Shown here: positions 1 to 64,000 of the stretch, piece after piece
Layout: each line of letters begins with the position of its first letter
How positions within the stretch are numbered: position 1 is the first letter of the stretch
Assembly (NCBI GenBank): GCA_963762565.1
Contig: CAVXLD010000007.1
Location: forward strand, 128,001-192,000
Direction: 5' to 3'
From: an uncultured Verrucomicrobiae bacterium
GTDB taxonomy: Bacteria > Verrucomicrobiota > Verrucomicrobiia > Chthoniobacterales > JAFAMB01
DNA: 64,000 bases
The notes under the pieces: model-generated
Told to the model about the DNA's origin: nothing
The model's input: the letters and a program-made list of their open reading frames with translations, nothing else
Database searches by the model: none
Made by a program: the position numbers and the translations under genes

Positions 1-157
1 TTTCTTTGGTGATACTTAACAGATAACATGCCAAAATTTTCGTACCGGCCGGATCTGATTATCGCTCAGTGACTTACCCATCAAAGATGACCGGCAGGGT
101 TACTGTACGAATTTCCGAACATATGGGTTCTCGTTTGGCCGAGTTCGAGCTGTCGAA

Positions 158-583
158 CTATCGATTTGAGGGACTGGGGCTCTGGGTGGCCGGAGCAGGA
201 TCGGCTGCTTCCGGTGTTTCAATAACACCATAAGTATCCGGAATCGGGCTCTTGCTCAGGAACCTGCTATAGGTCCAGAGAGGAATGGTTATGTTTCCTA
301 ACTGGATCTGCGCAATCCCGTGAGCCGGATCTTCCGAGATTATCTTGGCAATGGTGCCCGGTATTAGGTAGTAGCAGCCAGCGTTCTGCACCACGTCAAG
401 TTCAGTAGCATCAGTGTGATGACCGACAATTCGGTCGACATCTTGCCCTTTGCTACAGGCATAGGGACCATTCGCAATGACCCAGCGGTACCCTTGAGCA
501 GCCAAGGCAGCGTAATCGGTGGCAAAAGCAGTACCGGCAAAGTTTAGGCTGATTGCTGAGATGAAGGAAAGTAGTAGTTTCAT
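158..583 (-). CDS. Hypothetical secreted protein
   Basis: ORF 158..697; likely start at MKLLLSFISAISLNFAGTAFA (signal-peptide-like), two Cys, Pro/Ser-rich tail. Confidence 0.6.
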   Translation of the reverse strand: MKLLLSFISAISLNFAGTAFATDYAALAAQGYRWVIANGPYACSKGQDVDRIVGHHTDATELDVVQNAGCYYLIPGTIAKIISEDPAHGIAQIQLGNITIPLWTYSRFLSKSPIPDTYGVIETPEAADPAPATQSPSPSNR

Positions 584-726
584 AGGCCTTTGATGCTGCA
601 ACCAAGAAGCAGAATTCGGGCTAGTTGTCTTTTGATAACAACGGTATGAGCCGGAAAGCGCGTCTATTAGTCCTGAATTTGTTAATTGTTCCTTCAAGTG
701 GGGCGATAATGAAAATCGTTTAATCC

Positions 727-751
727 GATCGCAATGATCGAAAGGCGCTAT
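727..751. promoter_or_regulatory. LysR-type T-N11-A box, copy 1
   Basis: GATCGCAATGATCGAAAGGCGCTAT matches 1450-1474 at 20/25 positions; T738-N11-A750. Confidence 0.4.
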
Positions 752-975
752 CGATGTGCGGATGGGCAGGCCGCCGTCGCTTCGCTTTGGCCGCCCTAGA
801 TCTCTGAACTCGCCTGGCTACAGAGTAGAGATTGGATCGAGAGGACGAATACTGGAATCGTTCGACATTTCGTTCCGGTTAGTTTCGTTGCCACAAATTC
901 ATAAGAAGCAACGGCCAAGGGAGTTATGGAAATCGCGGCGATTGGCACGAAAAGTGACTTACAAGTGGCAGTTAT

Positions 976-1326
976 ATGAGGACGCTGAAGATTGCAATCG
1001 CTGTGTGGGTGTTTGTCGCGCTTCAACTAATTACCGTACCCGCTTTCGGGCGCGGGTTTGGAGGGGGTGGAGGATTCCATGGCGGTGGCGGAGGGTTTCA
1101 TGGAGGTGGCGGCCATTTTGGCGGCGGGCATTTTGGTGGCGGTCGCCAAGGGTGGGGCGGCCGCGGTTACGGCTGGCGTGGCGGTTACGGGCGTGGCTGG
1201 TACGGTGATCGTGGGTACGGGGCCGGCTGGTATGGTGGAAGGTATGGGCGTGGTTGGTATGGTGGCGGTCCCTACTGGTGGTGGGGTTACCCCTACCCGT
1301 ATGCTTACGGACCTTACGGTTGGTAA
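976..1326 (+). CDS. Secreted Gly/Arg/Tyr/Trp-rich low-complexity protein
   Basis: Signal peptide ending PAFG, then GGGFH and GWYGG repeats and a YPYPY tail. Confidence 0.75.
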   Translation: MRTLKIAIAVWVFVALQLITVPAFGRGFGGGGGFHGGGGGFHGGGGHFGGGHFGGGRQGWGGRGYGWRGGYGRGWYGDRGYGAGWYGGRYGRGWYGGGPYWWWGYPYPYAYGPYGW

Positions 1327-1449
1327 TAGCGACAAACAGAAAAACCCTGAACTGCAGCCCCGAAATTCTCCGGGGTGAAATGAACGCAGATTGACGCAGA
1401 TAGTGTCGGCTTGGATTGCGTTCATTCAAAAGCGTCCGTCGTATGATTT

Positions 1450-1474
1450 GATTGCAATGATCGGAAATGGCTAT
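1450..1474. promoter_or_regulatory. LysR autoregulatory T-N11-A box, copy 2
   Basis: GATTGCAATGATCGGAAATGGCTAT lies 15 bp before the LysR start; T1461-N11-A1473. Confidence 0.45.
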
Positions 1475-1488
1475 AGTGCCTATCGGCT

Positions 1489-2403
1489 ATGGAGCTCCGA
1501 CATTTTCGTTATTTTGCGGCTGTAGCACAACACCTGAACTACAGCGAAGCTTCCCGCCGGCTGCGCGTGGCGCAGCCGGCCATCAGCCAAACGATTTTCG
1601 ATTTGGAAGAGGAAATTGGGGCCAAATTGTTTTTGCGTAGCAATCGCAATGTCCGGCTGACCTCGGCGGGTGAGGTTTTGTTTGAGGAAGTCCAGGGCAT
1701 TTTAAAGCGAGCGGATGAAGCCAAACGCGCGACCCAGCGGGCGGCGCGAGGAGAAGTGGGAACTCTTTGCGTGGGGTTTATCGCTCCAGCAGCGGCGCCG
1801 ATTTTGCCTTCGTTGGTGCGAGCCTATCGAGGGCAGTATCCGGAAGTGGAGTTGCAGCTTCACCACATGAATCCAGATGCTCAATTCGCGGCTTTTGCCG
1901 ACGGCAAACTGGATCTTGGTCTTTCACGGCCGTTGCTGCCGGAACAGAGGGCCCATTTTGAGGAAGAGATGATTTATCGTGACTATCTCGTGGCCATCCT
2001 TCCTCCGAAACATCCTTTAGCTAAAGAACGAAAGATTGAACTGCAAAAGCTGTCGACCGAATCTTTCGTCCTCTTCCACCGAGTTGGCGCCCCAGGGCTA
2101 TTTGATGAAGCTGTCGGGATGTGTCGCCAAGCGGGTTTTACACCCGACGTTCGGCATGAAACCGATCTGATGACCACGGTTTTCCTTCTGGTGGAAAGCG
2201 GGCTGGGGGTTTCGCTGGTGCCGAGTCGCGCTCGCGGTTTGGAGCAACAGAAAACGTTGCGGCGGCCGTTGACGGTACAATCCAATTCCTTATGCCTGTG
2301 CGCCATCTGGCCGCGCAGATCTCAAAGTCCGACGGTCGAAGCTTTTCTAGAGATCTTGCGAGCACAAATACCGGCTATTCGGAAACAGGCGCCAGAGCTC
2401 TGA
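1489..2403 (+). CDS. LysR family transcriptional regulator (BenM/AlsR-like)
   Basis: MELRHFRYF..AQPAISQTI..LEEEIGAKLF HTH plus substrate-binding domain. Confidence 0.95.
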   Translation: MELRHFRYFAAVAQHLNYSEASRRLRVAQPAISQTIFDLEEEIGAKLFLRSNRNVRLTSAGEVLFEEVQGILKRADEAKRATQRAARGEVGTLCVGFIAPAAAPILPSLVRAYRGQYPEVELQLHHMNPDAQFAAFADGKLDLGLSRPLLPEQRAHFEEEMIYRDYLVAILPPKHPLAKERKIELQKLSTESFVLFHRVGAPGLFDEAVGMCRQAGFTPDVRHETDLMTTVFLLVESGLGVSLVPSRARGLEQQKTLRRPLTVQSNSLCLCAIWPRRSQSPTVEAFLEILRAQIPAIRKQAPEL

Positions 2404-2445
2404 ATGTGAGAAGTGAGAGGTGATTGGTGAGAGGTGGGGCGCCAG

Positions 2446-2475
2446 CCGTGGAACGCTGCCTCGCTTGCGAGGCCG
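2446..2475 (+). repeat. REP-like palindromic unit (same family as the 23317 array)
   Basis: CCGTGGAACGCTGCCTCGCTTGCGAGGCCG. Confidence 0.8.
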
Positions 2476-2563
2476 ATGCGACCAAGGGACATCGTGATGC
2501 TCGCCCCATTTCTGTCCGCGCTCTATGTCGTGCCGAACAGCTCGAATACCTCGAAAGTAACGA

Positions 2564-2616
2564 CAAGAGAATAAACGTTTTTTAACGTCGCCGAATCGTA
2601 TTTTTCACGATTGCTG
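2564..2616. repeat. Direct repeat A flanking the rcnR-like/P1B-ATPase cassette
   Basis: CAAGAGAATAAACGTTTTTTAACGTCGCCGAATCGTATTTTTCACGATTGCTG; similar copy at 4953-5004. Confidence 0.85.
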
Positions 2617-2632
2617 CAGCGAGATCGCTCGT

Positions 2633-4579
2633 CTAGTGCTCTGGTAATCGTGATTGAAACAGTCGTGCCGAGTTGAGGATAAACGCCAATTCTGATCCCA
2701 CATGGATCAGGGCGGCAGCGATGGGTGCCAGGAGCCCAAAGAACGCAAACGCGATACCAAGCGTGTCGACCGTGATCGTACCCCAAAAGTTAAACATGAT
2801 GACGCCGTAGCAACGTTTGGCGATATCTAAGACTTCAACCAGCCGCGAAAGATCGCTCGTCATGAGGGTGATGTCCGCTGTTTCCAGGGCAACATCGGTT
2901 CCGCCACCCATCGCTATACCCACGGTGGCTTGCGCTAGAGCCGGAGCATCGTTAATACCATCGCCAACCATTGCGACTTTATGCCCTCTTCGAAGGAACT
3001 CTCGAATTTTCTCGAGCTTCTCCTCTGGCAACAGGCTCCCGACCGCCTCGTGCACCCCGAGCCGGCTACCGATTGCCGATGCAGTCTCACTGCTATCGCC
3101 GGTTAAGAGCACGGTCCGATAGCCTTTTTGCTTTAGCTCGGCGACGGCGTGTATCGCTTCGTCGCGAAGCCGATCGGCAATTGTTAGCAGCCCCAAGAGC
3201 CTCGAATCACGTCCCACGAAGACGGATGTTTCACCGGGCTTAACTCCATTTTCCAAGGATGCCGGGTCGAAACGGATCCCGTTTTCCTCCAGTAACGTCG
3301 ATGTCCCCACTACGATCTTGCTCCCGTTATCGAAACAGAGGAGCCCCTTGCCAGGGATGTATTGGAGATCCGAGTATTCGCGTATGGAAAGTTGTTCCAT
3401 GTGCGCTTTACGTACCACGGCTTCGCCGAGCGGGTGCTCAGAGTGTTGTTCGGCAATCGCAGCGCTTTCTAAAACGTCTCGAGCAGATGCGCCATCCACG
3501 GCGCGAATATCGGTCACCTCCGGAATCCCCATTGTGAGCGTGCCGGTCTTATCCAGGACGATGGTATCGATCTCCGCGAGTTTCTCCAGGTACAGCCCGC
3601 CTTTCACGATAATGCCGCGCCGAGCCGCGCTGCCAATACCCGCCAAAATCGCCAACGGTGTGCCTGCAGCAACGCCGCAAGCACCGGCAACGATGATCAC
3701 AGCAATCGTGGAAGTAAGGCTGCGGGTGACGATGAAAGTAAGAACAGCGGCGCCTAGCGCAAAGTAAACTAGCCCGGCGGCAAGCCGATCCGCGATTCGT
3801 TGCACCGGAGCCTTTGATTTTTCAGCCTGTTCGACAACCTGAATGATTTTCCCAAAAGTGGTATCTCGCCCGACTCGCTCAACGCTAACTTCTAAGACTC
3901 CGTTCTTGTTGATGGTGCCGGCAAACACGTTGCTCAGCTCGGTTTTCTCTACCGGTAATGACTCACCCGTAATCGAAGATTGATCGACATAGCTGCTGCC
4001 TTTCCTGACGACGCCGTCGACCGGAATTCGTTCTCCGGGCCGAATCACGATTATTTCGCCGACCGCAAGCTCTTCTGCGCTCAATTCAATTTCCTGACCG
4101 TTTCGTCGAACGATCACAATTCGGGGAAGTGCATTCACCAATTGCTCGATCGCCTTGCGCCCGCCGCTCACCGTGTAGCATTCAAGGAGTTCAGCAAAGA
4201 GTACGAAGAAAGCGATGACGATGGCGGTGAAAAACTGTCCAATGGCCAGCGCAGACAGAAGTGCGATCGTCATGGAAAGTTCCATCGTCATCCGGCGCTT
4301 GAGCAGATTCTCCCAAGCCTCTTTATAGATAGGAAATCCGCCGATGAACGTACCGGCGAAGGCCAGCCAATCTCGATTCATGAAGGGACGCCACCAACCA
4401 GCGAGGCTGGCGACGACGATAAGAGCCATCACGCCCAGGCGAACGTATTCGGCAGGTCCAGCGGCGTGGTCATGATCATGATCGTGGCCCTCATGGTCAT
4501 GACCTTGGTGATCGTGATCGTGATCAACATGCGTATGCTGGTTCCTAACAGGAACGTCTTCGGCTGTGTCGGTTTTCAT
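2633..4579 (-). CDS. Heavy-metal P1B-type ATPase with His-rich N-terminus and atypical GACG membrane motif
   Basis: TGES, DKTGT, SEHPL, GDGINDAP motifs; HDHDH N-terminus; VAGACGVAAGTP where CPC is usual. Confidence 0.93.
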   Translation of the reverse strand: MKTDTAEDVPVRNQHTHVDHDHDHQGHDHEGHDHDHDHAAGPAEYVRLGVMALIVVASLAGWWRPFMNRDWLAFAGTFIGGFPIYKEAWENLLKRRMTMELSMTIALLSALAIGQFFTAIVIAFFVLFAELLECYTVSGGRKAIEQLVNALPRIVIVRRNGQEIELSAEELAVGEIIVIRPGERIPVDGVVRKGSSYVDQSSITGESLPVEKTELSNVFAGTINKNGVLEVSVERVGRDTTFGKIIQVVEQAEKSKAPVQRIADRLAAGLVYFALGAAVLTFIVTRSLTSTIAVIIVAGACGVAAGTPLAILAGIGSAARRGIIVKGGLYLEKLAEIDTIVLDKTGTLTMGIPEVTDIRAVDGASARDVLESAAIAEQHSEHPLGEAVVRKAHMEQLSIREYSDLQYIPGKGLLCFDNGSKIVVGTSTLLEENGIRFDPASLENGVKPGETSVFVGRDSRLLGLLTIADRLRDEAIHAVAELKQKGYRTVLLTGDSSETASAIGSRLGVHEAVGSLLPEEKLEKIREFLRRGHKVAMVGDGINDAPALAQATVGIAMGGGTDVALETADITLMTSDLSRLVEVLDIAKRCYGVIMFNFWGTITVDTLGIAFAFFGLLAPIAAALIHVGSELAFILNSARLFQSRLPEH

Positions 4580-4593
4580 GGGCTCCCCCCCTT

Positions 4594-4866
4594 TTATTTG
4601 AGATACCGTTTTATGACTTCGATTAGCTCTTCACCGGCAGCGGCTTGTGACTCAGTAGACTTTTCGTTTAACAGGTGCTGCCGGACATGACCCTCTAGGA
4701 TTTCAGCCATTAGAGCATTCAAAGCGCCGCGACATGCGGCTAAGGTAAGCAGCACTTCCCCACAGTCGTGGTTCTCCTCCACAGCTCGTTCAATTCCGTT
4801 GAGCTGGCCGCGGATGCGGCTGAGTCTGGCCAAGAGCTTCTTCTTCTGTTGGATAACATGAGCCAT
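4594..4866 (-). CDS. CsoR/RcnR family metal-sensing repressor with RcnR/DmeR-type H-C-H-H ligands
   Basis: MAH start (His3), RIRGQ, HDC (Cys35), EGHVRQH (His60/His64). Confidence 0.88.
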   Translation of the reverse strand: MAHVIQQKKKLLARLSRIRGQLNGIERAVEENHDCGEVLLTLAACRGALNALMAEILEGHVRQHLLNEKSTESQAAAGEELIEVIKRYLK

Positions 4867-4876
4867 GATTGTCAAG

Positions 4877-4898
4877 ATACCATATCAGGGTATGGTAT
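4877..4898. promoter_or_regulatory. CsoR/RcnR-family operator
   Basis: Perfect 8-bp inverted repeat ATACCATA-TCAGGG-TATGGTAT with a G tract, just upstream of the repressor start. Confidence 0.8.
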
Positions 4899-4952
4899 TA
4901 TAGCGAAACCACAACCTCGACTTTCTGCTACTCAAGCACCCGCAAGGAACGC

Positions 4953-5004
4953 CAAGAGATTAACGTTTTTTAATATTGTCGAATCGTAATTTTCACGATT
5001 GCTG
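4953..5004. repeat. Direct repeat B flanking the rcnR-like/P1B-ATPase cassette
   Basis: CAAGAGATTAACGTTTTTTAATATTGTCGAATCGTAATTTTCACGATTGCTG. Confidence 0.85.
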
Positions 5005-5024
5005 GTGCAGATTCAGACAACGTT

Positions 5025-5138
5025 ATGATCTGGCGAATCTTAGTATCGGTCGCGATTGGCGAGGCGTTGTTGTGTGTGCTCCCATTACTGCTGACAGGAG
5101 CCGTCACGTTATTACGCGTCTGGCTCTTTACTAACTGA
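5025..5138 (+). CDS. Putative 37-aa hydrophobic small protein
   Basis: Hand-translated MIWRILVSVAIGEALLCVLPLLLTGAVTLLRVWLFTN, 20 bp after repeat B. Confidence 0.35.
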   Translation: MIWRILVSVAIGEALLCVLPLLLTGAVTLLRVWLFTN

Positions 5139-5257
5139 TAGGGCGTAGAGCCTAGGTCACGCCTTAAAGGGCTTGTTGCCCAATTAGCTTTCACACAGAA
5201 GGCCAGAAGGAGAGAAGGAAAAGGAATCTTACAGAAGGTCCAGTAGAAGCTTCTTCT

Positions 5258-5854
5258 CTAGGAGTGTGATCGCGCAACGGCCGCGACCGTCGAAAGGCGT
5301 TTTTGAGATAGTAACGAATGAAGAACTACAAGCGCCACAAACGTCGCTGCATTGATTACAAAAACGTGGGAGACAATGCCAATCGTGAAATCTTGTAGCC
5401 CGCCCAGAGAGAAAAGCGCTAGTGCGTAGATTGCCGCTTCGAAGACCAAAAATGCGGTGGCAAAAGCGATCCCGAAGCGAAAGCCCTTATAAATCGCTGT
5501 TTTCATGTGATACATCCGGGCTGCGGAAGCGGTGGCGATTAGGGTAGCTGCGCCCAAGGCTATACCCCAAGCGACCGAATTGAACGTCCAAGGATAGCCA
5601 AGCATTCCGTAACCAACGCATTGATTTATCAGCCAAGTCACTCCACTGACGAGCAGCGCATCGCGCCGGGCCAAGGTGACTGCGGCGGCAGCTCCAATTG
5701 CTTCGAAGGGAGCGGCACATGCGAACCCCACGCTAAATACGAGGCTGGAACCGATCAATATCGCCAGCCACAAAAGCAAGGGCCACGCACTGCCGATTGA
5801 TCTGGTTCGAGAATTCGCCTCTAGAGATGAGTGCTTGGTTTCTACCGTATTCAT
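5258..5854 (-). CDS. Uncharacterised integral membrane protein, third gene of the B12-riboswitch operon
   Basis: About 5-6 hydrophobic segments, FACAAPF and NQCVGYGMLGYP motifs; likely start MNTVETK. Confidence 0.7.
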   Translation of the reverse strand: MNTVETKHSSLEANSRTRSIGSAWPLLLWLAILIGSSLVFSVGFACAAPFEAIGAAAAVTLARRDALLVSGVTWLINQCVGYGMLGYPWTFNSVAWGIALGAATLIATASAARMYHMKTAIYKGFRFGIAFATAFLVFEAAIYALALFSLGGLQDFTIGIVSHVFVINAATFVALVVLHSLLSQKRLSTVAAVARSHS

Positions 5855-5904
5855 AAGGCCGCTTTTTTTGAGATGAAGGATGGTTAGGTGTGGTTCTGTG
5901 AAGT

Positions 5905-6501
5905 TTATCCATGCTGGAATTTCAGTCCGCTCCGGTCCAAAGGATCGGGTTCCGATAAGCCAAGCCACCGACCACGAAGATGATCCCAGAGGGCTAACCG
6001 TGACCAATCAGGTTGTTTCTCGATCTGCATATCGGATGTCAGGAACGGGTTCGGAAGAAAGACGGTCAGTTGCTGTTCGTCTTTGCCGTTATAAAGACGG
6101 AGCCCCCAGTAATTGGGCGTCCCAGTCTCGCTTAACTGGCGATAGAGTTCTGCCCGAGAAGTTCGGCGATGCGCCTTGAGCTCGGGATCGGTGGGATGCG
6201 CTTTCGAGCCGTTATTCTCCCCGATGCAGATGTGGAAATGCCAGTGACCAAAATCCACCGTCAGATATCCGTCGAGCAGAGTGACGCTCTCCGGCTTTCT
6301 ATCTGCCTTGATTTCCCAGGCTGCACCTTGAATCAGAATTCCAAAGACGATTTCCTGCCAATGATTTTCAAACAGATCTTTTAATAACTCGAACAAGAGT
6401 GACTCGGACGGATTAAGATCGAATATTTCCAGCGTACCGTTGCCCAATTCGAACACGGTCCTCGATTTTCCGGTCTGCGTTTTGTCGAGTGTCGGTTGCA
6501 T
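5905..6501 (-). CDS. Uncharacterised cytoplasmic protein with HWHFHICIGE motif, B12-riboswitch operon
   Basis: 198-aa ORF starting 12 bp after the btuB-like stop. Confidence 0.75.
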   Translation of the reverse strand: MQPTLDKTQTGKSRTVFELGNGTLEIFDLNPSESLLFELLKDLFENHWQEIVFGILIQGAAWEIKADRKPESVTLLDGYLTVDFGHWHFHICIGENNGSKAHPTDPELKAHRRTSRAELYRQLSETGTPNYWGLRLYNGKDEQQLTVFLPNPFLTSDMQIEKQPDWSRLALWDHLRGRWLGLSEPDPLDRSGLKFQHG

Positions 6502-6513
6502 GGCTCTGCCGGG

Positions 6514-8526
6514 TTAGAATCGGACCTCAGCTCCTCCGAACACAGCTGTTCCGAGGGCCGGATATCCAATAGTGGTGTAATAATGCTGGTTAGACAAATT
6601 CTCTACCCTGAAAGTGAACGCGACATGATCGTTTACTTCCCATCGCGCGTAGGTGCGTAACACCCAATAATCATTGAGCCGGACGAATTTCGCCGGAACG
6701 AAAGAAAAATCCTCTGCTACCTGTTGGCCGGAGTATAAGGCGCCGAACCCAACCGTGAGAACACTAAAGAACTTGTAATTGGTATCTAGGCTGAAGAAGT
6801 AGCGCGGAATATCCGGATCCCTCTGCGTGACTCCAGCGGACGTGAAATAGGACTCCGTCCAAGTGAACGCTGCCCGAGTCTGCCAATTCTTGATCGGATT
6901 GATCCGAATTTCCGTTTCAATCCCGTACGTCTCGCCAGAATTTTGATTCTCATAGCTGCCGGTGACTGGACTGGTTGGGACAAAGGCAATTATGTCGTGA
7001 ATATAGTTCTGGAAGAAACTAGCGCTCAAGGTCACCCCGGTGTCCCACAGATATTGGTCTATACCAACATCATATCCCTGGGACGTCTCCGGCCTTAGAT
7101 CACGATTTCCTAGGGCGAAAGCCGAGGTTGAAAATGTGTCAAAAAGATCAGGAGCCTTGAAAGCGGTGCCATAGCTCGCCCTCAATTTGGTCTTCGTGGC
7201 GTCAATGAGGTAGGCGCCGGAGAAACGATAGGTAAAGGCGTCGCCGGCCAACTGATAGTGATCCCATCGCCCGCCGGCAGTCAGGGTCAAATTTGGGATG
7301 ATCTCCCATAGGTCTTGCAGGTAGAGAGCAAAATTATTTTCTTCCTGCTGAGGAAAAGAATTGTCATGACCCGCTTCTAAATAATAGGTAGCGCCGGCCA
7401 CGGCGGTATCCTTAGAGGTGATCTGAAAAGTATTCTGCCAATCGGTCTCCAGGTTGAAAGCTTTTCCGACGTAAACGGTGCCAGTAAAGAACTCGGAAGG
7501 AATGGGAGGTTCGACAAAGGTGTATCGCTCGTTATACCCGCCCACCATTAGGTGCTGCTGCCACCAGTCTGTTGTTTTCCAATTCACAAACAGCGTAACC
7601 AGATTCGTCTCGCCGGCCGCTTTCGCATTGGGATCGTCGAAAGGAATATCGACTGGACGGTCACTGCTGGGTTCGCCGTATCGGCCGAATTCGCCTCTCG
7701 CGGTTACACCGATTGTTAGAGTATCAGTTAGCGGTATATCGAGACGGAATGAATAGCCGTCTTCCCGAAGATGATTGTTAGGCCGGGCATTGGCAGTTTC
7801 ATCGTGTACGTAGTCAAGAGAGTAGGCGATTTTGCCGATCACACCGGAGCTGATAAGGCCGGCTCGGATTGAATCGTAGGCGCCGTATTCCCCAAAGCCG
7901 GTGACCGTTGGCTGTCCCGAACCTTGATGCGTTGCCAGGGAAATCACTCCGCCGATGGCGTCGGATCCATACAGTGTACTGTACGGGCCCCTCACTATGG
8001 TGATGGTATCGAGATTGAAGTTTTGCGCGTACGCCAGAAAGGGCGCCGCATTGTCAAAAATACCAGTGTTCACCCTCATTCCGTCCACCAGGAACAGGGT
8101 ATAAGAAGGATCAGTCCCTCTAATACTAACCGTAGTGAATCCGCCTCGAGCGCCGGTTTCCAATGCAAATACGCCTGGCGTTGTATTCAAAGCAGTCTTC
8201 AGATCGGCGATCTGTTCGGTTTGGAGCTGATCCCCAGTGAGCTGGCTGAAGGCGCTCCCGATCTGTGACTCGTCCTCGGGCGTGCGGGTCGCGGTCACGA
8301 TAATTTGGTTGAAAAGATTGTCGGTATTGCTGCCTGAATCATCGCCCAATGCCCGATGATTCATCGTCAGAGTCAAGAATGAAGCGGCTACCAATCTCGA
8401 GAAATCGAATAGGAGGCGCGACTTTAGGAGAGCTGCGGTACTAGCCAGCATCCGCACCGCGTGATTTTTGCGGGCCAGGTCGTGATGACCTAGTAAGTCA
8501 GAGACTTTCTTCGTTTCAGTTGGCAT
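6514..8526 (-). CDS. btuB: TonB-dependent receptor, BtuB-like
   Basis: IIVTATRT TonB box, RGPYSTLYGSDAIGGVI plug, C-terminal Phe, upstream cobalamin riboswitch; start uncertain. Confidence 0.8.
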   Translation of the reverse strand: MPTETKKVSDLLGHHDLARKNHAVRMLASTAALLKSRLLFDFSRLVAASFLTLTMNHRALGDDSGSNTDNLFNQIIVTATRTPEDESQIGSAFSQLTGDQLQTEQIADLKTALNTTPGVFALETGARGGFTTVSIRGTDPSYTLFLVDGMRVNTGIFDNAAPFLAYAQNFNLDTITIVRGPYSTLYGSDAIGGVISLATHQGSGQPTVTGFGEYGAYDSIRAGLISSGVIGKIAYSLDYVHDETANARPNNHLREDGYSFRLDIPLTDTLTIGVTARGEFGRYGEPSSDRPVDIPFDDPNAKAAGETNLVTLFVNWKTTDWWQQHLMVGGYNERYTFVEPPIPSEFFTGTVYVGKAFNLETDWQNTFQITSKDTAVAGATYYLEAGHDNSFPQQEENNFALYLQDLWEIIPNLTLTAGGRWDHYQLAGDAFTYRFSGAYLIDATKTKLRASYGTAFKAPDLFDTFSTSAFALGNRDLRPETSQGYDVGIDQYLWDTGVTLSASFFQNYIHDIIAFVPTSPVTGSYENQNSGETYGIETEIRINPIKNWQTRAAFTWTESYFTSAGVTQRDPDIPRYFFSLDTNYKFFSVLTVGFGALYSGQQVAEDFSFVPAKFVRLNDYWVLRTYARWEVNDHVAFTFRVENLSNQHYYTTIGYPALGTAVFGGAEVRF

Positions 8527-8718
8527 TTTCGAAAGCGCGAACCCGCCAAGGCTCACGCGTGCTCGGTGGAAGTGCGCTGAACGCCCTTACCACCGAGGTT
8601 TTCGGAAACCGTGACTCCTGGTGGACAGGGTTTTTACCTGAACGCCGAACTGAAACGGTTCCCATCCTGTCTTTGGCGAGACAGTGATCCGGACTCATTC
8701 CGAATCTGATGAGCACTG

Positions 8719-8885
8719 ACAGAGGAGGTCTTCTGACTCCGAGGTCACTCTACTAGCTTCGCCTTCCCGTCCTAAAATAGAACAGTGGCAAAATGAAGCG
8801 TTCGTCACTCGTTACAGCGGCGCAACCGCACGGGATTCACACCCGTTTCCCAATTTCTCCCAATGCCTTAGCAAGGGGCCCTCTG
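8719..8885 (-). ncRNA. Cobalamin riboswitch
   Basis: Minus strand reads GGGAAACGGGTGTGAATCCCG..GCCGCTGTAA..GCCACTG..GGGAAGG..AGTCAGAAGACCT (B12 box); CAGAGG/CCTCTG closing stem. Confidence 0.93.
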
Positions 8886-9101
8886 CAGGGTTTTCCACTA
8901 TCCTCCAAGGATAGTGGCTCTGAGAAAGAACTGAAGCGAAACTGAGTAGGTCCTAATCCGCAAAGAGTCAAGCTTCCAGTGAGCGATAATGGGACGTTAT
9001 TCGAGGTTGCAGGCTGTTGAAGCCCGCTGCCGACGGGGCCCGAACGCTCGGGGTTTTTCACTGTAGGGTTTGCGGCTGCGCTATATGACCGCCGCCACGT
9101 A

Positions 9102-9533
9102 CTACGAAGGTAACTCTTTCCCAGTGGTTGTAAGCGTTAGCTTGCCGTGTTTGACTCCTTTAGCGGCGATCAGATTATCGGCAAGGCGTCGCAACAGGGA
9201 AGCCCGGCCGCGAACCACGAGAACCTCCAGGCAGTTGTGGTGATCTAGGTGGACATGCAATGTCGAGATAATGGTGCGCAAATGTTCGTGTTGTATCGCT
9301 GTGAGGATCTTTTGAACTTGTGGGCGGTGATGGTCGTAAACCAGAGTGACCGTTCCAACGGCTTCATGGTCCTCTGATTCTTGGTAATGCTCCACCAATT
9401 GGTCTCGAATCATCTCGCTGATGGCCAACGAACGGTTTTGGAATCCTCTTTTTCGAGCCATGCGATCGAGGTCTCGAAGCAGCGCCGGATGCAAAGAGAC
9501 CCCAAAACGGGCGACGGGCTGTTCTTTCGGCAT
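9102..9533 (-). CDS. nikR: Nickel-responsive regulator NikR
   Basis: RFGVSL ribbon-helix-helix, NRSLAI, QHEH, STLHVHLDHHNCLEV. Confidence 0.95.
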   Translation of the reverse strand: MPKEQPVARFGVSLHPALLRDLDRMARKRGFQNRSLAISEMIRDQLVEHYQESEDHEAVGTVTLVYDHHRPQVQKILTAIQHEHLRTIISTLHVHLDHHNCLEVLVVRGRASLLRRLADNLIAAKGVKHGKLTLTTTGKELPS

Positions 9534-9580
9534 CTCTAAGTATGTAACCGGCGTCAGCAGCGTCAACGTAGCCGGTTGGC

Positions 9581-11836
9581 TCAGAATCGTGCAGTTAAGG
9601 TCACGCGCACGCTGCGCGACTCGGCTGGGTGAATTTCGATGTCGTCATACCCACCGCCATCCGGTCCAGGCGGTTCGAATTTTAGCCGGGACGCATAGTA
9701 GTAGGCGATATCCTGGGCGTGGGTGTTGAGTAAATTGTAGACATCCACCGCAATGCCGTATCTGGCATTGAATTGATATGCCAGGCGCAGGTAAAATAAG
9801 CTGGTCGCTTCGGAATGGATCTGATTCGACTGAGTCAATTCGCGAGGGCCGAAATAGCGCCATCGCAATGACGTTTCGAGCTTGGGTAGCAAAGGTAGGT
9901 TGTGCAGGATGATCCCGGAATCGATCACCATACCCACCGACTCCGGCACATATTGGCCGCCGGAGTTAGCCGCGATAAATCGGGCCTGTGATTGAGAGAA
10001 ATCGATATTAAAAGTCAACCAATCGTTTGGCGTGTAGTAGTTGCTGATTTCCAGTCCGTATCTTACCGACGGTGGACCGGGTACGGTATCACCGGTGTCG
10101 CCGTCAAATGTCAGCTCCCCTTTGGAGAAGAGAAACCAATAGGCGAACGTGGTCTGCAGCCCTGGCACCAAGGTCGTGCGAATACCCATTTCGGCGCCCT
10201 TCTGCTGGACCATTAAAGGTACGGCTGGAGCCGGCCCCCCTTCTGAAGCCAGCGGAGCCGTCTTAGAGGTAGCGCCGCGGGCATCATTGGTGTGATATCC
10301 AAATCCGCCGTCAATATAGAATTCGGTATTGTACCAGGGACCAAAAACGAATTGGGCCTTTGGACTGGCGAGAAATGAAGTCGCTACGCCGCCGTTCGGT
10401 CCGCCAAGCAAGTCGGTTACGCTGGCATCAATGAGGTCTCCACGCACGCTAAGGATGGTGCGAAACCAATCGGTCCATTGATACCGATTCTGGTAATAGG
10501 CAGCGGCGTTGAACCAATTGATGGAATCGTGGATAAGGCGTTCGTATACATTCCGGTGGTAGGTGTGGTTTAGCGTACTGTCAAAGATGTCGTCCTCGCG
10601 GACTTGCAGTCCGAAGTCGTTGATCATTGGCCGGCCAAGAAAGGTCCTCAAAACTTTGTGATCCAGCGTGAATCCGCCAATGACTCGTCGGTCTGCCTGT
10701 TCAAATTGGTCGCCCAGTATCGGATTGTTGAGAAAGTAGGTAAAATCTGAGAACAGATCTAAATCGTAGTATTGAGCGTAAAGCAGCAATTTGGTGGTGG
10801 AGTTGTCGGTTAAATGGCCGTGCCATTCTGCGCTGAGCATGTAACGCTGGCTATCACCGCCATCGCTAGGATCCAGGTTGCCAAAATAAGTAATTTCATC
10901 GCGCAAAATTGCCCGCAACGGCAGCTGGTTTTCGCCAGTCCAGGCGCCTGAGTAAGCGCTGAATGTCAGACTGAACCCGTTGTTTTCGCTGCCGATGCTA
11001 TATCGGAGGAAGCCGTTGAGTTTACGAAAGTTCTCCGGAGGGGTGAACGGTCCGTCATTGTGGAACCATTCAACGGCTAAAAGTATGGTACCGGGATTGA
11101 CCGCTGGCAGGACGCGCGGGGTACCGTTGAAGTTCGCTAAATCGTCCTCACCGAAGGTATGGGACATTGCAACTAACAACCGTTCGTATCCGTTCTCGCC
11201 GACCGTAGCGATGGCCAGGTTGTATGGCAACCGGTCATAGAAATGCATAGTGGCTGACCCGGCTGACGAGAAATCACCCACTAAAGCATTGTAAACTCCC
11301 TTATTGTAATCAACGGTCTCAACCAATTCCGGAATCAAGACGTTCAAGTCGTCGTATCCCTCACCATGGGCGTGGCTGGGTAGATTCATAGGGACGCCGT
11401 CCAGAAAAACCGAGAAGTCAGTCCCGTGATCCAGGTTGTAGCCTCGGAGAAAAAACTGATTAGCCTTTCCGCCTCCGGCATGTTGAGTGATGATCATTCC
11501 CGGTATGGTTTCCAAGATTTCGCCTGGCCGGAGCAATGGCCGAGCGCTGATTTCGTCCTGGCCCACCACACCCTCAGAGGCCGAACCAGCGACGTCGATC
11601 AGACTGGTCTGGCGGCCAGTGACCACAACCGGCTGCAAAGGTGTGCCGGGACTGGAAGACGCGGCGGCGTTTGGGCTGGCTGTCGCGACGGGCGTGGGAC
11701 TGGGGCTCGGTGTCAGGGTCGGGCTGGTCTGAGTAAACGCTCCGTTGACCGTCAGGATGGCCGAAACTGTTAAAGCCAATACTACCGGTAGGCTCCGGGT
11801 CGAGTGCAAACAGTAGGCACCATGGTTGGTCTGCAC
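9581..11836 (-). CDS. TonB-dependent receptor, probable nickel uptake
   Basis: HAGGGKANQFFLRGYNLDHGTDF plug, C-terminal Phe, co-oriented directly upstream of nikR. Confidence 0.88.
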   Translation of the reverse strand: MQTNHGAYCLHSTRSLPVVLALTVSAILTVNGAFTQTSPTLTPSPSPTPVATASPNAAASSSPGTPLQPVVVTGRQTSLIDVAGSASEGVVGQDEISARPLLRPGEILETIPGMIITQHAGGGKANQFFLRGYNLDHGTDFSVFLDGVPMNLPSHAHGEGYDDLNVLIPELVETVDYNKGVYNALVGDFSSAGSATMHFYDRLPYNLAIATVGENGYERLLVAMSHTFGEDDLANFNGTPRVLPAVNPGTILLAVEWFHNDGPFTPPENFRKLNGFLRYSIGSENNGFSLTFSAYSGAWTGENQLPLRAILRDEITYFGNLDPSDGGDSQRYMLSAEWHGHLTDNSTTKLLLYAQYYDLDLFSDFTYFLNNPILGDQFEQADRRVIGGFTLDHKVLRTFLGRPMINDFGLQVREDDIFDSTLNHTYHRNVYERLIHDSINWFNAAAYYQNRYQWTDWFRTILSVRGDLIDASVTDLLGGPNGGVATSFLASPKAQFVFGPWYNTEFYIDGGFGYHTNDARGATSKTAPLASEGGPAPAVPLMVQQKGAEMGIRTTLVPGLQTTFAYWFLFSKGELTFDGDTGDTVPGPPSVRYGLEISNYYTPNDWLTFNIDFSQSQARFIAANSGGQYVPESVGMVIDSGIILHNLPLLPKLETSLRWRYFGPRELTQSNQIHSEATSLFYLRLAYQFNARYGIAVDVYNLLNTHAQDIAYYYASRLKFEPPGPDGGGYDDIEIHPAESRSVRVTLTARF

Positions 11837-11866
11837 GACGATGAGTTGGTAAAACGTCGACGTCCA

Positions 11867-11893
11867 ATAACACGATTATTTAAAGCGTGTTAC
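11867..11893. promoter_or_regulatory. Candidate NikR operator
   Basis: TAACACG-N11-CGTGTTA inverted repeat about 30 bp upstream of the receptor-nikR operon. Confidence 0.65.
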
Positions 11894-11968
11894 ACAATCA
11901 AGCTAAAGAGGCGTCTATTTGTTGAAGAATGCGACCGCAGTAGAGCTAGGAATTGAAAAGTCGATTGA

Positions 11969-12307
11969 TCAATGGGTGTGCTCGTGATCTTCCTGTTCTG
12001 TAAAAGTCCAAGAGGCGAATGGATCCCAGAATCGCGTCTTCCATTGGTCCACATCAATAGCCATCTCCTCATCATCGAGTAAGCATCCTTTGAGGGCGGC
12101 CAACATTTCGCCCTTGGGTAGGTCCTGCCCAATAAAGACGAGTTCCTGACGTCGATCACCGTACGGTGATCGCCATTCCTTTTCGATGACGATCACCGCC
12201 ACCCGCCTGCCTTCGCGGTTGTTGAGGATGTGATTCAGCAAGGTCGTCTTCCCGGAACCAAGAAATCCGGAAAGAACAGTGACGGGAAGTTTTGATGGAA
12301 GATTCAT
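11969..12307 (-). pseudogene. Internally deleted COG0523 (ZigA/YciC-like) zinc metallochaperone, 112-aa in-frame remnant
   Basis: [27 protein letters not shown] joined directly to [16 protein letters not shown]; CxCC and G3-G4 motifs missing. Confidence 0.85.
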
Positions 12308-12326
12308 TCCAGAGTTCGATGACATA

Positions 12327-12368
12327 ATGCAAGTAATTTGCAACAACTTATCGCAAGTTAATTGCAAC
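12327..12368. promoter_or_regulatory. Tandem candidate Zur boxes (TGCAA-N5-TTGCA)
   Basis: TGCAAGTAATTTGCA and CGCAAGTTAATTGCA with starts 24 bp apart; same arrangement at 49803-49841, both before COG0523 genes. Confidence 0.7.
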
Positions 12369-12469
12369 TGTGCGGGGTCCGGATCAGCAGGAATCTGTCC
12401 GTCGGGGATTTTATGATGGGTCCGGTTGGTTACGCCGGATGGAACGCATTTAAAATTGCCGAGCTTCAA

Positions 12470-13687
12470 ATGCAGCGTGAAGATGTAGCAACTCGCCGTT
12501 TATTCGTGGCTACCGCAACTAACTCCCCTGACCTTGAAATCAAAGACGCACAACTCATCTTCGGCGCCGCCTGGCGGGAGCTAGAGGGGCAGTTTGGCCG
12601 TAGTAAAATGAGGTTCCCTAGGGAGCTGATCCTTCTCGGAGGAGCACCTGGCGCAGGTAAGGGTACTAATTCCGATTTCATTCGCAATGTGCGCAGCATC
12701 GATGCACCGCCCGTCGTGATATCCCAACTCCTTGACACGCCCGAGGCGCTTGCCATCAAAGCGCGTGGTGGAATGGTTGGGGACCGAGAGGTAGTCGGTA
12801 TCCTGTTTCGCAAGCTGCTTGAGCCGGAGTATGAGAACGGTGCATTGCTTGACGGTTTCCCACGCACAAAGGTGCAGGTGGAGTGCCTTAAGCTGCTCTT
12901 TGACGAGATGATTGCGCTGCGGCGGGAGTTCTCAGGCACTGCGGAAGAGATTCATTTCAAGCAGCCCCTTTTTCATATCATGGTGCTCTTCGTAGAAGAG
13001 GCGGAGAGCGTAGCGCGTCAACTAAAACGGGGCAGGCAGGTGGTTGACCACAATGAGGAGGTTACTCGCTCCGGCGTGGGCGAATTATGGGAGGCGCGCA
13101 CGACGGACTCTAGCGAAGTGCTCGCTCGGAATCGCTACCGCGTATTTAAGGAGCAAACTTACGACGCGCTCGTTTCGCTAAAGCAACTCTTCCACTATCA
13201 CTTCGTCAACGGCCAAGCGCCAATCCCCGAAGTTCAGGCCAACATTCTCCGCGAGCTCGAATACCAAAGCTCGTTGGAGTTAGACCCGCGCACCTTCGAT
13301 AGGCTTCGCAGGTTGCCACTGGCCAGCGATATCGTCCGGCACGCCCGGCAGGACCTCGTTCGCCGCCTGGACGGATATGAGGTGGAGCAGCCAGAAACAT
13401 TCGGCCGGGTGATCGAATTTATTGAGGCAAAGATGATGCCGATCGTCGTTCGTCACACGATTTCTGGCGTCGCCAATATCAACTCGGAAGAGGTCTTGTT
13501 TCAGGACCCGGTTGCCTTGGCGATGCTGATAGACGTGTTCTCCGAACGCGGTTTCCACGCAACCGTGGATGTCACTCGTGTTTGTGCGCCAGTCCACATG
13601 GATCTGCAGACCGGGAAGATTTCCTCCGAGGAGAAGAAGGTCTTCCGTTTTAACGTGCGCTTCAGAAGCGCACAGGTGCGAGGTTAA
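12470..13687 (+). CDS. adk: Adenylate kinase family protein, long form with C-terminal extension
   Basis: [11 protein letters not shown]-loop, [14 protein letters not shown]; start uncertain. Confidence 0.8.
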
Positions 13688-13711
13688 AGCCACAAAACCC
13701 GGTAGTCTCAT

Positions 13712-13829
13712 CTAGTGTGCTGTCCGATAAATAACATGGCTTTCGCCCGGCAGCTGCCTGGCAGCTGCCGGACCAGCGGCCCATTTTGATCGCAACGAAA
13801 GCCATGTTATTTATGGGACAGCACACTAG
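13712..13829. mobile_element. MITE-like element (118 bp including CTAG at both ends)
   Basis: CTAGTGTGCTGTCCGATAAATAACATGGCTTTCG ... CGAAAGCCATGTTATTTATGGGACAGCACACTAG; 34-bp inverted arms with one mismatch. Confidence 0.8.
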
Positions 13830-13880
13830 AACTTAAAAAACCTGGACCTCTTCGGGACCCTCTTAGCCACCGGAGATTTT

Positions 13881-14810
13881 ATGCCCGTGGAGCCTTTTAG
13901 ATCGGAGAATCTCCAACTTGCGGACGGAAGCAGCCTGTATTGGGAGGTATCAGGAAATCCGAAAGGGAAACCGGCGCTTTATCTTCACGGCGGCCCTGGC
14001 TCTGGGGCGCAAGCGTGGTATCGCCAGCACTTCGATCCGGAACGATATCTAATTGTTTCTTTTGATCAGCGTGGCTGTGGATGCAGCCGGCCGCTGGTAA
14101 CCGAGCCGGGTTACGATCTCCAATCCAATACAACGCAGGCGCTCCTGGCCGACATGGAACAGTTACGGGGACATCTTGGCATAGAGCGCTGGCTGCTCAC
14201 TGGTGTTTCATGGGGATCGACTTTGGCGCTCGCTTATGCGCAAGCACACCCGGACCGAGTTTCAGAGCTAGTTCTCGCAGCAGTTACCAATACAACTAAC
14301 GCTGAAGTGACCTGGATCACCGAAACCGTCGGATGCATTTTCCCGGAGGCCTGGTCGGAGTTTGAGCAGAGAGCGAACCGGAGAGTAGGGGAAAGGGTAA
14401 TCGATGCCTACTATCGCCTGATACGGGATCCCGATCGGAAGACGCGGGAACTGGCGGCCGATGCCTGGTGTAAGTGGGAGGACATCCATGTTTCGCTCAA
14501 TCCCGGAGCGAAACCAAGCGCTCGATTCGCCGACCCCGATTTTCGCATGCTTTTTGCCACCCTGGTAATCCACTACTTTGCAAATGCGGCGTTTTTGGAA
14601 AGACACCAAATACTCCAGAATATGGAACGTATCGCTCATCTGCCTGGCGTGTTAATTCACGGCCGGTTGGACATTAGTAGTCCCCTGCAAACAGCGTGGC
14701 AACTGCATCAACGCTGGAGTAACAGCCGGTTGATTGTGGTGGAGAATGAAGGCCATGGCGGCCCAGTCATGTGGAATGAATTTACCAAAGCAATTGCGAG
14801 TTTCGGCTAA
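13881..14810 (+). CDS. pip: Proline iminopeptidase
   Basis: HGGPGSG, FDQRGCG, GVSWGSTL nucleophile elbow, GRLD, EGHG. Confidence 0.92.
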   Translation: MPVEPFRSENLQLADGSSLYWEVSGNPKGKPALYLHGGPGSGAQAWYRQHFDPERYLIVSFDQRGCGCSRPLVTEPGYDLQSNTTQALLADMEQLRGHLGIERWLLTGVSWGSTLALAYAQAHPDRVSELVLAAVTNTTNAEVTWITETVGCIFPEAWSEFEQRANRRVGERVIDAYYRLIRDPDRKTRELAADAWCKWEDIHVSLNPGAKPSARFADPDFRMLFATLVIHYFANAAFLERHQILQNMERIAHLPGVLIHGRLDISSPLQTAWQLHQRWSNSRLIVVENEGHGGPVMWNEFTKAIASFG

Positions 14811-14940
14811 CGAAATTGCCGTCCAGCGTGAGGTGACAATCGCCGAAATAAGGAAGCTGCAACGTCGACTCTCGCACCTGCAAGAGTGTTGCCGTTGCAA
14901 CACGTTGGAAGAGTGCGGGGAAAAGCTGCTCGACAGCTAG
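14811..14940 (+). pseudogene. C-terminal remnant of a MerR/SoxR-like regulator
   Basis: IRKLQRRLSHLQECCRCNTLEECG coiled coil plus Cys cluster; no HTH upstream. Confidence 0.5.
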
Positions 14941-14958
14941 TGACGTTACCGGTGTCGA

Positions 14959-17900
14959 TCACTGCGTAACGCTGATGGGGAGTTCAAGCGTCGTCGGTCC
15001 TGCCGAACCTTGATAGTTGACGTCAACGGTCCAATCACCTGCCATTTCGGGCGTCAGATGGGCGACATATTCTCCCGGCGCGTCTAGCTTTTCTACTTTT
15101 GCGGCCGAATGCATCACCATTCCAGGCATGTTCATTGATAGGTCCAATCTCAAGTGGGCTGCGTTTACGGGATGTCCGGCCCGATCTTTGAGCTCTATTC
15201 TTAGGGCGTTGTCTTTCGGGTAGATCTTACCATCAGAACTCATTATCGAAATCGCCATGTCGCCCTGAGTTAGCTTGGCCACGGGGACGACCAGATTGCC
15301 AGTCTGAGTGCTTCTGTTTCCGACGGTCCATGACCAGGCGAAATAAGTGATCACAATGATTAGGCTGGCAGCAACGAGCGCGAAACCCCGAACCAAAGTG
15401 CGGGATCTGGAAACCTTGATCGCTGGCAGTTGCACGGCAGCCTTTGAGGGAGAAGTGCCTTTTGGCAAAGCGCGCTTTTTCCAGATGACGAAGATGGCAG
15501 GATAAATCAGTAGTTCCAAAATCGCGGATGTAATTACACCGCCAATCATCGGAGTCGCGATGCGCTTCATCACATCAGCTCCTGCTTGATAGGGAGGCGA
15601 CCATAGAATTGGAAGTAGCCCGAAGATAATCGCGCTGACTGTCATCATCTTCGGCCTGATTCGCTGAACGGCGCCCTCGCGAACCGCAGCGGACAGATCC
15701 TGGAATGAGTTCATCCGGCCTTCACGCCGGAACTTTTCCCACGCTTGGTCTAGGTAAAGCAGCATCACTACGCCGGTTTCAGCGTCGAGGCCGGCAAGGG
15801 CAATGAGTCCGACCCAAACAGCTACACTCATGTTGTAGTTGAGGAGGTAGAGCATCCAGAATGCACCAACCAAAGAGAAAGGAACCGCGAGAAGAACGAT
15901 GAATGTCTTAATGACCGACTTAGTGTTCAGATAGATCAAAAGAAAAATGATTAGCAGGGTAAACGGTACGATGACCGCCAGGCGCTGTTCGGCTTCCTTG
16001 AGGTATTGGAATTGGCCGGCCCATTGAATGTAGTAGCCCTCCGGGAAATGGACGTTTTTCTGAATCTCAGCCGTCGCTGAGCGCACGTATCCCTCGATAT
16101 CTCTACTCGTGATATCGATGTAGACATAGCCTACGAGCTGAGCATTTTCCTCACGGATCGAGGGTGGTCCCGTTCGATAGTCGATGTGCGTCAAGAGAGA
16201 AATTGGCACCTGGGCTCCGGTCGGTGTTGCCACTAAAATTCGCTTCAGACTTTCTATGTCGCTGCGAAAATCGCGAGCGTAGCGTACGCTGATCGGGTAA
16301 CGCTCCCGTCCTTCGACGGTGGTGCTGATCGTGTTTCCGCCGATAGCGCTTTGGACGATCTGATTTACATCGTCAACTCGCAGTCCGTAACGAGCAGCGG
16401 CTTCCCGGTCGACCGTGAAATCAAGAAAATAGCCTCTGGTTGCTCGCTCGGCAAAGGCACTTCGGGTGTTCGGTAATCCGGAAAGAGTTTTTTCAATCTG
16501 TACTGCAACGTCTTCAATTCCTTTCAGGTCGGGCCCAAAAACCTTGATGCCGAGCACAGATCGAAACCCAGTGGTCAACATTTCGGTTCGTGTCTGGATC
16601 GGCATCCAGAAAATTTGGGCCATACCAGGTGTCTTAGTGGCCTCGTTTAGCTGGCCGATCAGCCTTTCCCAGGTCATCCCGGCTGGCCATTGTGTAGGCG
16701 GTTTCAGTTGAACCACGGTTTCAAACATCGACAGAGGCGCGGGGTCAGTGGCGGTATCTGCTTGGCCTGCCTTTCCGAATACACTTTCGACTTCTGGAAA
16801 CTGGCGCAGGATCCGGTCTTGTATCTGGAGAATCTTGGTCGCTTCGGTAATTGACATGCCTGGTATGGCTGTCGGCATATAGAGCAAAGTTCCCTCGTTA
16901 AGGGGCGGCATGAATTCCGTTCCTAGGCGGCTGAATGGGATCCAAGTTAGAGCCAGGACGATTACGGCCAGGATCAATGTGAGCCATCTAAAACGCAAAA
17001 CGAGACGAACGACAGGATCATAGATCGCCATCAATATCCGGTTAATCGGATTTCGGCGCTCGGGCGTAATCTTGCCTCGGATCAGCCAGGTCATCAGCAC
17101 TGGGACAAGGGTTATTGCTGCTATCGCCGCGAAAAACATCGCGAAGGTCTTGGTAAAGGCGAGAGGCCGGAAAAGGCGCCCTTCCTGAGCGCTGAGCGAG
17201 AAGACAGGAATGAAACTAACAGTTATAACCAGGAGCGAGTAAAATAGTGGTCTACCAACAGACTTCGCCGCGTCGATTAGTACAGTGACGCGCTCCAGAT
17301 TGTTCGGATCACGCCCTTGCTCTTCTTTAAAATGTTCGAGGGCCTTATGAGCGTTCTCGACCATGATGATAGCGGCATCAATCATCGCGCCGATGGCAAT
17401 AGCGATGCCGCCCAGCGACATGATGTTCGAGGTTAAGCCCAGCCAATAAAGAGGGATGAACGAAACAATGATCGCTACGGGAAGACTAACCATCGCAACT
17501 ACGGCCGATCGGAAATGCCAAAGGAATAGCAAGCAGACCAGAGCAACCACGATGCTCTCCTCGATTAGCTTTTCCCGCAATGTATCAATTGCGTGATTTA
17601 TCAGGATGCTCCGGTCGTAGGTGGGAACGATTTGTACTCCCGGCGGAAAGGAAGAGCGGATCTCATTTAGCTTCCTTTTTACTCCATCAATCACTTTCAC
17701 GGCATTCTCGCCGTAGCGCATGATGACAATGCCGCCGGCTACCTCACCTTTGCCGTTCAGTTCACTAACACCATAACGGAGGTCCGGGCCCAGATGAACG
17801 GAGGCGACATTTTTAATGAAAATGGGAACACCGTTTTGTGTCGTGAGAACAACGTCCTCAATGTCTTTGATGTTTTTGATGTAGCCGCGACCCCGAACGA

Positions 17901-18618
17901 AAAACTGAGTCGATGAAACCTCGAAGGTTTTGCCGCCCACATCTGCATTGCTGGCCCTGATCGCGCTGACGACGGTGCTTAACGGAATGTTGTAGGCGAG
18001 CAGCTTATTGGGATCGACATCGACTTGATAGTCTTTAGTAAAACCGCCAACGGAAGCCACCTCTGCTACGCCCGGCACAGATTCCAATGCATACTTCAAA
18101 TGCCAATCTTGGAAGGAACGCAGTGCGGCTAAATCCTGCTTCCCGGAATCGTCTACCAGAGCATACTCATAAACCCAACCTACACCCGTGGCGTCCGGGC
18201 CTATAACTGGGTTCACACCTTCTGGCAGAGTGCTCCTTACCGAATTCAGGTATTCTATCACTCGTGAGCGCGCCCAATAAATGTCGGTGCCATCCTGAAA
18301 GATCACGTACACAAACGACTTCCCGAACATCGATTCAGCGCGAACGAATTTAACTTTGGGCGCTGAAATAAACTTGGTCGAAATGGGGTAGCTGATCTGG
18401 TCTTCAATAAGATCAGGAGAGCGCCCCTCCCAGTCTGTGTAAATAATCACTTGGACATCGCTCTCGTCAGGAATTGCATCCAGAGGGATCTGCGAAATCG
18501 CGAAGAATCCGCCGGCAACCGCAAATAGCGTGAAAATGATAACGAGAAACGGATTGCGTGCGCTACCAGCGATGATGCGCTCGATCAAGGAACTGGCCTG
18601 TTCAGGAGGGGTTGTCAT
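14959..18618 (-). CDS. cusA: CusA-type Cu/Ag RND transporter with extra C-terminal YtkA/FixH-like domain
   Basis: DAIPD..DVQVII, GPDATGVGWVYEY, EFMPPLNEG, RIRPKMMT; about 170 extra residues with SMNMPGMVMH. Confidence 0.93.
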   Translation of the reverse strand: MTTPPEQASSLIERIIAGSARNPFLVIIFTLFAVAGGFFAISQIPLDAIPDESDVQVIIYTDWEGRSPDLIEDQISYPISTKFISAPKVKFVRAESMFGKSFVYVIFQDGTDIYWARSRVIEYLNSVRSTLPEGVNPVIGPDATGVGWVYEYALVDDSGKQDLAALRSFQDWHLKYALESVPGVAEVASVGGFTKDYQVDVDPNKLLAYNIPLSTVVSAIRASNADVGGKTFEVSSTQFFVRGRGYIKNIKDIEDVVLTTQNGVPIFIKNVASVHLGPDLRYGVSELNGKGEVAGGIVIMRYGENAVKVIDGVKRKLNEIRSSFPPGVQIVPTYDRSILINHAIDTLREKLIEESIVVALVCLLFLWHFRSAVVAMVSLPVAIIVSFIPLYWLGLTSNIMSLGGIAIAIGAMIDAAIIMVENAHKALEHFKEEQGRDPNNLERVTVLIDAAKSVGRPLFYSLLVITVSFIPVFSLSAQEGRLFRPLAFTKTFAMFFAAIAAITLVPVLMTWLIRGKITPERRNPINRILMAIYDPVVRLVLRFRWLTLILAVIVLALTWIPFSRLGTEFMPPLNEGTLLYMPTAIPGMSITEATKILQIQDRILRQFPEVESVFGKAGQADTATDPAPLSMFETVVQLKPPTQWPAGMTWERLIGQLNEATKTPGMAQIFWMPIQTRTEMLTTGFRSVLGIKVFGPDLKGIEDVAVQIEKTLSGLPNTRSAFAERATRGYFLDFTVDREAAARYGLRVDDVNQIVQSAIGGNTISTTVEGRERYPISVRYARDFRSDIESLKRILVATPTGAQVPISLLTHIDYRTGPPSIREENAQLVGYVYIDITSRDIEGYVRSATAEIQKNVHFPEGYYIQWAGQFQYLKEAEQRLAVIVPFTLLIIFLLIYLNTKSVIKTFIVLLAVPFSLVGAFWMLYLLNYNMSVAVWVGLIALAGLDAETGVVMLLYLDQAWEKFRREGRMNSFQDLSAAVREGAVQRIRPKMMTVSAIIFGLLPILWSPPYQAGADVMKRIATPMIGGVITSAILELLIYPAIFVIWKKRALPKGTSPSKAAVQLPAIKVSRSRTLVRGFALVAASLIIVITYFAWSWTVGNRSTQTGNLVVPVAKLTQGDMAISIMSSDGKIYPKDNALRIELKDRAGHPVNAAHLRLDLSMNMPGMVMHSAAKVEKLDAPGEYVAHLTPEMAGDWTVDVNYQGSAGPTTLELPISVTQ

Positions 18619-19811
18619 TACCTGGGCGAGGATGTTTGCTCGGGCTGTTCGAAATCCTTGAGCGCTCCCTGTATTTGCGATTCGGCATCGATAAGAAAGT
18701 TGGCACTCGAGACGACTCGCTCTCCTTCATTCAAGCCACTTTTGATTTGATAGTAGCGCCTCTGTTTCGGATCTTCGGTATCGCTAAACTCGCGGACCAG
18801 CTGGACAAACCGGGGCTCTAATTTCCCGCCGCCTTTGTCTACGAAGACTAGTCCTCGCGAACCCGTTGGTAGGACCGCATCAACCGGGACAGTCAAGCCT
18901 TCGCCGCAATCGATTTTTAGCTCGATGTTGGCAAACATCCCGGGTCGTAGTTCATCCTGCGGATTATCGAGATCGATTCGGGCCCGCGTTGTGCGAGTAA
19001 GCGTATCGACTCGGGGATCGATCGCGGTGATTTTTCCAAGAAACGTTTTATCCAGGAATGCAGTTAGGGAGATAGTCGCTGTTTGGCCGGATTTTAGAAG
19101 TCCGGCTTCATTCTCGTAAAATTGGGCCCAAAGCCATAGGCGAGATAGGTCGACGACTCCAACCAGGAGATCGCCGGCTTTCACGCTTGTCCCTGGTTTC
19201 ATCGGAACCTGCTCGACGACGCCGTTGAAAGGTGACCGCAAGACAAGATCACTAGACGCTCTGCGGCTTGTTTCGAGCGAATCGATTTCCTGCTGGCCTA
19301 CATTCCAGAGGCGAAGCCGCTCTTCTGCGGATGCAATAAGGTGATCAGTGTCGGTCCGAGCAGAGCCGATCTTGTCCCGCGAATTCAGCAAATTAACTAA
19401 CTCCTGTTCAGCACTGCGAACGTCCGGACTGTAGAGAGTTAATAGAGGCTGGCCTTTGGTTACTGGCTCGCCCGGTGAGGATACCTTGAGTTCCTGCAAA
19501 TAACCATCAACGCGGGCTACATATTGGAAAATATGTGCCTGATCCGGTTGAAGAGTCCCGATTGAACGTATGGAGAACTGAATCGGGCGTTTTTGAGCCG
19601 ATGTATAGGTAACTCCAATTTGCTGCTGACGTTCCACCGGAACAGAAAACTCTTGCGGTTTGTTGGCTTCATGACCATCGGAGCCAGGGGCGCCGGTTTC
19701 ATTTTGTTCCTCGGCTGCGGTACCGCTGGCCGGCTTACTGCAGGCAGAAGCTCCAGCCAGAATGAGAACGGCGAGCAGGGTGTGCGGTAGCGTACTGGTC
19801 GCTTTCATTTT
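18618..19811 (-). CDS. cusB: CusB-like periplasmic adaptor (lipoprotein)
   Basis: GASAC lipobox, LYSPD, LRPGMF, GERVVSSANFLIDAES. Confidence 0.9.
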   Translation of the reverse strand, partial: KMKATSTLPHTLLAVLILAGASACSKPASGTAAEEQNETGAPGSDGHEANKPQEFSVPVERQQQIGVTYTSAQKRPIQFSIRSIGTLQPDQAHIFQYVARVDGYLQELKVSSPGEPVTKGQPLLTLYSPDVRSAEQELVNLLNSRDKIGSARTDTDHLIASAEERLRLWNVGQQEIDSLETSRRASSDLVLRSPFNGVVEQVPMKPGTSVKAGDLLVGVVDLSRLWLWAQFYENEAGLLKSGQTATISLTAFLDKTFLGKITAIDPRVDTLTRTTRARIDLDNPQDELRPGMFANIELKIDCGEGLTVPVDAVLPTGSRGLVFVDKGGGKLEPRFVQLVREFSDTEDPKQRRYYQIKSGLNEGERVVSSANFLIDAESQIQGALKDFEQPEQTSSPR

Positions 19812-21148
19812 GTTCGATGCTCCGTGGAATGTGTCGTTGCCCACGCCGTTTCTTCGAGTCCGGCCAGTGCCTGTAGTTCGGCCAACGCGGTTTCAAGGTC
19901 TGCCCTATCCCGGACGTACATCGCCTCCAGGTCGAACAGGTTACGCTGAGCGGAGAGGAGAGTTAGGAGGTCTCCTTTATCGGTCTGATAATCGGCGAGA
20001 AAAGAGGCGACCGTTTGCCGCGCGGTCGGTAAAAGATTGTCCCGGTATAGCTCGAGGTGGTGGTGGAGGGTCTCAATCTTGTCTAACTGAGTTCGAAGTA
20101 AGCCCAGGGCTTGTGTCTGCTCACTGGTTAGCTCGTCTTGAGCGGCGCTTACTTCACTTCTGGCTTCGTCCTCCTCGGCCCGGTATTTTCTGCCGTTGAA
20201 CCACGGTAAACTGAACGAAACGCCGCCTCCAACCTGGCTTAAAGTTTGGGATGCACCGTTGTAGCGCTCCGCTCCAAAACTAACGGTAGGGTCAGGGATC
20301 CAATCTCGCTTAGCTAGTTGCAGTCTGGCATTCGCCGCTGCTAACTTTGCTTGGGCAGCTCTTATTTCAGGACGGTTGGTTAAAATGACGGTCCGAAGCC
20401 GTTCGGGCGATGCCGGCAACGAATCCATCGAATCGTCCGAAACAACCCGTACCGGGATAGAGGGGTCCCGGTTCATTAGTATGTTAAGGTTCGATTGCGC
20501 CTCCTTGAGCTCTAGTTCGAGATCTTTGCGTGCTTCGATGACTTTCTGACGTACATTTTCAACGAGTAGAACGCTGGCTTGGCCTTGTTTGCCTGCTTCG
20601 AACCTTGCTCGGGTGGAGTCGACGGATTGAACGAGGGAATCCTCGTCTGCCTTATTCAGATCCAACCGTGCGTACACGCTTCTAAGCTGGTAGTACTCCG
20701 ACTTGGCTCTTGCGATGATGTCGAGTGATCGACGTCTGGCTTCCTCAAAAGTTCCCAAGGCCTCAGCCGTGGCCATGCGTTCTTTACTTCGGTTCTTGCC
20801 AGATACCGGGATCATCTGCTCCACACTGAGCGTTTGGTCCGTAAAGCTGTTTGCCGGTATGCTAACGAATCTGCCGAAAACAGTGCCTCCGGTTACTTTT
20901 GGGTCGTCCCAGGCCGCGGCCTGCGGAATCCGTTCTCTAGCGGACCTCCACTTGGCTTGGGCAGCCTCGATGGTCGGATTGTTGGCAAGGACAATAGCGA
21001 CGAGTTGGTGCAGCGAGAGAGCGTCCGGCGCCGGCGACGGACTCGCCGAGCTCCGGCTATCGCGGCCGAACGTTTGGCCGATCACGGTTAGCTCGGCTAC
21101 TGAAAGTAAGAATACTAATGATTGCCCAACGGGCGGATTGAGTTTCAT
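19805..21148 (-). CDS. TolC/CusC family outer-membrane efflux protein
   Basis: NNPTIEAA..AWDDP and NRPEIRAA repeats; position upstream of cusBA. Confidence 0.88.
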   Translation of the reverse strand: MKLNPPVGQSLVFLLSVAELTVIGQTFGRDSRSSASPSPAPDALSLHQLVAIVLANNPTIEAAQAKWRSARERIPQAAAWDDPKVTGGTVFGRFVSIPANSFTDQTLSVEQMIPVSGKNRSKERMATAEALGTFEEARRRSLDIIARAKSEYYQLRSVYARLDLNKADEDSLVQSVDSTRARFEAGKQGQASVLLVENVRQKVIEARKDLELELKEAQSNLNILMNRDPSIPVRVVSDDSMDSLPASPERLRTVILTNRPEIRAAQAKLAAANARLQLAKRDWIPDPTVSFGAERYNGASQTLSQVGGGVSFSLPWFNGRKYRAEEDEARSEVSAAQDELTSEQTQALGLLRTQLDKIETLHHHLELYRDNLLPTARQTVASFLADYQTDKGDLLTLLSAQRNLFDLEAMYVRDRADLETALAELQALAGLEETAWATTHSTEHRTK

Positions 21149-21260
21149 AAATTGAGAGCTGGTTGGAGCGAAGGAACGCGGCGACGAGACACCGCAGCTA
21201 CGCGCGAAGATGGCTACGCTGCGGACCGAATTGGCCGCCGCTGTAACCGGAGATCAGCTC

Positions 21261-21626
21261 TCAAAGAAGAAGAATGCAATCCCGCGAGAGTAAATTGTCC
21301 GGCGGGGGCCTCAGATCGCCTGCGAATCGGGCGGATAGTTCGCGTTCCGGCATCGCGGAGAGCAAACAAATCGAGGAGGTCATCGTTGGCGGCAGAAGTG
21401 CCGGCTGGGTAAACGCGGATGACGTTCCTTGAGAGATAGGTAGCAGCTGTGAGACGCTCAGATGGCAAGCAGGCGTATCGGCGCAACAAGAGTGACAGTT
21501 CGCGGAGCCACGTTCGCAGGACATCTGACAGGTCGAACGCGTCTCGACTGCTCGGCTCCCAAGACTCAAACCGGTCAACAGGAGCAGAACCAACAAGATC
21601 CGCAGGCTGGAACTCGACCTTTGCAT
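21261..21626 (-). CDS. Small Cys-rich exported protein heading the cus operon
   Basis: Hydrophobic N-terminus, CQMSC..CHSCC..C cluster, C-terminal RPPP..C. Confidence 0.6.
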   Translation of the reverse strand: MQRSSSSLRILLVLLLLTGLSLGSRAVETRSTCQMSCERGSANCHSCCADTPACHLSVSQLLPISQGTSSAFTQPALLPPTMTSSICLLSAMPERELSARFAGDLRPPPDNLLSRDCILLL

Positions 21627-21678
21627 CGACGAAAACACTCAACGCTAATTTGAAACTGCCGCTTTACAATTGGAATTA

Positions 21679-22626
21679 TCACTTGCCGGGCCCGGGCTTC
21701 AGATAAAGAGCGCCTCCGCCGATATCGAGAATGGCTTGGTACGTCGAGAGAAAATCTTCGCCAATAATCCCGCCCAGAGGATGGCTGAAGCCGGTTTGCA
21801 GGTTAGGAATATTGGCGAAGTGCACCACGTTTCCGCTGAGATCTTGAGCGCCGAGTCTGAACCCGGGCAATCGTCCGCTGGTTACCCTAGAACTTTGTCC
21901 CAGGGCGAAATACACGCTGTCGCTCTTCCAACCGAAAAGCCAGGATGATTCTTTGATCGTCGATTGCAGAACCGTTTGGGGAGACCCGGAATCGATGAGA
22001 AAACTATAACTGGTCGCGCCAACCGATCCGATCGCTTCGATCCGGCCAATCCCGGTGACGTGAATCGGCACATCAGTATAGCCCTGCCCTTCGAACCCAG
22101 CGCGGTTCTGGCGTGGCGTACTGGTGGCGCGCAAGAGGAGCAATTGAGAACGAAAATTCAATATCGCATCGTGCCGAACGAGAAAGTTAACGCCCAGGAC
22201 TCCGCCTGCCTCAAAACGGTCACTAGAGCGATCGCTGGTGTTGCGGTTTCCTTCGATCATTCCGGAAAGAGATGCTTCAAAGAAATCGAAGCCACCCATC
22301 GGGTAACCATCCACGATCGTTCCGATGTCCACGAGAAGCTTGGCCTTTTGTCCTGCCACGATGGTTGATCCTTCGCTAATGGTAGCGACAGAACGCACCA
22401 GTTGTTTGGCCTGATCGACGTCAACCAGAGACCAGGGTGAACCGGTATCAACCAGCCACCAATGCGTCTTCGTTTGACCGAGTAACGACATCGGCACGTA
22501 AAGATGTTCGTGGATAATCGTCAGCGGAAAGCGAACGATCGCCGAAGACGGTAAACTGGTCGCAGTCTGGCACAGCAAAAACCCTAGCGCTGTGGCGGCG
22601 CCCGCTAAGATCAAGCGAGCGTTCAT
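21679..22626 (-). CDS. Secreted two-domain retropepsin-like aspartyl protease
   Basis: LVDTGS..GVLGVNFL and LIDSGS..GIIGEDFL. Confidence 0.8.
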   Translation of the reverse strand: MNARLILAGAATALGFLLCQTATSLPSSAIVRFPLTIIHEHLYVPMSLLGQTKTHWWLVDTGSPWSLVDVDQAKQLVRSVATISEGSTIVAGQKAKLLVDIGTIVDGYPMGGFDFFEASLSGMIEGNRNTSDRSSDRFEAGGVLGVNFLVRHDAILNFRSQLLLLRATSTPRQNRAGFEGQGYTDVPIHVTGIGRIEAIGSVGATSYSFLIDSGSPQTVLQSTIKESSWLFGWKSDSVYFALGQSSRVTSGRLPGFRLGAQDLSGNVVHFANIPNLQTGFSHPLGGIIGEDFLSTYQAILDIGGGALYLKPGPGK

Positions 22627-22636
22627 AGGAAGCCGC

Positions 22637-23263
22637 CTAGGATGATTCGATCGCGACTGGTCGCTCCTGCTCTTGTGTCAGCTCTGCACGCGCCGCCTGC
22701 AGCAGACCGCTGAGACTCTGCGCGGCCTTTTCCAACTCCGCATCGGACGGATGCTGCTTATCCCGTGAAAAGACGCGAGCCGCTTCGATCGACTCGATGG
22801 CGGACTGCAACACCGGCATCAGACGCTGGTTCAGGTAGCGCGACAGCCGTTGCCGCTCCTGTTCCTTCCCCACCGACCTGCCCAATTCAAAATCCACACT
22901 CGGATCGCCAAATGGCGGGACCATCAAATAGATCAGACCGTGGTCACCAAAGACGGCATGCCCTCTAATTATAAAGCCTTGATCGTACGACTCGACCCTA
23001 ATCGGGATTAGATGACCGCTTTCCCAGGCTACAGACCCGGCATGAATCTTAACAATCCCGGAAAAAGGCAGGGTCGGTAGCAACGGCTCCTTAATGCCGG
23101 CTACCCGCAAAAACGAGTTGTTCGCGAAAATGAAACGGTCTGATTCGAAATCCGCTACCGCCCGAGGCAGCCCTAAGGTATCCATTACCTGGCAGGCGGA
23201 GATGAGCGATTCGTGCATTCGAGGGGAATCTCTCGAGAGTCTCATCGCCATAGCTTTTTGCAA
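22637..23263 (-). CDS. Hypothetical protein, PAS-like N-terminus plus helical C-terminus
   Basis: FIFANNSFLRVAG PAS-like segment; ERQRLSRYL resembles a kinase dimerisation helix; no HATPase domain. Confidence 0.55.
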   Translation of the reverse strand: MQKAMAMRLSRDSPRMHESLISACQVMDTLGLPRAVADFESDRFIFANNSFLRVAGIKEPLLPTLPFSGIVKIHAGSVAWESGHLIPIRVESYDQGFIIRGHAVFGDHGLIYLMVPPFGDPSVDFELGRSVGKEQERQRLSRYLNQRLMPVLQSAIESIEAARVFSRDKQHPSDAELEKAAQSLSGLLQAARAELTQEQERPVAIESS

Positions 23264-23316
23264 ACCCTTTTGCCATAGGAGTTAGCCTCGCGCAGAGGCC
23301 CAACAAGCGGTCGGAA

Positions 23317-23680
23317 CCGTGGAGCGCTGCCTCGCTTGCGAGGCCGAAGGGGTCGCCGCCGTGGAGCGCTGCCTTGCTTGCAAGGCCGAAGGGGTCGCCG
23401 CCGTGGAGCGCTGCCTTGCTTGCAAGGCCGAAGGGGTCGCCGCCGTGGAGCGCTGCCTTGCTTGCAAGGCCGAAGGGGTCGCCGCCGTGGAGCGCTGCCT
23501 TGCTTGCAAGGCCGAAGGGGTCGCCGCCGTGGAGCGCTGCCTTGCTTGCAAGGCCGAAGGGGTCGCCGCCGTGGAGCGCTGCCTTGCTTGCAAGGCGAAG
23601 GGGTCGCCGCCGTGGAGCGCTGCCTTGCTTGCAAGGCGAAGGGGTCGCCGCCGTGGAGCGCTGCCTTGCTTGCAAGGCCG
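23317..23680 (+). repeat. Tandem array of a 42-bp REP-like unit (8 full units plus a partial)
   Basis: CCGTGGAGCGCTGCCTTGCTTGCAAGGCCGAAGGGGTCGCCG; units 7-8 are 41 bp; no spacers. Confidence 0.97.
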
Positions 23681-23851
23681 TGGTGAGCAGGGCGATATGG
23701 TTTACGCCTGCGATTTCTTTATCTGTACCCTAACGCGCTAATGCGGGACTCGGATCGCTGCTCGATTTTACAAGCACGATATCTCTCCCTATGGCCCCGC
23801 GCATCGATCGGTCGACGCACAGCGCAGCACGGGAAAGGGCATTACATGACG

Positions 23852-23942
23852 CATATCGCCCTGTTCACCACGGCCTCGCAAGCGAGGCAGCGCTCCACGG
23901 GGTGGCGACCCCTACGGCCTCGCAAGCGAGGCAGCGCTCCAC
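23852..23942 (-). repeat. Inverted copies of the REP unit plus flanking arm
   Basis: CATATCGCCCTGTTCACCACGG is complementary to 23678-23699, followed by two inverted REP hairpins. Confidence 0.9.
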
Positions 23943-23951
23943 TCCGGTGGA

Positions 23952-24488
23952 TTACTCGTTCGCTGCTCCGGCTCCAGTCATTGCCCCACGTAATTGTGCG
24001 ATTTGATTTTCGTAATTTGCCAGCTCCTGGCGGTATTCGGCCTGCCCTTGTTTGTAGGCTGCTATTGAAATCCGATGAGATTGATAAAGATCCTCGACGC
24101 GAGCTCTTAGGCGTTCCGCTTTCTCGCGTGACAATTCTGCTTTCTCACGGACGAGTTCTACCGGCGACTTGGTTTCAGAGCCGGAATCGTTCGCAGAGGC
24201 GAAATCGTTCTCAGCTAGAGCTGATGGTTGCGGGTTGGGCGCTGCCGGCGGCTCTGCCACTCTAACTTTAGGGCTTGCCGCTAAATGTGGCTGTGGGGTT
24301 GCGGGAACAGGATGATCTGTTCCGACAATCGTGGGGGGCGTGGTTGAGCTTGCCGAGACGAGCGCCTGAACCGCCGGTGAGACCGGATTTTCCGATTGCA
24401 ACAGCCGGAGCATTGAAAGCGAAAGCGCGCCCGCTATCACGGAGGTGAATACTGCGCCCGAAAGGACGAGGCTGAGTAATCTTTTCAT
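23952..24488 (-). CDS. Hypothetical membrane-anchored Pro-rich/coiled-coil protein
   Basis: N-terminal hydrophobic helix, Pro/Ala linker, helical C-terminus. Confidence 0.7.
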   Translation of the reverse strand: MKRLLSLVLSGAVFTSVIAGALSLSMLRLLQSENPVSPAVQALVSASSTTPPTIVGTDHPVPATPQPHLAASPKVRVAEPPAAPNPQPSALAENDFASANDSGSETKSPVELVREKAELSREKAERLRARVEDLYQSHRISIAAYKQGQAEYRQELANYENQIAQLRGAMTGAGAANE

Positions 24489-24663
24489 TTTTCTACTTCC
24501 ATGTGATTTCGCACGAAGACGTGCTGTGGGTCGTTTTGATGGCGAACCAAAAGTTCGGACCTTCTCTTTGTCTCCCTAAGAAGCCGACGCGATTCGATGC
24601 CAGTTTGTTCGAAAAAAGTTTAGGACTGTGAGCTGTGTCGGCCTGCAGATCTGGCCGTCTAGT

Positions 24664-24765
24664 AAGTGGACTGAGTGGACCAAGTGGACGCAGTGGACCA
24701 AGTGGACCGCCAAACGCCGAACGCCGAACGCCAAACGCCGAACGCCAAACGCCGAACGCCAAACG
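24664..24765. repeat. Short tandem repeats (9-mer AGTGGAC-type and 7-mer GCCRAAC)
   Basis: Visible directly, abutting the LysR stop codon. Confidence 0.85.
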
Positions 24766-24769
24766 TGCG

Positions 24770-25705
24770 CTACTCGATCACGGCTAACTTCGGCCGGTAA
24801 TCGTTGCAAAACCGGACGAAAGTGTCACCGGGCTCACCCAAGGCGCCACTGGGTAAGACCCAATAAAATCCCCGCCGCACCAGCAGATTGTTTATTCGGA
24901 CAATGCGGAGCTTACCTGCTGCTATGTCGTCTTTCACGCTCCAGCGGGACAAAAATGTGAGGCCCAGACATTGGATGGTCATCGTCCTAATCGCCTGGAT
25001 ATCGGAGATGACATATTGATAAGCCAACCGCTTGGTTTGGACGCCAAGTTTGCGTAATGCCTTCTCGACCACTGCTCTGGTGCCGGACCCCGCTTCCCGC
25101 CAAATCAGTGGCAGCCGGTACAAATCTTCGGCCGACGCAACCGAGGTTACCAGACGCTGGTAGGCAGAAAAAGTTGGACTGGTGCCCGCTACCAAGATCA
25201 GCTCGTCGTCCACAAATCGTTCCAGTCTGAGTCCAGCCGCTCGAGGATTCCCCTCTACTAAGCCGAAAGGGTAGATTCCTTCCCGTACCGATTCGAGGAC
25301 CACCTCGGTGTTGTCCACTTTCACCTCCACCGTAACGCCCGGATGCAGCCGGCAGAATTGAACGACAAAGCCGGGTATAACCTGGGACGCAATTGTCAAG
25401 CTGGCACCAAATCGCAGTTCACCGGCCAGTTTCTGCTCTCGATGAAATGAAGACTCGATGCGCGACAACGTACTCTGGATTTCGGTTGCCAGGGCTTGTA
25501 ATTGGTGACCCTCCCTCGTCAGATGAACTCCCCGGGTTGACCGGGTGAGCAGGGGTTTCTCCACGATTTCCTCCAGTCGCCGCAAGTGGGCAGTAACCGC
25601 CGGCTGCGATAAATGCAACTGCTTGGCCGCGGCCGAGATTTTACCGGAATGTGCTACGGCCAGAAAGGACCGAAGCAATCGAAGGTCGATATCGTTTGGA
25701 TTCAT
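24770..25705 (-). CDS. LysR family regulator (CysL/YeiE-like)
   Basis: LSQPAVT HTH; GASLTIA, GLVEG, WREAGSGTR. Confidence 0.92.
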   Translation of the reverse strand: MNPNDIDLRLLRSFLAVAHSGKISAAAKQLHLSQPAVTAHLRRLEEIVEKPLLTRSTRGVHLTREGHQLQALATEIQSTLSRIESSFHREQKLAGELRFGASLTIASQVIPGFVVQFCRLHPGVTVEVKVDNTEVVLESVREGIYPFGLVEGNPRAAGLRLERFVDDELILVAGTSPTFSAYQRLVTSVASAEDLYRLPLIWREAGSGTRAVVEKALRKLGVQTKRLAYQYVISDIQAIRTMTIQCLGLTFLSRWSVKDDIAAGKLRIVRINNLLVRRGFYWVLPSGALGEPGDTFVRFCNDYRPKLAVIE

Positions 25706-25825
25706 TAAAAAGTGCTCAGGGCGGGAAGCCGGTATCAGGTGGCTCCGAGGGCGGCTATCAGGAATGGTGATAGCTAATAATAGAATTCGATTATCGCTGA
25801 GCCATTCCGGGCAGTACCAACAGAC

Positions 25826-26047
25826 ATGAAACTTCCACTTCTACTTAATAACAAGAGCTATCTTCGAGTAACGGCAATCCTGCCCATGTTCGGCCTTCTG
25901 GCATTTACCGGTTGCGCTAACCTGGCCGGCACCGCTGACAACCAAAACCAACGGACCAATCGGGTGGCAACCTATATGGAACAGAGTCAGGAACAAGTTC
26001 AGTCGGCCGATTCCGACGAAGATCCAGATTACGAGTGGTTCTACTAA
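25826..26047 (+). CDS. Small lipoprotein with acidic/aromatic C-terminus
   Basis: FTGC lipobox; ends DEDPDYEWFY. Confidence 0.6.
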   Translation: MKLPLLLNNKSYLRVTAILPMFGLLAFTGCANLAGTADNQNQRTNRVATYMEQSQEQVQSADSDEDPDYEWFY

Positions 26048-26103
26048 TCGTGAATTGCGAAATAGACCTGATGCCCAATAACCAAGAGTGACTGGATACG
26101 AGC

Positions 26104-27225
26104 ATGGAAAGTTTCCAAAGCGGTACTAACTGGAGTGAGCCGTCTGCTGTCTCCGAGAGCCGTTCGCAAACGGGACTCATCATGCGGCAGAACAAGCCAA
26201 GAGTGTTAGAGACTCCGCTCGACCGGGCTGACTCGTTTCTGACACCCACGGAGCTGTTTTACATACGCAGCCACTCTCCAGCTCCAAAACTCGACCCGGC
26301 TACTTATCGGCTGCAAATTGACGGCGCAGTCAGGAATGCGTTTTCGCTGACTTATGACGAATTGCGGGCCATGCCGTCACAGACTCAGGTCGCTCTTTTA
26401 GAGTGCGCCGGTAATAGCAGGGTGTTTCTAGTGCCTACAGCTTCTGGGGCCCAATGGGAGCTCGGTGGAGTCAGCAACGCAGAATGGACGGGAGTGCCGC
26501 TTCGACTTTTACTGGAGCGCGCCGGTTTGGAAGAAGATGCGGTTGAGATCGTGCTCGAAGGACCCGACCGCGGAGGCGCCAAAGAAGGAGCGATACCGCC
26601 GGCTCCAGTCTCATATGCTCGCAGTCTGGGTCGGGCGAAGGCGCTTGGGGAGGTGCTGATCGCCTATCAGATGAACGGCTGCGATCTTCCTCTTGATCAC
26701 GGCTATCCGGTGCGCGCGATCGTTCCAGGTCACTACGCTATGGCTTCTGTCAAATGGCTGAACCGGATTTACGCGGTCAGAGAACGATTTCAAGGCTACT
26801 GGCAAACATCTGACTATGCCTACTGGGATTCAGTAGACGGAAAACCGGTTCGGCGACCATCGGGAGAAATGCAGGTGAAATCCGAAATCTTCCGTCCGAG
26901 ATTTTACGAGAAGGTGGCACCCAGCGAGACTTACACCGTTTTCGGGGCTGCCTGGGCCGGTGAAAGCGAAGTGGCCGAGGTATCGGTGAGTACCGACGGA
27001 GGCAAAACCTGGGACGAGGCAGAATTCCTGGATCCGGTTTCACGCTATGCGTGGCGCCGATGGAAATTCGATTGGGTTACACCGAGCAAACCGTGCCAAT
27101 GCACTTTGATGTCTCGAGCAAAAGATACCTCCGGGAACGTGCAACCGAATCGCCATGACGAGAACTATGGCGGCTATGTGATCAATCATTTGCTGCCGAT
27201 CGAGGTATTCGTTGGGGACGTTTAA
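26104..27225 (+). CDS. Sulfite oxidase family molybdopterin enzyme
   Basis: FYIRSH, LECAGNSR, NAEWTGV, HGYPVRAIVPG, SVKWL, dimerisation domain. Confidence 0.92.
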   Translation: MESFQSGTNWSEPSAVSESRSQTGLIMRQNKPRVLETPLDRADSFLTPTELFYIRSHSPAPKLDPATYRLQIDGAVRNAFSLTYDELRAMPSQTQVALLECAGNSRVFLVPTASGAQWELGGVSNAEWTGVPLRLLLERAGLEEDAVEIVLEGPDRGGAKEGAIPPAPVSYARSLGRAKALGEVLIAYQMNGCDLPLDHGYPVRAIVPGHYAMASVKWLNRIYAVRERFQGYWQTSDYAYWDSVDGKPVRRPSGEMQVKSEIFRPRFYEKVAPSETYTVFGAAWAGESEVAEVSVSTDGGKTWDEAEFLDPVSRYAWRRWKFDWVTPSKPCQCTLMSRAKDTSGNVQPNRHDENYGGYVINHLLPIEVFVGDV

Positions 27226-27267
27226 CAGGGTCGAACCCCGACTGGACGCGAAAACATAAAACAACTC

Positions 27268-27594
27268 TCACAGCAAGGCCACAAAGGACGTAAAGCGGCA
27301 TAGCCGCAACCAAAGCACAGAAAATCTCACGCAAAGACGCAAAGGCGCAAAGGTTAAGACCAGCGGGGCTAAGCGTTCTCGATTTCGACGCGATGGATCG
27401 GGTTGGCGAGCGCGAAGTTAATCAGAGGTTCGAGCCACTAAGAAACGGTTCCTTATGAATGATTATCTCCGCATGAGGTCCTCGTACTTTTGCGCGAGCT
27501 TTGCAACTGTCTTAACCTTTGCGACTTTGCGTCTTTGCGTGAGTTTATTCTCCGTTTCCTCCCTATCTCCGTGGCCTTGGCGGCCTTGTTGTGA
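27268..27594. repeat. Nested inverted repeats between convergent genes
   Basis: 35-bp arms 27326-27360 and 27509-27543 (one mismatch); outer arms TCACAGCAAGGCC / GGCCTTGTTGTGA. Confidence 0.85.
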
Positions 27595-27597
27595 AAA

Positions 27598-29268
27598 TTA
27601 TTTAGGTCCTCCAAAACCTTCATTTCCTTGTGCGGCGGGCACAGCGCTCCGGAGTTCGTCCACCAAAACCCGGATGTTTTCCGAGTAGTCTATAGGCACC
27701 GCGATCAGGTGGACGCCACCTCCGCTGAACGCCGCTTCCAACGCCGGTATCAACCCATCCGCAGAATCGACTCGCGACCCATTCGCGCCGTAAGCTTCCG
27801 CATACTTAACGAAATCGGGATTGCCGAAGGTCAATCCCCAATCGGCAAAAGAATCGACGGCTTGTTTCCACCGGATCATTCCATAGGCGTTGTCCTGCAG
27901 GATCAGAACCACCAAGTTTAAACGGAGGCGTATCGCCGTTTCTAATTCCTGTGAGTTCATCATGAACCCGCCGTCGCCGCAGACGGCCAGAACGCGCCGG
28001 TTGGGATAAAGCATGGCGGCCATCATGGCCGAAGGGAGTCCTGCGCCCATGGTTGCCAGGGCATTGTCCAACAAGAGGGTGTTTGCGATCCGAGTGCGAT
28101 AGTTGCGGGCAAACCAGATCTTGTACATGCCGTTGTCCAGACAGACGACTCCGTCTTCCGGCATCACCTGGCGGACGTCATGCACGATTCGTTGAGGGGT
28201 AAGAGGAAACCGGCTCTCGGTAGCCCGGTCTGTCAGGTGGGCGAGAATCTGTTCCCGCAGAGGCAGCAGCGCGGAAGCATTTTTTAAGCGGCCATCCAGT
28301 CTGTCGGCCAGCAGGACAAGGCTAGGTCCGACATCGCCCACGACCTCGGCATTTGGGAAGAACACCTCTTCCACCGTCGCTGGGATGTAACCGATATGAA
28401 TGACCTTGGGTCCCTTCGGGCCCATGATGAAGGGAGGTTTCTCAACGGTATCATGACCGATCGAGATGATGAGATCGGCCCGGTCAATCGCCTGGTGCAC
28501 ATAATCACGTTCGGAAAGAGCGGCGGTTCCCATGTAAAGATTTGATCCAGAGTTCACCGCGCCCTTTCCCATTTGAGTGTTAAAAAAGGGAATCCGCATG
28601 CGCCGGACGAAGTCAGAAAGCGCGTCCGCGAGTCGCGGCCGGCTGGCGGCGGCTCCCAACATGATCAACGGAAATCTGGATTCGAGGATCATCGCGGTTG
28701 CCCGATCCAACGCCGCTGGGTGCGCGATGGGGAAATCGATCGGATGCGGAGGCACTTTCGAGATCTGGCTAACTTCTTCTGCGGCGATATCTTCAGGCAG
28801 TTCGAGATGAACTGGTCCGGGACGCTCTTGACGTGCCACCCGGAATGCTTCGCGCACGATGGTCGGAATAGTCGCGGTACTGACGATCTGACGCGCCATT
28901 TTAGTCAGCGGCGTCATACTGGACACGATATCGACAATCTGAAACCTGGCTTGTTTGCTGGTGAGAATCCCTTTCTGTCCGGTGATCAGGATCATCGGCA
29001 TGGCGCCTAAAAGTGCGTAACCTGCGCCGGTCGAGAAGTTGAGCGCTCCTGGCCCCAATGTGCTTAGACAGACGCCCGGCTGGCCAGTCAAGCGTCCGAA
29101 GGTCGCGGCCATAAAGGCTGCCGCCTGTTCGTGCCGGGTAACGACGAGCTCGATTTTCGAACGGCGCAATGATTCGATTACGTCCAGGTTTTCTTCGCCG
29201 GGAACTCCGAAAATGCGCTGGACTCCTTCGTTTTCCAGTGCGGCAACCAGCAGGTCAGATCCTTTCAT
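27598..29268 (-). CDS. Acetolactate synthase large subunit-like ThDP enzyme
   Basis: FGVPGEENL, RHEQAAAF, GDGGFMMN..N ThDP motif. Confidence 0.93.
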   Translation of the reverse strand: MKGSDLLVAALENEGVQRIFGVPGEENLDVIESLRRSKIELVVTRHEQAAAFMAATFGRLTGQPGVCLSTLGPGALNFSTGAGYALLGAMPMILITGQKGILTSKQARFQIVDIVSSMTPLTKMARQIVSTATIPTIVREAFRVARQERPGPVHLELPEDIAAEEVSQISKVPPHPIDFPIAHPAALDRATAMILESRFPLIMLGAAASRPRLADALSDFVRRMRIPFFNTQMGKGAVNSGSNLYMGTAALSERDYVHQAIDRADLIISIGHDTVEKPPFIMGPKGPKVIHIGYIPATVEEVFFPNAEVVGDVGPSLVLLADRLDGRLKNASALLPLREQILAHLTDRATESRFPLTPQRIVHDVRQVMPEDGVVCLDNGMYKIWFARNYRTRIANTLLLDNALATMGAGLPSAMMAAMLYPNRRVLAVCGDGGFMMNSQELETAIRLRLNLVVLILQDNAYGMIRWKQAVDSFADWGLTFGNPDFVKYAEAYGANGSRVDSADGLIPALEAAFSGGGVHLIAVPIDYSENIRVLVDELRSAVPAAQGNEGFGGPK

Positions 29269-29323
29269 TCTTAACCATAGCTAGTTACGTCTGTGATTGC
29301 GACTTGGCGTGAGAATTTCCGGC

Positions 29324-31036
29324 TCATCCGTTTTTCTTCAGGAAGGTAAAGTCGCAGCCCTCATTAGCCTGAGTAATGAAGTTGTCGTATAGCCAACTGT
29401 AACCGCGGGTCGACGACGGCGCCGGTGAACCGGGAAGCAGAGAGCGCCGGCGCTCCAGCTCGGTTTCTCCAACTAACAGATCCAACCGGCGTTCGCGTAC
29501 ACTGAGGCGGATCCGGTCACCGGTTTGCGCAAGGGCGAGGGGACCACCGGAAGCTGCGTCCGGGGTTACATGTAAAACGATGGTGCCAAAGGCGGTACCG
29601 CTCATACGGGCGTCAGAAATCCGGACCATGTCTTTCACCCCATTGCGGGCCAGCTTTTTCGGAATCGGCAAATAGCCGGCTTCAGGCATGGCGGCGGCGC
29701 TCTTGGGGCCCGCATTTCTTAGAACCAGGAAATCGTCCGCAGTGACATCGAGATCAGGGTCATCAATACGCGTTGCCAGATCATCTAAAGACGTGAAAAC
29801 CACGCATCGCCCTTCTCGTTCAAACAAACGCGGGTCGGCCGCGGAACGCTTAATGACGGCTCCGCCGGGAGCGAGATTGCCAAAGAGCATCACCAGACCT
29901 CCGGTCGTTTGAATTGGATCTTTAATCTCGCGGATAACCGTTCGATCGACCCATTTGCCGGCTGAATCGATGCGTTCGCCAACTGTCTCGCCGGTAACGG
30001 TTTCACAATCGAGGTGAAGCAAGCTGCTCAATTCGCGCATGACAGCGGGAATACCACCCGCGGCAGCCAAATCCTCCATATAATGAAGCCCGGTTGGCTT
30101 CAGATCGACCAAGACCGGCGTAGTCTCGGAGAGCTCATTGATCTGCCTTAAATCGAACTCCAAGCCGAGCCGGCCAGCGATTGCCGCCAAGTGAATCACG
30201 GCGTTGGTTGATCCACCAATGGCGAGTAGAACTCGGAGAGCATTCTCAAGCGATTTTTGGTTGATGATCCGGCTTGGCCGGCGTTCCGAACCAATGAGGG
30301 TTACCGCCACTCGCCCCGTTTCTTCTGCGATGCGTAACCGGTTAGCATCGACAGCCGGTACAGCGGCTGAGCCGGCCGGCATCATACCAAGAGCCTCGCT
30401 CAGGGAAGCCATGGTGCTGGCCGTGCCCATTACCGCACACGTACCAGCGGTTGACGCTAGCCGTTGTTCCACAGCGTCTATCTTCTCTTCTGTGAGTTCG
30501 CCGGCCCGGTAGCGAGCCCAAAATCGCCGGCAGTCGGTACAAGCGCCAAGCCGCTCGCCCTGATGGCGGCTGGTTGACATCGGTCCGGTTACTAGCTGGA
30601 TCGCGGGTAGATCGGCAGACGCTGCTCCCATCAGCTGTGCAGGCACCGTCTTATCACAACCCCCGATCAGGACGACGGCATCCATCGGCTGGGCCCGGAT
30701 CATTTCCTCCACATCCATTGACATGAGGTTCCGGAACTTCAGGCTGGTTGGAACTAGGAAGACCTCACCTAAAGAGAGGGTGGGAAACTCGATGGGCAAT
30801 GCGCCGGCGGAAAGTACACCTCGCTTGACGGCATCGATCAATTCGGGCACCAGCCGATGACAATTGTTGAACCCGCCGCCGGCATAGCAAATGCCAACAA
30901 CTGGACGATCAAGCAGTTCGCGGCTGTACCCCATTGAGCTGGCGAACGACCGACGCAGATACAGACTGAACTGCGCATCCCCGTAGTTAGTCAATCCGCG
31001 CGCCAGTCCGTGATCGTGTCTAATACTGTCGGGCAT
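29324..31036 (-). CDS. IlvD/Edd family dehydratase
   Basis: NNCH, GCDKT, GTCAVMGTASTM, GGSTNA, SDARMSGT. Confidence 0.93.
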   Translation of the reverse strand: MPDSIRHDHGLARGLTNYGDAQFSLYLRRSFASSMGYSRELLDRPVVGICYAGGGFNNCHRLVPELIDAVKRGVLSAGALPIEFPTLSLGEVFLVPTSLKFRNLMSMDVEEMIRAQPMDAVVLIGGCDKTVPAQLMGAASADLPAIQLVTGPMSTSRHQGERLGACTDCRRFWARYRAGELTEEKIDAVEQRLASTAGTCAVMGTASTMASLSEALGMMPAGSAAVPAVDANRLRIAEETGRVAVTLIGSERRPSRIINQKSLENALRVLLAIGGSTNAVIHLAAIAGRLGLEFDLRQINELSETTPVLVDLKPTGLHYMEDLAAAGGIPAVMRELSSLLHLDCETVTGETVGERIDSAGKWVDRTVIREIKDPIQTTGGLVMLFGNLAPGGAVIKRSAADPRLFEREGRCVVFTSLDDLATRIDDPDLDVTADDFLVLRNAGPKSAAAMPEAGYLPIPKKLARNGVKDMVRISDARMSGTAFGTIVLHVTPDAASGGPLALAQTGDRIRLSVRERRLDLLVGETELERRRSLLPGSPAPSSTRGYSWLYDNFITQANEGCDFTFLKKNG

Positions 31037-31364
31037 CGTACGTTGGAGAATCTACTCCAGCCCAAGCTTTGTCTAGTTTGGTTCCAGATAGTCCCGCATC
31101 CCCGTCCGGCAGCAATTTCTCTTGCTGCTGCGAAACGGATAGGTTATAAGCAATTTCGAGTCGCACGGCTTCCTCCTGGCTGCAAATCCGAGCCAGCCTG
31201 GTTTAGCGAGCTAGTAACTTTAGGCCACGGACGGGCTACAAACCCCAGAGTAGATCTATCAAACTCGACTGTAACATCGCGGGCAGGGCCTTCTTGGGAT
31301 CGGCTATCGTCGAGGCTAAAACTCCGCGGAACACATCCGCCGGGACACAATCGGTAATTCGCAA

Positions 31365-32993
31365 ATGAACGACATTCGACACCATCTATCCGCTCTACCC
31401 TTTCTTGCGCTGTTTTCGTGTTCGGCCGTTGGCCTGGCCTGCGCGCAGACCGGCGAAGCTGCCAAGATTCCTGCCGCGATTCAGGCTATCTTCGATAAGC
31501 CCGAGTACAAAAATTCGACTTGGGGGTTACGGGTGGTCGACGCCTCGACCGGCGAGACGTTGCTCGATCTCAATCCGACCTACCAGTTTTTCATTGGCTC
31601 CGTTCGTAAGGTCTTCACCATTGGCGAGCTCATCAACCAGATCGGTCCCGACCACAGCTACGACACTCCGGTGTACCGCGAGGGGCCGGTCAATAGCGAA
31701 GGCGTCTTGCAAGGTGATCTCATCCTGGTCGCGTCGGGCGACCTCACCATGGGAGGCCGGACGCAGACAGACGGGAAGATCGCGGTTACCGATTATGACC
31801 ATAACGAAGCTAATTCTCTGGGAAATGCCCAGCTCACCAGTCCTGATCCATTAGCAGGCTTTGCGGAGATCGCCCATCAAATTGCAGCCAGCGGAATTAA
31901 GGAGATCGGCGGTGATGTAGTCATTGATGATCGTCTGTTTAACCCCTTTCTCTTCCGTGGTGAGTTCAACGTTAAGCCGATCTTCGTCAACGACGACTGC
32001 GTCGACTGTATAATGACGCCCGCCCCAACGGCCGGCGATCCGGTTCCCTTCGACTATCGTCCTAAATCTGTTGCGTTGACTGTCACCAGCGATGTCAAAA
32101 TGTCGGCGAAAGGCACTGACATCGATATTAAGTCAGGCGACATCGTTTCTTCGCCTTTTATACCAGATTGCACGGACGGCGGCTGCATCGGCAAGATGAC
32201 CGGCCAGCTCCCGATTGGCTTTGTGCCTCCCTTGACTAATGACTATCCGCTCATCCGGGTCTTCCGGATCGTGCAACCCTCTGACTACGCGCGAACGGTT
32301 CTAATCGAACAACTCCGGGCTGCCGGTGTAAAGGTCCTGGCGCCGACGGTTGAGCCTAATCCGGTCCGACTGTTGCCTGCGAAGAATAGCTACAAGCCGG
32401 ACGCGCGCGTAGCCGAGCTACAGGGACTTCCGTTTTCTGAAGACGCCAAATTTGTACTCAAAGTTAGTTACAACATCGGCGCGGATACCAGTTTGGTGCT
32501 CTTTGGGTTAACTCAGGGTGTCAACGATATGAAGGCGGCTCTAGCGGCCGAACAGACAAACTTGCAAAATGGATATGGCATTGCGCCGGGCGAGTACCAC
32601 TTCGTGGATGGTAGCGGTGGGGGGCCATCGACCGCCGAATGTCCAGCGGTGACCCGCTTTCTCACCGAGATGGTAACACGTCCCGCCTTCTCAGAATATA
32701 AAGCCGGCTTCCCGATCATGGGAGTCGACGGCTCACTGGTGGGGGTTACGAACTTCGAATCTGATCCTAGTCTGGCAGGCGCCAAAGGGAACGTGTTTGC
32801 CAAGCCCGGCACCTATGTGGCCTTTCCGACAATTGAAGGACAAGCCTTCGCGGGCTACATCGCTAGCAAGAGCGGACGGTCGTTGGTTTATGAAGTTGTG
32901 GTTAACAACGTCCCATTTACAGGTGTCCAGGGCATCCTAAACATTTTCAACGACCAAGGCATTGTCTCCGCCATTCTGTGGCGCGATTACTAA
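31365..32993 (+). CDS. dacB: D-Ala-D-Ala carboxypeptidase/endopeptidase (peptidase S13, PBP4)
   Basis: Signal peptide, SVRK (SxxK), SYN (SxN), DGSG, AKPGT (KTG variant). Confidence 0.85.
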   Translation: MNDIRHHLSALPFLALFSCSAVGLACAQTGEAAKIPAAIQAIFDKPEYKNSTWGLRVVDASTGETLLDLNPTYQFFIGSVRKVFTIGELINQIGPDHSYDTPVYREGPVNSEGVLQGDLILVASGDLTMGGRTQTDGKIAVTDYDHNEANSLGNAQLTSPDPLAGFAEIAHQIAASGIKEIGGDVVIDDRLFNPFLFRGEFNVKPIFVNDDCVDCIMTPAPTAGDPVPFDYRPKSVALTVTSDVKMSAKGTDIDIKSGDIVSSPFIPDCTDGGCIGKMTGQLPIGFVPPLTNDYPLIRVFRIVQPSDYARTVLIEQLRAAGVKVLAPTVEPNPVRLLPAKNSYKPDARVAELQGLPFSEDAKFVLKVSYNIGADTSLVLFGLTQGVNDMKAALAAEQTNLQNGYGIAPGEYHFVDGSGGGPSTAECPAVTRFLTEMVTRPAFSEYKAGFPIMGVDGSLVGVTNFESDPSLAGAKGNVFAKPGTYVAFPTIEGQAFAGYIASKSGRSLVYEVVVNNVPFTGVQGILNIFNDQGIVSAILWRDY

Positions 32994-33421
32994 CCAGGAG
33001 CGCCGGCGGACAGCGAAGGAAATCCTCGAGGTTAGTTAAAATGCGATGGGCGAGTTTGGGGTCACGTACTTCACAACCTGGCGGAGAATTTCGAAGGCAG
33101 CAGCGGAAGTAAATCGGTTTCGTCTAGAATTTCTGCATTTTTACAAAAATTATCTGAATTGCAAGTCAGGCTGGTCGAATTGGTTACGTGGTAAGTCCGG
33201 GAATTATTCATTTTCCGAAAATCAGCATTATAAGCGCTGAAATCGTTGGACAAATGGGCGAGCACGAAGATAAGACAGCAAACATTTAGTATCAGTCGTA
33301 GTGCATGGTTCTCGCTTTTGAAGCTTTATTAACGGTGACGATTAACGAGCTATAAATCTGGCGTGTCTTGCTAGGCGAAAGTTAGTTGCTTTTTGCGCCT
33401 CAGTCTGACTCTGAGTGCGCC

Positions 33422-33460
33422 GAGAGTGTCTGCGTCGGTGACGCGGGCACTCTCTTTTTC
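33422..33460 (+). terminator. Intrinsic terminator
   Basis: 15-bp stem GAGAGTGTCTGCGTC/GACGCGGGCACTCTC with two G-U pairs, followed by TTTTT. Confidence 0.75.
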
Positions 33461-33794
33461 TGTTCATGCATTTTCGGATAGTGTGTGAGCGATAGTTGGG
33501 CTGGAATCTGGTAACACGTGACAAGGTTGTTGCTGGTTGGCGGGGCTGTTGCCCCGATTATCTCAAGAGGCGCGAAGCGTTTACCCCGGAGCATTTCGGA
33601 GTTGTGACTCATGATAGCCTAGGGCGAAGCCCTAGGAACTCATTGAAAATGGGCCACGCACTGAAGGTGCGTTTCAATGATCGGCGCGGCACCGATATGC
33701 GTTTGGCCAGGCAACAGGAGTGAGGCGCGCACGCAGCTGAGCACGCAAAATTGATACGCGCCTTCAGCATCTCCAAACCGCTACGCGGGTTCTT

Positions 33795-33964
33795 TTCGGG
33801 GAGGGCGCGCGTTCCCGCGCGCCGCGAGGACCTGCCACCACGCAGCGGCGTATTTTCGTCCGCGATCAAAACACGTCCGCGGTTTCGATCACAACGGATC
33901 GCGAGGATGCGATCCCTCCCGGCAACACTCCCACACTCCATCACTCTGCGTGGCCGGATTCGAG
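33795..33964 (+). repeat. ~170-bp dispersed repeat, copy 1
   Basis: Similar to 62561-62739; GGGAGGG..CCCTCCC inverted arms. Confidence 0.88.
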
Positions 33965-34253
33965 GACAGCCTGTCCGCCGTAGCCCAGGCTCTATGTTGC
34001 CAACCGCTCGAGTTCGGCCTCGCAAGCGAGGCGCGCTCCACAACCAGGCGTTGGCGAAGTCGGAAGGACGACGACGAGGACAGCCTGCCCGACGTAGCTT
34101 GTTGTCTGTAAGCTGCAACCCCTGTTCGCCAGCGAAGTCGGGAGAACGAAGCGCCTTGTGAGCGTTGGTCGGTGGCCACACCCATGGTGATGATCGTGGT
34201 GGAATTGTGACGATGAAAAGGCGAGAATAGCGTTTCTCAGTGCAAATTAAATT

Positions 34254-35687
34254 GTGACCGAAAAACTATTCGCTGATCTCGGCCTTTCTGACGCTTTGTT
34301 GCAAGCGATAGGTCGCCTCGGCTACGAAAAGGCGGCCCCAGTTCAAGCCGAAGCGATTCCGCTGATCATGGCCGGACATGATGTGGTAGGCCAATCGCAG
34401 ACTGGTTCCGGTAAGACGGCGGCGTTTTCGATTCCGACCGTTGAGTTCGTGGATCCAAAGAATCGCGCAGTACAAGCAGTCGTTCTTTGTCCAACGCGTG
34501 AACTCGCCATACAGGTCTCCGAAGAGATCTATAAATTGTCCGTCATCAAGCGCGGGATTCATTCGGTGCCGATCTACGGTGGTCAATCATACGATCGGCA
34601 GCTCCGAGCCTTGAAGCAGGGAGTGCAAATCGTCATCGGGACGCCAGGCCGGATCCTGGACCATTTGGACCGCGGAACGCTTAAATTAGGCGGGGTCCGC
34701 ATGGTGGTTCTGGACGAGGCAGATGAGATGCTCGATATGGGGTTTCGAGACGACATTGAGAAGATATTGGGCTCGATTCCGGAGAACCGGCAGTTCATCT
34801 GCTTTTCGGCGACAATGTCAAAACCGATCCTCGAGTTGATCAGGAGGTACGCGCCCAACGCCAAGTCGGTTCGGATTGAGCATAAAGTTCTGACGGTGCC
34901 AACCGTGGAACAGGGTTATTACGAGATCCGGGGACACTCAAAAACCGAGATATTAACCCGGGTTATTGATCTCTATGATTTGAAGCTCGGTATTATTTTC
35001 TGCAACACGAAACGAATGGTCGATAGCTTGACCGAAGAATTGGTCGCCCGCGGCTATTCCGCGGATCGCATCCATGGCGACATGAGTCAGAGCCAGCGAG
35101 ACCGGGTTATGAACAAGTTTCGGTCTTCCGGTTTGGAATTCTTGGTCGCGACCGACGTGGCCGCTCGCGGAATTGATGTCGACAATATTGAAGTGGTCTT
35201 CAACTACGATCTGCCATGGGACGAGGAAGATTATGTGCATCGGATTGGACGCACCGGCAGGATTGGCCGTTCCGGACGAGCATTTTCTTTCGTGGCCGGT
35301 AGAGAGATCTATAAGTTGCAGAGCATCGAACGCTTTGCTCGAATCAGAATTCCGCGGCATCAGGTACCCTCATTGGAACAGGTGGAACAAAAGCGAACGA
35401 ACCTGTTTTTTGAGCGGATTCGAAAGAGCTTGAAGCAAGGCGAATTTCGAGAAGAGACGAGAATCGTTGATCGGCTGCTGGAGCAAGGATTTACTTCGAC
35501 GGATATCGCTTGTGCTCTGGTTCGAGAGTTACGGCAAGAAGAGACCCGGCGCGCTGACAAAGCGGCGAACGCCGAAAGTACGATAAACCGCGAAAATTTG
35601 CCGGCCGAAAACGGGAAACGCTTCTCGCCATCGAACCCGAAGAGAAGGGCCGACAAGAAGCAGCGACGAGAAGGCAAACGCAGGTAG
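34254..35687 (+). CDS. deaD: DEAD-box RNA helicase
   Basis: QTGSGKT, PTRELA, DEAD, SAT, HRIGRTGR. Confidence 0.9.
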   Translation: MTEKLFADLGLSDALLQAIGRLGYEKAAPVQAEAIPLIMAGHDVVGQSQTGSGKTAAFSIPTVEFVDPKNRAVQAVVLCPTRELAIQVSEEIYKLSVIKRGIHSVPIYGGQSYDRQLRALKQGVQIVIGTPGRILDHLDRGTLKLGGVRMVVLDEADEMLDMGFRDDIEKILGSIPENRQFICFSATMSKPILELIRRYAPNAKSVRIEHKVLTVPTVEQGYYEIRGHSKTEILTRVIDLYDLKLGIIFCNTKRMVDSLTEELVARGYSADRIHGDMSQSQRDRVMNKFRSSGLEFLVATDVAARGIDVDNIEVVFNYDLPWDEEDYVHRIGRTGRIGRSGRAFSFVAGREIYKLQSIERFARIRIPRHQVPSLEQVEQKRTNLFFERIRKSLKQGEFREETRIVDRLLEQGFTSTDIACALVRELRQEETRRADKAANAESTINRENLPAENGKRFSPSNPKRRADKKQRREGKRR

Positions 35688-35913
35688 CGGCTGCGCGGAG
35701 GCGACTCAAAGAAACGCGTGTTAAAAACGGGCTGCCGCCAACTACCTTTCACACCAAAGGCCACAAAGGACACGAAGACAAACCTTTGGCCCAAGAGCTA
35801 ACAGAGGATAGAGCCCGTACGATCCTCTTGCCAGCGCCGGCAAGTATTTAGTCTCTGTTGCCTCCGTTACCGTTCGGCTGACGCTATGCCCGTTTATTTG
35901 CTGTAAATCGGCC

Positions 35914-35945
35914 TTGACCCTGGACCTTGGTCCAGGGTGTAGACT
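35914..35945 (+). promoter_or_regulatory. MerR-type promoter/operator
   Basis: TTGACC-20 bp-TAGACT overlapping the palindrome ACCCTGGACC-TT-GGTCCAGGGT. Confidence 0.85.
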
Positions 35946-35958
35946 CGAAAACTAGAAC

Positions 35959-36720
35959 ATGAAGACTGTGAACAGGTCGATGACAGTTGGAGCGTTGGCA
36001 ACGCAGGCTGGTGTCAAGATCGACACCATCCGGTATTACGAGCGACATGGACTTTTGCCGAAAGCGTCTCGGACGAATTCAGGATATCGAATATTTACGA
36101 GCGCTTCGGTGGAACGGTTGAAGTTCATCAAACAGGCTCAAGCCTTAGGATTTACTCTGATTGAGGTAAAGCAGCTTCTCTCCCTGCGCGTCAGCCCTGG
36201 CATGACCTGCAATGATGTCCGGAAGCGAGCCGACGCAAAGTTGGCTGACATTCAGTACAAGATCGATTCGCTTCACGCCATGAAGCGCGCTCTTCAGCAG
36301 CTGGTATCAGCATGCGAGGCTGTCGGACCAGCCAGCGAATGCTCCTTTTTAGCGAACTTGCATCTCGAGCTGCCGATCGCGTGCGCTTTAGATCAAACGC
36401 AGTTCGCGGAACGAAAGCAGTTGGTTGAGCGTCTCGCGGGACAGGCTACTGAACGTCAAACGCTGCCGAATGGAGTTCGTCTCAAATTCGAGCCAATCTC
36501 TGGTCGAGCGACCGAGCTTGCCAGGTTCGTGGATCTGGAACGATCTTGCTGCCCTTTTCTCACCTTTCGGATTGATGCGAAGCCAGGAGAACCCATTTCG
36601 TTAGAACTGACTGGTCCGATTCCCGCCCAGCAGATTATCCGAGAACTTATCCCAGAGACGGTTTCGAAATTGGGGCGAATCCTACCTACCGCCATCTCAT
36701 GTCGGCTCGACTCGAAGTAA
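35959..36720 (+). CDS. Metal-responsive MerR regulator fused to a C-terminal IAC..CCPF domain
   Basis: TIRYYERHGLL HTH; TCNDV and C-x8-C ligands; PIACAL..ERSCCPF extension. Confidence 0.88.
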   Translation: MKTVNRSMTVGALATQAGVKIDTIRYYERHGLLPKASRTNSGYRIFTSASVERLKFIKQAQALGFTLIEVKQLLSLRVSPGMTCNDVRKRADAKLADIQYKIDSLHAMKRALQQLVSACEAVGPASECSFLANLHLELPIACALDQTQFAERKQLVERLAGQATERQTLPNGVRLKFEPISGRATELARFVDLERSCCPFLTFRIDAKPGEPISLELTGPIPAQQIIRELIPETVSKLGRILPTAISCRLDSK

Positions 36721-38937
36721 TCGAAGAGCATTGGCGATCACGATAAGGGTGGCGCCGGTATCGGCAGCAATAGCGAGCCAGAGGCTGGTGTAGCCGGCAA
36801 GAGCTAGCACGAGGAAAACCAGCTTTATGGCGAGAGCGAAAGCGATATTGAACTGGATCACGCGCACGGTGCGCCGGCCAAGATGAACGGCTTCGGCAAC
36901 TTTGCTCAGATCGTCGTTCATTAACGCGATGTCGGCCGTTTCAAGAGCCGTATCGGTTCCGGCTGCACCCATTGCGATACCGACCGTCGCCGCAGCCATC
37001 GCGGGCGCGTCGTTCACACCATCGCCAATCATGGCGACCTGTTTGTACTCGGTCAGTAAGGTCCGGACTCGCTCGATCTTTTGATCGGGCAATAGATCGC
37101 CGTGCGCTTCGTCGATGCCAGCTTGTTGCGCGATAGCATTGACAGTGCGCTGGTTATCGCCGCTGAGCATAACGACCTTTCGGACTCCGGTAGCATGCAG
37201 GCTGCGAATAGCATCGGGGGCGTTGGAACGCATCGTGTCGCCGACCGCAATTATACCCAGCACTTCGCCGGCGCAATCGGCGTGCGGCTTATGGCCGACA
37301 ATCACGACTGATTGCCCTTGCTCTTCAACGTCAGCTAGAATTTTCTCAATTTCCTCCGAGCAGACAGCGAGTTCGTGCATGAAGCGGTGATTACCGACGA
37401 AGTAATGATGCCCAGCGAGCTCGGCCTCGGCGCCACGGCCGGTGTGGGCCTGATAGTTTTCGCTTCGCGGAAAATCGATGCCGCGCGCCTCGGCATATTT
37501 CACTACTGCCTGCGCCAGGGGATGATCTGAATGCGTGTCGATCGCAGCTGCGACTCGCGCGATCTCAGCCTCATCGGTGGAGTTTATCGGGACGACGCGG
37601 GTGACGCGCGGACGTCCTTCGGTGATCGTACCGGTCTTATCAACGGCGAGGGCTTTGAGTTGTCCGATCGCTTCAAGAAACGCACCGCCTTTGATGAGCA
37701 CACCGCGGCGAGCCATAGCCGTCAAACCCGAGACGATCGACACCGGAGTCGAGATCACCAAGGCACACGGGCAGGCGATAACCAGCAGCACTAGCGCTCG
37801 GTAAAACCACAAACCCCATGCCGCGCCGGCAATAATTGGCGGGATCAGGAAGACGAGAAGAGCCAGCGCCATCACCGAGGGCGTATAGTATTTCGCAAAC
37901 AGATCCACAAACCGTTGCGAGAGCGCCTTCTGCGATTGCGCCTCCTCCACCAGGTGAATAATTTTCGCGAGAGTGGTGTCAGAATAGCCTTTAGTGACGC
38001 GCACTTCGAGCGAGCCTTCGCCGTTGATTGTACCGGCAAAAATCTGGTCGCCTTGCTTCTTCTCCGCCGGCATCGATTCGCCGGTTATCGGGGCCTGATT
38101 AACAGATGAGGCGCCACTAATTACAGTGCCATCCAACGGTATGCGGGCCCCGGATTTCACCGCGATGACGTCATCAACGGAGACTTTCTCAACCGGCACT
38201 TCGTCGAACCGGTTGCCATTCTTTAGCAGCGCGGTTTCCGGTGCAAGTTTCAGCAGCGACTGGATCGCCTGTCGCGCGCGTGCCACGCTAAACGACTCCA
38301 GTAGCTCTGATAGTGCAAACAGGAACGCCACGGCCGCCCCTTCTGACCACTCACCGATACCCGCTGCGCCGAGCACAGCGATGGTCATCAGCAGGTTCAT
38401 ATCCGGCGCAAAGCGTCGCGTGGCCGCAAGCGCCTTCGGCGCAATGAACCAACCGCCGGAAATGATCGCCACCAGGAAACAACCAAGGGCTGCCGGTTTC
38501 GGTGCGAAATGCGTCCCTGGGATCAGGAGGCCAAAGAGAGTGAACGCGCCCGAGACGCAGACAGCAACGAGTCTCTGCTTTTGCCTTTGCTGCGCATCGT
38601 CAGTAACTTTCTGTCCTTCGCGGGTCGCTTTGAGGCCTGTGGCGTCGATTGCTTTGATCAATACTTCCGGTGTCACACTTTCGTCGTGAGCAATGATTGC
38701 TTTGCCCGACATCACATTTACTCTCACGTCACGGACGCCAATCAGCGGCTTGAGCGCTCGGCGGATGGCTGACACTTCCTCGGCACAGTCGACTCCTGCT
38801 ACTTGTAACGTGGTCTGCATACGTCCAGCTGTGCTCGAGTTAAGCTCCGTTTCAGCGAGTGATGTTTCGTGCGAACAGCACGCACGCTCGTTATGCAAGT
38901 GAGGTTCGTGGTCGTGATGTTGGTCGAGGCTAACCAT
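36697..38937 (-). CDS. cadA: Cd/Zn/Pb P1B-type ATPase
   Basis: DCAEE HMA domain, TGES, CPC, DKTGT, GDGVNDAP; divergent from cadR. Confidence 0.92.
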   Translation of the reverse strand: MVSLDQHHDHEPHLHNERACCSHETSLAETELNSSTAGRMQTTLQVAGVDCAEEVSAIRRALKPLIGVRDVRVNVMSGKAIIAHDESVTPEVLIKAIDATGLKATREGQKVTDDAQQRQKQRLVAVCVSGAFTLFGLLIPGTHFAPKPAALGCFLVAIISGGWFIAPKALAATRRFAPDMNLLMTIAVLGAAGIGEWSEGAAVAFLFALSELLESFSVARARQAIQSLLKLAPETALLKNGNRFDEVPVEKVSVDDVIAVKSGARIPLDGTVISGASSVNQAPITGESMPAEKKQGDQIFAGTINGEGSLEVRVTKGYSDTTLAKIIHLVEEAQSQKALSQRFVDLFAKYYTPSVMALALLVFLIPPIIAGAAWGLWFYRALVLLVIACPCALVISTPVSIVSGLTAMARRGVLIKGGAFLEAIGQLKALAVDKTGTITEGRPRVTRVVPINSTDEAEIARVAAAIDTHSDHPLAQAVVKYAEARGIDFPRSENYQAHTGRGAEAELAGHHYFVGNHRFMHELAVCSEEIEKILADVEEQGQSVVIVGHKPHADCAGEVLGIIAVGDTMRSNAPDAIRSLHATGVRKVVMLSGDNQRTVNAIAQQAGIDEAHGDLLPDQKIERVRTLLTEYKQVAMIGDGVNDAPAMAAATVGIAMGAAGTDTALETADIALMNDDLSKVAEAVHLGRRTVRVIQFNIAFALAIKLVFLVLALAGYTSLWLAIAADTGATLIVIANALRLLRVEPT

Positions 38938-39022
38938 TTGTGAGGTCGGTAGTATTTTTCGATCGCCGTGACATTACTCAGGTCGGCAGGCATACCTGAG
39001 GTTTCACCATTGTTATTTGCGC

Positions 39023-39053
39023 ACTAAAGACCCTGTAGTTACTATAGGGTCAA
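39023..39053 (-). promoter_or_regulatory. CadR/PbrR promoter-operator for cadA
   Basis: TTGACC-19 bp-TTTAGT with the dyad ACCCTATAG..CTACAGGGT. Confidence 0.88.
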
Positions 39054-39086
39054 GCGATGTATTTTGGATCGACGGAAGGCTTGCCT

Positions 39087-39557
39087 ATGAGCATTAATTT
39101 GAAAATCGGGGAGCTCGCCAAGCGAACCGGCTCTCAGGTAGAAACAATTCGCTATTACGAACGGGAGGGACTGCTACCCGAGCCTTTGCGTTCAGAAGGA
39201 AACTACAGGCTCTATTCAGACACTCACCTCGAGCGTCTTCTATTTATCCGGCACTGCCGTTCGTTGGATATGACACTGGAGGAAATCCGCAACCTACTCA
39301 AACTCCGCGATGCTCCAGACGACAATTGCGGAGAAGTGAATGCTTTGCTCGATGAGCACATTCAGCACGTGGCCAAGCGAATCAAAGAATTGAAATTGTT
39401 ACAAAAGAACTTGAGAGAGTTGCGGAATCTCTGCCTGCAAACACAGGCGACCAAAGATTGTCGGATTCTTCAGTCGCTGGGAAGTCTAGTAAAGAACCGG
39501 TTACAGTCGTCGGATGTTGAGCATCGGAACAGCCGCTTGCACAAGACGCATCGATGA
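39087..39557 (+). CDS. cadR: Cd(II)/Pb(II)-responsive regulator CadR/PbrR
   Basis: KIGELAK..ETIRYYE, FIRHCRSLDMTL, three conserved Cys, His-containing tail. Confidence 0.92.
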   Translation: MSINLKIGELAKRTGSQVETIRYYEREGLLPEPLRSEGNYRLYSDTHLERLLFIRHCRSLDMTLEEIRNLLKLRDAPDDNCGEVNALLDEHIQHVAKRIKELKLLQKNLRELRNLCLQTQATKDCRILQSLGSLVKNRLQSSDVEHRNSRLHKTHR

Positions 39558-39642
39558 TCTGAATCACTCAAGGTTTTTCTGGGGTAACCGATCTGTTCTG
39601 AAGCGCTGCAGCCCGAAGAACCGCTGTCGTTTGACGGTTCTG

Positions 39643-40158
39643 TTAGTCATTGTCTTGTGCGGTTGTGTTATCGGTTTTGCTGATCTCTTTCGTGGCGTGC
39701 TCAAGCCGGAGCCGGTCGAGCTTATCGAAGGGCAAACTGCAAAAGATCTCTAGGCGACGATGAATCTGGCGCGAGACCTGCCAGAAATGGCGATAGGTTT
39801 CTTCTTCGGTGCCAACAAAATCAGCCGGATCAGGTGACGGCCAATGGGCGATGATCGGCTGCCCCGGCCAGAACGGACAGCGCTCCTTGGCGTTGTCGCA
39901 GACCGTGATCACGAAGTCAAAAACGTAGCCTTTGTATTCGTCCCAGGACTTAGACCGAGCTGCGGAAGCGTCCATCTCGTAACTTTCTTGTAGTACGCGA
40001 ATGGCATAAGGATTAACGAATGGTCGAGGGTCGGCTCCGGCGCTAAAGGATTCAAATCTTTGTTTCCCCAGCCTGCGAATCAGGTATTCGCAAAAGATGC
40101 TGCGGGCGCTATTGCCGGTGCACAAGAATAGAATCTTGAAGGGGCGGTCTGGGTTCAT
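39643..40158 (-). CDS. arsC: Arsenate reductase (LMW-PTP type)
   Basis: CTGNSARS, ITVCD..CP, DP motifs. Confidence 0.9.
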   Translation of the reverse strand: MNPDRPFKILFLCTGNSARSIFCEYLIRRLGKQRFESFSAGADPRPFVNPYAIRVLQESYEMDASAARSKSWDEYKGYVFDFVITVCDNAKERCPFWPGQPIIAHWPSPDPADFVGTEEETYRHFWQVSRQIHRRLEIFCSLPFDKLDRLRLEHATKEISKTDNTTAQDND

Positions 40159-40168
40159 TTTAATTTAA

Positions 40169-40567
40169 CTACCGCTTAGGTTTAGCTAGTTTCCCTTTTC
40201 CCGGTGTTTTCGCAGTTCCTTCACAAATCGGGGAGGGCGATCGGCTCAACGCCTTTCGTAACCGCGACAAATCAGCAGCGCACACCGGATCCAATCGTAC
40301 GCAATCCGCCAAGCAATTCAGATTGAGCTGTAGGCATCGGTCTGCCGATGGTTTCAAGCGATACACCTTCCATGTCTGGACCCGTTCAAATTCGACGATG
40401 CCGGCTTTCCGCAGGTAGGCAAGGTGCTGGGAAGTATTTACCTGCTGCAAATCCAAAACATCTTGGACGTGGCAAACACAAAGAGGCTGCTGAAGCAAAA
40501 GATTCAGGATCCTTAAGCGGGTCGGATCGGAAAAAGCTCGATAAATCTCCGGCAATGGAGTAGGCAT
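40169..40567 (-). CDS. arsR: ArsR/SmtB family repressor
   Basis: SDPTRLRIL, LCVCH, SQHLAYLR. Confidence 0.9.
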   Translation of the reverse strand: MPTPLPEIYRAFSDPTRLRILNLLLQQPLCVCHVQDVLDLQQVNTSQHLAYLRKAGIVEFERVQTWKVYRLKPSADRCLQLNLNCLADCVRLDPVCAADLSRLRKALSRSPSPICEGTAKTPGKGKLAKPKR

Positions 40568-40577
40568 CAGTGACTAC

Positions 40578-40605
40578 AACATAAGTGGACACTTATATAA
40601 GTCAA
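40578..40605 (-). promoter_or_regulatory. arsR promoter with operator palindrome
   Basis: TTGACT-16 bp-TATGTT overlapping ATAAGTG-GA-CACTTAT. Confidence 0.7.
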
Positions 40606-40692
40606 TGACAGTATTGATGGGGAGTCAGCATTTAAACGCCATAGTTAATTCTTCTTGCAACCTTTCTTTTTAAAAGGAGTCGTCATGGTTAG

Positions 40693-41277
40693 ATGAAGCA
40701 TAACGAACACCCCGTTTTCCTCGATCAAATGGCCGAGCGATTTCGAAGAGAGATCTTTGCCTATATCCAGACTAAGGTGGGAGACCGGGCCGCGGCGGAG
40801 GATCTGACGCAGGAGACCTTTCTCAAGGTTCAGAATTCGTTATCTAAAGGGACTGAACCCGAACATTTCCGCGGTTGGATCTATACAATCGCGCGCAATT
40901 CAGTTGTCGACTTTATGAATCAAAGGCGGCGGTTTTTGGCACTTGATGAGGCACGGGACGCTGCCCAGATCCAACCGTCGGAAGTCGGCGATGCAAATGA
41001 CAGCGAATTTCGCAAACGCCTCTTTTCTTACGCTCTCCAGGTGATCGAAACCTTGCCGATGGAGGATCGTGAAGCCCTGACCCTGACAGAAATTGATGGT
41101 TTGAGCCGCGAGGAATTAGCCAGCGAGCTGGGTATTTCTCTCACGGCAACAAAATCCCGAGTTCACCGTGCTCGAGCTAAGCTTCGAAAAACAGTCGAAG
41201 AGTGCTGTCGTCTAGTGACTGACCCTTATGGCCGAGTCATTGATTGGAAGAAGCGGAGAACATCGTGTCGCGAATAG
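40693..41277 (+). CDS. ECF sigma factor, SigZ-like
   Basis: AEDLTQETFLK, WIYTIARN, KSRVHRAR, C-terminal ECC..DPYG. Confidence 0.88.
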   Translation: MKHNEHPVFLDQMAERFRREIFAYIQTKVGDRAAAEDLTQETFLKVQNSLSKGTEPEHFRGWIYTIARNSVVDFMNQRRRFLALDEARDAAQIQPSEVGDANDSEFRKRLFSYALQVIETLPMEDREALTLTEIDGLSREELASELGISLTATKSRVHRARAKLRKTVEECCRLVTDPYGRVIDWKKRRTSCRE

Positions 41278-41692
41278 GGGAGTTTTGCCACCTAGTCCTG
41301 TAGGAAACCAGGATTGCGACTAACAGGACGTTAAGAAGAGCAATCGCCAGGAGAGCAAAAAGTACCTCCGTAGGGCCTCGAGTTTCCAGAACTACGGCGG
41401 CCGCTATCGGAGAAATAGCCTGCGCCAATAGACTCGGCGCAGCCAATCGCCCCATCAGGACGGCGTACCCATCGGCTCCCAACAAAGCGAGCGGGACGGT
41501 TCCTCGCGCAATGGACATGACGCCCATTCCCGCTCCATGAAAGACAAGTGCCAATGCGATGATCGGTAAATCAAGTGACAAGATCAAAAGGCCACTAGCG
41601 AAGATTTGGGTCACGCCGAGTGCCGCAACGGTAGTAATTTGCTGCGGCTCTCGGTCTTGCGAGTTGTTAGAACGCGGGCGAGCTCGGATCAT
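41237..41692 (-). pseudogene. Internally deleted MFS transporter (ArsK-like)
   Basis: N-terminal VAALGVTQI joined in frame to C-terminal GMGVMSIARGTVPLALLG..GY..LMGRLA; 151 aa. Confidence 0.65.
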
Positions 41693-41710
41693 CCCGTCAT
41701 GTTTTTTGGA

Positions 41711-42283
41711 TTACCGGCAACAAATAGCTTCAGCACGGGCTTTGCTGTGATTCTCGCGATCCCTCGCTTTGCAGGTCACCGCGGGAGCGCGCAGGTGAAC
41801 GAGGATCAGCGCTTCTCGTGATTCCAGGCGCTCGACATGATAACTAGCAGCTGCCCTGTGCGCGTCGCCGTACTCAAACCGCAGCTCGGCGTTATCAGAA
41901 ACGGGAATGTGCTCCACCACGCGATCATAGATAGCCAGAAATTTTTTCACCGTCATATATCCACGTTCTGGCTCGTCGCCCGGATTCCATAGCTGGATCA
42001 CGGTTTCGTCCCAACTATCGGCGACTCCGCCACAGTCCATCGTGCTATAGGTGACTGCCTTGACTTCCGTAACATGATATCCAGCTCCAACCAACACTGC
42101 TTGATCAAGCTGAAAGACAACCTGCTGATCGGGTTTGGCGCCACGCAATCTGTCTAAGAAAACTCGGGTGCTAGTTGTTTTGCTCGTGCTGCAGCAATCC
42201 TGACCTTCGGCCCTCGTAGCGAGAGGTTCTCCACCTTGGTCCCTGATCTCCAGAACGGCTTGATTCGTATAGGTATTCTCCAA
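41711..42283 (-). CDS. DUF6428-like Cys-containing protein of ars clusters
   Basis: YHVTEVK..DCGG..WDETVIQLW, TCKA, terminal CC. Confidence 0.7.
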   Translation of the reverse strand: MENTYTNQAVLEIRDQGGEPLATRAEGQDCCSTSKTTSTRVFLDRLRGAKPDQQVVFQLDQAVLVGAGYHVTEVKAVTYSTMDCGGVADSWDETVIQLWNPGDEPERGYMTVKKFLAIYDRVVEHIPVSDNAELRFEYGDAHRAAASYHVERLESREALILVHLRAPAVTCKARDRENHSKARAEAICCR

Positions 42284-42341
42284 TCAAGAAGACTCACCCC
42301 GATGGCTTTGGTCGCGGGCTTTTTGAGAACCCGCATTCCTC

Positions 42342-42950
42342 TCAGCGCTTCAAAAGCTGAATCGTACCGGTTCTAATAATGATCAGAATGCCCAATCCAA
42401 TTAGCACGAAAGGGACAACCCGATGGGCATGAGTGCGAATCGGTACGCCAAGGGTCCTATGATTGACGAGCCAATGAGCAATGAGACACCACAGACCCGT
42501 CATGACTGCGAATACCATCCCAATTACGGCCACGTCAAAGCCTTCACATGAGGCGAAGAGAGCTGTATACACTGCGATGTTATCCCCGCCGTTGGCGATG
42601 GTAACCGCCGCCACGGATAACCTTCGGCCATGTCCTCCCGTGCCAGTAATCGGGGGTGCGATCTTCTGATTGCGCAATAGGGTGTATAGCTTTTTGACTC
42701 CAATCCCGATGGGCGCAAGACCGAGCAAGCCAATATAAGCCGGTGGAATAATTACCAGTGAAATCAGGCTCGCGATAGCGGCGATCACATATAACGCGAT
42801 TATCCCCGCGTACTGACCAATAACGACATCGTGTGCTCGGAAGCTTTTATCGGCAAAGAACCCGACGAGGACGAACACGTCGTCGATATTCGTCGATGCA
42901 AACGCGATGACCGCCAGACCGATCAGGTCAACCAATGAATTCATCTGCAC
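42342..42950 (-). CDS. cadD: Cadmium resistance transporter (CadD family)
   Basis: ASTNIDD, GQY, TIANGGDNIAVY. Confidence 0.85.
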   Translation of the reverse strand: MQMNSLVDLIGLAVIAFASTNIDDVFVLVGFFADKSFRAHDVVIGQYAGIIALYVIAAIASLISLVIIPPAYIGLLGLAPIGIGVKKLYTLLRNQKIAPPITGTGGHGRRLSVAAVTIANGGDNIAVYTALFASCEGFDVAVIGMVFAVMTGLWCLIAHWLVNHRTLGVPIRTHAHRVVPFVLIGLGILIIIRTGTIQLLKR

Positions 42951-43130
42951 GGGTCCGTAGCAACACCCCGGGAGTTGTTTATTTTTTGGGGATCGCCGGC
43001 TATTCGGCGTCTTTACGCAGTCAGTGTTGCGTCGAAGCAGCCTTACGTCTACGGATCTCTACGGTACACTCTTTCTCGGACCCATGAGGTAGAAGACCAA
43101 AAATGACCGCCACAGGAAAGGAGCCTTTCG

Positions 43131-43655
43131 ATGATGGTATCTGTCTTTGTCGGCACCAGCCTTGACGGCTTCATTGCGCGACCGAACGGCGATCTCGATT
43201 TTTTGCCGCCGCACGGCGGCGAACCCCATGGCTACGACGAATTTATAGCAAGCGTCGATGTGATTGTGATAGGTCGCAAGACCTTCGAGACGGTTTTGAC
43301 GCTCGGGCCCTGGCCATATGGTGACAAGCGGGTAGTGGTCCTGAGCAGTCGCCCCGTTGACTTGTCCGCGGCCAGCGGAGGCGCTGTCGAACAGATGGCC
43401 GGGCCTCCGGCTCAGATCGTTTCGCAACTCGCTGCTAGTGGCGCCCGCCACCTCTACGTCGACGGTGGGATCACGATTCAAGGGTTCCTACGCGCGGGGC
43501 TGATTCAACGTCTTATTGTTACTCGTGTGCCTGTCCTCATCGGAGATGGAGTTCCTCTCTTCGGCAGCCTTGGGCGCGACATCCGGCTCCGTCACGTGGC
43601 GACCCGACAGTATCCGAGCGGGCTAGTTAGCAGCGAGTACCATGTCGCCGCCTAA
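43131..43655 (+). CDS. Dihydrofolate reductase/RibD C-terminal domain protein
   Basis: SLDGFIAR, GRKTFE, YVDGG, PVLIGDG. Confidence 0.9.
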   Translation: MMVSVFVGTSLDGFIARPNGDLDFLPPHGGEPHGYDEFIASVDVIVIGRKTFETVLTLGPWPYGDKRVVVLSSRPVDLSAASGGAVEQMAGPPAQIVSQLAASGARHLYVDGGITIQGFLRAGLIQRLIVTRVPVLIGDGVPLFGSLGRDIRLRHVATRQYPSGLVSSEYHVAA

Positions 43656-43966
43656 CTTTCCGAAAAATGTCACGGAATAACGACGGCACTTCTGATGCCC
43701 TTTCAGGGCATGTCTTGTTGAAACCTCACACCCAGGATTGAAACCCCGACTCCGCAAGGCCTACGTCGCGGCCAGTTATTAGGTGATGCAAGCCATAAGC
43801 TAGGGCGCGCCGTAGCGAAGCGAAGGCGGCCTGGGCTAAGTTCTGTTGCCCGTTCCGGGCAAGAAACGCAGCGCATGGCAAACAAAGCGGTTCCCAGAAC
43901 CAGGTCCCTCTCGGAATTCTCTACTTGAACTCCTGACCTCCTTGAACTCCTGTACTTCTTTCACAC

Positions 43967-44032
43967 GGCGCGTTCGTCTAGTCGGTTAGGACACGGCCCT
44001 CTCAAGGCCGGTGCACGGGTTCGAGTCCCGTA
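43967..44032 (+). pseudogene. tRNA-Glu 5' fragment (66 nt), att-like site 1
   Basis: Identical to 57400-57465; the last 10 nt are replaced by GGTTCTCCTCTAGAGCAA. Confidence 0.92.
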
Positions 44033-44357
44033 GGTTCTCCTCTAGAGCAACTCACTAATGAGAACGTGCCGATCGGATATCCTATGTTGGGCCGGACTGG
44101 AGCTTTCCCGAAATTACGCTCTCGTAGCCTATCACTTTGGGAATCATTTGGCATAGGCATGCAGTCAAAAAAGCGCCCCGACGAACCGTTCGTGAGCGTA
44201 AGGATTGTCTCAGAATGAGATGATCCGTTTCAGTTTGAGACGGCGGCTTCTTTGCTATGCAGATTCTGGCCTGTTCGAACCAGCGGCCGAGGTCACGCTC
44301 TTCCCTTGGCATGTAACTTGCCATGTAAGGTTCAGCAAATCCCTCCGAGGACCTGCC

Positions 44358-46925
44358 ATGAGACTCCTGCGCCGCTTTTTCATTCGCCTCGCGAACCTCA
44401 CCACCGGAAGGCGCGCCGACCAGCGCCACCACGCCGAGCAGGGTCTTCCGCTTGCTGAGAATTTTCTCCTCGACCTCCGCTACGCTTTTCGAATGCTGCA
44501 CCGGTCTCCCGGATTTTCGCTGATTGTCATCGCCACCATGGCCCTGGGCGTTGGAGCCACCACCGCCATCTACAGCGTCATCGACGCCACGCTGCTGCAT
44601 CCTTTGCCCTACCCCAACCCCAGCGAACTGGTGCGCATTGAGGACGATCTTCCGGGTGTGGGCGCGCAGGATGTTAGCGTTTCGATTCCTGAGTGGAAGG
44701 ACCTGGAGAACTCGGGGATTTTTCAATACGTGGCCCTCGACTTTTTCGGCTCCGCGAATCTTACGGGCAGCGCACAGCCCACGCGTATCGCGGCGAAGAT
44801 TGTGACGTCGAATTACTTTGCGATGCTGGGTGTGGGCGCGCAGTTGGGCCGCACCTTCGATCCGGGCGACAAGACGCCGGGCTTCAACCTGGAGATGGTG
44901 ATCAGCGACGGGCTCTGGAAGAGGGTGTTTGGAGCGGACCCGCGCATTCTGGGGAAAACGGTGCGCGTGGATAACGATGTGTATCACGTGGTGGGCGTGA
45001 TGCCGCCCGGTTTTCGCGACCAGGGAATGACCAGCGAGGAGCGGAATACGGAGGCGTGGTCGGCAGCCGGCTTTGCCGCTGTGCCGTTTCCACCTCCGCT
45101 GCGCAACTCGCGACTTGGGACGGCCTTCGCGCGTTTGAAACCGGGTCTGCCGGTGGCGTCAGCACAGGCACATATCGACGCGCTGGTGGCTTCGCTGAAG
45201 AAGCAATATCCAGCGGATTATCCTGCGCAGGCCGCATGGACCATCCGCCTGATTCCCCTAGCCGAGACTCTTGTCGGCAACGTTCGCCAGTCGCTGATTC
45301 TGCTGTTCGGCGCGGTGGGCCTGGTCCTGTTGATCGGCTGCGTCAACGTCGCCAATCTGCTGCTTGCTCGCGCCAGCGCGCGCGGACGCGAGATGGCGAT
45401 GCGTCAGGCATTGGGAGCCGCAAGAATGCGCCTCATTCGTCAGCTCCTCACCGAGAGCTTGCTGCTCTTCGTGCTTGGCGGCATCACCGGTTTCGCGGTT
45501 CTCTTCTGCGCCCGGAAATTCCTGTTGCAATTTATTCCCGAAAGTCTGCCGCGCCTCAATGACATTTCCATCAGCTGGGGCGTGCTGGCGTTTGCTATCG
45601 TCGTCTCCGTCGCCGCCGGAACCATCTTCGGGCTTGCTCCGGCGTGGCTCATGAGCCGCCTCGATTTGAACACGACGCTCCGGCAGGAAGGTCGTGGCTC
45701 CAACGGTTCCCGGCAGCGCTCGCGCTTGCGCCATGCTCTGGTGATTGGTGAATTAGCCCTCTCCCTGGTGCTGATGATCGCCGCCGGCCTTCTTCTGCGC
45801 AGCTTCTGGGACTTGTTCAAGGTTCAACTCGGCTTCAATCCCAGCCGCGTCATGGCAATCGAGACCTGGCTGCCGTTTCCCAACGATCCCAAAAACGACA
45901 TTTACAGCACCGCCACGCAGGAATCGGTGCTGCTGCGCGAAGTTCTCCGCCGCAACCGGACGCTTCCCGGTGTGGAAGAAACGGCCGTCGGCGATCGGGC
46001 GGCTCTTCCCCTCGGCCATGGCAAGGACGATCTCAACATGTCCCCCTTGATCCGCGAAGGCCAGGACGTGCAGAGCAGCCAGCCTCCTCTGATCGATACA
46101 TCGTTCGTCTCACCTGAATACTTTCACCTGCTCGGCATGACGCTCCTGCGCGGACGCCTCTTCGTCGATCAGGACCTTGAAGACACGCCTTCGATCGCAG
46201 TCATCAATCAGGCCGCCGCGCGCACCTACTGGCCCAACCAGGATCCGGTCGGCAAGCGCGTCCGGTTGAGGGCCGAGAAGCCGGACTGGACCACCATCGT
46301 CGGCGTAATCGCCGATGCGCGCACCGAATCGCTCGCGGACGCCGCGATTCCGCAGGTCTACCTCGACATCTACCAGCGCTGGGCAAAAGATCTGGCTTTC
46401 TTTCTGCGCGGACAGGTCGATCCCAGCGCCATCTCCGCCCAGGTGCGCACACAAATCCAGGCCGTCGATCCGAACCTTCCGGTCTTCCGCGCGGAGACGT
46501 TGGACGAGGTTCTCTCGTCTTCGCTTTCTGTGCGCCGATTCTCCATGGAAATGGTGGCGCTCTTTGCCGCAACTGCCCTGCTGCTCGCGGGCCTGGGAAT
46601 CTATGGAACCATCTCCTTTCTGGTCAATGAGCAATCGCGCGAGATCGCCATTCGCCTCGCGCTGGGCGCGCAAAGGCGCGATGTCCTCAAGATGGTTTTA
46701 CGCCAGGGCCTCGCTCTGGCCGCCGCTGGCGCCGGTGTAGGCCTGGTTGGCGCGCTGATTGTTTCTCATCTCATGGCCAGCCTGCTTTACGGTGTCTCGC
46801 CCTACGATCTCTCCACCTTCGCCGGCGTAACCGCCGTGCTCACCGCCGTCGCGATCGCCGCCAGTTACGTCCCTGCGCTGCGCGCCATGCGCCTCGATCC
46901 AATCACGACACTCCGCGCCGAATGA
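44358..46925 (+). CDS. Duplicated MacB/FtsX ABC permease (ADOP-like) without ATPase partner
   Basis: DLRYAFRML, LLIGCVNVANLLLAR, REIAIRLALGA, LDPITTLRAE; visibly GC-richer than flanks. Confidence 0.9.
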   Translation: MRLLRRFFIRLANLTTGRRADQRHHAEQGLPLAENFLLDLRYAFRMLHRSPGFSLIVIATMALGVGATTAIYSVIDATLLHPLPYPNPSELVRIEDDLPGVGAQDVSVSIPEWKDLENSGIFQYVALDFFGSANLTGSAQPTRIAAKIVTSNYFAMLGVGAQLGRTFDPGDKTPGFNLEMVISDGLWKRVFGADPRILGKTVRVDNDVYHVVGVMPPGFRDQGMTSEERNTEAWSAAGFAAVPFPPPLRNSRLGTAFARLKPGLPVASAQAHIDALVASLKKQYPADYPAQAAWTIRLIPLAETLVGNVRQSLILLFGAVGLVLLIGCVNVANLLLARASARGREMAMRQALGAARMRLIRQLLTESLLLFVLGGITGFAVLFCARKFLLQFIPESLPRLNDISISWGVLAFAIVVSVAAGTIFGLAPAWLMSRLDLNTTLRQEGRGSNGSRQRSRLRHALVIGELALSLVLMIAAGLLLRSFWDLFKVQLGFNPSRVMAIETWLPFPNDPKNDIYSTATQESVLLREVLRRNRTLPGVEETAVGDRAALPLGHGKDDLNMSPLIREGQDVQSSQPPLIDTSFVSPEYFHLLGMTLLRGRLFVDQDLEDTPSIAVINQAAARTYWPNQDPVGKRVRLRAEKPDWTTIVGVIADARTESLADAAIPQVYLDIYQRWAKDLAFFLRGQVDPSAISAQVRTQIQAVDPNLPVFRAETLDEVLSSSLSVRRFSMEMVALFAATALLLAGLGIYGTISFLVNEQSREIAIRLALGAQRRDVLKMVLRQGLALAAAGAGVGLVGALIVSHLMASLLYGVSPYDLSTFAGVTAVLTAVAIAASYVPALRAMRLDPITTLRAE

Positions 46926-46987
46926 CCTTTGGCACTGCTCGAGACTTGCCTTCACAAGTTGTTGCCATCCCAATGGAAGTCAGAGTT

Positions 46988-47419
46988 ATGAAAATTTCGA
47001 AAAGCGAAATTCCGAAAAAAGCACCCGAGACTTTCGCGGAATTGTGCAGGCTTTTTTTACCGCGTCCGATTCATGATGAGGCCGAAAACGCGGAGATGAT
47101 CCGGGTTATGGATTGGATTGCGGTCCGTGCTCAGAACCGTGATCAATTCGATTATGCAAAAATGCTTGGGGATTTGGTGACAGAATACGAGGTTGCCCAG
47201 CGCCGAAGGGTAAAATCAAAGCTCAGCGGCTTGGAACTCTTGAGAGCCGTCATCGAATCAAGCGGCTTAACTCAAGCGGAGCTGGCGAAGGTCTTGGGCT
47301 TGGCGCAAGGCACGGTTTCGAAGATCATGACGGGCGCGCGGTCGATCACCGTGGATCACGCCAAGCGTGCGTCCCGATATTTTAAGATGGCTCCTGAAGC
47401 GTTTTTGGATCTCGAATGA
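46988..47419 (+). CDS. HigA-like HTH antitoxin, no adjacent toxin
   Basis: PRPIHDE..LVTEYE N-terminus plus LTQAELAKVLG..VSKIMTGAR HTH. Confidence 0.75.
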   Translation: MKISKSEIPKKAPETFAELCRLFLPRPIHDEAENAEMIRVMDWIAVRAQNRDQFDYAKMLGDLVTEYEVAQRRRVKSKLSGLELLRAVIESSGLTQAELAKVLGLAQGTVSKIMTGARSITVDHAKRASRYFKMAPEAFLDLE

Positions 47420-47573
47420 CCCGGATGAGGGCTCAACTTGCGGGGAGATGTCTTCGGTATTCCGAGGCCCGCTCCGGGCGAAGACTAGGGCGACAAAGCG
47501 GTCTTCCGAAAGACAGGTCTCGGAATTCTACTTGAACTCCTGAACTCCTTGAACTCCTGTACTCCTTCAACTT

Positions 47574-47639
47574 GGCGCGTTCGTCTAGTCGGTTAGGACA
47601 CGGCGCTCTCAAGGCCGGTGCACGGGTTCGAGTCCCGTA
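47574..47639 (+). pseudogene. tRNA-Glu 5' fragment (66 nt), att-like site 2
   Basis: 65/66 identical to the intact tRNA (C>G at 47605, anticodon stem), followed by TGTTTTCCTCTAGAGCAA. Confidence 0.92.
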
Positions 47640-47778
47640 TGTTTTCCTCTAGAGCAAAATGCTGTCGACCTTATGTCGCCCTAAAAAGTGAGTTACGAAG
47701 CTGCAGGTGATAATCCTGAAAGCAGCAAGGCGGTCGGCGCGATTGGGAGCGAAATCACGAAATCGAGCGTCTGCGACC

Positions 47779-47949
47779 TCAGCGACCCACGGTGTGAACC
47801 TCAGTCACCATTGCGCGAAGATCTTTGAAGACTTGCTCCGGGTCGTCACCGTGGGTTCCGCCGTAGAACAAATCTGGGCAGAGGCCAACGTAACATTGGT
47901 CCTCATCACTCCAATAAACAACGAGGTGATATCTATCTGCTGGATTCAT
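47779..47949 (-). pseudogene. hicB: HicB-like antitoxin, short or truncated
   Basis: YHLVVYWSDEDQCYVGLCPDL..GTHGDD. Confidence 0.7.
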
Positions 47950-48094
47950 CGATAGCCCTTCTGATTTGTTTTTCGAGATAAGGCTTGGCTTCCTTGCCAT
48001 CGGCGTCAGGAATAATGACTAGAATCTTCGCTTTGTCATGTTTGAACTTTCGATGATCGCCCTTTCCGCCCGGAACCTGATACCAGCCGTCAGC
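47933..48094 (-). pseudogene. hicA: HicA toxin remnant lacking its N-terminus
   Basis: Hand-translated DGWYQVPGGKGDHRKFKH..KEAKPYLEKQI; in-frame stop and no start upstream. Confidence 0.7.
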
Positions 48095-48095
48095 C

Positions 48096-48512
48096 GAACC
48101 GGTCGCTTCTTATGATCCTCAGAAACTCGACGAGGAAACCAAAGAAATTCTCGCGTACCAGAACTACACACTTCCACCTGCATTTTACCAAAGGGCGGCG
48201 AACCTTCCGAAGAACAGCGAGCGCCGCTTTGAAATTGCGAAAGAGGTGCTGTTCACCAAAGTCATCGAACAACGTGCCCGGGCCGCAGAGGTACAGCGTC
48301 ATTTCAAGCCGGATCTGACAATCGTCCTGCAGCATGATGCTTCTCCAGCAAGTGGCCGGGGCCGCCTGGCCGGCGTTGATCGAAACATCTTTTTTGTTAG
48401 CGGCGCCTATCAGGCCAAAGAGCTGCGAGGCGATCCTCATGAACGATTGCGCCTGCTGACCAAATTGTTCGAAAACCGAGGGACTCGCCGATGCCTATTC
48501 TGGAAAGGGTAA
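48096..48512 (+). pseudogene. Internal fragment of an N-acetylmuramoyl-L-alanine amidase-like gene
   Basis: EQRARAAEV..KPDLTIVLQHDA..FVSGAY resembles the amidase_3 core; both ends missing. Confidence 0.45.
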
Positions 48513-48660
48513 GGACTGAGTTCTGCTCAAGACTTCAGCTTTACCGAGGATAGCTTCTCTTTCAGTCCCAACAAGCGCCTGTTTCTTTGGGGATAATTTT
48601 CGAGAGGATCCACGCCCGTAGCTTGGTTCTAGAAGCGTGTCCCGTGTAGAAAGGTGAAGG

Positions 48661-49773
48661 TCATCCTTCTTTGAAGGGATCAACAAATGACCGCCATAAG
48701 CGAGGTCCGAGCTCGAGTTCCTCGTCGCTTAGGAGGCTCGCGTCGAAGTTCCGACAAGCCTCCATGCAGGCGTCAGGCGGTCCGACCAGTGTAAGGTCTT
48801 GTTGCCAGGCAGCGCTTGCCGATGCGTTTTTTGATCCTAGCACTCCGACTTTCCCAGCCTGCGACCACAGCCGATGGGTGCCTGGCTGAGAGGCAAGCCG
48901 GATCTCTCCGCGCCCGCGAATCACACCGCGCCAACCCTCTCTTACGAACTCCACAAAACGCTTTGGATGGATGGGTCGCGGGACAGAAACGCGAACTCGC
49001 GCGCAGCGGGTATCCGCAACTATCCAGCGGAGTTGCAGACGAGCGACGCTGGCGCAGGCGTCGTCATGGTTTGAATTTTCGTCCTCCGACATCGGCTGAC
49101 TGTAAGCTGTAAGCGGTTTGACAGTCTGATCCGCTATTGTGGTCTTTGGGTTCAGCGCTCGGATTAACCTGATCGCGTTCTGCAAGGTCGCCGGATCCAT
49201 GGCTTGCCGATCGGTGATGACCACGGTGTCTGCGCATTCAATCGAGCGCGAGAGAGAATGGCCTTGGCTGCAACCGCCTTCCGAATGGGTGTCGGCAGTG
49301 TCCTCCGGCTCAGCCGCCGCAGCATCAGTCCAGAACCACTCAAATAGGCCGTTGGCCGGCATCACCAGTATTGAGCGGGTGAGACGCACAATGCTTCGCA
49401 AATCGATTCCGCCGGGAAAGCGATGTACAAGACTATCGTGAGCAGTCGGCAGTTCGTCGCTACTGTCTAATTCGATGACGACATGATCGGAAGAGCGTTC
49501 TCTGGCGATCGCCTGGAGCTCAATAAAAAGGTCTGCCCGAAACGGAACGACTAATCCCGACTGGGTAATCTTGATTCGCTTGGATTCGGCCCGACGAAAG
49601 TGGACGCGTGAATTTCTCTCTATTGTGCACCGCTCATGGTCAAAGCTGAGCACCGTGACCAGTTGTGGACTGAGGTCTGCGATCAGCTGTTCCACGATCG
49701 GGCCGCGGAGTGCTCGGTTGGGTCCGGCCAATAAAGTCGCACGGAGAGGCGGCGATGGGTCGGGCAAGAGCAT
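48661..49773 (-). CDS. Degenerate COG0523/CobW-like protein lacking GTPase motifs
   Basis: IECADTVVIT, IRALNP, RPIHPKRF..VIRGRG..WSQAG, QQDLTLVG; Walker A replaced by AGPNRALRG. Confidence 0.7.
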   Translation of the reverse strand: MLLPDPSPPLRATLLAGPNRALRGPIVEQLIADLSPQLVTVLSFDHERCTIERNSRVHFRRAESKRIKITQSGLVVPFRADLFIELQAIARERSSDHVVIELDSSDELPTAHDSLVHRFPGGIDLRSIVRLTRSILVMPANGLFEWFWTDAAAAEPEDTADTHSEGGCSQGHSLSRSIECADTVVITDRQAMDPATLQNAIRLIRALNPKTTIADQTVKPLTAYSQPMSEDENSNHDDACASVARLQLRWIVADTRCARVRVSVPRPIHPKRFVEFVREGWRGVIRGRGEIRLASQPGTHRLWSQAGKVGVLGSKNASASAAWQQDLTLVGPPDACMEACRNFDASLLSDEELELGPRLWRSFVDPFKEG

Positions 49774-49802
49774 GAGGATAGTTCAACGAAGCAAGGCTTA
49801 GT

Positions 49803-49841
49803 TGCAAGTAACTTGCAGATAGTGGTTGCAAATTAGTTGCA
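49803..49841. promoter_or_regulatory. Tandem candidate Zur boxes
   Basis: TGCAAGTAACTTGCA and TGCAAATTAGTTGCA with starts 24 bp apart. Confidence 0.72.
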
Positions 49842-49866
49842 GATTACCGAAGGGTCATTCTCAAGA

Positions 49867-50892
49867 ATGAACCTCTCTTCAAGACTCCCGGTCACCGTCC
49901 TTTCCGGATTTTTAGGTTCCGGCAAGACCACCTTGCTCAATCACATCCTCAATAATCGCGAAGGCAGGCGCGTGTCCGTCATCGTGAATGATATGAGCGA
50001 AGTAAACATCGACGCGACTCTCGTCCGTGATGGTGGCGCTGAACTCAGTCGGACCGAGGAAAAGCTCGTGGAGTTGTCGAATGGCTGCATCTGTTGCACG
50101 CTCCGAGACGACCTGCTCAAGGAGGTATCACGGTTGGCCAATGAAAACCGTTTTGATTATCTGCTCATTGAATCCACCGGAGTCTCTGAACCTTTGCCGG
50201 TAGCTCAAACCTTCACTTTTGCTGATGAGAACGGGTACAGCCTGGAATCGCTCACTCGTCTCGACACGATGGTAACGATGGTGGATGCCGCCAATTTTTT
50301 TGACCAGTTCCACAAGGCCGAGACACATTGGCGGAACACCAGTTAGCGATTGGTGACGAAGATGAACGCACCATCTCGGATTTGCTGATTGACCAAATTG
50401 AGTTTGCCGGCGTAATCGTCATCAACAAAGTCGATCGGCATTGGTAGTCTTGTCTTTCGAGCTCGTCGACCGTTTCATCCGGAGCGGTTTTGGAATTTTG
50501 TGCATAACGATTGGCCCAGACTACTTCGCTCGACGGGTTTCTTCTGGTTATCAACCCGGAACGACATCGTGGGTGGCTGGTCGCAGGCCGGAGGCAGCGC
50601 GGAACATCGGCCTGTTGGAGTTTGGTGGGCGGCAGTTCCCAAGGATCGGTGGCCGATCGAAAAAGAGGTTCAAGACTATATCGCAAAGGACTGGCATCCG
50701 TTTTACGGCGACCGCCGCCAGGAACTTGTCTTTATCGGTCAGGACTTACCCAAGACCGAGATGTTGGCCGCTCTCCAGGAATGTTTGCTCAATGATCAAG
50801 AGACGAGTTTTGAACCAGAAGAATGGAAGAGAGGATTCTCTGATCCGTTTCCCGCTTGGATAAATCAAACCCCGCAGCACCACCTCCAATGA
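49867..50892 (+). pseudogene. COG0523 zinc metallochaperone (ZigA/YciC-like), frameshifted and internally deleted
   Basis: [17 protein letters not shown] intact; apparent extra CA near 50325; INKVD joined out of frame to GIGSLVFRARRPFHP near 50437. Confidence 0.88.
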
Positions 50893-50911
50893 CACACTCT
50901 TCTCAGGCAGG

Positions 50912-51382
50912 CTACGACTTAAATGACCTGAAGTGATAGATTGAAGCCGGAACCGCCTGCGGTTTATTCAAAGGACCTCTCATGGCCGACCAGAAATGTT
51001 TTGCAGATGGCGATGCCTCCTTAGGTAAAGATAACCGAAATCTAGCTTTCTCGATTTCTGTCGGTTTCAGCTGGACCTTAACTGACCGTTTTTCGACGAC
51101 CACAGAAAAAAGCAAGGCCATCGCGTCTTTGTCGCGCCGATCTAGAACCATTAGCAGAGTATCGATCTCCACCCGAAGTCCACATTCTTCGTAGACTTCT
51201 CGCTTCAATGCATTAGTCAGTGATTCGCCTCGTTTGACTTTGCCTCCTGGCAGCGTCCAAAGCTTCAATCCGGTAACCTGGCGGACAAACAAGACTCTAT
51301 GACACGAGTCTTCTATCCAGGCCATAACCGATACTTCTTTTGTAGCGGATATCCGGCCTACCTTCTTTTTCAGTCTAGCCAT
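50912..51382 (-). CDS. NUDIX hydrolase
   Basis: GGKVKRGESLTNALKREVYEECGL Nudix box. Confidence 0.9.
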   Translation of the reverse strand: MARLKKKVGRISATKEVSVMAWIEDSCHRVLFVRQVTGLKLWTLPGGKVKRGESLTNALKREVYEECGLRVEIDTLLMVLDRRDKDAMALLFSVVVEKRSVKVQLKPTEIEKARFRLSLPKEASPSAKHFWSAMRGPLNKPQAVPASIYHFRSFKS

Positions 51383-51647
51383 CTAGGATGCAAAGCGGAT
51401 CTTCTGTCATTTTTTCCAAGGCTCGCTAGTCCGGATAGCCACTCTTCCGGGCTGGACGAGCACCCTCCGACCTTAGTTTCTGGCAAAGTAGTCCTCATCG
51501 CTGGCTAAACGGCGATTCGCCGAAAAGCAGGCTACGCCGCTGCAAAACGATCTTAATCGCCAATTTAGGTCTTGCAACGACATATTGGCTCGACTAAGTC
51601 TTATTTCAGAGAAAAGATTTCTTTGGCTTAGTTAGCTGCATAAACCA

Positions 51648-51971
51648 ATGAAACAAACCGTGAACGCAGATGACACGATAGCTCCGGAGCGGGCCTGGCG
51701 CTTCTGCCGAGTTCCTCCCTCCATGCCCCGAAGTAGATCGTTCCATCGACTATTTAGGATGGGCTCGAATTGGTTTGGTCGACTGCTCCAGGCGGGCGCG
51801 AATTGGTGCGGTATTCTTCGCAAGTTGCTCGCCTTCTCCGGCCCGCGCTCTTTCGTAGGATTCGGCCGCGCGGATCGAGGGAACTGGGCCGGAGACATAC
51901 CTCGGATTCCCCATTTCTGCTACAGGCTCTTACCAATCGTGATCGCCTTTGGCCTCAGGCCATCTTTCTGA
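51648..51971 (+). pseudogene. Decayed 5' fragment of a second mntH
   Basis: RKLLAFSGPRSFVGFGRADRGNWAGD aligns with Nramp TM1 AFAGPAMLVSVGYMDPGNWSTD. Confidence 0.7.
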
Positions 51972-52006
51972 CCAATTGAACCGCCACACCCGTTGAAAAA
52001 GTTGAG

Positions 52007-53416
52007 ATGAAAAGCGCGAATGACGTATCCAAGCCAACTCAAAGGCTTCGCTCTTTGGAGGGGTTCCACAGTACGGTTAGCGTTCCGCCGGGCTCCGCTC
52101 ATCCACTGCGCCAGTATCTCGCGTTCGCGGGTCCGGCTATGCTTGTCAGCGTGGGATACATGGATCCCGGAAACTGGTCCACAGACTTGAGTGCCGGAGC
52201 CGGGTTCAAATACGGCCTACTCTTTATCGTAGGTCTGGCGAGTCTTATGGCGATTTTCTTGCAGGTAATCTCCGCCAGACTCGGCGTCGTGACCGGCAAG
52301 GACTTGGCCCATTGTTGCCGGGACCATCTGCCAGGGTGGACGCGGTGGCCGAACTACCTCAGTTGCGAAATCGCCATCGCCGCCTGCGACCTAGCCGAGG
52401 TGCTGGGCAGCGCGGTCGCCATCCACCTCTTATTCCCGCGCATTTCGCTGCTCGCAGCGGTCATCATTACCGCCTGCGACGTGCTTCTGCTCCTCTCGCT
52501 GCAAAGGCTGGGAATGCGGTTGATTGAGGCAGTGATCGTCGTCTTGATTGGAACGATTGGCGTCTGCTATTTCGTCGAAATCTTCGTGCTACCGCAGACC
52601 ACCCCGAATCTGCTTGAAGTCGCTTCTGCGACCGTCGCCCCGAATCTGGGAGCTTTCTTTAAGAACAAAGACATGGTCTTTATCGCCATCGGCATCATAG
52701 GAGCCACGGTGATGCCCCACAATTTGTATCTGCATTCCGCACTCGTTCAATCGAGAAAACTGCAAGCTGACGATGCCTCGGTGCGCCGGGCGATTAAGTT
52801 CAATACAATCGATTCCGTCATCGCGCTGTCGCTGGCGTTTTTTGTGAATGCTGCCATTCTCGTGCTGGCGGCACTGATCTTTTTTGGGAAGGACAAGCTG
52901 ACACTACCCGGCGGCGAGGTGGTGGTGTTCGATAAGGATGCGGACTGGATACAGGTGGCTTACCTGACGTTGTCTCCGCTCCTCGGCGTGGCTGCGGCTA
53001 GCCTTCTTTTTGCCCTGGCGCTCTTGGCCAGCGGGCAGAGCAGCACGATCACGGGTACGCTGGCCGGGCAGGTGGTGATGGAGGGATTCATGGATTGGAA
53101 AATCCGCCCCTGGGTGCGCCGGTTGATTACCCGCTTGGCGGCCATTGTGCCAGCGATCTTACTCATCGGCGTGCGCGGTGACGGCGGTGTGAACGATCTG
53201 TTGAACCTAAGCCAGGTGGTCCTCGCCATCCAGTTGCCGCTCGCCATGTTTCCGCTGCTCTGGTTCACCGGTTCCCGGAAGCTCATGGGATCTCATCGCA
53301 ACGGACGCTTCCTCACGATCGCTGGCTGGACCTCGTGCCTGCTCATCACCGCGCTTGACATTTATGGTCTGCCGGGAGCGATTCATGACGCCATGGCTGT
53401 ATTCGCACCACGCTGA
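52007..53416 (+). CDS. mntH: Nramp Mn2+/Fe2+ transporter
   Basis: DPGN, GATVMPHNLYLHS, GQSSTITGTLAGQ. Confidence 0.95.
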   Translation: MKSANDVSKPTQRLRSLEGFHSTVSVPPGSAHPLRQYLAFAGPAMLVSVGYMDPGNWSTDLSAGAGFKYGLLFIVGLASLMAIFLQVISARLGVVTGKDLAHCCRDHLPGWTRWPNYLSCEIAIAACDLAEVLGSAVAIHLLFPRISLLAAVIITACDVLLLLSLQRLGMRLIEAVIVVLIGTIGVCYFVEIFVLPQTTPNLLEVASATVAPNLGAFFKNKDMVFIAIGIIGATVMPHNLYLHSALVQSRKLQADDASVRRAIKFNTIDSVIALSLAFFVNAAILVLAALIFFGKDKLTLPGGEVVVFDKDADWIQVAYLTLSPLLGVAAASLLFALALLASGQSSTITGTLAGQVVMEGFMDWKIRPWVRRLITRLAAIVPAILLIGVRGDGGVNDLLNLSQVVLAIQLPLAMFPLLWFTGSRKLMGSHRNGRFLTIAGWTSCLLITALDIYGLPGAIHDAMAVFAPR

Positions 53417-53432
53417 AAGTTCTTAGAAGTCT

Positions 53433-53891
53433 ATGTACGAAAAAATTCTGGTTGCTCTGGATGCGACGGCCGCTGATCGGACAATTTTGGACCATGTCAC
53501 CAAACTCGCGCTCACCTTTGGAAGTTCGTTAGTGCTCCTGCACGTGGCTGATGGCTGGGCTGCGCGTTTGTTCGGCACTGACGCCGTTAGTGAAGAAATC
53601 CAGCAGGATAAAGCCTATCTGGAATCAGTCCGGTCCAAACTCGCTGCGGCGGGCATTCGGGTCGAAGCAGAACTCGCTTACGGTGAACCTGCGGATCAGA
53701 TCATTCGTTGGATCGAAAGCCGGGGCTGTGATCTCGTGGCGATGTCTACCCATGGCCACCGTTTCATCAGCGACCTGCTTTATGGCAGCACCGCGGATAA
53801 TGTGCGCCACCGTGTCAATGTACCAGTGCTGATGCTCAAAGCGATGAAAGCATCTGGCAGTCCAACTAACCCTATATCTACCCGTGCCTGA
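53433..53891 (+). CDS. Universal stress protein
   Basis: MYEKILVALD, GEPADQI, STHGHR..GSTADNV. Confidence 0.9.
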   Translation: MYEKILVALDATAADRTILDHVTKLALTFGSSLVLLHVADGWAARLFGTDAVSEEIQQDKAYLESVRSKLAAAGIRVEAELAYGEPADQIIRWIESRGCDLVAMSTHGHRFISDLLYGSTADNVRHRVNVPVLMLKAMKASGSPTNPISTRA

Positions 53892-53937
53892 CACCCCCCG
53901 CCGGACGCAGTGATGGCTGCGCTACTCTCTTCTTCTA

Positions 53938-54416
53938 TGGCAAAGCTTAATCAGAGCAACACTCACTTGAAGCCTTCGAATTTCGAGGTCAAAGATCGCA
54001 GCCGCCGCCTTCGCGGCGACGAGCAATCCACCGAAACCGGAGAGGACTATCTGGCCTGCATATTTGCCTTGATCGAAGAGAAGGGATATGCGCGGGTCGC
54101 GGCTGTGGCCGAGTCTCTTTCAGTCGCCGAGCCAAGCGCTTCTGTTATGATCAAGCGCTTAGCGCAAAAGGGATATCTCAAGCACGAAAAGTATCGGGGA
54201 TTCACGCTGACGGAAACCGGTCATGCGATGGCTCGTGATGTTCACGCTCGGCGCCGAATATTGACCACTTTTCTGCAGTCTCTCGGGCTTCCAAAAGGTG
54301 TGATTCAACACGATGTCCATGGGTTGGAACACCATCTCAGCAAACAAACATTTGAGCAGTTAAGGTTATTTGTTCAAGCGCATGGAGTTCAGAATCCGTT
54401 TGATCAATCAAAATAA
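53938..54416 (+). CDS. mntR: DtxR/MntR family metal-dependent regulator
   Basis: EDYL..I, EKYRGFTLT, DVHGLEHHLS. Confidence 0.85.
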
Positions 54417-54538
54417 GCCGACGCTTCCTTAGGGCAGCGATCGCGGCTGTGACCCAATGAGATCTATCGCGCCAAAGGTGTGCCTCGATTGTTAGGCTCA
54501 ACAAAGAATCTTTCTTCAAGTTAAATACCTATAAAACT

Positions 54539-56809
54539 ATGCCGCCGCTTCTTATTCGTTTGATGAGCTCTCCTACTCAATCAGGCAATTCTCGTTGGAT
54601 CGGAAATTCATCATTTCGGTCAAATAACGGAATACGCTACTTCGTCGCGGTATGTGCGACCGCTGTTTTCGTTGGTCTCCTGGCAGATCCGACCTGCGCG
54701 CAGGACGCGTCACCATCTCCGACGCCAGAGAATACCCACTCCGCCGATCAGCAAGGCCCGAATAACCAGCCGAGTCCTCCCAGATCACTCCAAGAGGTTG
54801 TCGTAACGGGCCAGACCCCACAGCAGGATGGTATCACCCCGCAAATCTCGCCAGAATTGGGCGTCACCAGCTACACGGCTGGCCAAAGCCAAATTGCGAG
54901 CGCACCCGGCGGCGCTAGCGCACCTTTCCAACAAGTTCTGTTGCGTCTGCCAGGCGTGGTCCAGGATTCCTACGGAGAGATACACGTCAGAGGGGAACAT
55001 GGCTATGCTGAGTACCGTATCAACGGGGTGATGTTGCCAGAAGGTCTTGAAGGTTTTGGCCAGGAATTTGACTCTCATTTCATCCAGAGCGCCACACTTC
55101 TGACGGGCGCATTACCTGCCCAATTCGGCCTCCGCTTGTACGGCGTCGTCGATATCACCACTAAAACCGGGTCCGATCTAAACGGTGGCGAAGCAGGGGT
55201 GTACAGCGGCAGCTTTGATACCGTTCGCCCTTATATCGATTATGGAGGGAGCGACGGTAAGCTGGATTACTTTTTCAGCTTTAGCGAACTTCACAGCGAC
55301 CTCGGCATTGAAAATCCCACTCCGAGCACGCGAGCACTGCACGATTACACCAATCAGTTAAAGGGGTTCGGGAGCTTCAGTTACAAAATTAGCGACACGT
55401 CCAAGGTCATCCTCATTTTAAGCGCGTCTTACTCCGATTTTGAAATTCCGAACCGTCCGGGGCAAACCCCGCGATTTGATCTCGTTGGGGTAACACCTTT
55501 CCCGTCGTCAGAATTAAACGACAATCAAAATGAGCAGGATTATTTTGCTGTTCTAGCCCATCAGCTCACGCTCGGCGACTTCACCCTGCAAACGTCCTTA
55601 TTCGCCCACTATAATCGAATCCATTTTACGCCAGACGCTGAAGGTGACCTGATTTACGAGGGCGCTGCTGGATTAATTGACAACGTACTCCGCTCAGAGG
55701 GCGCGCAGATCGACGCAACCTATAGTCTGGACGAACATACCTTCGAATTCGGCACGGCTATTACCTTTGAAAGCTATGACCGTCACGATTCCACCCTGGT
55801 TTTTCCGGCTACTGCCAGCGGCGTGCAGACTAGCGATGTTCCTTTCAATATCAGTGACGTGGACAGCAAGAACGGCTTGCTCTTCAGCCTATATGCCCAG
55901 GATGCGTGGCACCTGACACGCCAATTAACTATTAACTACGGGCTACGCTACGACTTAAGTGAGGGCTATTCGTATGGCACCCAGTGGAGTCCGCGCATCA
56001 ACGCCGTCTATCAACTTAGCGATGCAACTACGTTCCACCTCGGTTACGCCCGCTATTTCACTCCTCCGGGACTCGAATTTATTTCGGCTCCCAACGTTGC
56101 CCATTTTGCCAATACCACCAACACACCAACCGTATTCACTCAAGATGCGCCCTACCCCGAACGGGCAAATTATTTCGACGCCGGCGTTCTTCACAAGGTT
56201 GGTTCGAACTTGAGTCTGACCGTCGATGCCTTTTATAAAGCGTCCACTGGAGGCCTCGATCTCGGACAGTTCGGCGATGCGGTGGTTCTCACGCCGTTCA
56301 ACTACAGTCATGGACACACCTATGGCATCGAAACTGGCGCAGAATTTAGCCAGGGACCGTGGCGGGCCAATCTCAACTTCTCTTATGTGCGCGCCATTGC
56401 GTTCGGCATAACATCGGCCCAATCTGAGTTCCCGGCTGATGAGTTAGCCTACATCGACACTCATCACATAATCCTGGACCATGACCAGCCGTTTACCGTC
56501 TCGGCCGACGTTTCCTACACATTCAACCGCAATCATACCCGGATTTTTGCCGATTTTCTTTTCGGAAGCGGCTTGCGCTACGGCTTCGCGAACGAGGGCA
56601 CTCTGCCAGTTCACTATCCGATCAGCCTAGGCATAGAACATACGATCCCGATCAATCGAGACGGAATCAAGGCGATCAGGCTGCGGCTTGATTGCACCAA
56701 TATCACCAACCAAAGGTTCATCTTGCGCGCAGGGAGCGGCGTGGGTATTGCCGAGCCGCAATATCTCCCGACTCGCGGCTTTTTTGGCACGTTTGCCTAT
56801 GAATTTTAA
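54539..56809 (+). CDS. TonB-dependent receptor
   Basis: EVVVTG TonB box, PGVVQDS..HVRGEH plug, C-terminal Phe; start uncertain. Confidence 0.88.
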   Translation: MPPLLIRLMSSPTQSGNSRWIGNSSFRSNNGIRYFVAVCATAVFVGLLADPTCAQDASPSPTPENTHSADQQGPNNQPSPPRSLQEVVVTGQTPQQDGITPQISPELGVTSYTAGQSQIASAPGGASAPFQQVLLRLPGVVQDSYGEIHVRGEHGYAEYRINGVMLPEGLEGFGQEFDSHFIQSATLLTGALPAQFGLRLYGVVDITTKTGSDLNGGEAGVYSGSFDTVRPYIDYGGSDGKLDYFFSFSELHSDLGIENPTPSTRALHDYTNQLKGFGSFSYKISDTSKVILILSASYSDFEIPNRPGQTPRFDLVGVTPFPSSELNDNQNEQDYFAVLAHQLTLGDFTLQTSLFAHYNRIHFTPDAEGDLIYEGAAGLIDNVLRSEGAQIDATYSLDEHTFEFGTAITFESYDRHDSTLVFPATASGVQTSDVPFNISDVDSKNGLLFSLYAQDAWHLTRQLTINYGLRYDLSEGYSYGTQWSPRINAVYQLSDATTFHLGYARYFTPPGLEFISAPNVAHFANTTNTPTVFTQDAPYPERANYFDAGVLHKVGSNLSLTVDAFYKASTGGLDLGQFGDAVVLTPFNYSHGHTYGIETGAEFSQGPWRANLNFSYVRAIAFGITSAQSEFPADELAYIDTHHIILDHDQPFTVSADVSYTFNRNHTRIFADFLFGSGLRYGFANEGTLPVHYPISLGIEHTIPINRDGIKAIRLRLDCTNITNQRFILRAGSGVGIAEPQYLPTRGFFGTFAYEF

Positions 56810-57399
56810 ATGCGCTCCGCCACCAGTCCCATTGAAATGAAAAACTTACTATCGATTATGCGAACTCTGGTACGGCTAACTAAAAGCTTTAAGCCTCGTT
56901 GGATCCTACCGATTATGGCCCTAATGATCAGACTATTCGTTTGCTAACTCGAGGCACTAGGGCTGAGCACTTCGATGGATAGCTCTTGGGGTTGCTGCTC
57001 TGCACCTCCTCCAAAAACACCACGTACTTCGCCGGGAGGCCCTCGTTTGCGCTGTAGGAGTCCTATAAGGAAGCCGTAATCTCTAGTCTCCCTAGGGGTA
57101 AGGCTGCGACTGTTTCAAGCGCGTCAAACATGTGACGCACATCCTCCGGCGACGCCCTGACAATATCCGAAAGCATCTTTTCACTCTCGGAATCATTGAT
57201 CGGTGCAGCCCGCCAAAGATCCAGCTACGGGTTACCATCGTTGGGAAACCTTTGAGGAAGCTCCGGAGCCTCGCCCTACAATCATGCCTGACCGATCCGG
57301 AGCCGGCTCATGGCCAACAAAGAAGTCTTCTCCAAAGACGGCCTCTCGGAATTCTACTTGAACTCCTGAACTCCTTGATCTCCTGTACTTCTTCTACTC

Positions 57400-57475
57400 G
57401 GCGCGTTCGTCTAGTCGGTTAGGACACGGCCCTCTCAAGGCCGGTGCACGGGTTCGAGTCCCGTACGCGCTGCCA
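57400..57475 (+). tRNA. tRNA-Glu (anticodon CTC)
   Basis: GGCGCGT/ACGCGCT acceptor stem, CGGCC-CTCTCAA-GGCCG anticodon arm, ACGGG-TTCGAGT-CCCGT T arm, encoded CCA. Confidence 0.97.
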
Positions 57476-57542
57476 TTTCTAAGGAGTTCAAGGAGTCCGA
57501 GGAGTTACAGGAGTTCAGGAGGTGGTTCTCGGACCACGATCT

Positions 57543-57881
57543 CTAGGCTTCGGCGAGGACAGTCTTGGTGTTTTCGCGCTCCACAGTCAGGTTCACCGAT
57601 CGGGCGCCTGCTGGGCGGGTGCGATGAACCACGTTGGCCGGTACGGTTGCCATCTGGCCGGGTTCTAAATGGAGAACTTGGTCCTGCGTCTCTAGGACCA
57701 GGCCGCCTTCCATGACAATGAAGGTCTCATCAGAATTCGGATGCAGATGCCAAGGGTATCCGCTGGTCATTACGCTGATTCGAATCACGTGGTCATTGAG
57801 TGCCGTGACGGCTTCGTTGTGATAGCCGCTTTGGACTGGGTCTGTTTTATCGCGAGGATCAATCTTGCTAATGTTGCTCAT
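57543..57881 (-). CDS. Cupin domain protein
   Basis: WHLHPNSDETF..VPANVVHR. Confidence 0.85.
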   Translation of the reverse strand: MSNISKIDPRDKTDPVQSGYHNEAVTALNDHVIRISVMTSGYPWHLHPNSDETFIVMEGGLVLETQDQVLHLEPGQMATVPANVVHRTRPAGARSVNLTVERENTKTVLAEA

Positions 57882-57900
57882 CGGGTAACCGTGACTCTGT

Positions 57901-58401
57901 ATGCTCCGCCAACCTGTTTTAAAAGGCCAGCTCATCGAACTGCGCCCCCTTCGATCCGAGGATTTTGATGAGCTTTTTGCGGTGGCGTCGGATCCGTTGA
58001 TTTGGGAGCAACATCCGCACAATACTCGCTATCAGGAAGATGTTTTCAGGAAGTTCTTTAGCGATGCGTTGGCTTCCGGCGGTGCGCTGATCGTGATCGA
58101 TTCTAAGACCGGCCGGGTGATTGGGTCGTCGCGCTATGCCGGCTATGACAAGGACAGGAGTCAAGTCGAGATCGGTTGGACCTTTCTGGCCAGGTCGCAT
58201 TGGGGCGGCGTTTATAACAGCGAGATGAAGCGGCTAATGTTGGATCACGCGTTTCAATTTGTGCACAACGTTATCTTCGTCATCGGCACGCAGAATCTTC
58301 GGTCGCAGAGAGCGGTTGAGAAACTTGGCGCAGTGCGAAACGGGTCTACGATCGATTCTGGCGGCGCGGATTGTTTTGTTTACCGGCTGACCCGGGAGTA
58401 A
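57901..58401 (+). CDS. GNAT family acetyltransferase (RimJ/RimL-like)
   Basis: EIGWTFLARSHWGG, NLRSQRAVEKLG. Confidence 0.88.
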   Translation: MLRQPVLKGQLIELRPLRSEDFDELFAVASDPLIWEQHPHNTRYQEDVFRKFFSDALASGGALIVIDSKTGRVIGSSRYAGYDKDRSQVEIGWTFLARSHWGGVYNSEMKRLMLDHAFQFVHNVIFVIGTQNLRSQRAVEKLGAVRNGSTIDSGGADCFVYRLTRE

Positions 58402-58476
58402 CGCCGAGATCGCCGGGAAAGCTGACATCGCCGGCAACGCCGGCAACGCTGGTATCGGCAGCCTCCACCTTGTCGT

Positions 58477-59010
58477 TTAGACTCGGACGCGCTTAGTAAG
58501 GCCGATATCGATTCCGCGGCGTAGATCGATCACCGCTTGAATTTCGGTGTCGCGGTCCAATTCCGGTTTGTCGTAGTGGTCGACCGATTTATACGAAGGT
58601 TGAGGCCGGTCCCAGGGGTAGTCGGGGAGAAGAGAAACGGCGCCGGCTTTGGCATAGATTTTGGCTTCGGGAATGAATTCTCCGCGGGTTCCGTTTCCCC
58701 AGTGCCCGAAGAGGATGGCGGCGAAAGGTCCCTTGCCCTTAGGCACGACGAGGTAGGCATCTACGAGGCCGCCTTTTGGACTGGCGTAGGTAATGTCATG
58801 AAGGGTGCAATCAGGAAATTCTTCGATAACCTTGTCCTGGATATCGAGCGGCAGCTGGTTGTCGTAATCAAACAAGTGGCTGAGCGATTGAAAATCGGGC
58901 GTTGTTTGAGCGGGCGCCGATGTGCCGAGCCAGGCCGGCGAGGGCGACAAGAGCAAGTAGCGTTCGCATGGGAAGCGTTGGGGTTTGGGAGGTGCGAACA
59001 AGTCTATCAA
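58477..59010 (-). pseudogene. Truncated alpha/beta hydrolase (esterase-like)
   Basis: YLVVPKGKGPFAAILFGHWG..DLRRGID then ends before the expected GxSxG nucleophile. Confidence 0.6.
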
Positions 59011-59135
59011 CGATCACAGCGGGCACAGCAAGCCATGGTAAACCGGTGGCTACCCCCTTCGAGCACGAGCACGATCGGGGACCTTTACGCTGATGAACTT
59101 GTCCAGGACATGATTCCCCACTAAGGTTCCAACCT

Positions 59136-60122
59136 GTGCCTGATTATCGTCCTGGTGAATTTAACGTAAACATCAACGTCCGATCCGCGATGTGGATCGT
59201 ACTTTCCTTGATCATCGTCTTCGTAGTGGCCGTCCTCGCGTTGACCTCGTATTACACGGTGGCAGCAGATTCGGAGGGGGTGGTTCTGCGCTTTGGGAAA
59301 TACATGAAAACCGTGCAACCAGGGCTGCATTTCAAGCTGCCGTTTGGAATCGATACGGTAGCGGTCATCCCGACCCGGCGGCAGTTGAAGCTCGAGTTCG
59401 GGTTCACGACGCCCGGTTATTTGTCTAACCCGATTCAGGCTAGCGAGGATCCTAACGAGGAAAAATCGATGGTTACCGGAGACCTGAATGCGGTTTTGGT
59501 GGAGTGGGTAGTGCAATATCGGATCGAGGATCCGAGCCAGTATCTTTTCGATGTGCGTAATCCGGGAGAAACCCTTCGCGACGTGTCTGAAGCGGCCATG
59601 CGAGAGGTGGTCGGGGACCGGACAGTGGATGAGGTCATCACGATTGGACGCCAAGATATCGAGACCGAGGCGCTGACCCGGATGCAGGAATTGGCCAAAC
59701 GGTATCATCTCGGGATTCGAGTGGATCAGGTGCAATTGAAGAATGTGAATCCGCCGGCGCAGGTACAGGCCTCATTCAACGAAGTAAACAAGGCGCAGCA
59801 AGACAAGCAGAACGCGATCAATATCGCTAACGGCGAATACAATAAAGTGATCCCGAGAGCGAAGGGTCAAGCGGACGAAACGATCCGGGCCGCAGAAGGT
59901 TACCGGTTCAAACGGGTTAACGAAGCAGAGGGCGATGTGGCTGCGTTCAGTGCCGTCTTGCAGCAGTATATTAAAGCGCCCGATATCACGCGCACCCGGC
60001 TTTACCTCGAAACTATGGAAGATGTGCTGCCGCAGACGGGCCCGAAAATCATCGTGGATGAGTCTTTACGGCAATTGCTTCCGATTCTGCCGCTGTCAAA
60101 GGGCGGGGAGGTGCACCCATAA
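59136..60122 (+). CDS. hflK: FtsH modulator HflK
   Basis: GVVLRFGK, TGDLN, NPPAQVQASF, RLYLETME. Confidence 0.92.
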   Translation: MPDYRPGEFNVNINVRSAMWIVLSLIIVFVVAVLALTSYYTVAADSEGVVLRFGKYMKTVQPGLHFKLPFGIDTVAVIPTRRQLKLEFGFTTPGYLSNPIQASEDPNEEKSMVTGDLNAVLVEWVVQYRIEDPSQYLFDVRNPGETLRDVSEAAMREVVGDRTVDEVITIGRQDIETEALTRMQELAKRYHLGIRVDQVQLKNVNPPAQVQASFNEVNKAQQDKQNAINIANGEYNKVIPRAKGQADETIRAAEGYRFKRVNEAEGDVAAFSAVLQQYIKAPDITRTRLYLETMEDVLPQTGPKIIVDESLRQLLPILPLSKGGEVHP

Positions 60123-61120
60123 TGAAAGTGAGAGCGACTCGTTTACTAGTGTTGATTCTGGCGGTGGTGTTTATCGTCGCCGTGGTGGTTTCTCTCTCGG
60201 TCTATACGGTTAATCAGACTGAGCAGGTGATCATTACCCAATTCGGCGAACCGGTCGGCGAGCCGATCACGGAGCCTGGGTTACATTTCAAAATGCCGTT
60301 CGTGCAAACCGTCAATACGCTGGATAAACGGTTTCTAGAATGGGATGGGGCGCCGGTCGCGATTCCGACCAGAGATAAAACCTATATTCATGTCGACACT
60401 TTCGCTCGTTGGCGAATTGAAGATCCCAAGACTTACTTTGTGCGGTTACATGATGAGCGGAGCGCGCAGTCGCGTCTGGAAGACATCCTGGGAAGTGAAA
60501 CCCGCAACTCGATCGCTAAACATGATCTGATCGAGATCGTGCGCACCGATAAGAATCGCGAGCCGGTCAAGGATGAAACTCTCAAAGGTGCAACCGGCGG
60601 AATTGGTGTTCTTCCTCCGATCCAATTTGGCCGACAGAAGATCGAAGTAGAGATCAGGACAGCAGCGGCGCAAAAGTTGTCGGAGTTCGGGATCACGGTG
60701 CTCGATTTCCGGATTAAGCGGGTGAATTACAACCCAGATGTGCTCGACCGGATTTATCAACGGATGATCAGTGAACGGCTACAGATTGCGCAACGATTCC
60801 GGTCTGAGGGTGAAGGAGAATCCGCGAGAATTGCCGGGCAGCGAGAACGCGACTTGAATGAGATCCAGTCTACCGCCTACCGGCAGGTCCAGCAGATCCG
60901 AGGAGAGTCTGACGCTAAAGCCAGTGAGATTTATGCTAAAGCCTATACCCAGGATTCGCAGGCGGCTGAGTTTTATACGTTTCTGAAGACGTTAGATACC
61001 TACCACAAAATTTTCACCAAAGATTCGACCATTATCCTGTCCACCGACAGTGAACTTTTTCAGTTGCTGAAACGGGCCGCGCCGAAGGCGGCGGCTTCGC
61101 CGACGCCGAGCTCGCCTTAG
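60122..61120 (+). CDS. hflC: FtsH modulator HflC
   Basis: ITQFGEP, GLHFKMPF, RMISER..RSEG; abuts hflK. Confidence 0.92.
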   Translation: MKVRATRLLVLILAVVFIVAVVVSLSVYTVNQTEQVIITQFGEPVGEPITEPGLHFKMPFVQTVNTLDKRFLEWDGAPVAIPTRDKTYIHVDTFARWRIEDPKTYFVRLHDERSAQSRLEDILGSETRNSIAKHDLIEIVRTDKNREPVKDETLKGATGGIGVLPPIQFGRQKIEVEIRTAAAQKLSEFGITVLDFRIKRVNYNPDVLDRIYQRMISERLQIAQRFRSEGEGESARIAGQRERDLNEIQSTAYRQVQQIRGESDAKASEIYAKAYTQDSQAAEFYTFLKTLDTYHKIFTKDSTIILSTDSELFQLLKRAAPKAAASPTPSSP

Positions 61121-61440
61121 GCGAGTTCGGAATAGAAAATAGCAAATAGCAAATAGCAAAGGGGCACTCGAGCTGCCCCGCGTCTGGTTAACGACCTATT
61201 TGCTATCTGCTATTTGCCATTTGTCATGCTGAACGAGCCTAAGCGAGTTCAGCGCAGGCGGCTGTGCGTTTATTAATCTATTGCCGATTGTAGGCTCTTA
61301 TGAAATTCTGGGCGGTCGGTGCGTTGCAAGGAAGCGGGTTGGAAAGAGGTAAAATGGAACGCCGGCGTTGGACTGGTGGATAACGGATCCGCGGTCTTTT
61401 TTTTGCAAAACAAAAATGCTTCTCGAAGAGACAACCCGTT

Positions 61441-62529
61441 ATGGAAATATCTGAGCAACAAACTTTAGTAAGACCGATGGGCCGTCGCCTGATTTTGGCG
61501 CTCGGCTTATCAGGTAGCCTGATCGTGTCGTCGGGCTTCGCAGCTGCGCCCCCATACAATACGGTGATTACCACTGTCAGCGTAGGGCAAAGCCCGGTTG
61601 CGATCGTCGTCAGTCCTAATGACAAGACGGCATACGTAGCCAACTACAACTCGAGCAGTATCAGCGTGATTGACGCCGCAAATAATTATCAGGTCGCGGC
61701 GACGACCACGGTCGCTCCGAATCCGCAGTACCTGGCAGTTAGCCCGGATGGAACGAGATTGTACGTATCCTCCGCTGGCAATCCAGGGACTATCTCAGTG
61801 ATCGACACGACTAAATCCACCTATCCGCTGTTGAAGAGTTTCTCGGTGGGCAGTGACAATCTGGCGGGTTTGGCTGTTACTCCCAATGGAAACGAGCTTT
61901 ATGTTGCAAGCCCTGGAGACCTTGCTGGCGGCATTGCGGGAACAGTCTTAGTCCTTGATACCTCAACTGATGCGCTGACCACGACGCTCCAGACGGGAGG
62001 GCAACCCTATCAAGTACTATTGCCGATAAATGCTACGGAAGCTTACCTATTAAACTCCGCCGGAAGCGGCTATGCGCAGCTCATCAATTCGAGCACAGGA
62101 AAGATTGTTCGTACGAACGTAGCCGGTGGGCGAATCTTTTTTCCGACAGGAATAGCCACGGAGGGCACCGCCAACAAATTATTCATTACTAGTCAGTTCA
62201 ATTATGTCACCGTTTTCGACGTCAAAACTAGGACGGTAATCAATCAATTTTTGGCGCAAACCGATGTATCCACGGCGATGGAATTGGGACAACCGGCAGT
62301 CAAACCGAACGGGCAATATTTGTATGTGCCGTACAGTTACAATGCCACTACCAATGCGTACCCTAATCAAGTGATAATGCTTTTAGTCTATACGGGGGAA
62401 ATCCTTGGCAAGCCGATCGCAGTCGGCAAACATCCGGTCTGGGCGCAGCTGGCGCCGCACGGAGACACGCTTTATGTGGCCAACGAAAACGACGGCACGG
62501 TAACGGTAATTGATTCGCAGGCGCAGTGA
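61441..62529 (+). CDS. Secreted YncE/YVTN beta-propeller protein
   Basis: Repeated SPDG..YV..SVID blades. Confidence 0.85.
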   Translation: MEISEQQTLVRPMGRRLILALGLSGSLIVSSGFAAAPPYNTVITTVSVGQSPVAIVVSPNDKTAYVANYNSSSISVIDAANNYQVAATTTVAPNPQYLAVSPDGTRLYVSSAGNPGTISVIDTTKSTYPLLKSFSVGSDNLAGLAVTPNGNELYVASPGDLAGGIAGTVLVLDTSTDALTTTLQTGGQPYQVLLPINATEAYLLNSAGSGYAQLINSSTGKIVRTNVAGGRIFFPTGIATEGTANKLFITSQFNYVTVFDVKTRTVINQFLAQTDVSTAMELGQPAVKPNGQYLYVPYSYNATTNAYPNQVIMLLVYTGEILGKPIAVGKHPVWAQLAPHGDTLYVANENDGTVTVIDSQAQ

Positions 62530-62560
62530 TTGACGTCTCCAATCCGCTACGCGGATGGCT

Positions 62561-62739
62561 TTCGGGGAGGGCGCGCGTCCCCGCGCGCCGCGAGGACCTG
62601 CCACCAGCCAGCGGCGTATTTTCGTCCGCGATCTAAACACGTCCGCGGTTTCGGTCACGATCCGGCAGCTGCCGCACGAGGACGCGATCCCTCCCCGCGA
62701 TGGGCCCACACTCCACCACTCCGCGTGGCCGGATTCGAG
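62561..62739 (+). repeat. ~180-bp dispersed repeat, copy 2
   Basis: Similar to 33795-33964. Confidence 0.88.
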
Positions 62740-62754
62740 AGAAGAAGGTTAGCG

Positions 62755-63279
62755 CTACACCCTAGTGGGCAAGATGTAAACGACTTCGCGGACGTCGGGA
62801 ACGGTTAGGGCCAGGTTGATCACGGAGAGGGCGTCATCCAGAGAGTTCTGTTGAGCACGGATTGAGACGATGCCGTCGTTAGAAGTGACTTGGAAGTCGC
62901 TGTTTTTCAACTTCGGTTCCCCGGCGATCCGGGCTCGAACGGAGGTGGTGATGATGGCGTCGTTGGTCAGGGCAACGGGATCAGAGTTCGGTTTTGCGCT
63001 CTTTGCTTCTACGACAATCTGGTCACTGCTGGCTTCGACAACTTGGCCGCCCACAATCCGCTCATAAAAGTTCGCTAAGCTCACTCCCCGCGACGCGGTA
63101 TCGTCAGCAACCGCAGGAATAGGCGATGGATGAACTTCGGTTCCGCTGGTGTGCGTCACTCTTGCCGGGGTCTGAAGGGTCCGGGATGAGGACGACTTTG
63201 GACCGGTGCCCGTAGAGGCGCACCCAAACAAGAGAAATATTAGCGGAATCAAGGCCCACGAACAGATTCTTCCAGCCAT
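62755..63279 (-). CDS. BON domain lipoprotein
   Basis: LFGC lipobox; DAIITTSVRARI..VTSNDGIVSI. Confidence 0.75.
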   Translation of the reverse strand: MAGRICSWALIPLIFLLFGCASTGTGPKSSSSRTLQTPARVTHTSGTEVHPSPIPAVADDTASRGVSLANFYERIVGGQVVEASSDQIVVEAKSAKPNSDPVALTNDAIITTSVRARIAGEPKLKNSDFQVTSNDGIVSIRAQQNSLDDALSVINLALTVPDVREVVYILPTRV

Positions 63280-63377
63280 ATCGTCCAAGTATAACCGGCA
63301 ATTGGGAGCAATTGCTCCTTCGCTTAGACGCATCAGGAGCGATTTTGTTTGCAGATTTTTGTACGAAAGGACCTGTC

Positions 63378-63607
63378 GAGCGCTGCCTCGCTTGCGGATT
63401 GTCGCTCTCGTTCTCGTCGTCGTCCTCGTCTCGGGTTGTTTCGAGCACGTTTTTAGACCTACCAAGATGCACTTTCGAAAGAACGCATTCCGACGGTCGT
63501 TCTCCCCGCGGTGAAGTGGCGAAACTCTCGAGGACGAGGACGAGAACCCGAGGCAGCGCTCCAGGGGTGGCGACCCCATCGGCCTCGCAAGCGAGGCAGC
63601 GCTCCAC
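63378..63607. repeat. REP-family inverted pair with GACGAG-type microrepeats
   Basis: GAGCGCTGCCTCGCTTGCG at 63378; inverted units at 63549-63607. Confidence 0.8.
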
Positions 63608-63642
63608 TTGATATGACGAAAATATCATACGATTGGATAGCC

Positions 63643-64000
63643 ATGTTTAGAAAAATTGGCTTGATCGCCATTCTAGGGGTGCTGGGGATAGGGACGCGGT
63701 GCGTCGCCCAAGGAACCGCCCGAGACTACACCACGCGCGCCGTGCAGTTGGTGAAGGAAGGCAAGGTAAATGAGGCGATGGAGGCATTCACAAAGGCGGT
63801 AGACCTATCTCCGAGCGATCCGATGTATCGCCGGAACCGGTCGGCTATGTACGCGCATTTAAAGCAATGGGACAAAGCGGTCGGCGATTACGACGAAATC
63901 CTTAAGGTCCAAGCGAATGACGTCACTACTCGTTTTAACCGCGGATATGCTTATTTTCAGCTCGGTAAGTTCGACGACGCCGAGCAAGATTTTGACGCGG
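63643..64000 (+). CDS. Secreted TPR protein (runs off the window)
   Basis: Hand-translated MFRKIGLIAILGVLG..FTKAVDLSP..NRGYAYFQLGKFDDAEQDF. Confidence 0.8.
   Translation, partial: MFRKIGLIAILGVLGIGTRCVAQGTARDYTTRAVQLVKEGKVNEAMEAFTKAVDLSPSDPMYRRNRSAMYAHLKQWDKAVGDYDEILKVQANDVTTRFNRGYAYFQLGKFDDAEQDFDA

Follow-up and report, generated by a model that had tools for sequence, protein, structure and literature searches.

The tRNA-Glu(CTC) gene in the 64-kb stretch of Verrucomicrobiota DNA analysed here (the window) stands at the downstream end of a tandem array, in which two truncated copies of its leader and 5' part each precede a module of cargo genes. We consider it on balance probable that the array arose by tandem accretion of two decayed, integrase-less (CIME-like) islands at this gene, in the minority configuration that involves a 5' tRNA fragment. 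The observation is real and of an ordinary kind, the class being already known.

Alignment bore out what the first-pass annotation had placed at 43967, 47574 and 57400: a ~90-nt leader followed by tRNA-Glu(CTC) nt 1-66, in three copies that all face the same way. The direct copies, of 131 nt each, occupy 43920-44050, 47527-47657 (93% identical to the first) and 57353-57483 (87%), with successive spacings of 3607 and 9826 nt; a fourth leader-tRNA copy was sought across the whole 64-kb window and none was found. The tRNA part is invariant among the three in the alignment, save for one C>G in copy 2, which disrupts the anticodon-stem pair 31-39. The 3' acceptor strand had been said to be restricted to the last copy, and this was confirmed: CGCGCTGCCA follows nt 66 in copy 3 only, and the two broken copies end at the same base, one past the T-stem 3' strand (ACGGG / TTCGAGT / CCCGT, then A66). 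ARAGORN called tRNA-Glu(ctc) at copy 3 and made a wrong call at copy 2. The tRNA fragments of both broken copies pass tRNA detectors as genes, which is an annotation hazard. The array and its downstream flank comprise the following features.

43876..43966, plus strand: leader copy 1; two TTGAACTCCTG units and, distally, a hairpin GGTTC/GAACC (43889-43901)
43967..44032, plus strand: broken copy 1, tRNA-Glu(CTC) nt 1-66 (alignment; Rfam 45.0 bits)
44033..44050, plus strand: tail 1, proposed left end of module 1
44051..47483, plus strand: module 1
47484..47573, plus strand: leader copy 2, with a hairpin GTCTT/AAGAC (47501-47514)
47574..47639, plus strand: broken copy 2, tRNA-Glu nt 1-66 with C>G (alignment; ARAGORN mis-call; Rfam 40.4 bits)
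47640..47690, plus strand: tail 2, proposed left end of module 2
47658..57308, mixed strands: module 2
57309..57399, plus strand: leader copy 3, with a hairpin GTCTT/AAGAC (57325-57339); pairs with the trailer
57400..57475, plus strand: intact tRNA-Glu(CTC), CCA encoded (ARAGORN; Rfam 60.7 bits)
57476..57560, plus strand: trailer; its four 9-nt units (GGAGTTCAA-like) run inverted to those of the leader (fold)
57543..61120, mixed strands: conserved chromosomal backbone with cupin (minus strand), GNAT, a 195-aa ORF and two Band7/SPFH genes

Beyond nt 66, copy 1 runs on into GGTTCTCCTCTAGAGCAA (44033-44050) and copy 2 into TGTTTTCCTCTAGAGCAA (47640-47657), after which the sequences diverge. The identity of 16/18 reported between these tails was verified, and their Smith-Waterman score of 29 was reached by 0/500 shuffles. 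The window was then set against 20 related loci (L001 and so on), none of them from the same species and the window's own genome not being included. The nearest of these loci place the bacterium in the Verrucomicrobiota (Chthoniobacterales-like), and not among the acidobacteria, to which the name ADOP could point. The tail is present in only one of these, L013, from an unrelated Verrucomicrobiota genome, where it follows tRNA nt 29-69; tRNA identity ends at nt 66 in both broken copies of the window and at nt 66-69 in L013. The region of tail 2 matches L013 by blastn at 89.9% over 69 nt, 37 of which are tRNA, and the similarity of the tails themselves extends ~30-50 nt (Smith-Waterman score 38, 0/500 shuffles reaching it). 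Because the same tail is fused at the same tRNA position in an unrelated genome, we regard the junction as a conserved recombination joint, and the earlier proposal that the shared tail is a conserved element end is strengthened. Downstream of L013, at a distance of 14,048 bp, lies an intact tRNA-Glu (L002) that has its own leader. The left edge of L013, between C and GCCCTCTC at nt 29, is that of five classical fragments of the anticodon-loop type, so that L013 joins two independent junction types. Such a layout would be expected if a 5'-carrying island had entered a displaced 3' fragment.

The gene content announced for the modules was largely recovered by Pfam, with the exception of HicB, for which Pfam gave no match. 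The genes assigned, or seen in the ORF list, are these.

44205-46925, plus strand, module 1: MacB_PCD/FtsX-type permease, 906 aa (Pfam)
46922-47419, plus strand, module 1: Xre-type HTH protein (Pfam)
47779-48018, minus strand, module 2: HicB-like ORF, by eye only
47933-48109, minus strand, module 2: HicA remnant (Pfam, E 3e-11)
48661-49773, minus strand, module 2: COG0523 gene (Pfam)
49837-50346 and 50500-50892, module 2: split COG0523 gene, as cobW and CobW_C pieces (Pfam)
50912-51382, minus strand, module 2: NUDIX (Pfam)
52007-53416, module 2: Nramp/MntH (Pfam)
53433-53891, module 2: Usp (Pfam)
53910-54416, module 2: MntR-type repressor (Pfam)
54539-56809, module 2: TonB-dependent receptor (Pfam)

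Module 1 has a GC content of 0.597, compared to 0.543 for the window, and the GC3 of its permease is 0.736, where the 18 backbone genes measured, all outside both modules, have 0.53-0.65; this odd composition may be a sign of foreign origin. The COG0523 gene of module 2 is a paralogue (73-83% nucleotide identity) of a resident gene at ~12 kb, which points to a close relative, or the genome itself, as its donor. The HicA remnant, the split COG0523 gene and the pair-breaking change in copy 2 look like signs of decay.

The first-pass annotation had seen no integrase, and domain and tblastn searches of the window agree. None of the 78 ORF entries of the window carries an integrase, resolvase or transposase domain by Pfam, and a tblastn search with three integrases from related loci (E<=5) returned a single 30-aa match in the window (E 3.6), nothing real. 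A search for a recombinase beside the tail motif had also been proposed, and it found nothing: the window holds none, nor does any of the 34 ORFs of the L013/L002 region have a recombinase domain. All three tail-linked segments (3/3) are devoid of one.

The two flanks of the array behave differently. Downstream of copy 3, the GNAT, cupin and Band7 genes are syntenic with L011, L010 and L020; the backbone is ~80% identical to L011 at the nucleotide level (79-91% at the amino acid level), and GNAT also adjoins the tRNA or a tRNA fragment in L010 and L020. The flank upstream of the tRNA differs in every genome compared, and neither the module genes nor the upstream genes of the window were found in the 20 loci, save, for module 1, for a 29%-identical paralogue in L002. 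Fragments from the 3' side of the tRNA (nt ~29/30-76) are present in 5/20 loci, the tail-bearing L013 being one more; two further 3' fragments lie inside L001 (nt 47-76) and inside L011, and in L012 an integrase is encoded 88 nt downstream of the tRNA. Judging from these comparisons, the tRNA-Glu locus is an integration hot spot in the clade. A duplication of the usual polarity in L011 reaches at least 83 nt beyond the tRNA into the trailer (score 89, 0/500 shuffles). Nothing in a pure att-site model predicts such an extension, which is a hint of flank capture or homologous exchange contributing in the clade.

The history that we propose would run as follows. Each island would have had an attachment site in which a ~90-110-nt leader was followed by tRNA nt 1-66 and a tail of its own. 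A tyrosine-type integrase, lost since or encoded elsewhere, would have made its crossover in the resident gene at the T-loop / T-acceptor junction. Upstream there would have remained the resident leader and nt 1-66, fused to the island tail as a broken copy, and the island's leader and nt 1-66 would have been fused to resident nt 67-76, trailer and backbone, rebuilding the gene. The next island would have inserted into the rebuilt gene and displaced the first one upstream, so that the array now runs copy 1, module 1, copy 2, module 2, intact tRNA; the leader of copy 1 would accordingly be the resident one. That islands carry the leader and 5' part and rebuild the tRNA downstream had been put forward before. 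Topology, joint and flanks fit this proposal; the recombinase that it calls for is missing. As neither a recombinase nor an empty site nor a circular junction was found, mobility in the past is something that we infer, together with the site-specific crossover and the order of events.

Insertion with a 5' fragment is a rare but already catalogued island mode. The polarity described as a reversed att architecture is indeed present, yet it is not new: Table 1 of the Islander work (PMC4383910) lists a 5' tDNA fragment for 159/3,919 islands, and the same work tabulates 125 tandem arrays with at least two members and 4 with at least three; for the reversed case, section 7 of PMC6563490 cites Zhao & Williams 2002. 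The Islander search admits two layouts, a 5' fragment lying upstream of the tDNA or a 3' fragment lying downstream, and the footnote to Table 1 of PMC4383910 counts the T loop, the T/acceptor junction and the anticodon loop as recognised integrase crossover subsites. In the window, likewise, a full tDNA (57400-57475) is accompanied by co-oriented cognate fragments (43967 and 47574), both are 5' fragments upstream of it, and their edge at nt 66 falls at the T-loop / T-acceptor subsite; an island of this kind must bring the 5' part of the gene, and hence its upstream signals. Unlike the Islander entries, for which an integrase within or overlapping the island is required, both modules are without one; moreover, the window repeat includes ~90-110 nt of leader and the host belongs to the Verrucomicrobiota.

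Other known systems share part of this picture. According to section 2.3 of PMC5704250, CIMEs have lost integration and transfer genes but kept their att sites, and newcomers entering the att site at the target gene's end lead to stacking. The modules resemble CIMEs and the tandem accretion of ICEs and IMEs (ICESt1/St3 family) in that they are stacked and show no integration or transfer genes by Pfam; the att-type repeats that flank both of them may serve as attL and attR. The cases described there, however, lie at gene 3' ends, and experiment has shown cis-mobilisation by a functional neighbour among them; no such neighbour is visible in the 64 kb. The tycheposons of Prochlorococcus (10.1101/2020.12.28.424599) offer a likeness in newcomers that push older elements deeper into the island, in degenerate remnants and in nutrient and metal uptake cargo; what defines them is a tyrosine or serine recombinase and a replication module of their own, neither of which was found in the window modules. 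In Caldiarchaeum subterraneum inserted DNA separates the intact tRNA-Thr gene from a 5' fragment 1.8 kb upstream (PMC3293823), but that insert encodes a recombinase, is repeated six times in the genome, and introns are involved. Mycobacteriophage tRNA-dependent lysogeny, as described in PMC10865867, also leaves a non-functional tRNA copy, and tRNA sequence borne by the element provides the function. In that case the junction does not rebuild the tRNA, which is complemented by a separate tRNA gene of the phage, whereas in the window the downstream junction rebuilds it.

The leaders are themselves built of repeats. The motif TTGAACTCCTG, with at most one mismatch, has 8 matches compared to 1.19 expected (0/100 shuffles reach 8). 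Pairwise identity of the leaders is 75-80% between CATGG and the start of the tRNA, and over the proximal ~55 nt copy 3 is 93-96% identical to copies 1 and 2. Copy 1 shares a 2-nt TC indel with the leader of the relative L003, with which it also has the longest upstream similarity (177 nt at 87%). Among 13 columns that split two by two, copy 1 sides with L003 in 7, with copy 3 in 4 and with copy 2 in 2, so the leaders are mosaic. The idea that the leader might be carried as a promoter supply found no support: no sigma-70-like site was recognisable in any of the three leaders. Because the scan also missed the conserved motif of the relatives' leaders, it is weak evidence either way. Separately, leader and trailer were found to form a long inverted repeat, made of 9-nt units, around the intact tRNA, which is a new observation. 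The leader-tRNA-trailer fold has -103.9 kcal/mol (z -4.62; 0/200 shuffles as good), the reverse-complemented leader matches the trailer with a score of 35 (0/500 shuffles), and a trailer of the same kind is found in L011. This unexplained structure around the tRNA merits attention at the transcript level.

Homologous recombination might account for the array with no dedicated integrase, a course of events that we hold to be possible though rather unlikely. Circular or linear DNA of relatives with leader and 5' tRNA homology would enter Campbell-style, or unequal crossing-over would be followed by replacement of the DNA between copies, the tail joint having arisen once illegitimately and then been inherited or exchanged. 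The repeat of ~175 bp, more than 90% identical in its proximal part, is enough for RecA, and a crossover anywhere in it gives the same sequence as one in the T loop. The missing recombinase in the window and the L013/L002 region, the mosaic leaders, the donor of the COG0523 gene being close or self, and the mirror-image duplication of L011, with its trailer suggesting that flanks travel with the tRNA part, all agree with this explanation. Against it, the joint coincides exactly with the junction of T-stem and acceptor, a subsite known for integrases; a single illegitimate event fails to account for the same joint and tail on another left partner in L013 (nt 29 on); and the classical integrase-type fragments and the tRNA-adjacent integrase indicate that site-specific recombination is active in the clade. 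It seems improbable that the modules, instead of being dead islands, belong to a cassette-like class devoid of its own recombinase and moved in trans, either through an integrase encoded elsewhere in the genome or by the host. The sole cis requirement would then be the 9-nt-repeat leader, tRNA nt 1-66 and tail, and the 9-nt units in the leader, the trailer and beside the L011 3' fragment would be arm-type binding sites; if such sites do lie on either side, the same recombinase would insert cargo on both sides of the gene. IMEX elements, for instance, use XerCD.

It is very improbable that islands of the usual polarity, with an attP of nt 29-66 plus tail, inserted without restoring the gene, so that leader, nt 1-66 and tail stood to the left and a 29-76 fragment to the right, the intact copy being regained later. 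Such islands would make the L013 arrangement X-[29-69]-tail resemble an attP, the five X-[29/30-76] fragments attR and the broken copies of the window attL. The tRNA-Glu(CUC) may moreover be dispensable given tRNA-Glu(UUC), which counts in favour of this explanation. Mycobacteriophage integration at tRNA genes without restoration is documented in PMC10865867. Yet the window and L013/L002 both end on the right in a complete tRNA with a full leader, an X-[29-76] fragment was sought in the window and none was found, and two extra ad hoc re-acquisitions would be needed; also, the left arm of L013 is unrelated to the one common to L001, L006, L011 and L020. An assembly artefact, through false expansion or chimeric joining of one tRNA locus, is extremely improbable. 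The source is probably a draft or metagenome-assembled genome, and contigs end at or beside the tRNA in 4/20 related loci (L003, L008, L016, L018), so the locus is hard to assemble. The copies, however, differ from one another (87-93% identity, with indels), which excludes collapsed or duplicated reads; the gene sets of the modules are coherent, and a joint of the same kind occurs in an independent genome, on the 5-Mb contig of L013/L002.

With stacked, decayed islands as the preferred reading, one tRNA-Glu gene gathers cargo both upstream and downstream in the Verrucomicrobiota, a poorly studied soil phylum. The theme of the cargo is metal homeostasis: Mn uptake, together with a regulator of it, stands beside COG0523 metallochaperones, a TonB receptor and an ABC-type permease. 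Island finders that require an integrase, or that expect 3' fragments, would overlook an array of this kind. The conserved tail is a short sequence with which the element family, and its missing recombinase, can be searched for.

A repeat search over 43000-58500 recovered one repeat family, present as three direct copies of 131 nt whose successive spacings are 3607 and 9826 nt. No fourth copy was found elsewhere in the 64-kb window.

Copies of the repeat
43920-44050, direct, copy 1
47527-47657, direct, copy 2 (93% identity)
57353-57483, direct, copy 3 (87% identity)

In the alignment, nt 1-66 of tRNA-Glu(CTC) are the same in the three copies, except for a single C>G in copy 2. Beyond nt 66, only copy 3 (57400-57475) continues with CGCGCTGCCA; copy 1 passes into GGTTCTCCTCTAGAGCAA and copy 2 into TGTTTTCCTCTAGAGCAA. 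These two tails are identical at 16 of 18 positions, a likeness reached by none of 500 shuffles, and diverge thereafter. On the cloverleaf, the T-arm reads ACGGG / TTCGAGT / CCCGT, so the break falls one base past the T-stem, at the first acceptor-stem base pair. Enrichment is strong for the leader motif TTGAACTCCTG, with 8 matches where 1.19 would be expected. The first-pass annotation had described three copies of leader plus nt 1-66 and two tails, and both the repeat search and the alignment agree with it in every detail; the feature exists, and its description was correct.

The C>G change in copy 2 abolishes anticodon-stem pair 31-39, as expected of a dead copy; ARAGORN nevertheless still calls a tRNA there. 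With the Rfam tRNA model, the broken copies scored 45.0 and 40.4 bits, both above the gathering threshold, and copy 3 scored 60.7. The broken copies (43967-44039 and 47574-47647) thus pass tRNA detectors, and automatic annotation would list three tRNA-Glu genes. In a permissive scan of 43000-58500 for known RNA families, Rfam returned only the three tRNA matches and one chance-level sRNA match.

To retrieve related loci, 185,579 species genomes were scanned once with the 34-mer that spans tRNA nt 33-66. The scan yielded 20 loci, all from Verrucomicrobiota / Chthoniobacterales MAGs, the window's own genome lying outside these 20. The loci were sorted by the sequence flanking the 34-mer. Intact tRNA-Glu genes were present at 14 of them, and 3' fragments running from nt ~29/30 to nt 76 at five (L001, L006, L007, L011 and L020); the latter are displaced fragments of the usual, anticodon-loop type. 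At the remaining locus, L013, the fragment covers nt 29-69 and runs on into CGCTTTCCTCTAGAGAATAATGCC..., the tail seen in the window. Over 29 aligned nt, the tail of copy 2 and that of L013 agree at 25 (score 38, 0 of 500 shuffles as high), and with the tRNA part included the blastn match extends over 69 nt at 89.9%. These comparisons show the tail to be a conserved recombination joint. At its left edge, C|GCCCTCTC at nt 29, the L013 fragment agrees with the five usual ones, and at its right edge it has the tail joint, so that it combines two different junction types. An origin of the tails from the trailer (the DNA 3' of the intact tRNA) by internal deletion, an idea prompted by GGTTCTC...CTCTAG at 57524-57546, was rejected, as tail-trailer scores were at chance level (equalled by 184, 153 and 147 of 500 shuffles).

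Two further 3' fragments emerged from a short-word search: L001 has one of nt 47-76, and the other, in L011, is degenerate. In L012, a tyrosine integrase is encoded 88 nt downstream of the tRNA. Given the displaced fragments and this adjacent integrase, we conclude that the tRNA-Glu gene is an integration hot spot in the clade. A 68-aa integrase remnant in L005 (9564-9767, minus strand), 41% identical to the L012 enzyme, is oriented divergently from an intact tRNA-Glu and situated about 200 nt upstream of it. An island carrying the 5' part would be expected to have its integrase there, but the remnant is too small to be sure. Four short-read MAG contigs (L003, L008, L016 and L018) end at the tRNA gene or within about 90 nt of it, which fits the gene or parts of it being repeated in those genomes too. 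In L011, a segment with RibD_C and GH16 is bracketed by a duplication, in the usual polarity, of the tRNA 3' part together with at least 83 nt of the trailer. This duplication (L011:4133-4440 and 6290-6540) mirrors the arrangement in the window and is situated just upstream of a conserved GNAT gene; it is a hint that, in this clade, the tRNA part moves together with DNA from its flank.

The two sides of the array differ in their conservation. The cupin and GNAT genes, a 195-aa ORF and two Band7 genes 3' of copy 3 show about 80% nucleotide identity to L011, and the GNAT gene adjoins the tRNA or its 3' fragment also in L010 and L020. Upstream flanks are different in every genome compared. A sugar ABC operon was considered as the native upstream flank and rejected: the operons of L002/L013, L003, L009, L016 and L019 are only 26-42% identical, hence paralogues that provide no anchor, and no native upstream anchor emerged from the loci compared. 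Among 22 proteins tested from the modules and upstream, none had a counterpart in any of the 20 loci, with the exception of a permease paralogue in L002 (29% identical) and an HTH protein in L006 (39% identical). Pfam supported the gene content first assigned to the modules, save for the HicB remnant, which is visible by eye only. Module 1, between copies 1 and 2, has a GC content of 0.597, compared to 0.543 for the window, and its permease gene has a GC3 of 0.736, compared to 0.53-0.65 for the 18 backbone genes measured outside both modules. Module 2, between copies 2 and 3, has decayed in places: HicA survives as a remnant, one COG0523 gene is split into separate cobW and CobW_C pieces, and the tail is followed by about 1 kb devoid of intact genes. 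The split COG0523 gene and its upstream region (49800-50860) form a paralogue, at 73-83% nucleotide identity, of a resident region at ~12 kb (12007-12369). Within the match, a TTGCAA-rich palindromic 42-mer (12328-12369 and 49800-49841) looks like a shared operator.

The simplest account of the array would be two successive insertions into an intact gene, with crossover in the T-loop or at the T/acceptor junction; this insertion topology had been proposed at first pass, and rightly so. The attachment site of each island would comprise leader, nt 1-66 and tail. At each event, the earlier leader and nt 1-66 would stay upstream, joined to the tail of the newcomer, and the newcomer's 5' part, joined to the resident nt 67-76, would restore the gene. 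On this account, module 2 would be the younger of the two islands, provided that it entered the intact gene. On one 5-Mb contig, 14,048 bp separate L013 from an intact tRNA-Glu further downstream (L002), which has a leader of its own, and this layout is what would be produced by an island with leader and 5' part entering a displaced 3' fragment.

Insertion might instead have proceeded by homologous recombination, since a RecA-dependent event is also possible through the ~175-bp repeat and the sequence cannot place the crossover. Several observations point in this direction. No recombinase was found among 78 window ORF entries, among 34 ORFs of the L013/L002 region, or in any of the three tail-linked segments (size cut-offs for locus ORFs being 90 aa for the L013/L002 region, and 150 aa or 110-120 aa depending on the scan). 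Comparing three integrases from the loci with the window by tblastn (E<=5) gave nothing real, and Pfam at E<=0.05 detected no recombinase remnant in 15 small window ORFs and 5 locus ORFs. The earlier remark that no integrase is visible thus stands after domain searches of the window ORFs and tblastn. The leader comparison is mosaic, its 13 informative columns splitting 7, 4 and 2 over the three possible groupings; a leader phylogeny intended to separate resident from imported leaders was abandoned for this mixed signal. The L011 duplication, of usual polarity, takes in trailer DNA. Because of this evidence, we favour site-specific insertion by a slight degree only, and regard homologous recombination as an unlikely, though serious, explanation. 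If islands of usual polarity had inserted without restoring the gene, single joints would be accounted for, but not the complete tRNA with full leader that ends both arrays (window and L013/L002); this reading seems very improbable.

A by-product of the analysis is the long inverted repeat formed by leader and trailer around the intact tRNA (57325-57560; 0 of 500 shuffles as high). It consists of 9-nt units, TTGAACTCC-like upstream of the tRNA and complementary to these (GGAGTTCAA-like) on the downstream side. As folded RNA, the leader-trailer helix reaches -103.9 kcal/mol (z -4.62), whereas the broken copies, without trailer, are no more stable than shuffles (z 0.32 and 1.18). A leader of the same type is present in L003 (L003:13-140, minus strand), and a trailer of the same type beside a 3' fragment in L011 (L011:4180-4240). 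The repeat could act as a helix in precursor processing, or its units could be binding sites for a protein. A distal leader hairpin is preserved in the three copies through compensatory changes.

Distal leader hairpins
43889-43901, copy 1, GGTTC/GAACC
47501-47514, copy 2, GTCTT/AAGAC
57325-57339, copy 3, GTCTT/AAGAC

On the minus strand, the hairpin is followed by CTTTGTTTGC and is terminator-like. The leader had also been thought to be carried in order to supply a promoter. No sigma-70-like site was detected in any of the three leaders, the single one (TTGAAA-16-GATTAT, 56832-56859) being outside the repeat. The scan was equally blank for the leaders of L010, L018 and L002, despite a conserved CTTGAGT...GATAAAT-like motif common to them, and is therefore too strict to decide on a promoter.

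Elsewhere in the window, repeats with a GCCTCGCAAGCGAGGC-type palindrome (23263-23680, 23852-23947, 2432-2487, 63369-63396 and 63564-63608) comprise some ten 42-bp units in tandem, with inverted and single copies besides; they look like a REP-like dispersed family. A direct repeat of about 200 bp (33770-33964 and 62536-62739, 28.8 kb apart, blocks of 92% and 86%) overlaps unannotated ORFs. Metal-related genes are dense across the whole window.

Cobalamin riboswitch and metal-related genes
8707-8899, minus, cobalamin riboswitch (94.9 bits)
6514-8556, minus, TonB-dependent receptor downstream of the riboswitch
1-43700, two P-type ATPases; CusA-like RND pump and partners
1-43700, NikR; two MerR regulators
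1-43700, ArsR; LMW phosphatase; DUF6428
1-43700, CadD; two TonB receptors

The arrangement is not novel in kind: islands whose 5' fragment lies upstream of the tDNA are expressly admitted by the Islander criteria (PMC4383910). The Islander table in the same article gives 159 of 3,919 islands with a 5' fragment, and 125 tandems with at least two members, four of them with at least three; crossover subsites are the anticodon loop, the T loop and the T/acceptor junction. Zhao & Williams 2002 and archaeal cases are cited in section 7 of PMC6563490, and PMC3293823 describes an archaeal case in which a recombinase lies between a 5' tRNA fragment and the intact gene downstream of it. Tycheposons form element arrays divided by partial tRNAs, degenerate remnants included (preprint 10.1101/2020.12.28.424599), and CIMEs have lost their integration genes while keeping att sites, with tandem accretion (PMC5704250, section 2.3). 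The locus has the fragment, orientation, configuration and subsite of an Islander tDNA island but lacks the integrase; it thus behaves as an island of this kind and is most aptly described as two decayed (CIME-like) islands. The array belongs to an already known class, and its mobility is something we only infer. It adds an example of this class from an under-sampled phylum, and its conserved tail motif offers a search key for the missing recombinase. The tRNA array brings Mn and Zn functions into a region already focused on metals.
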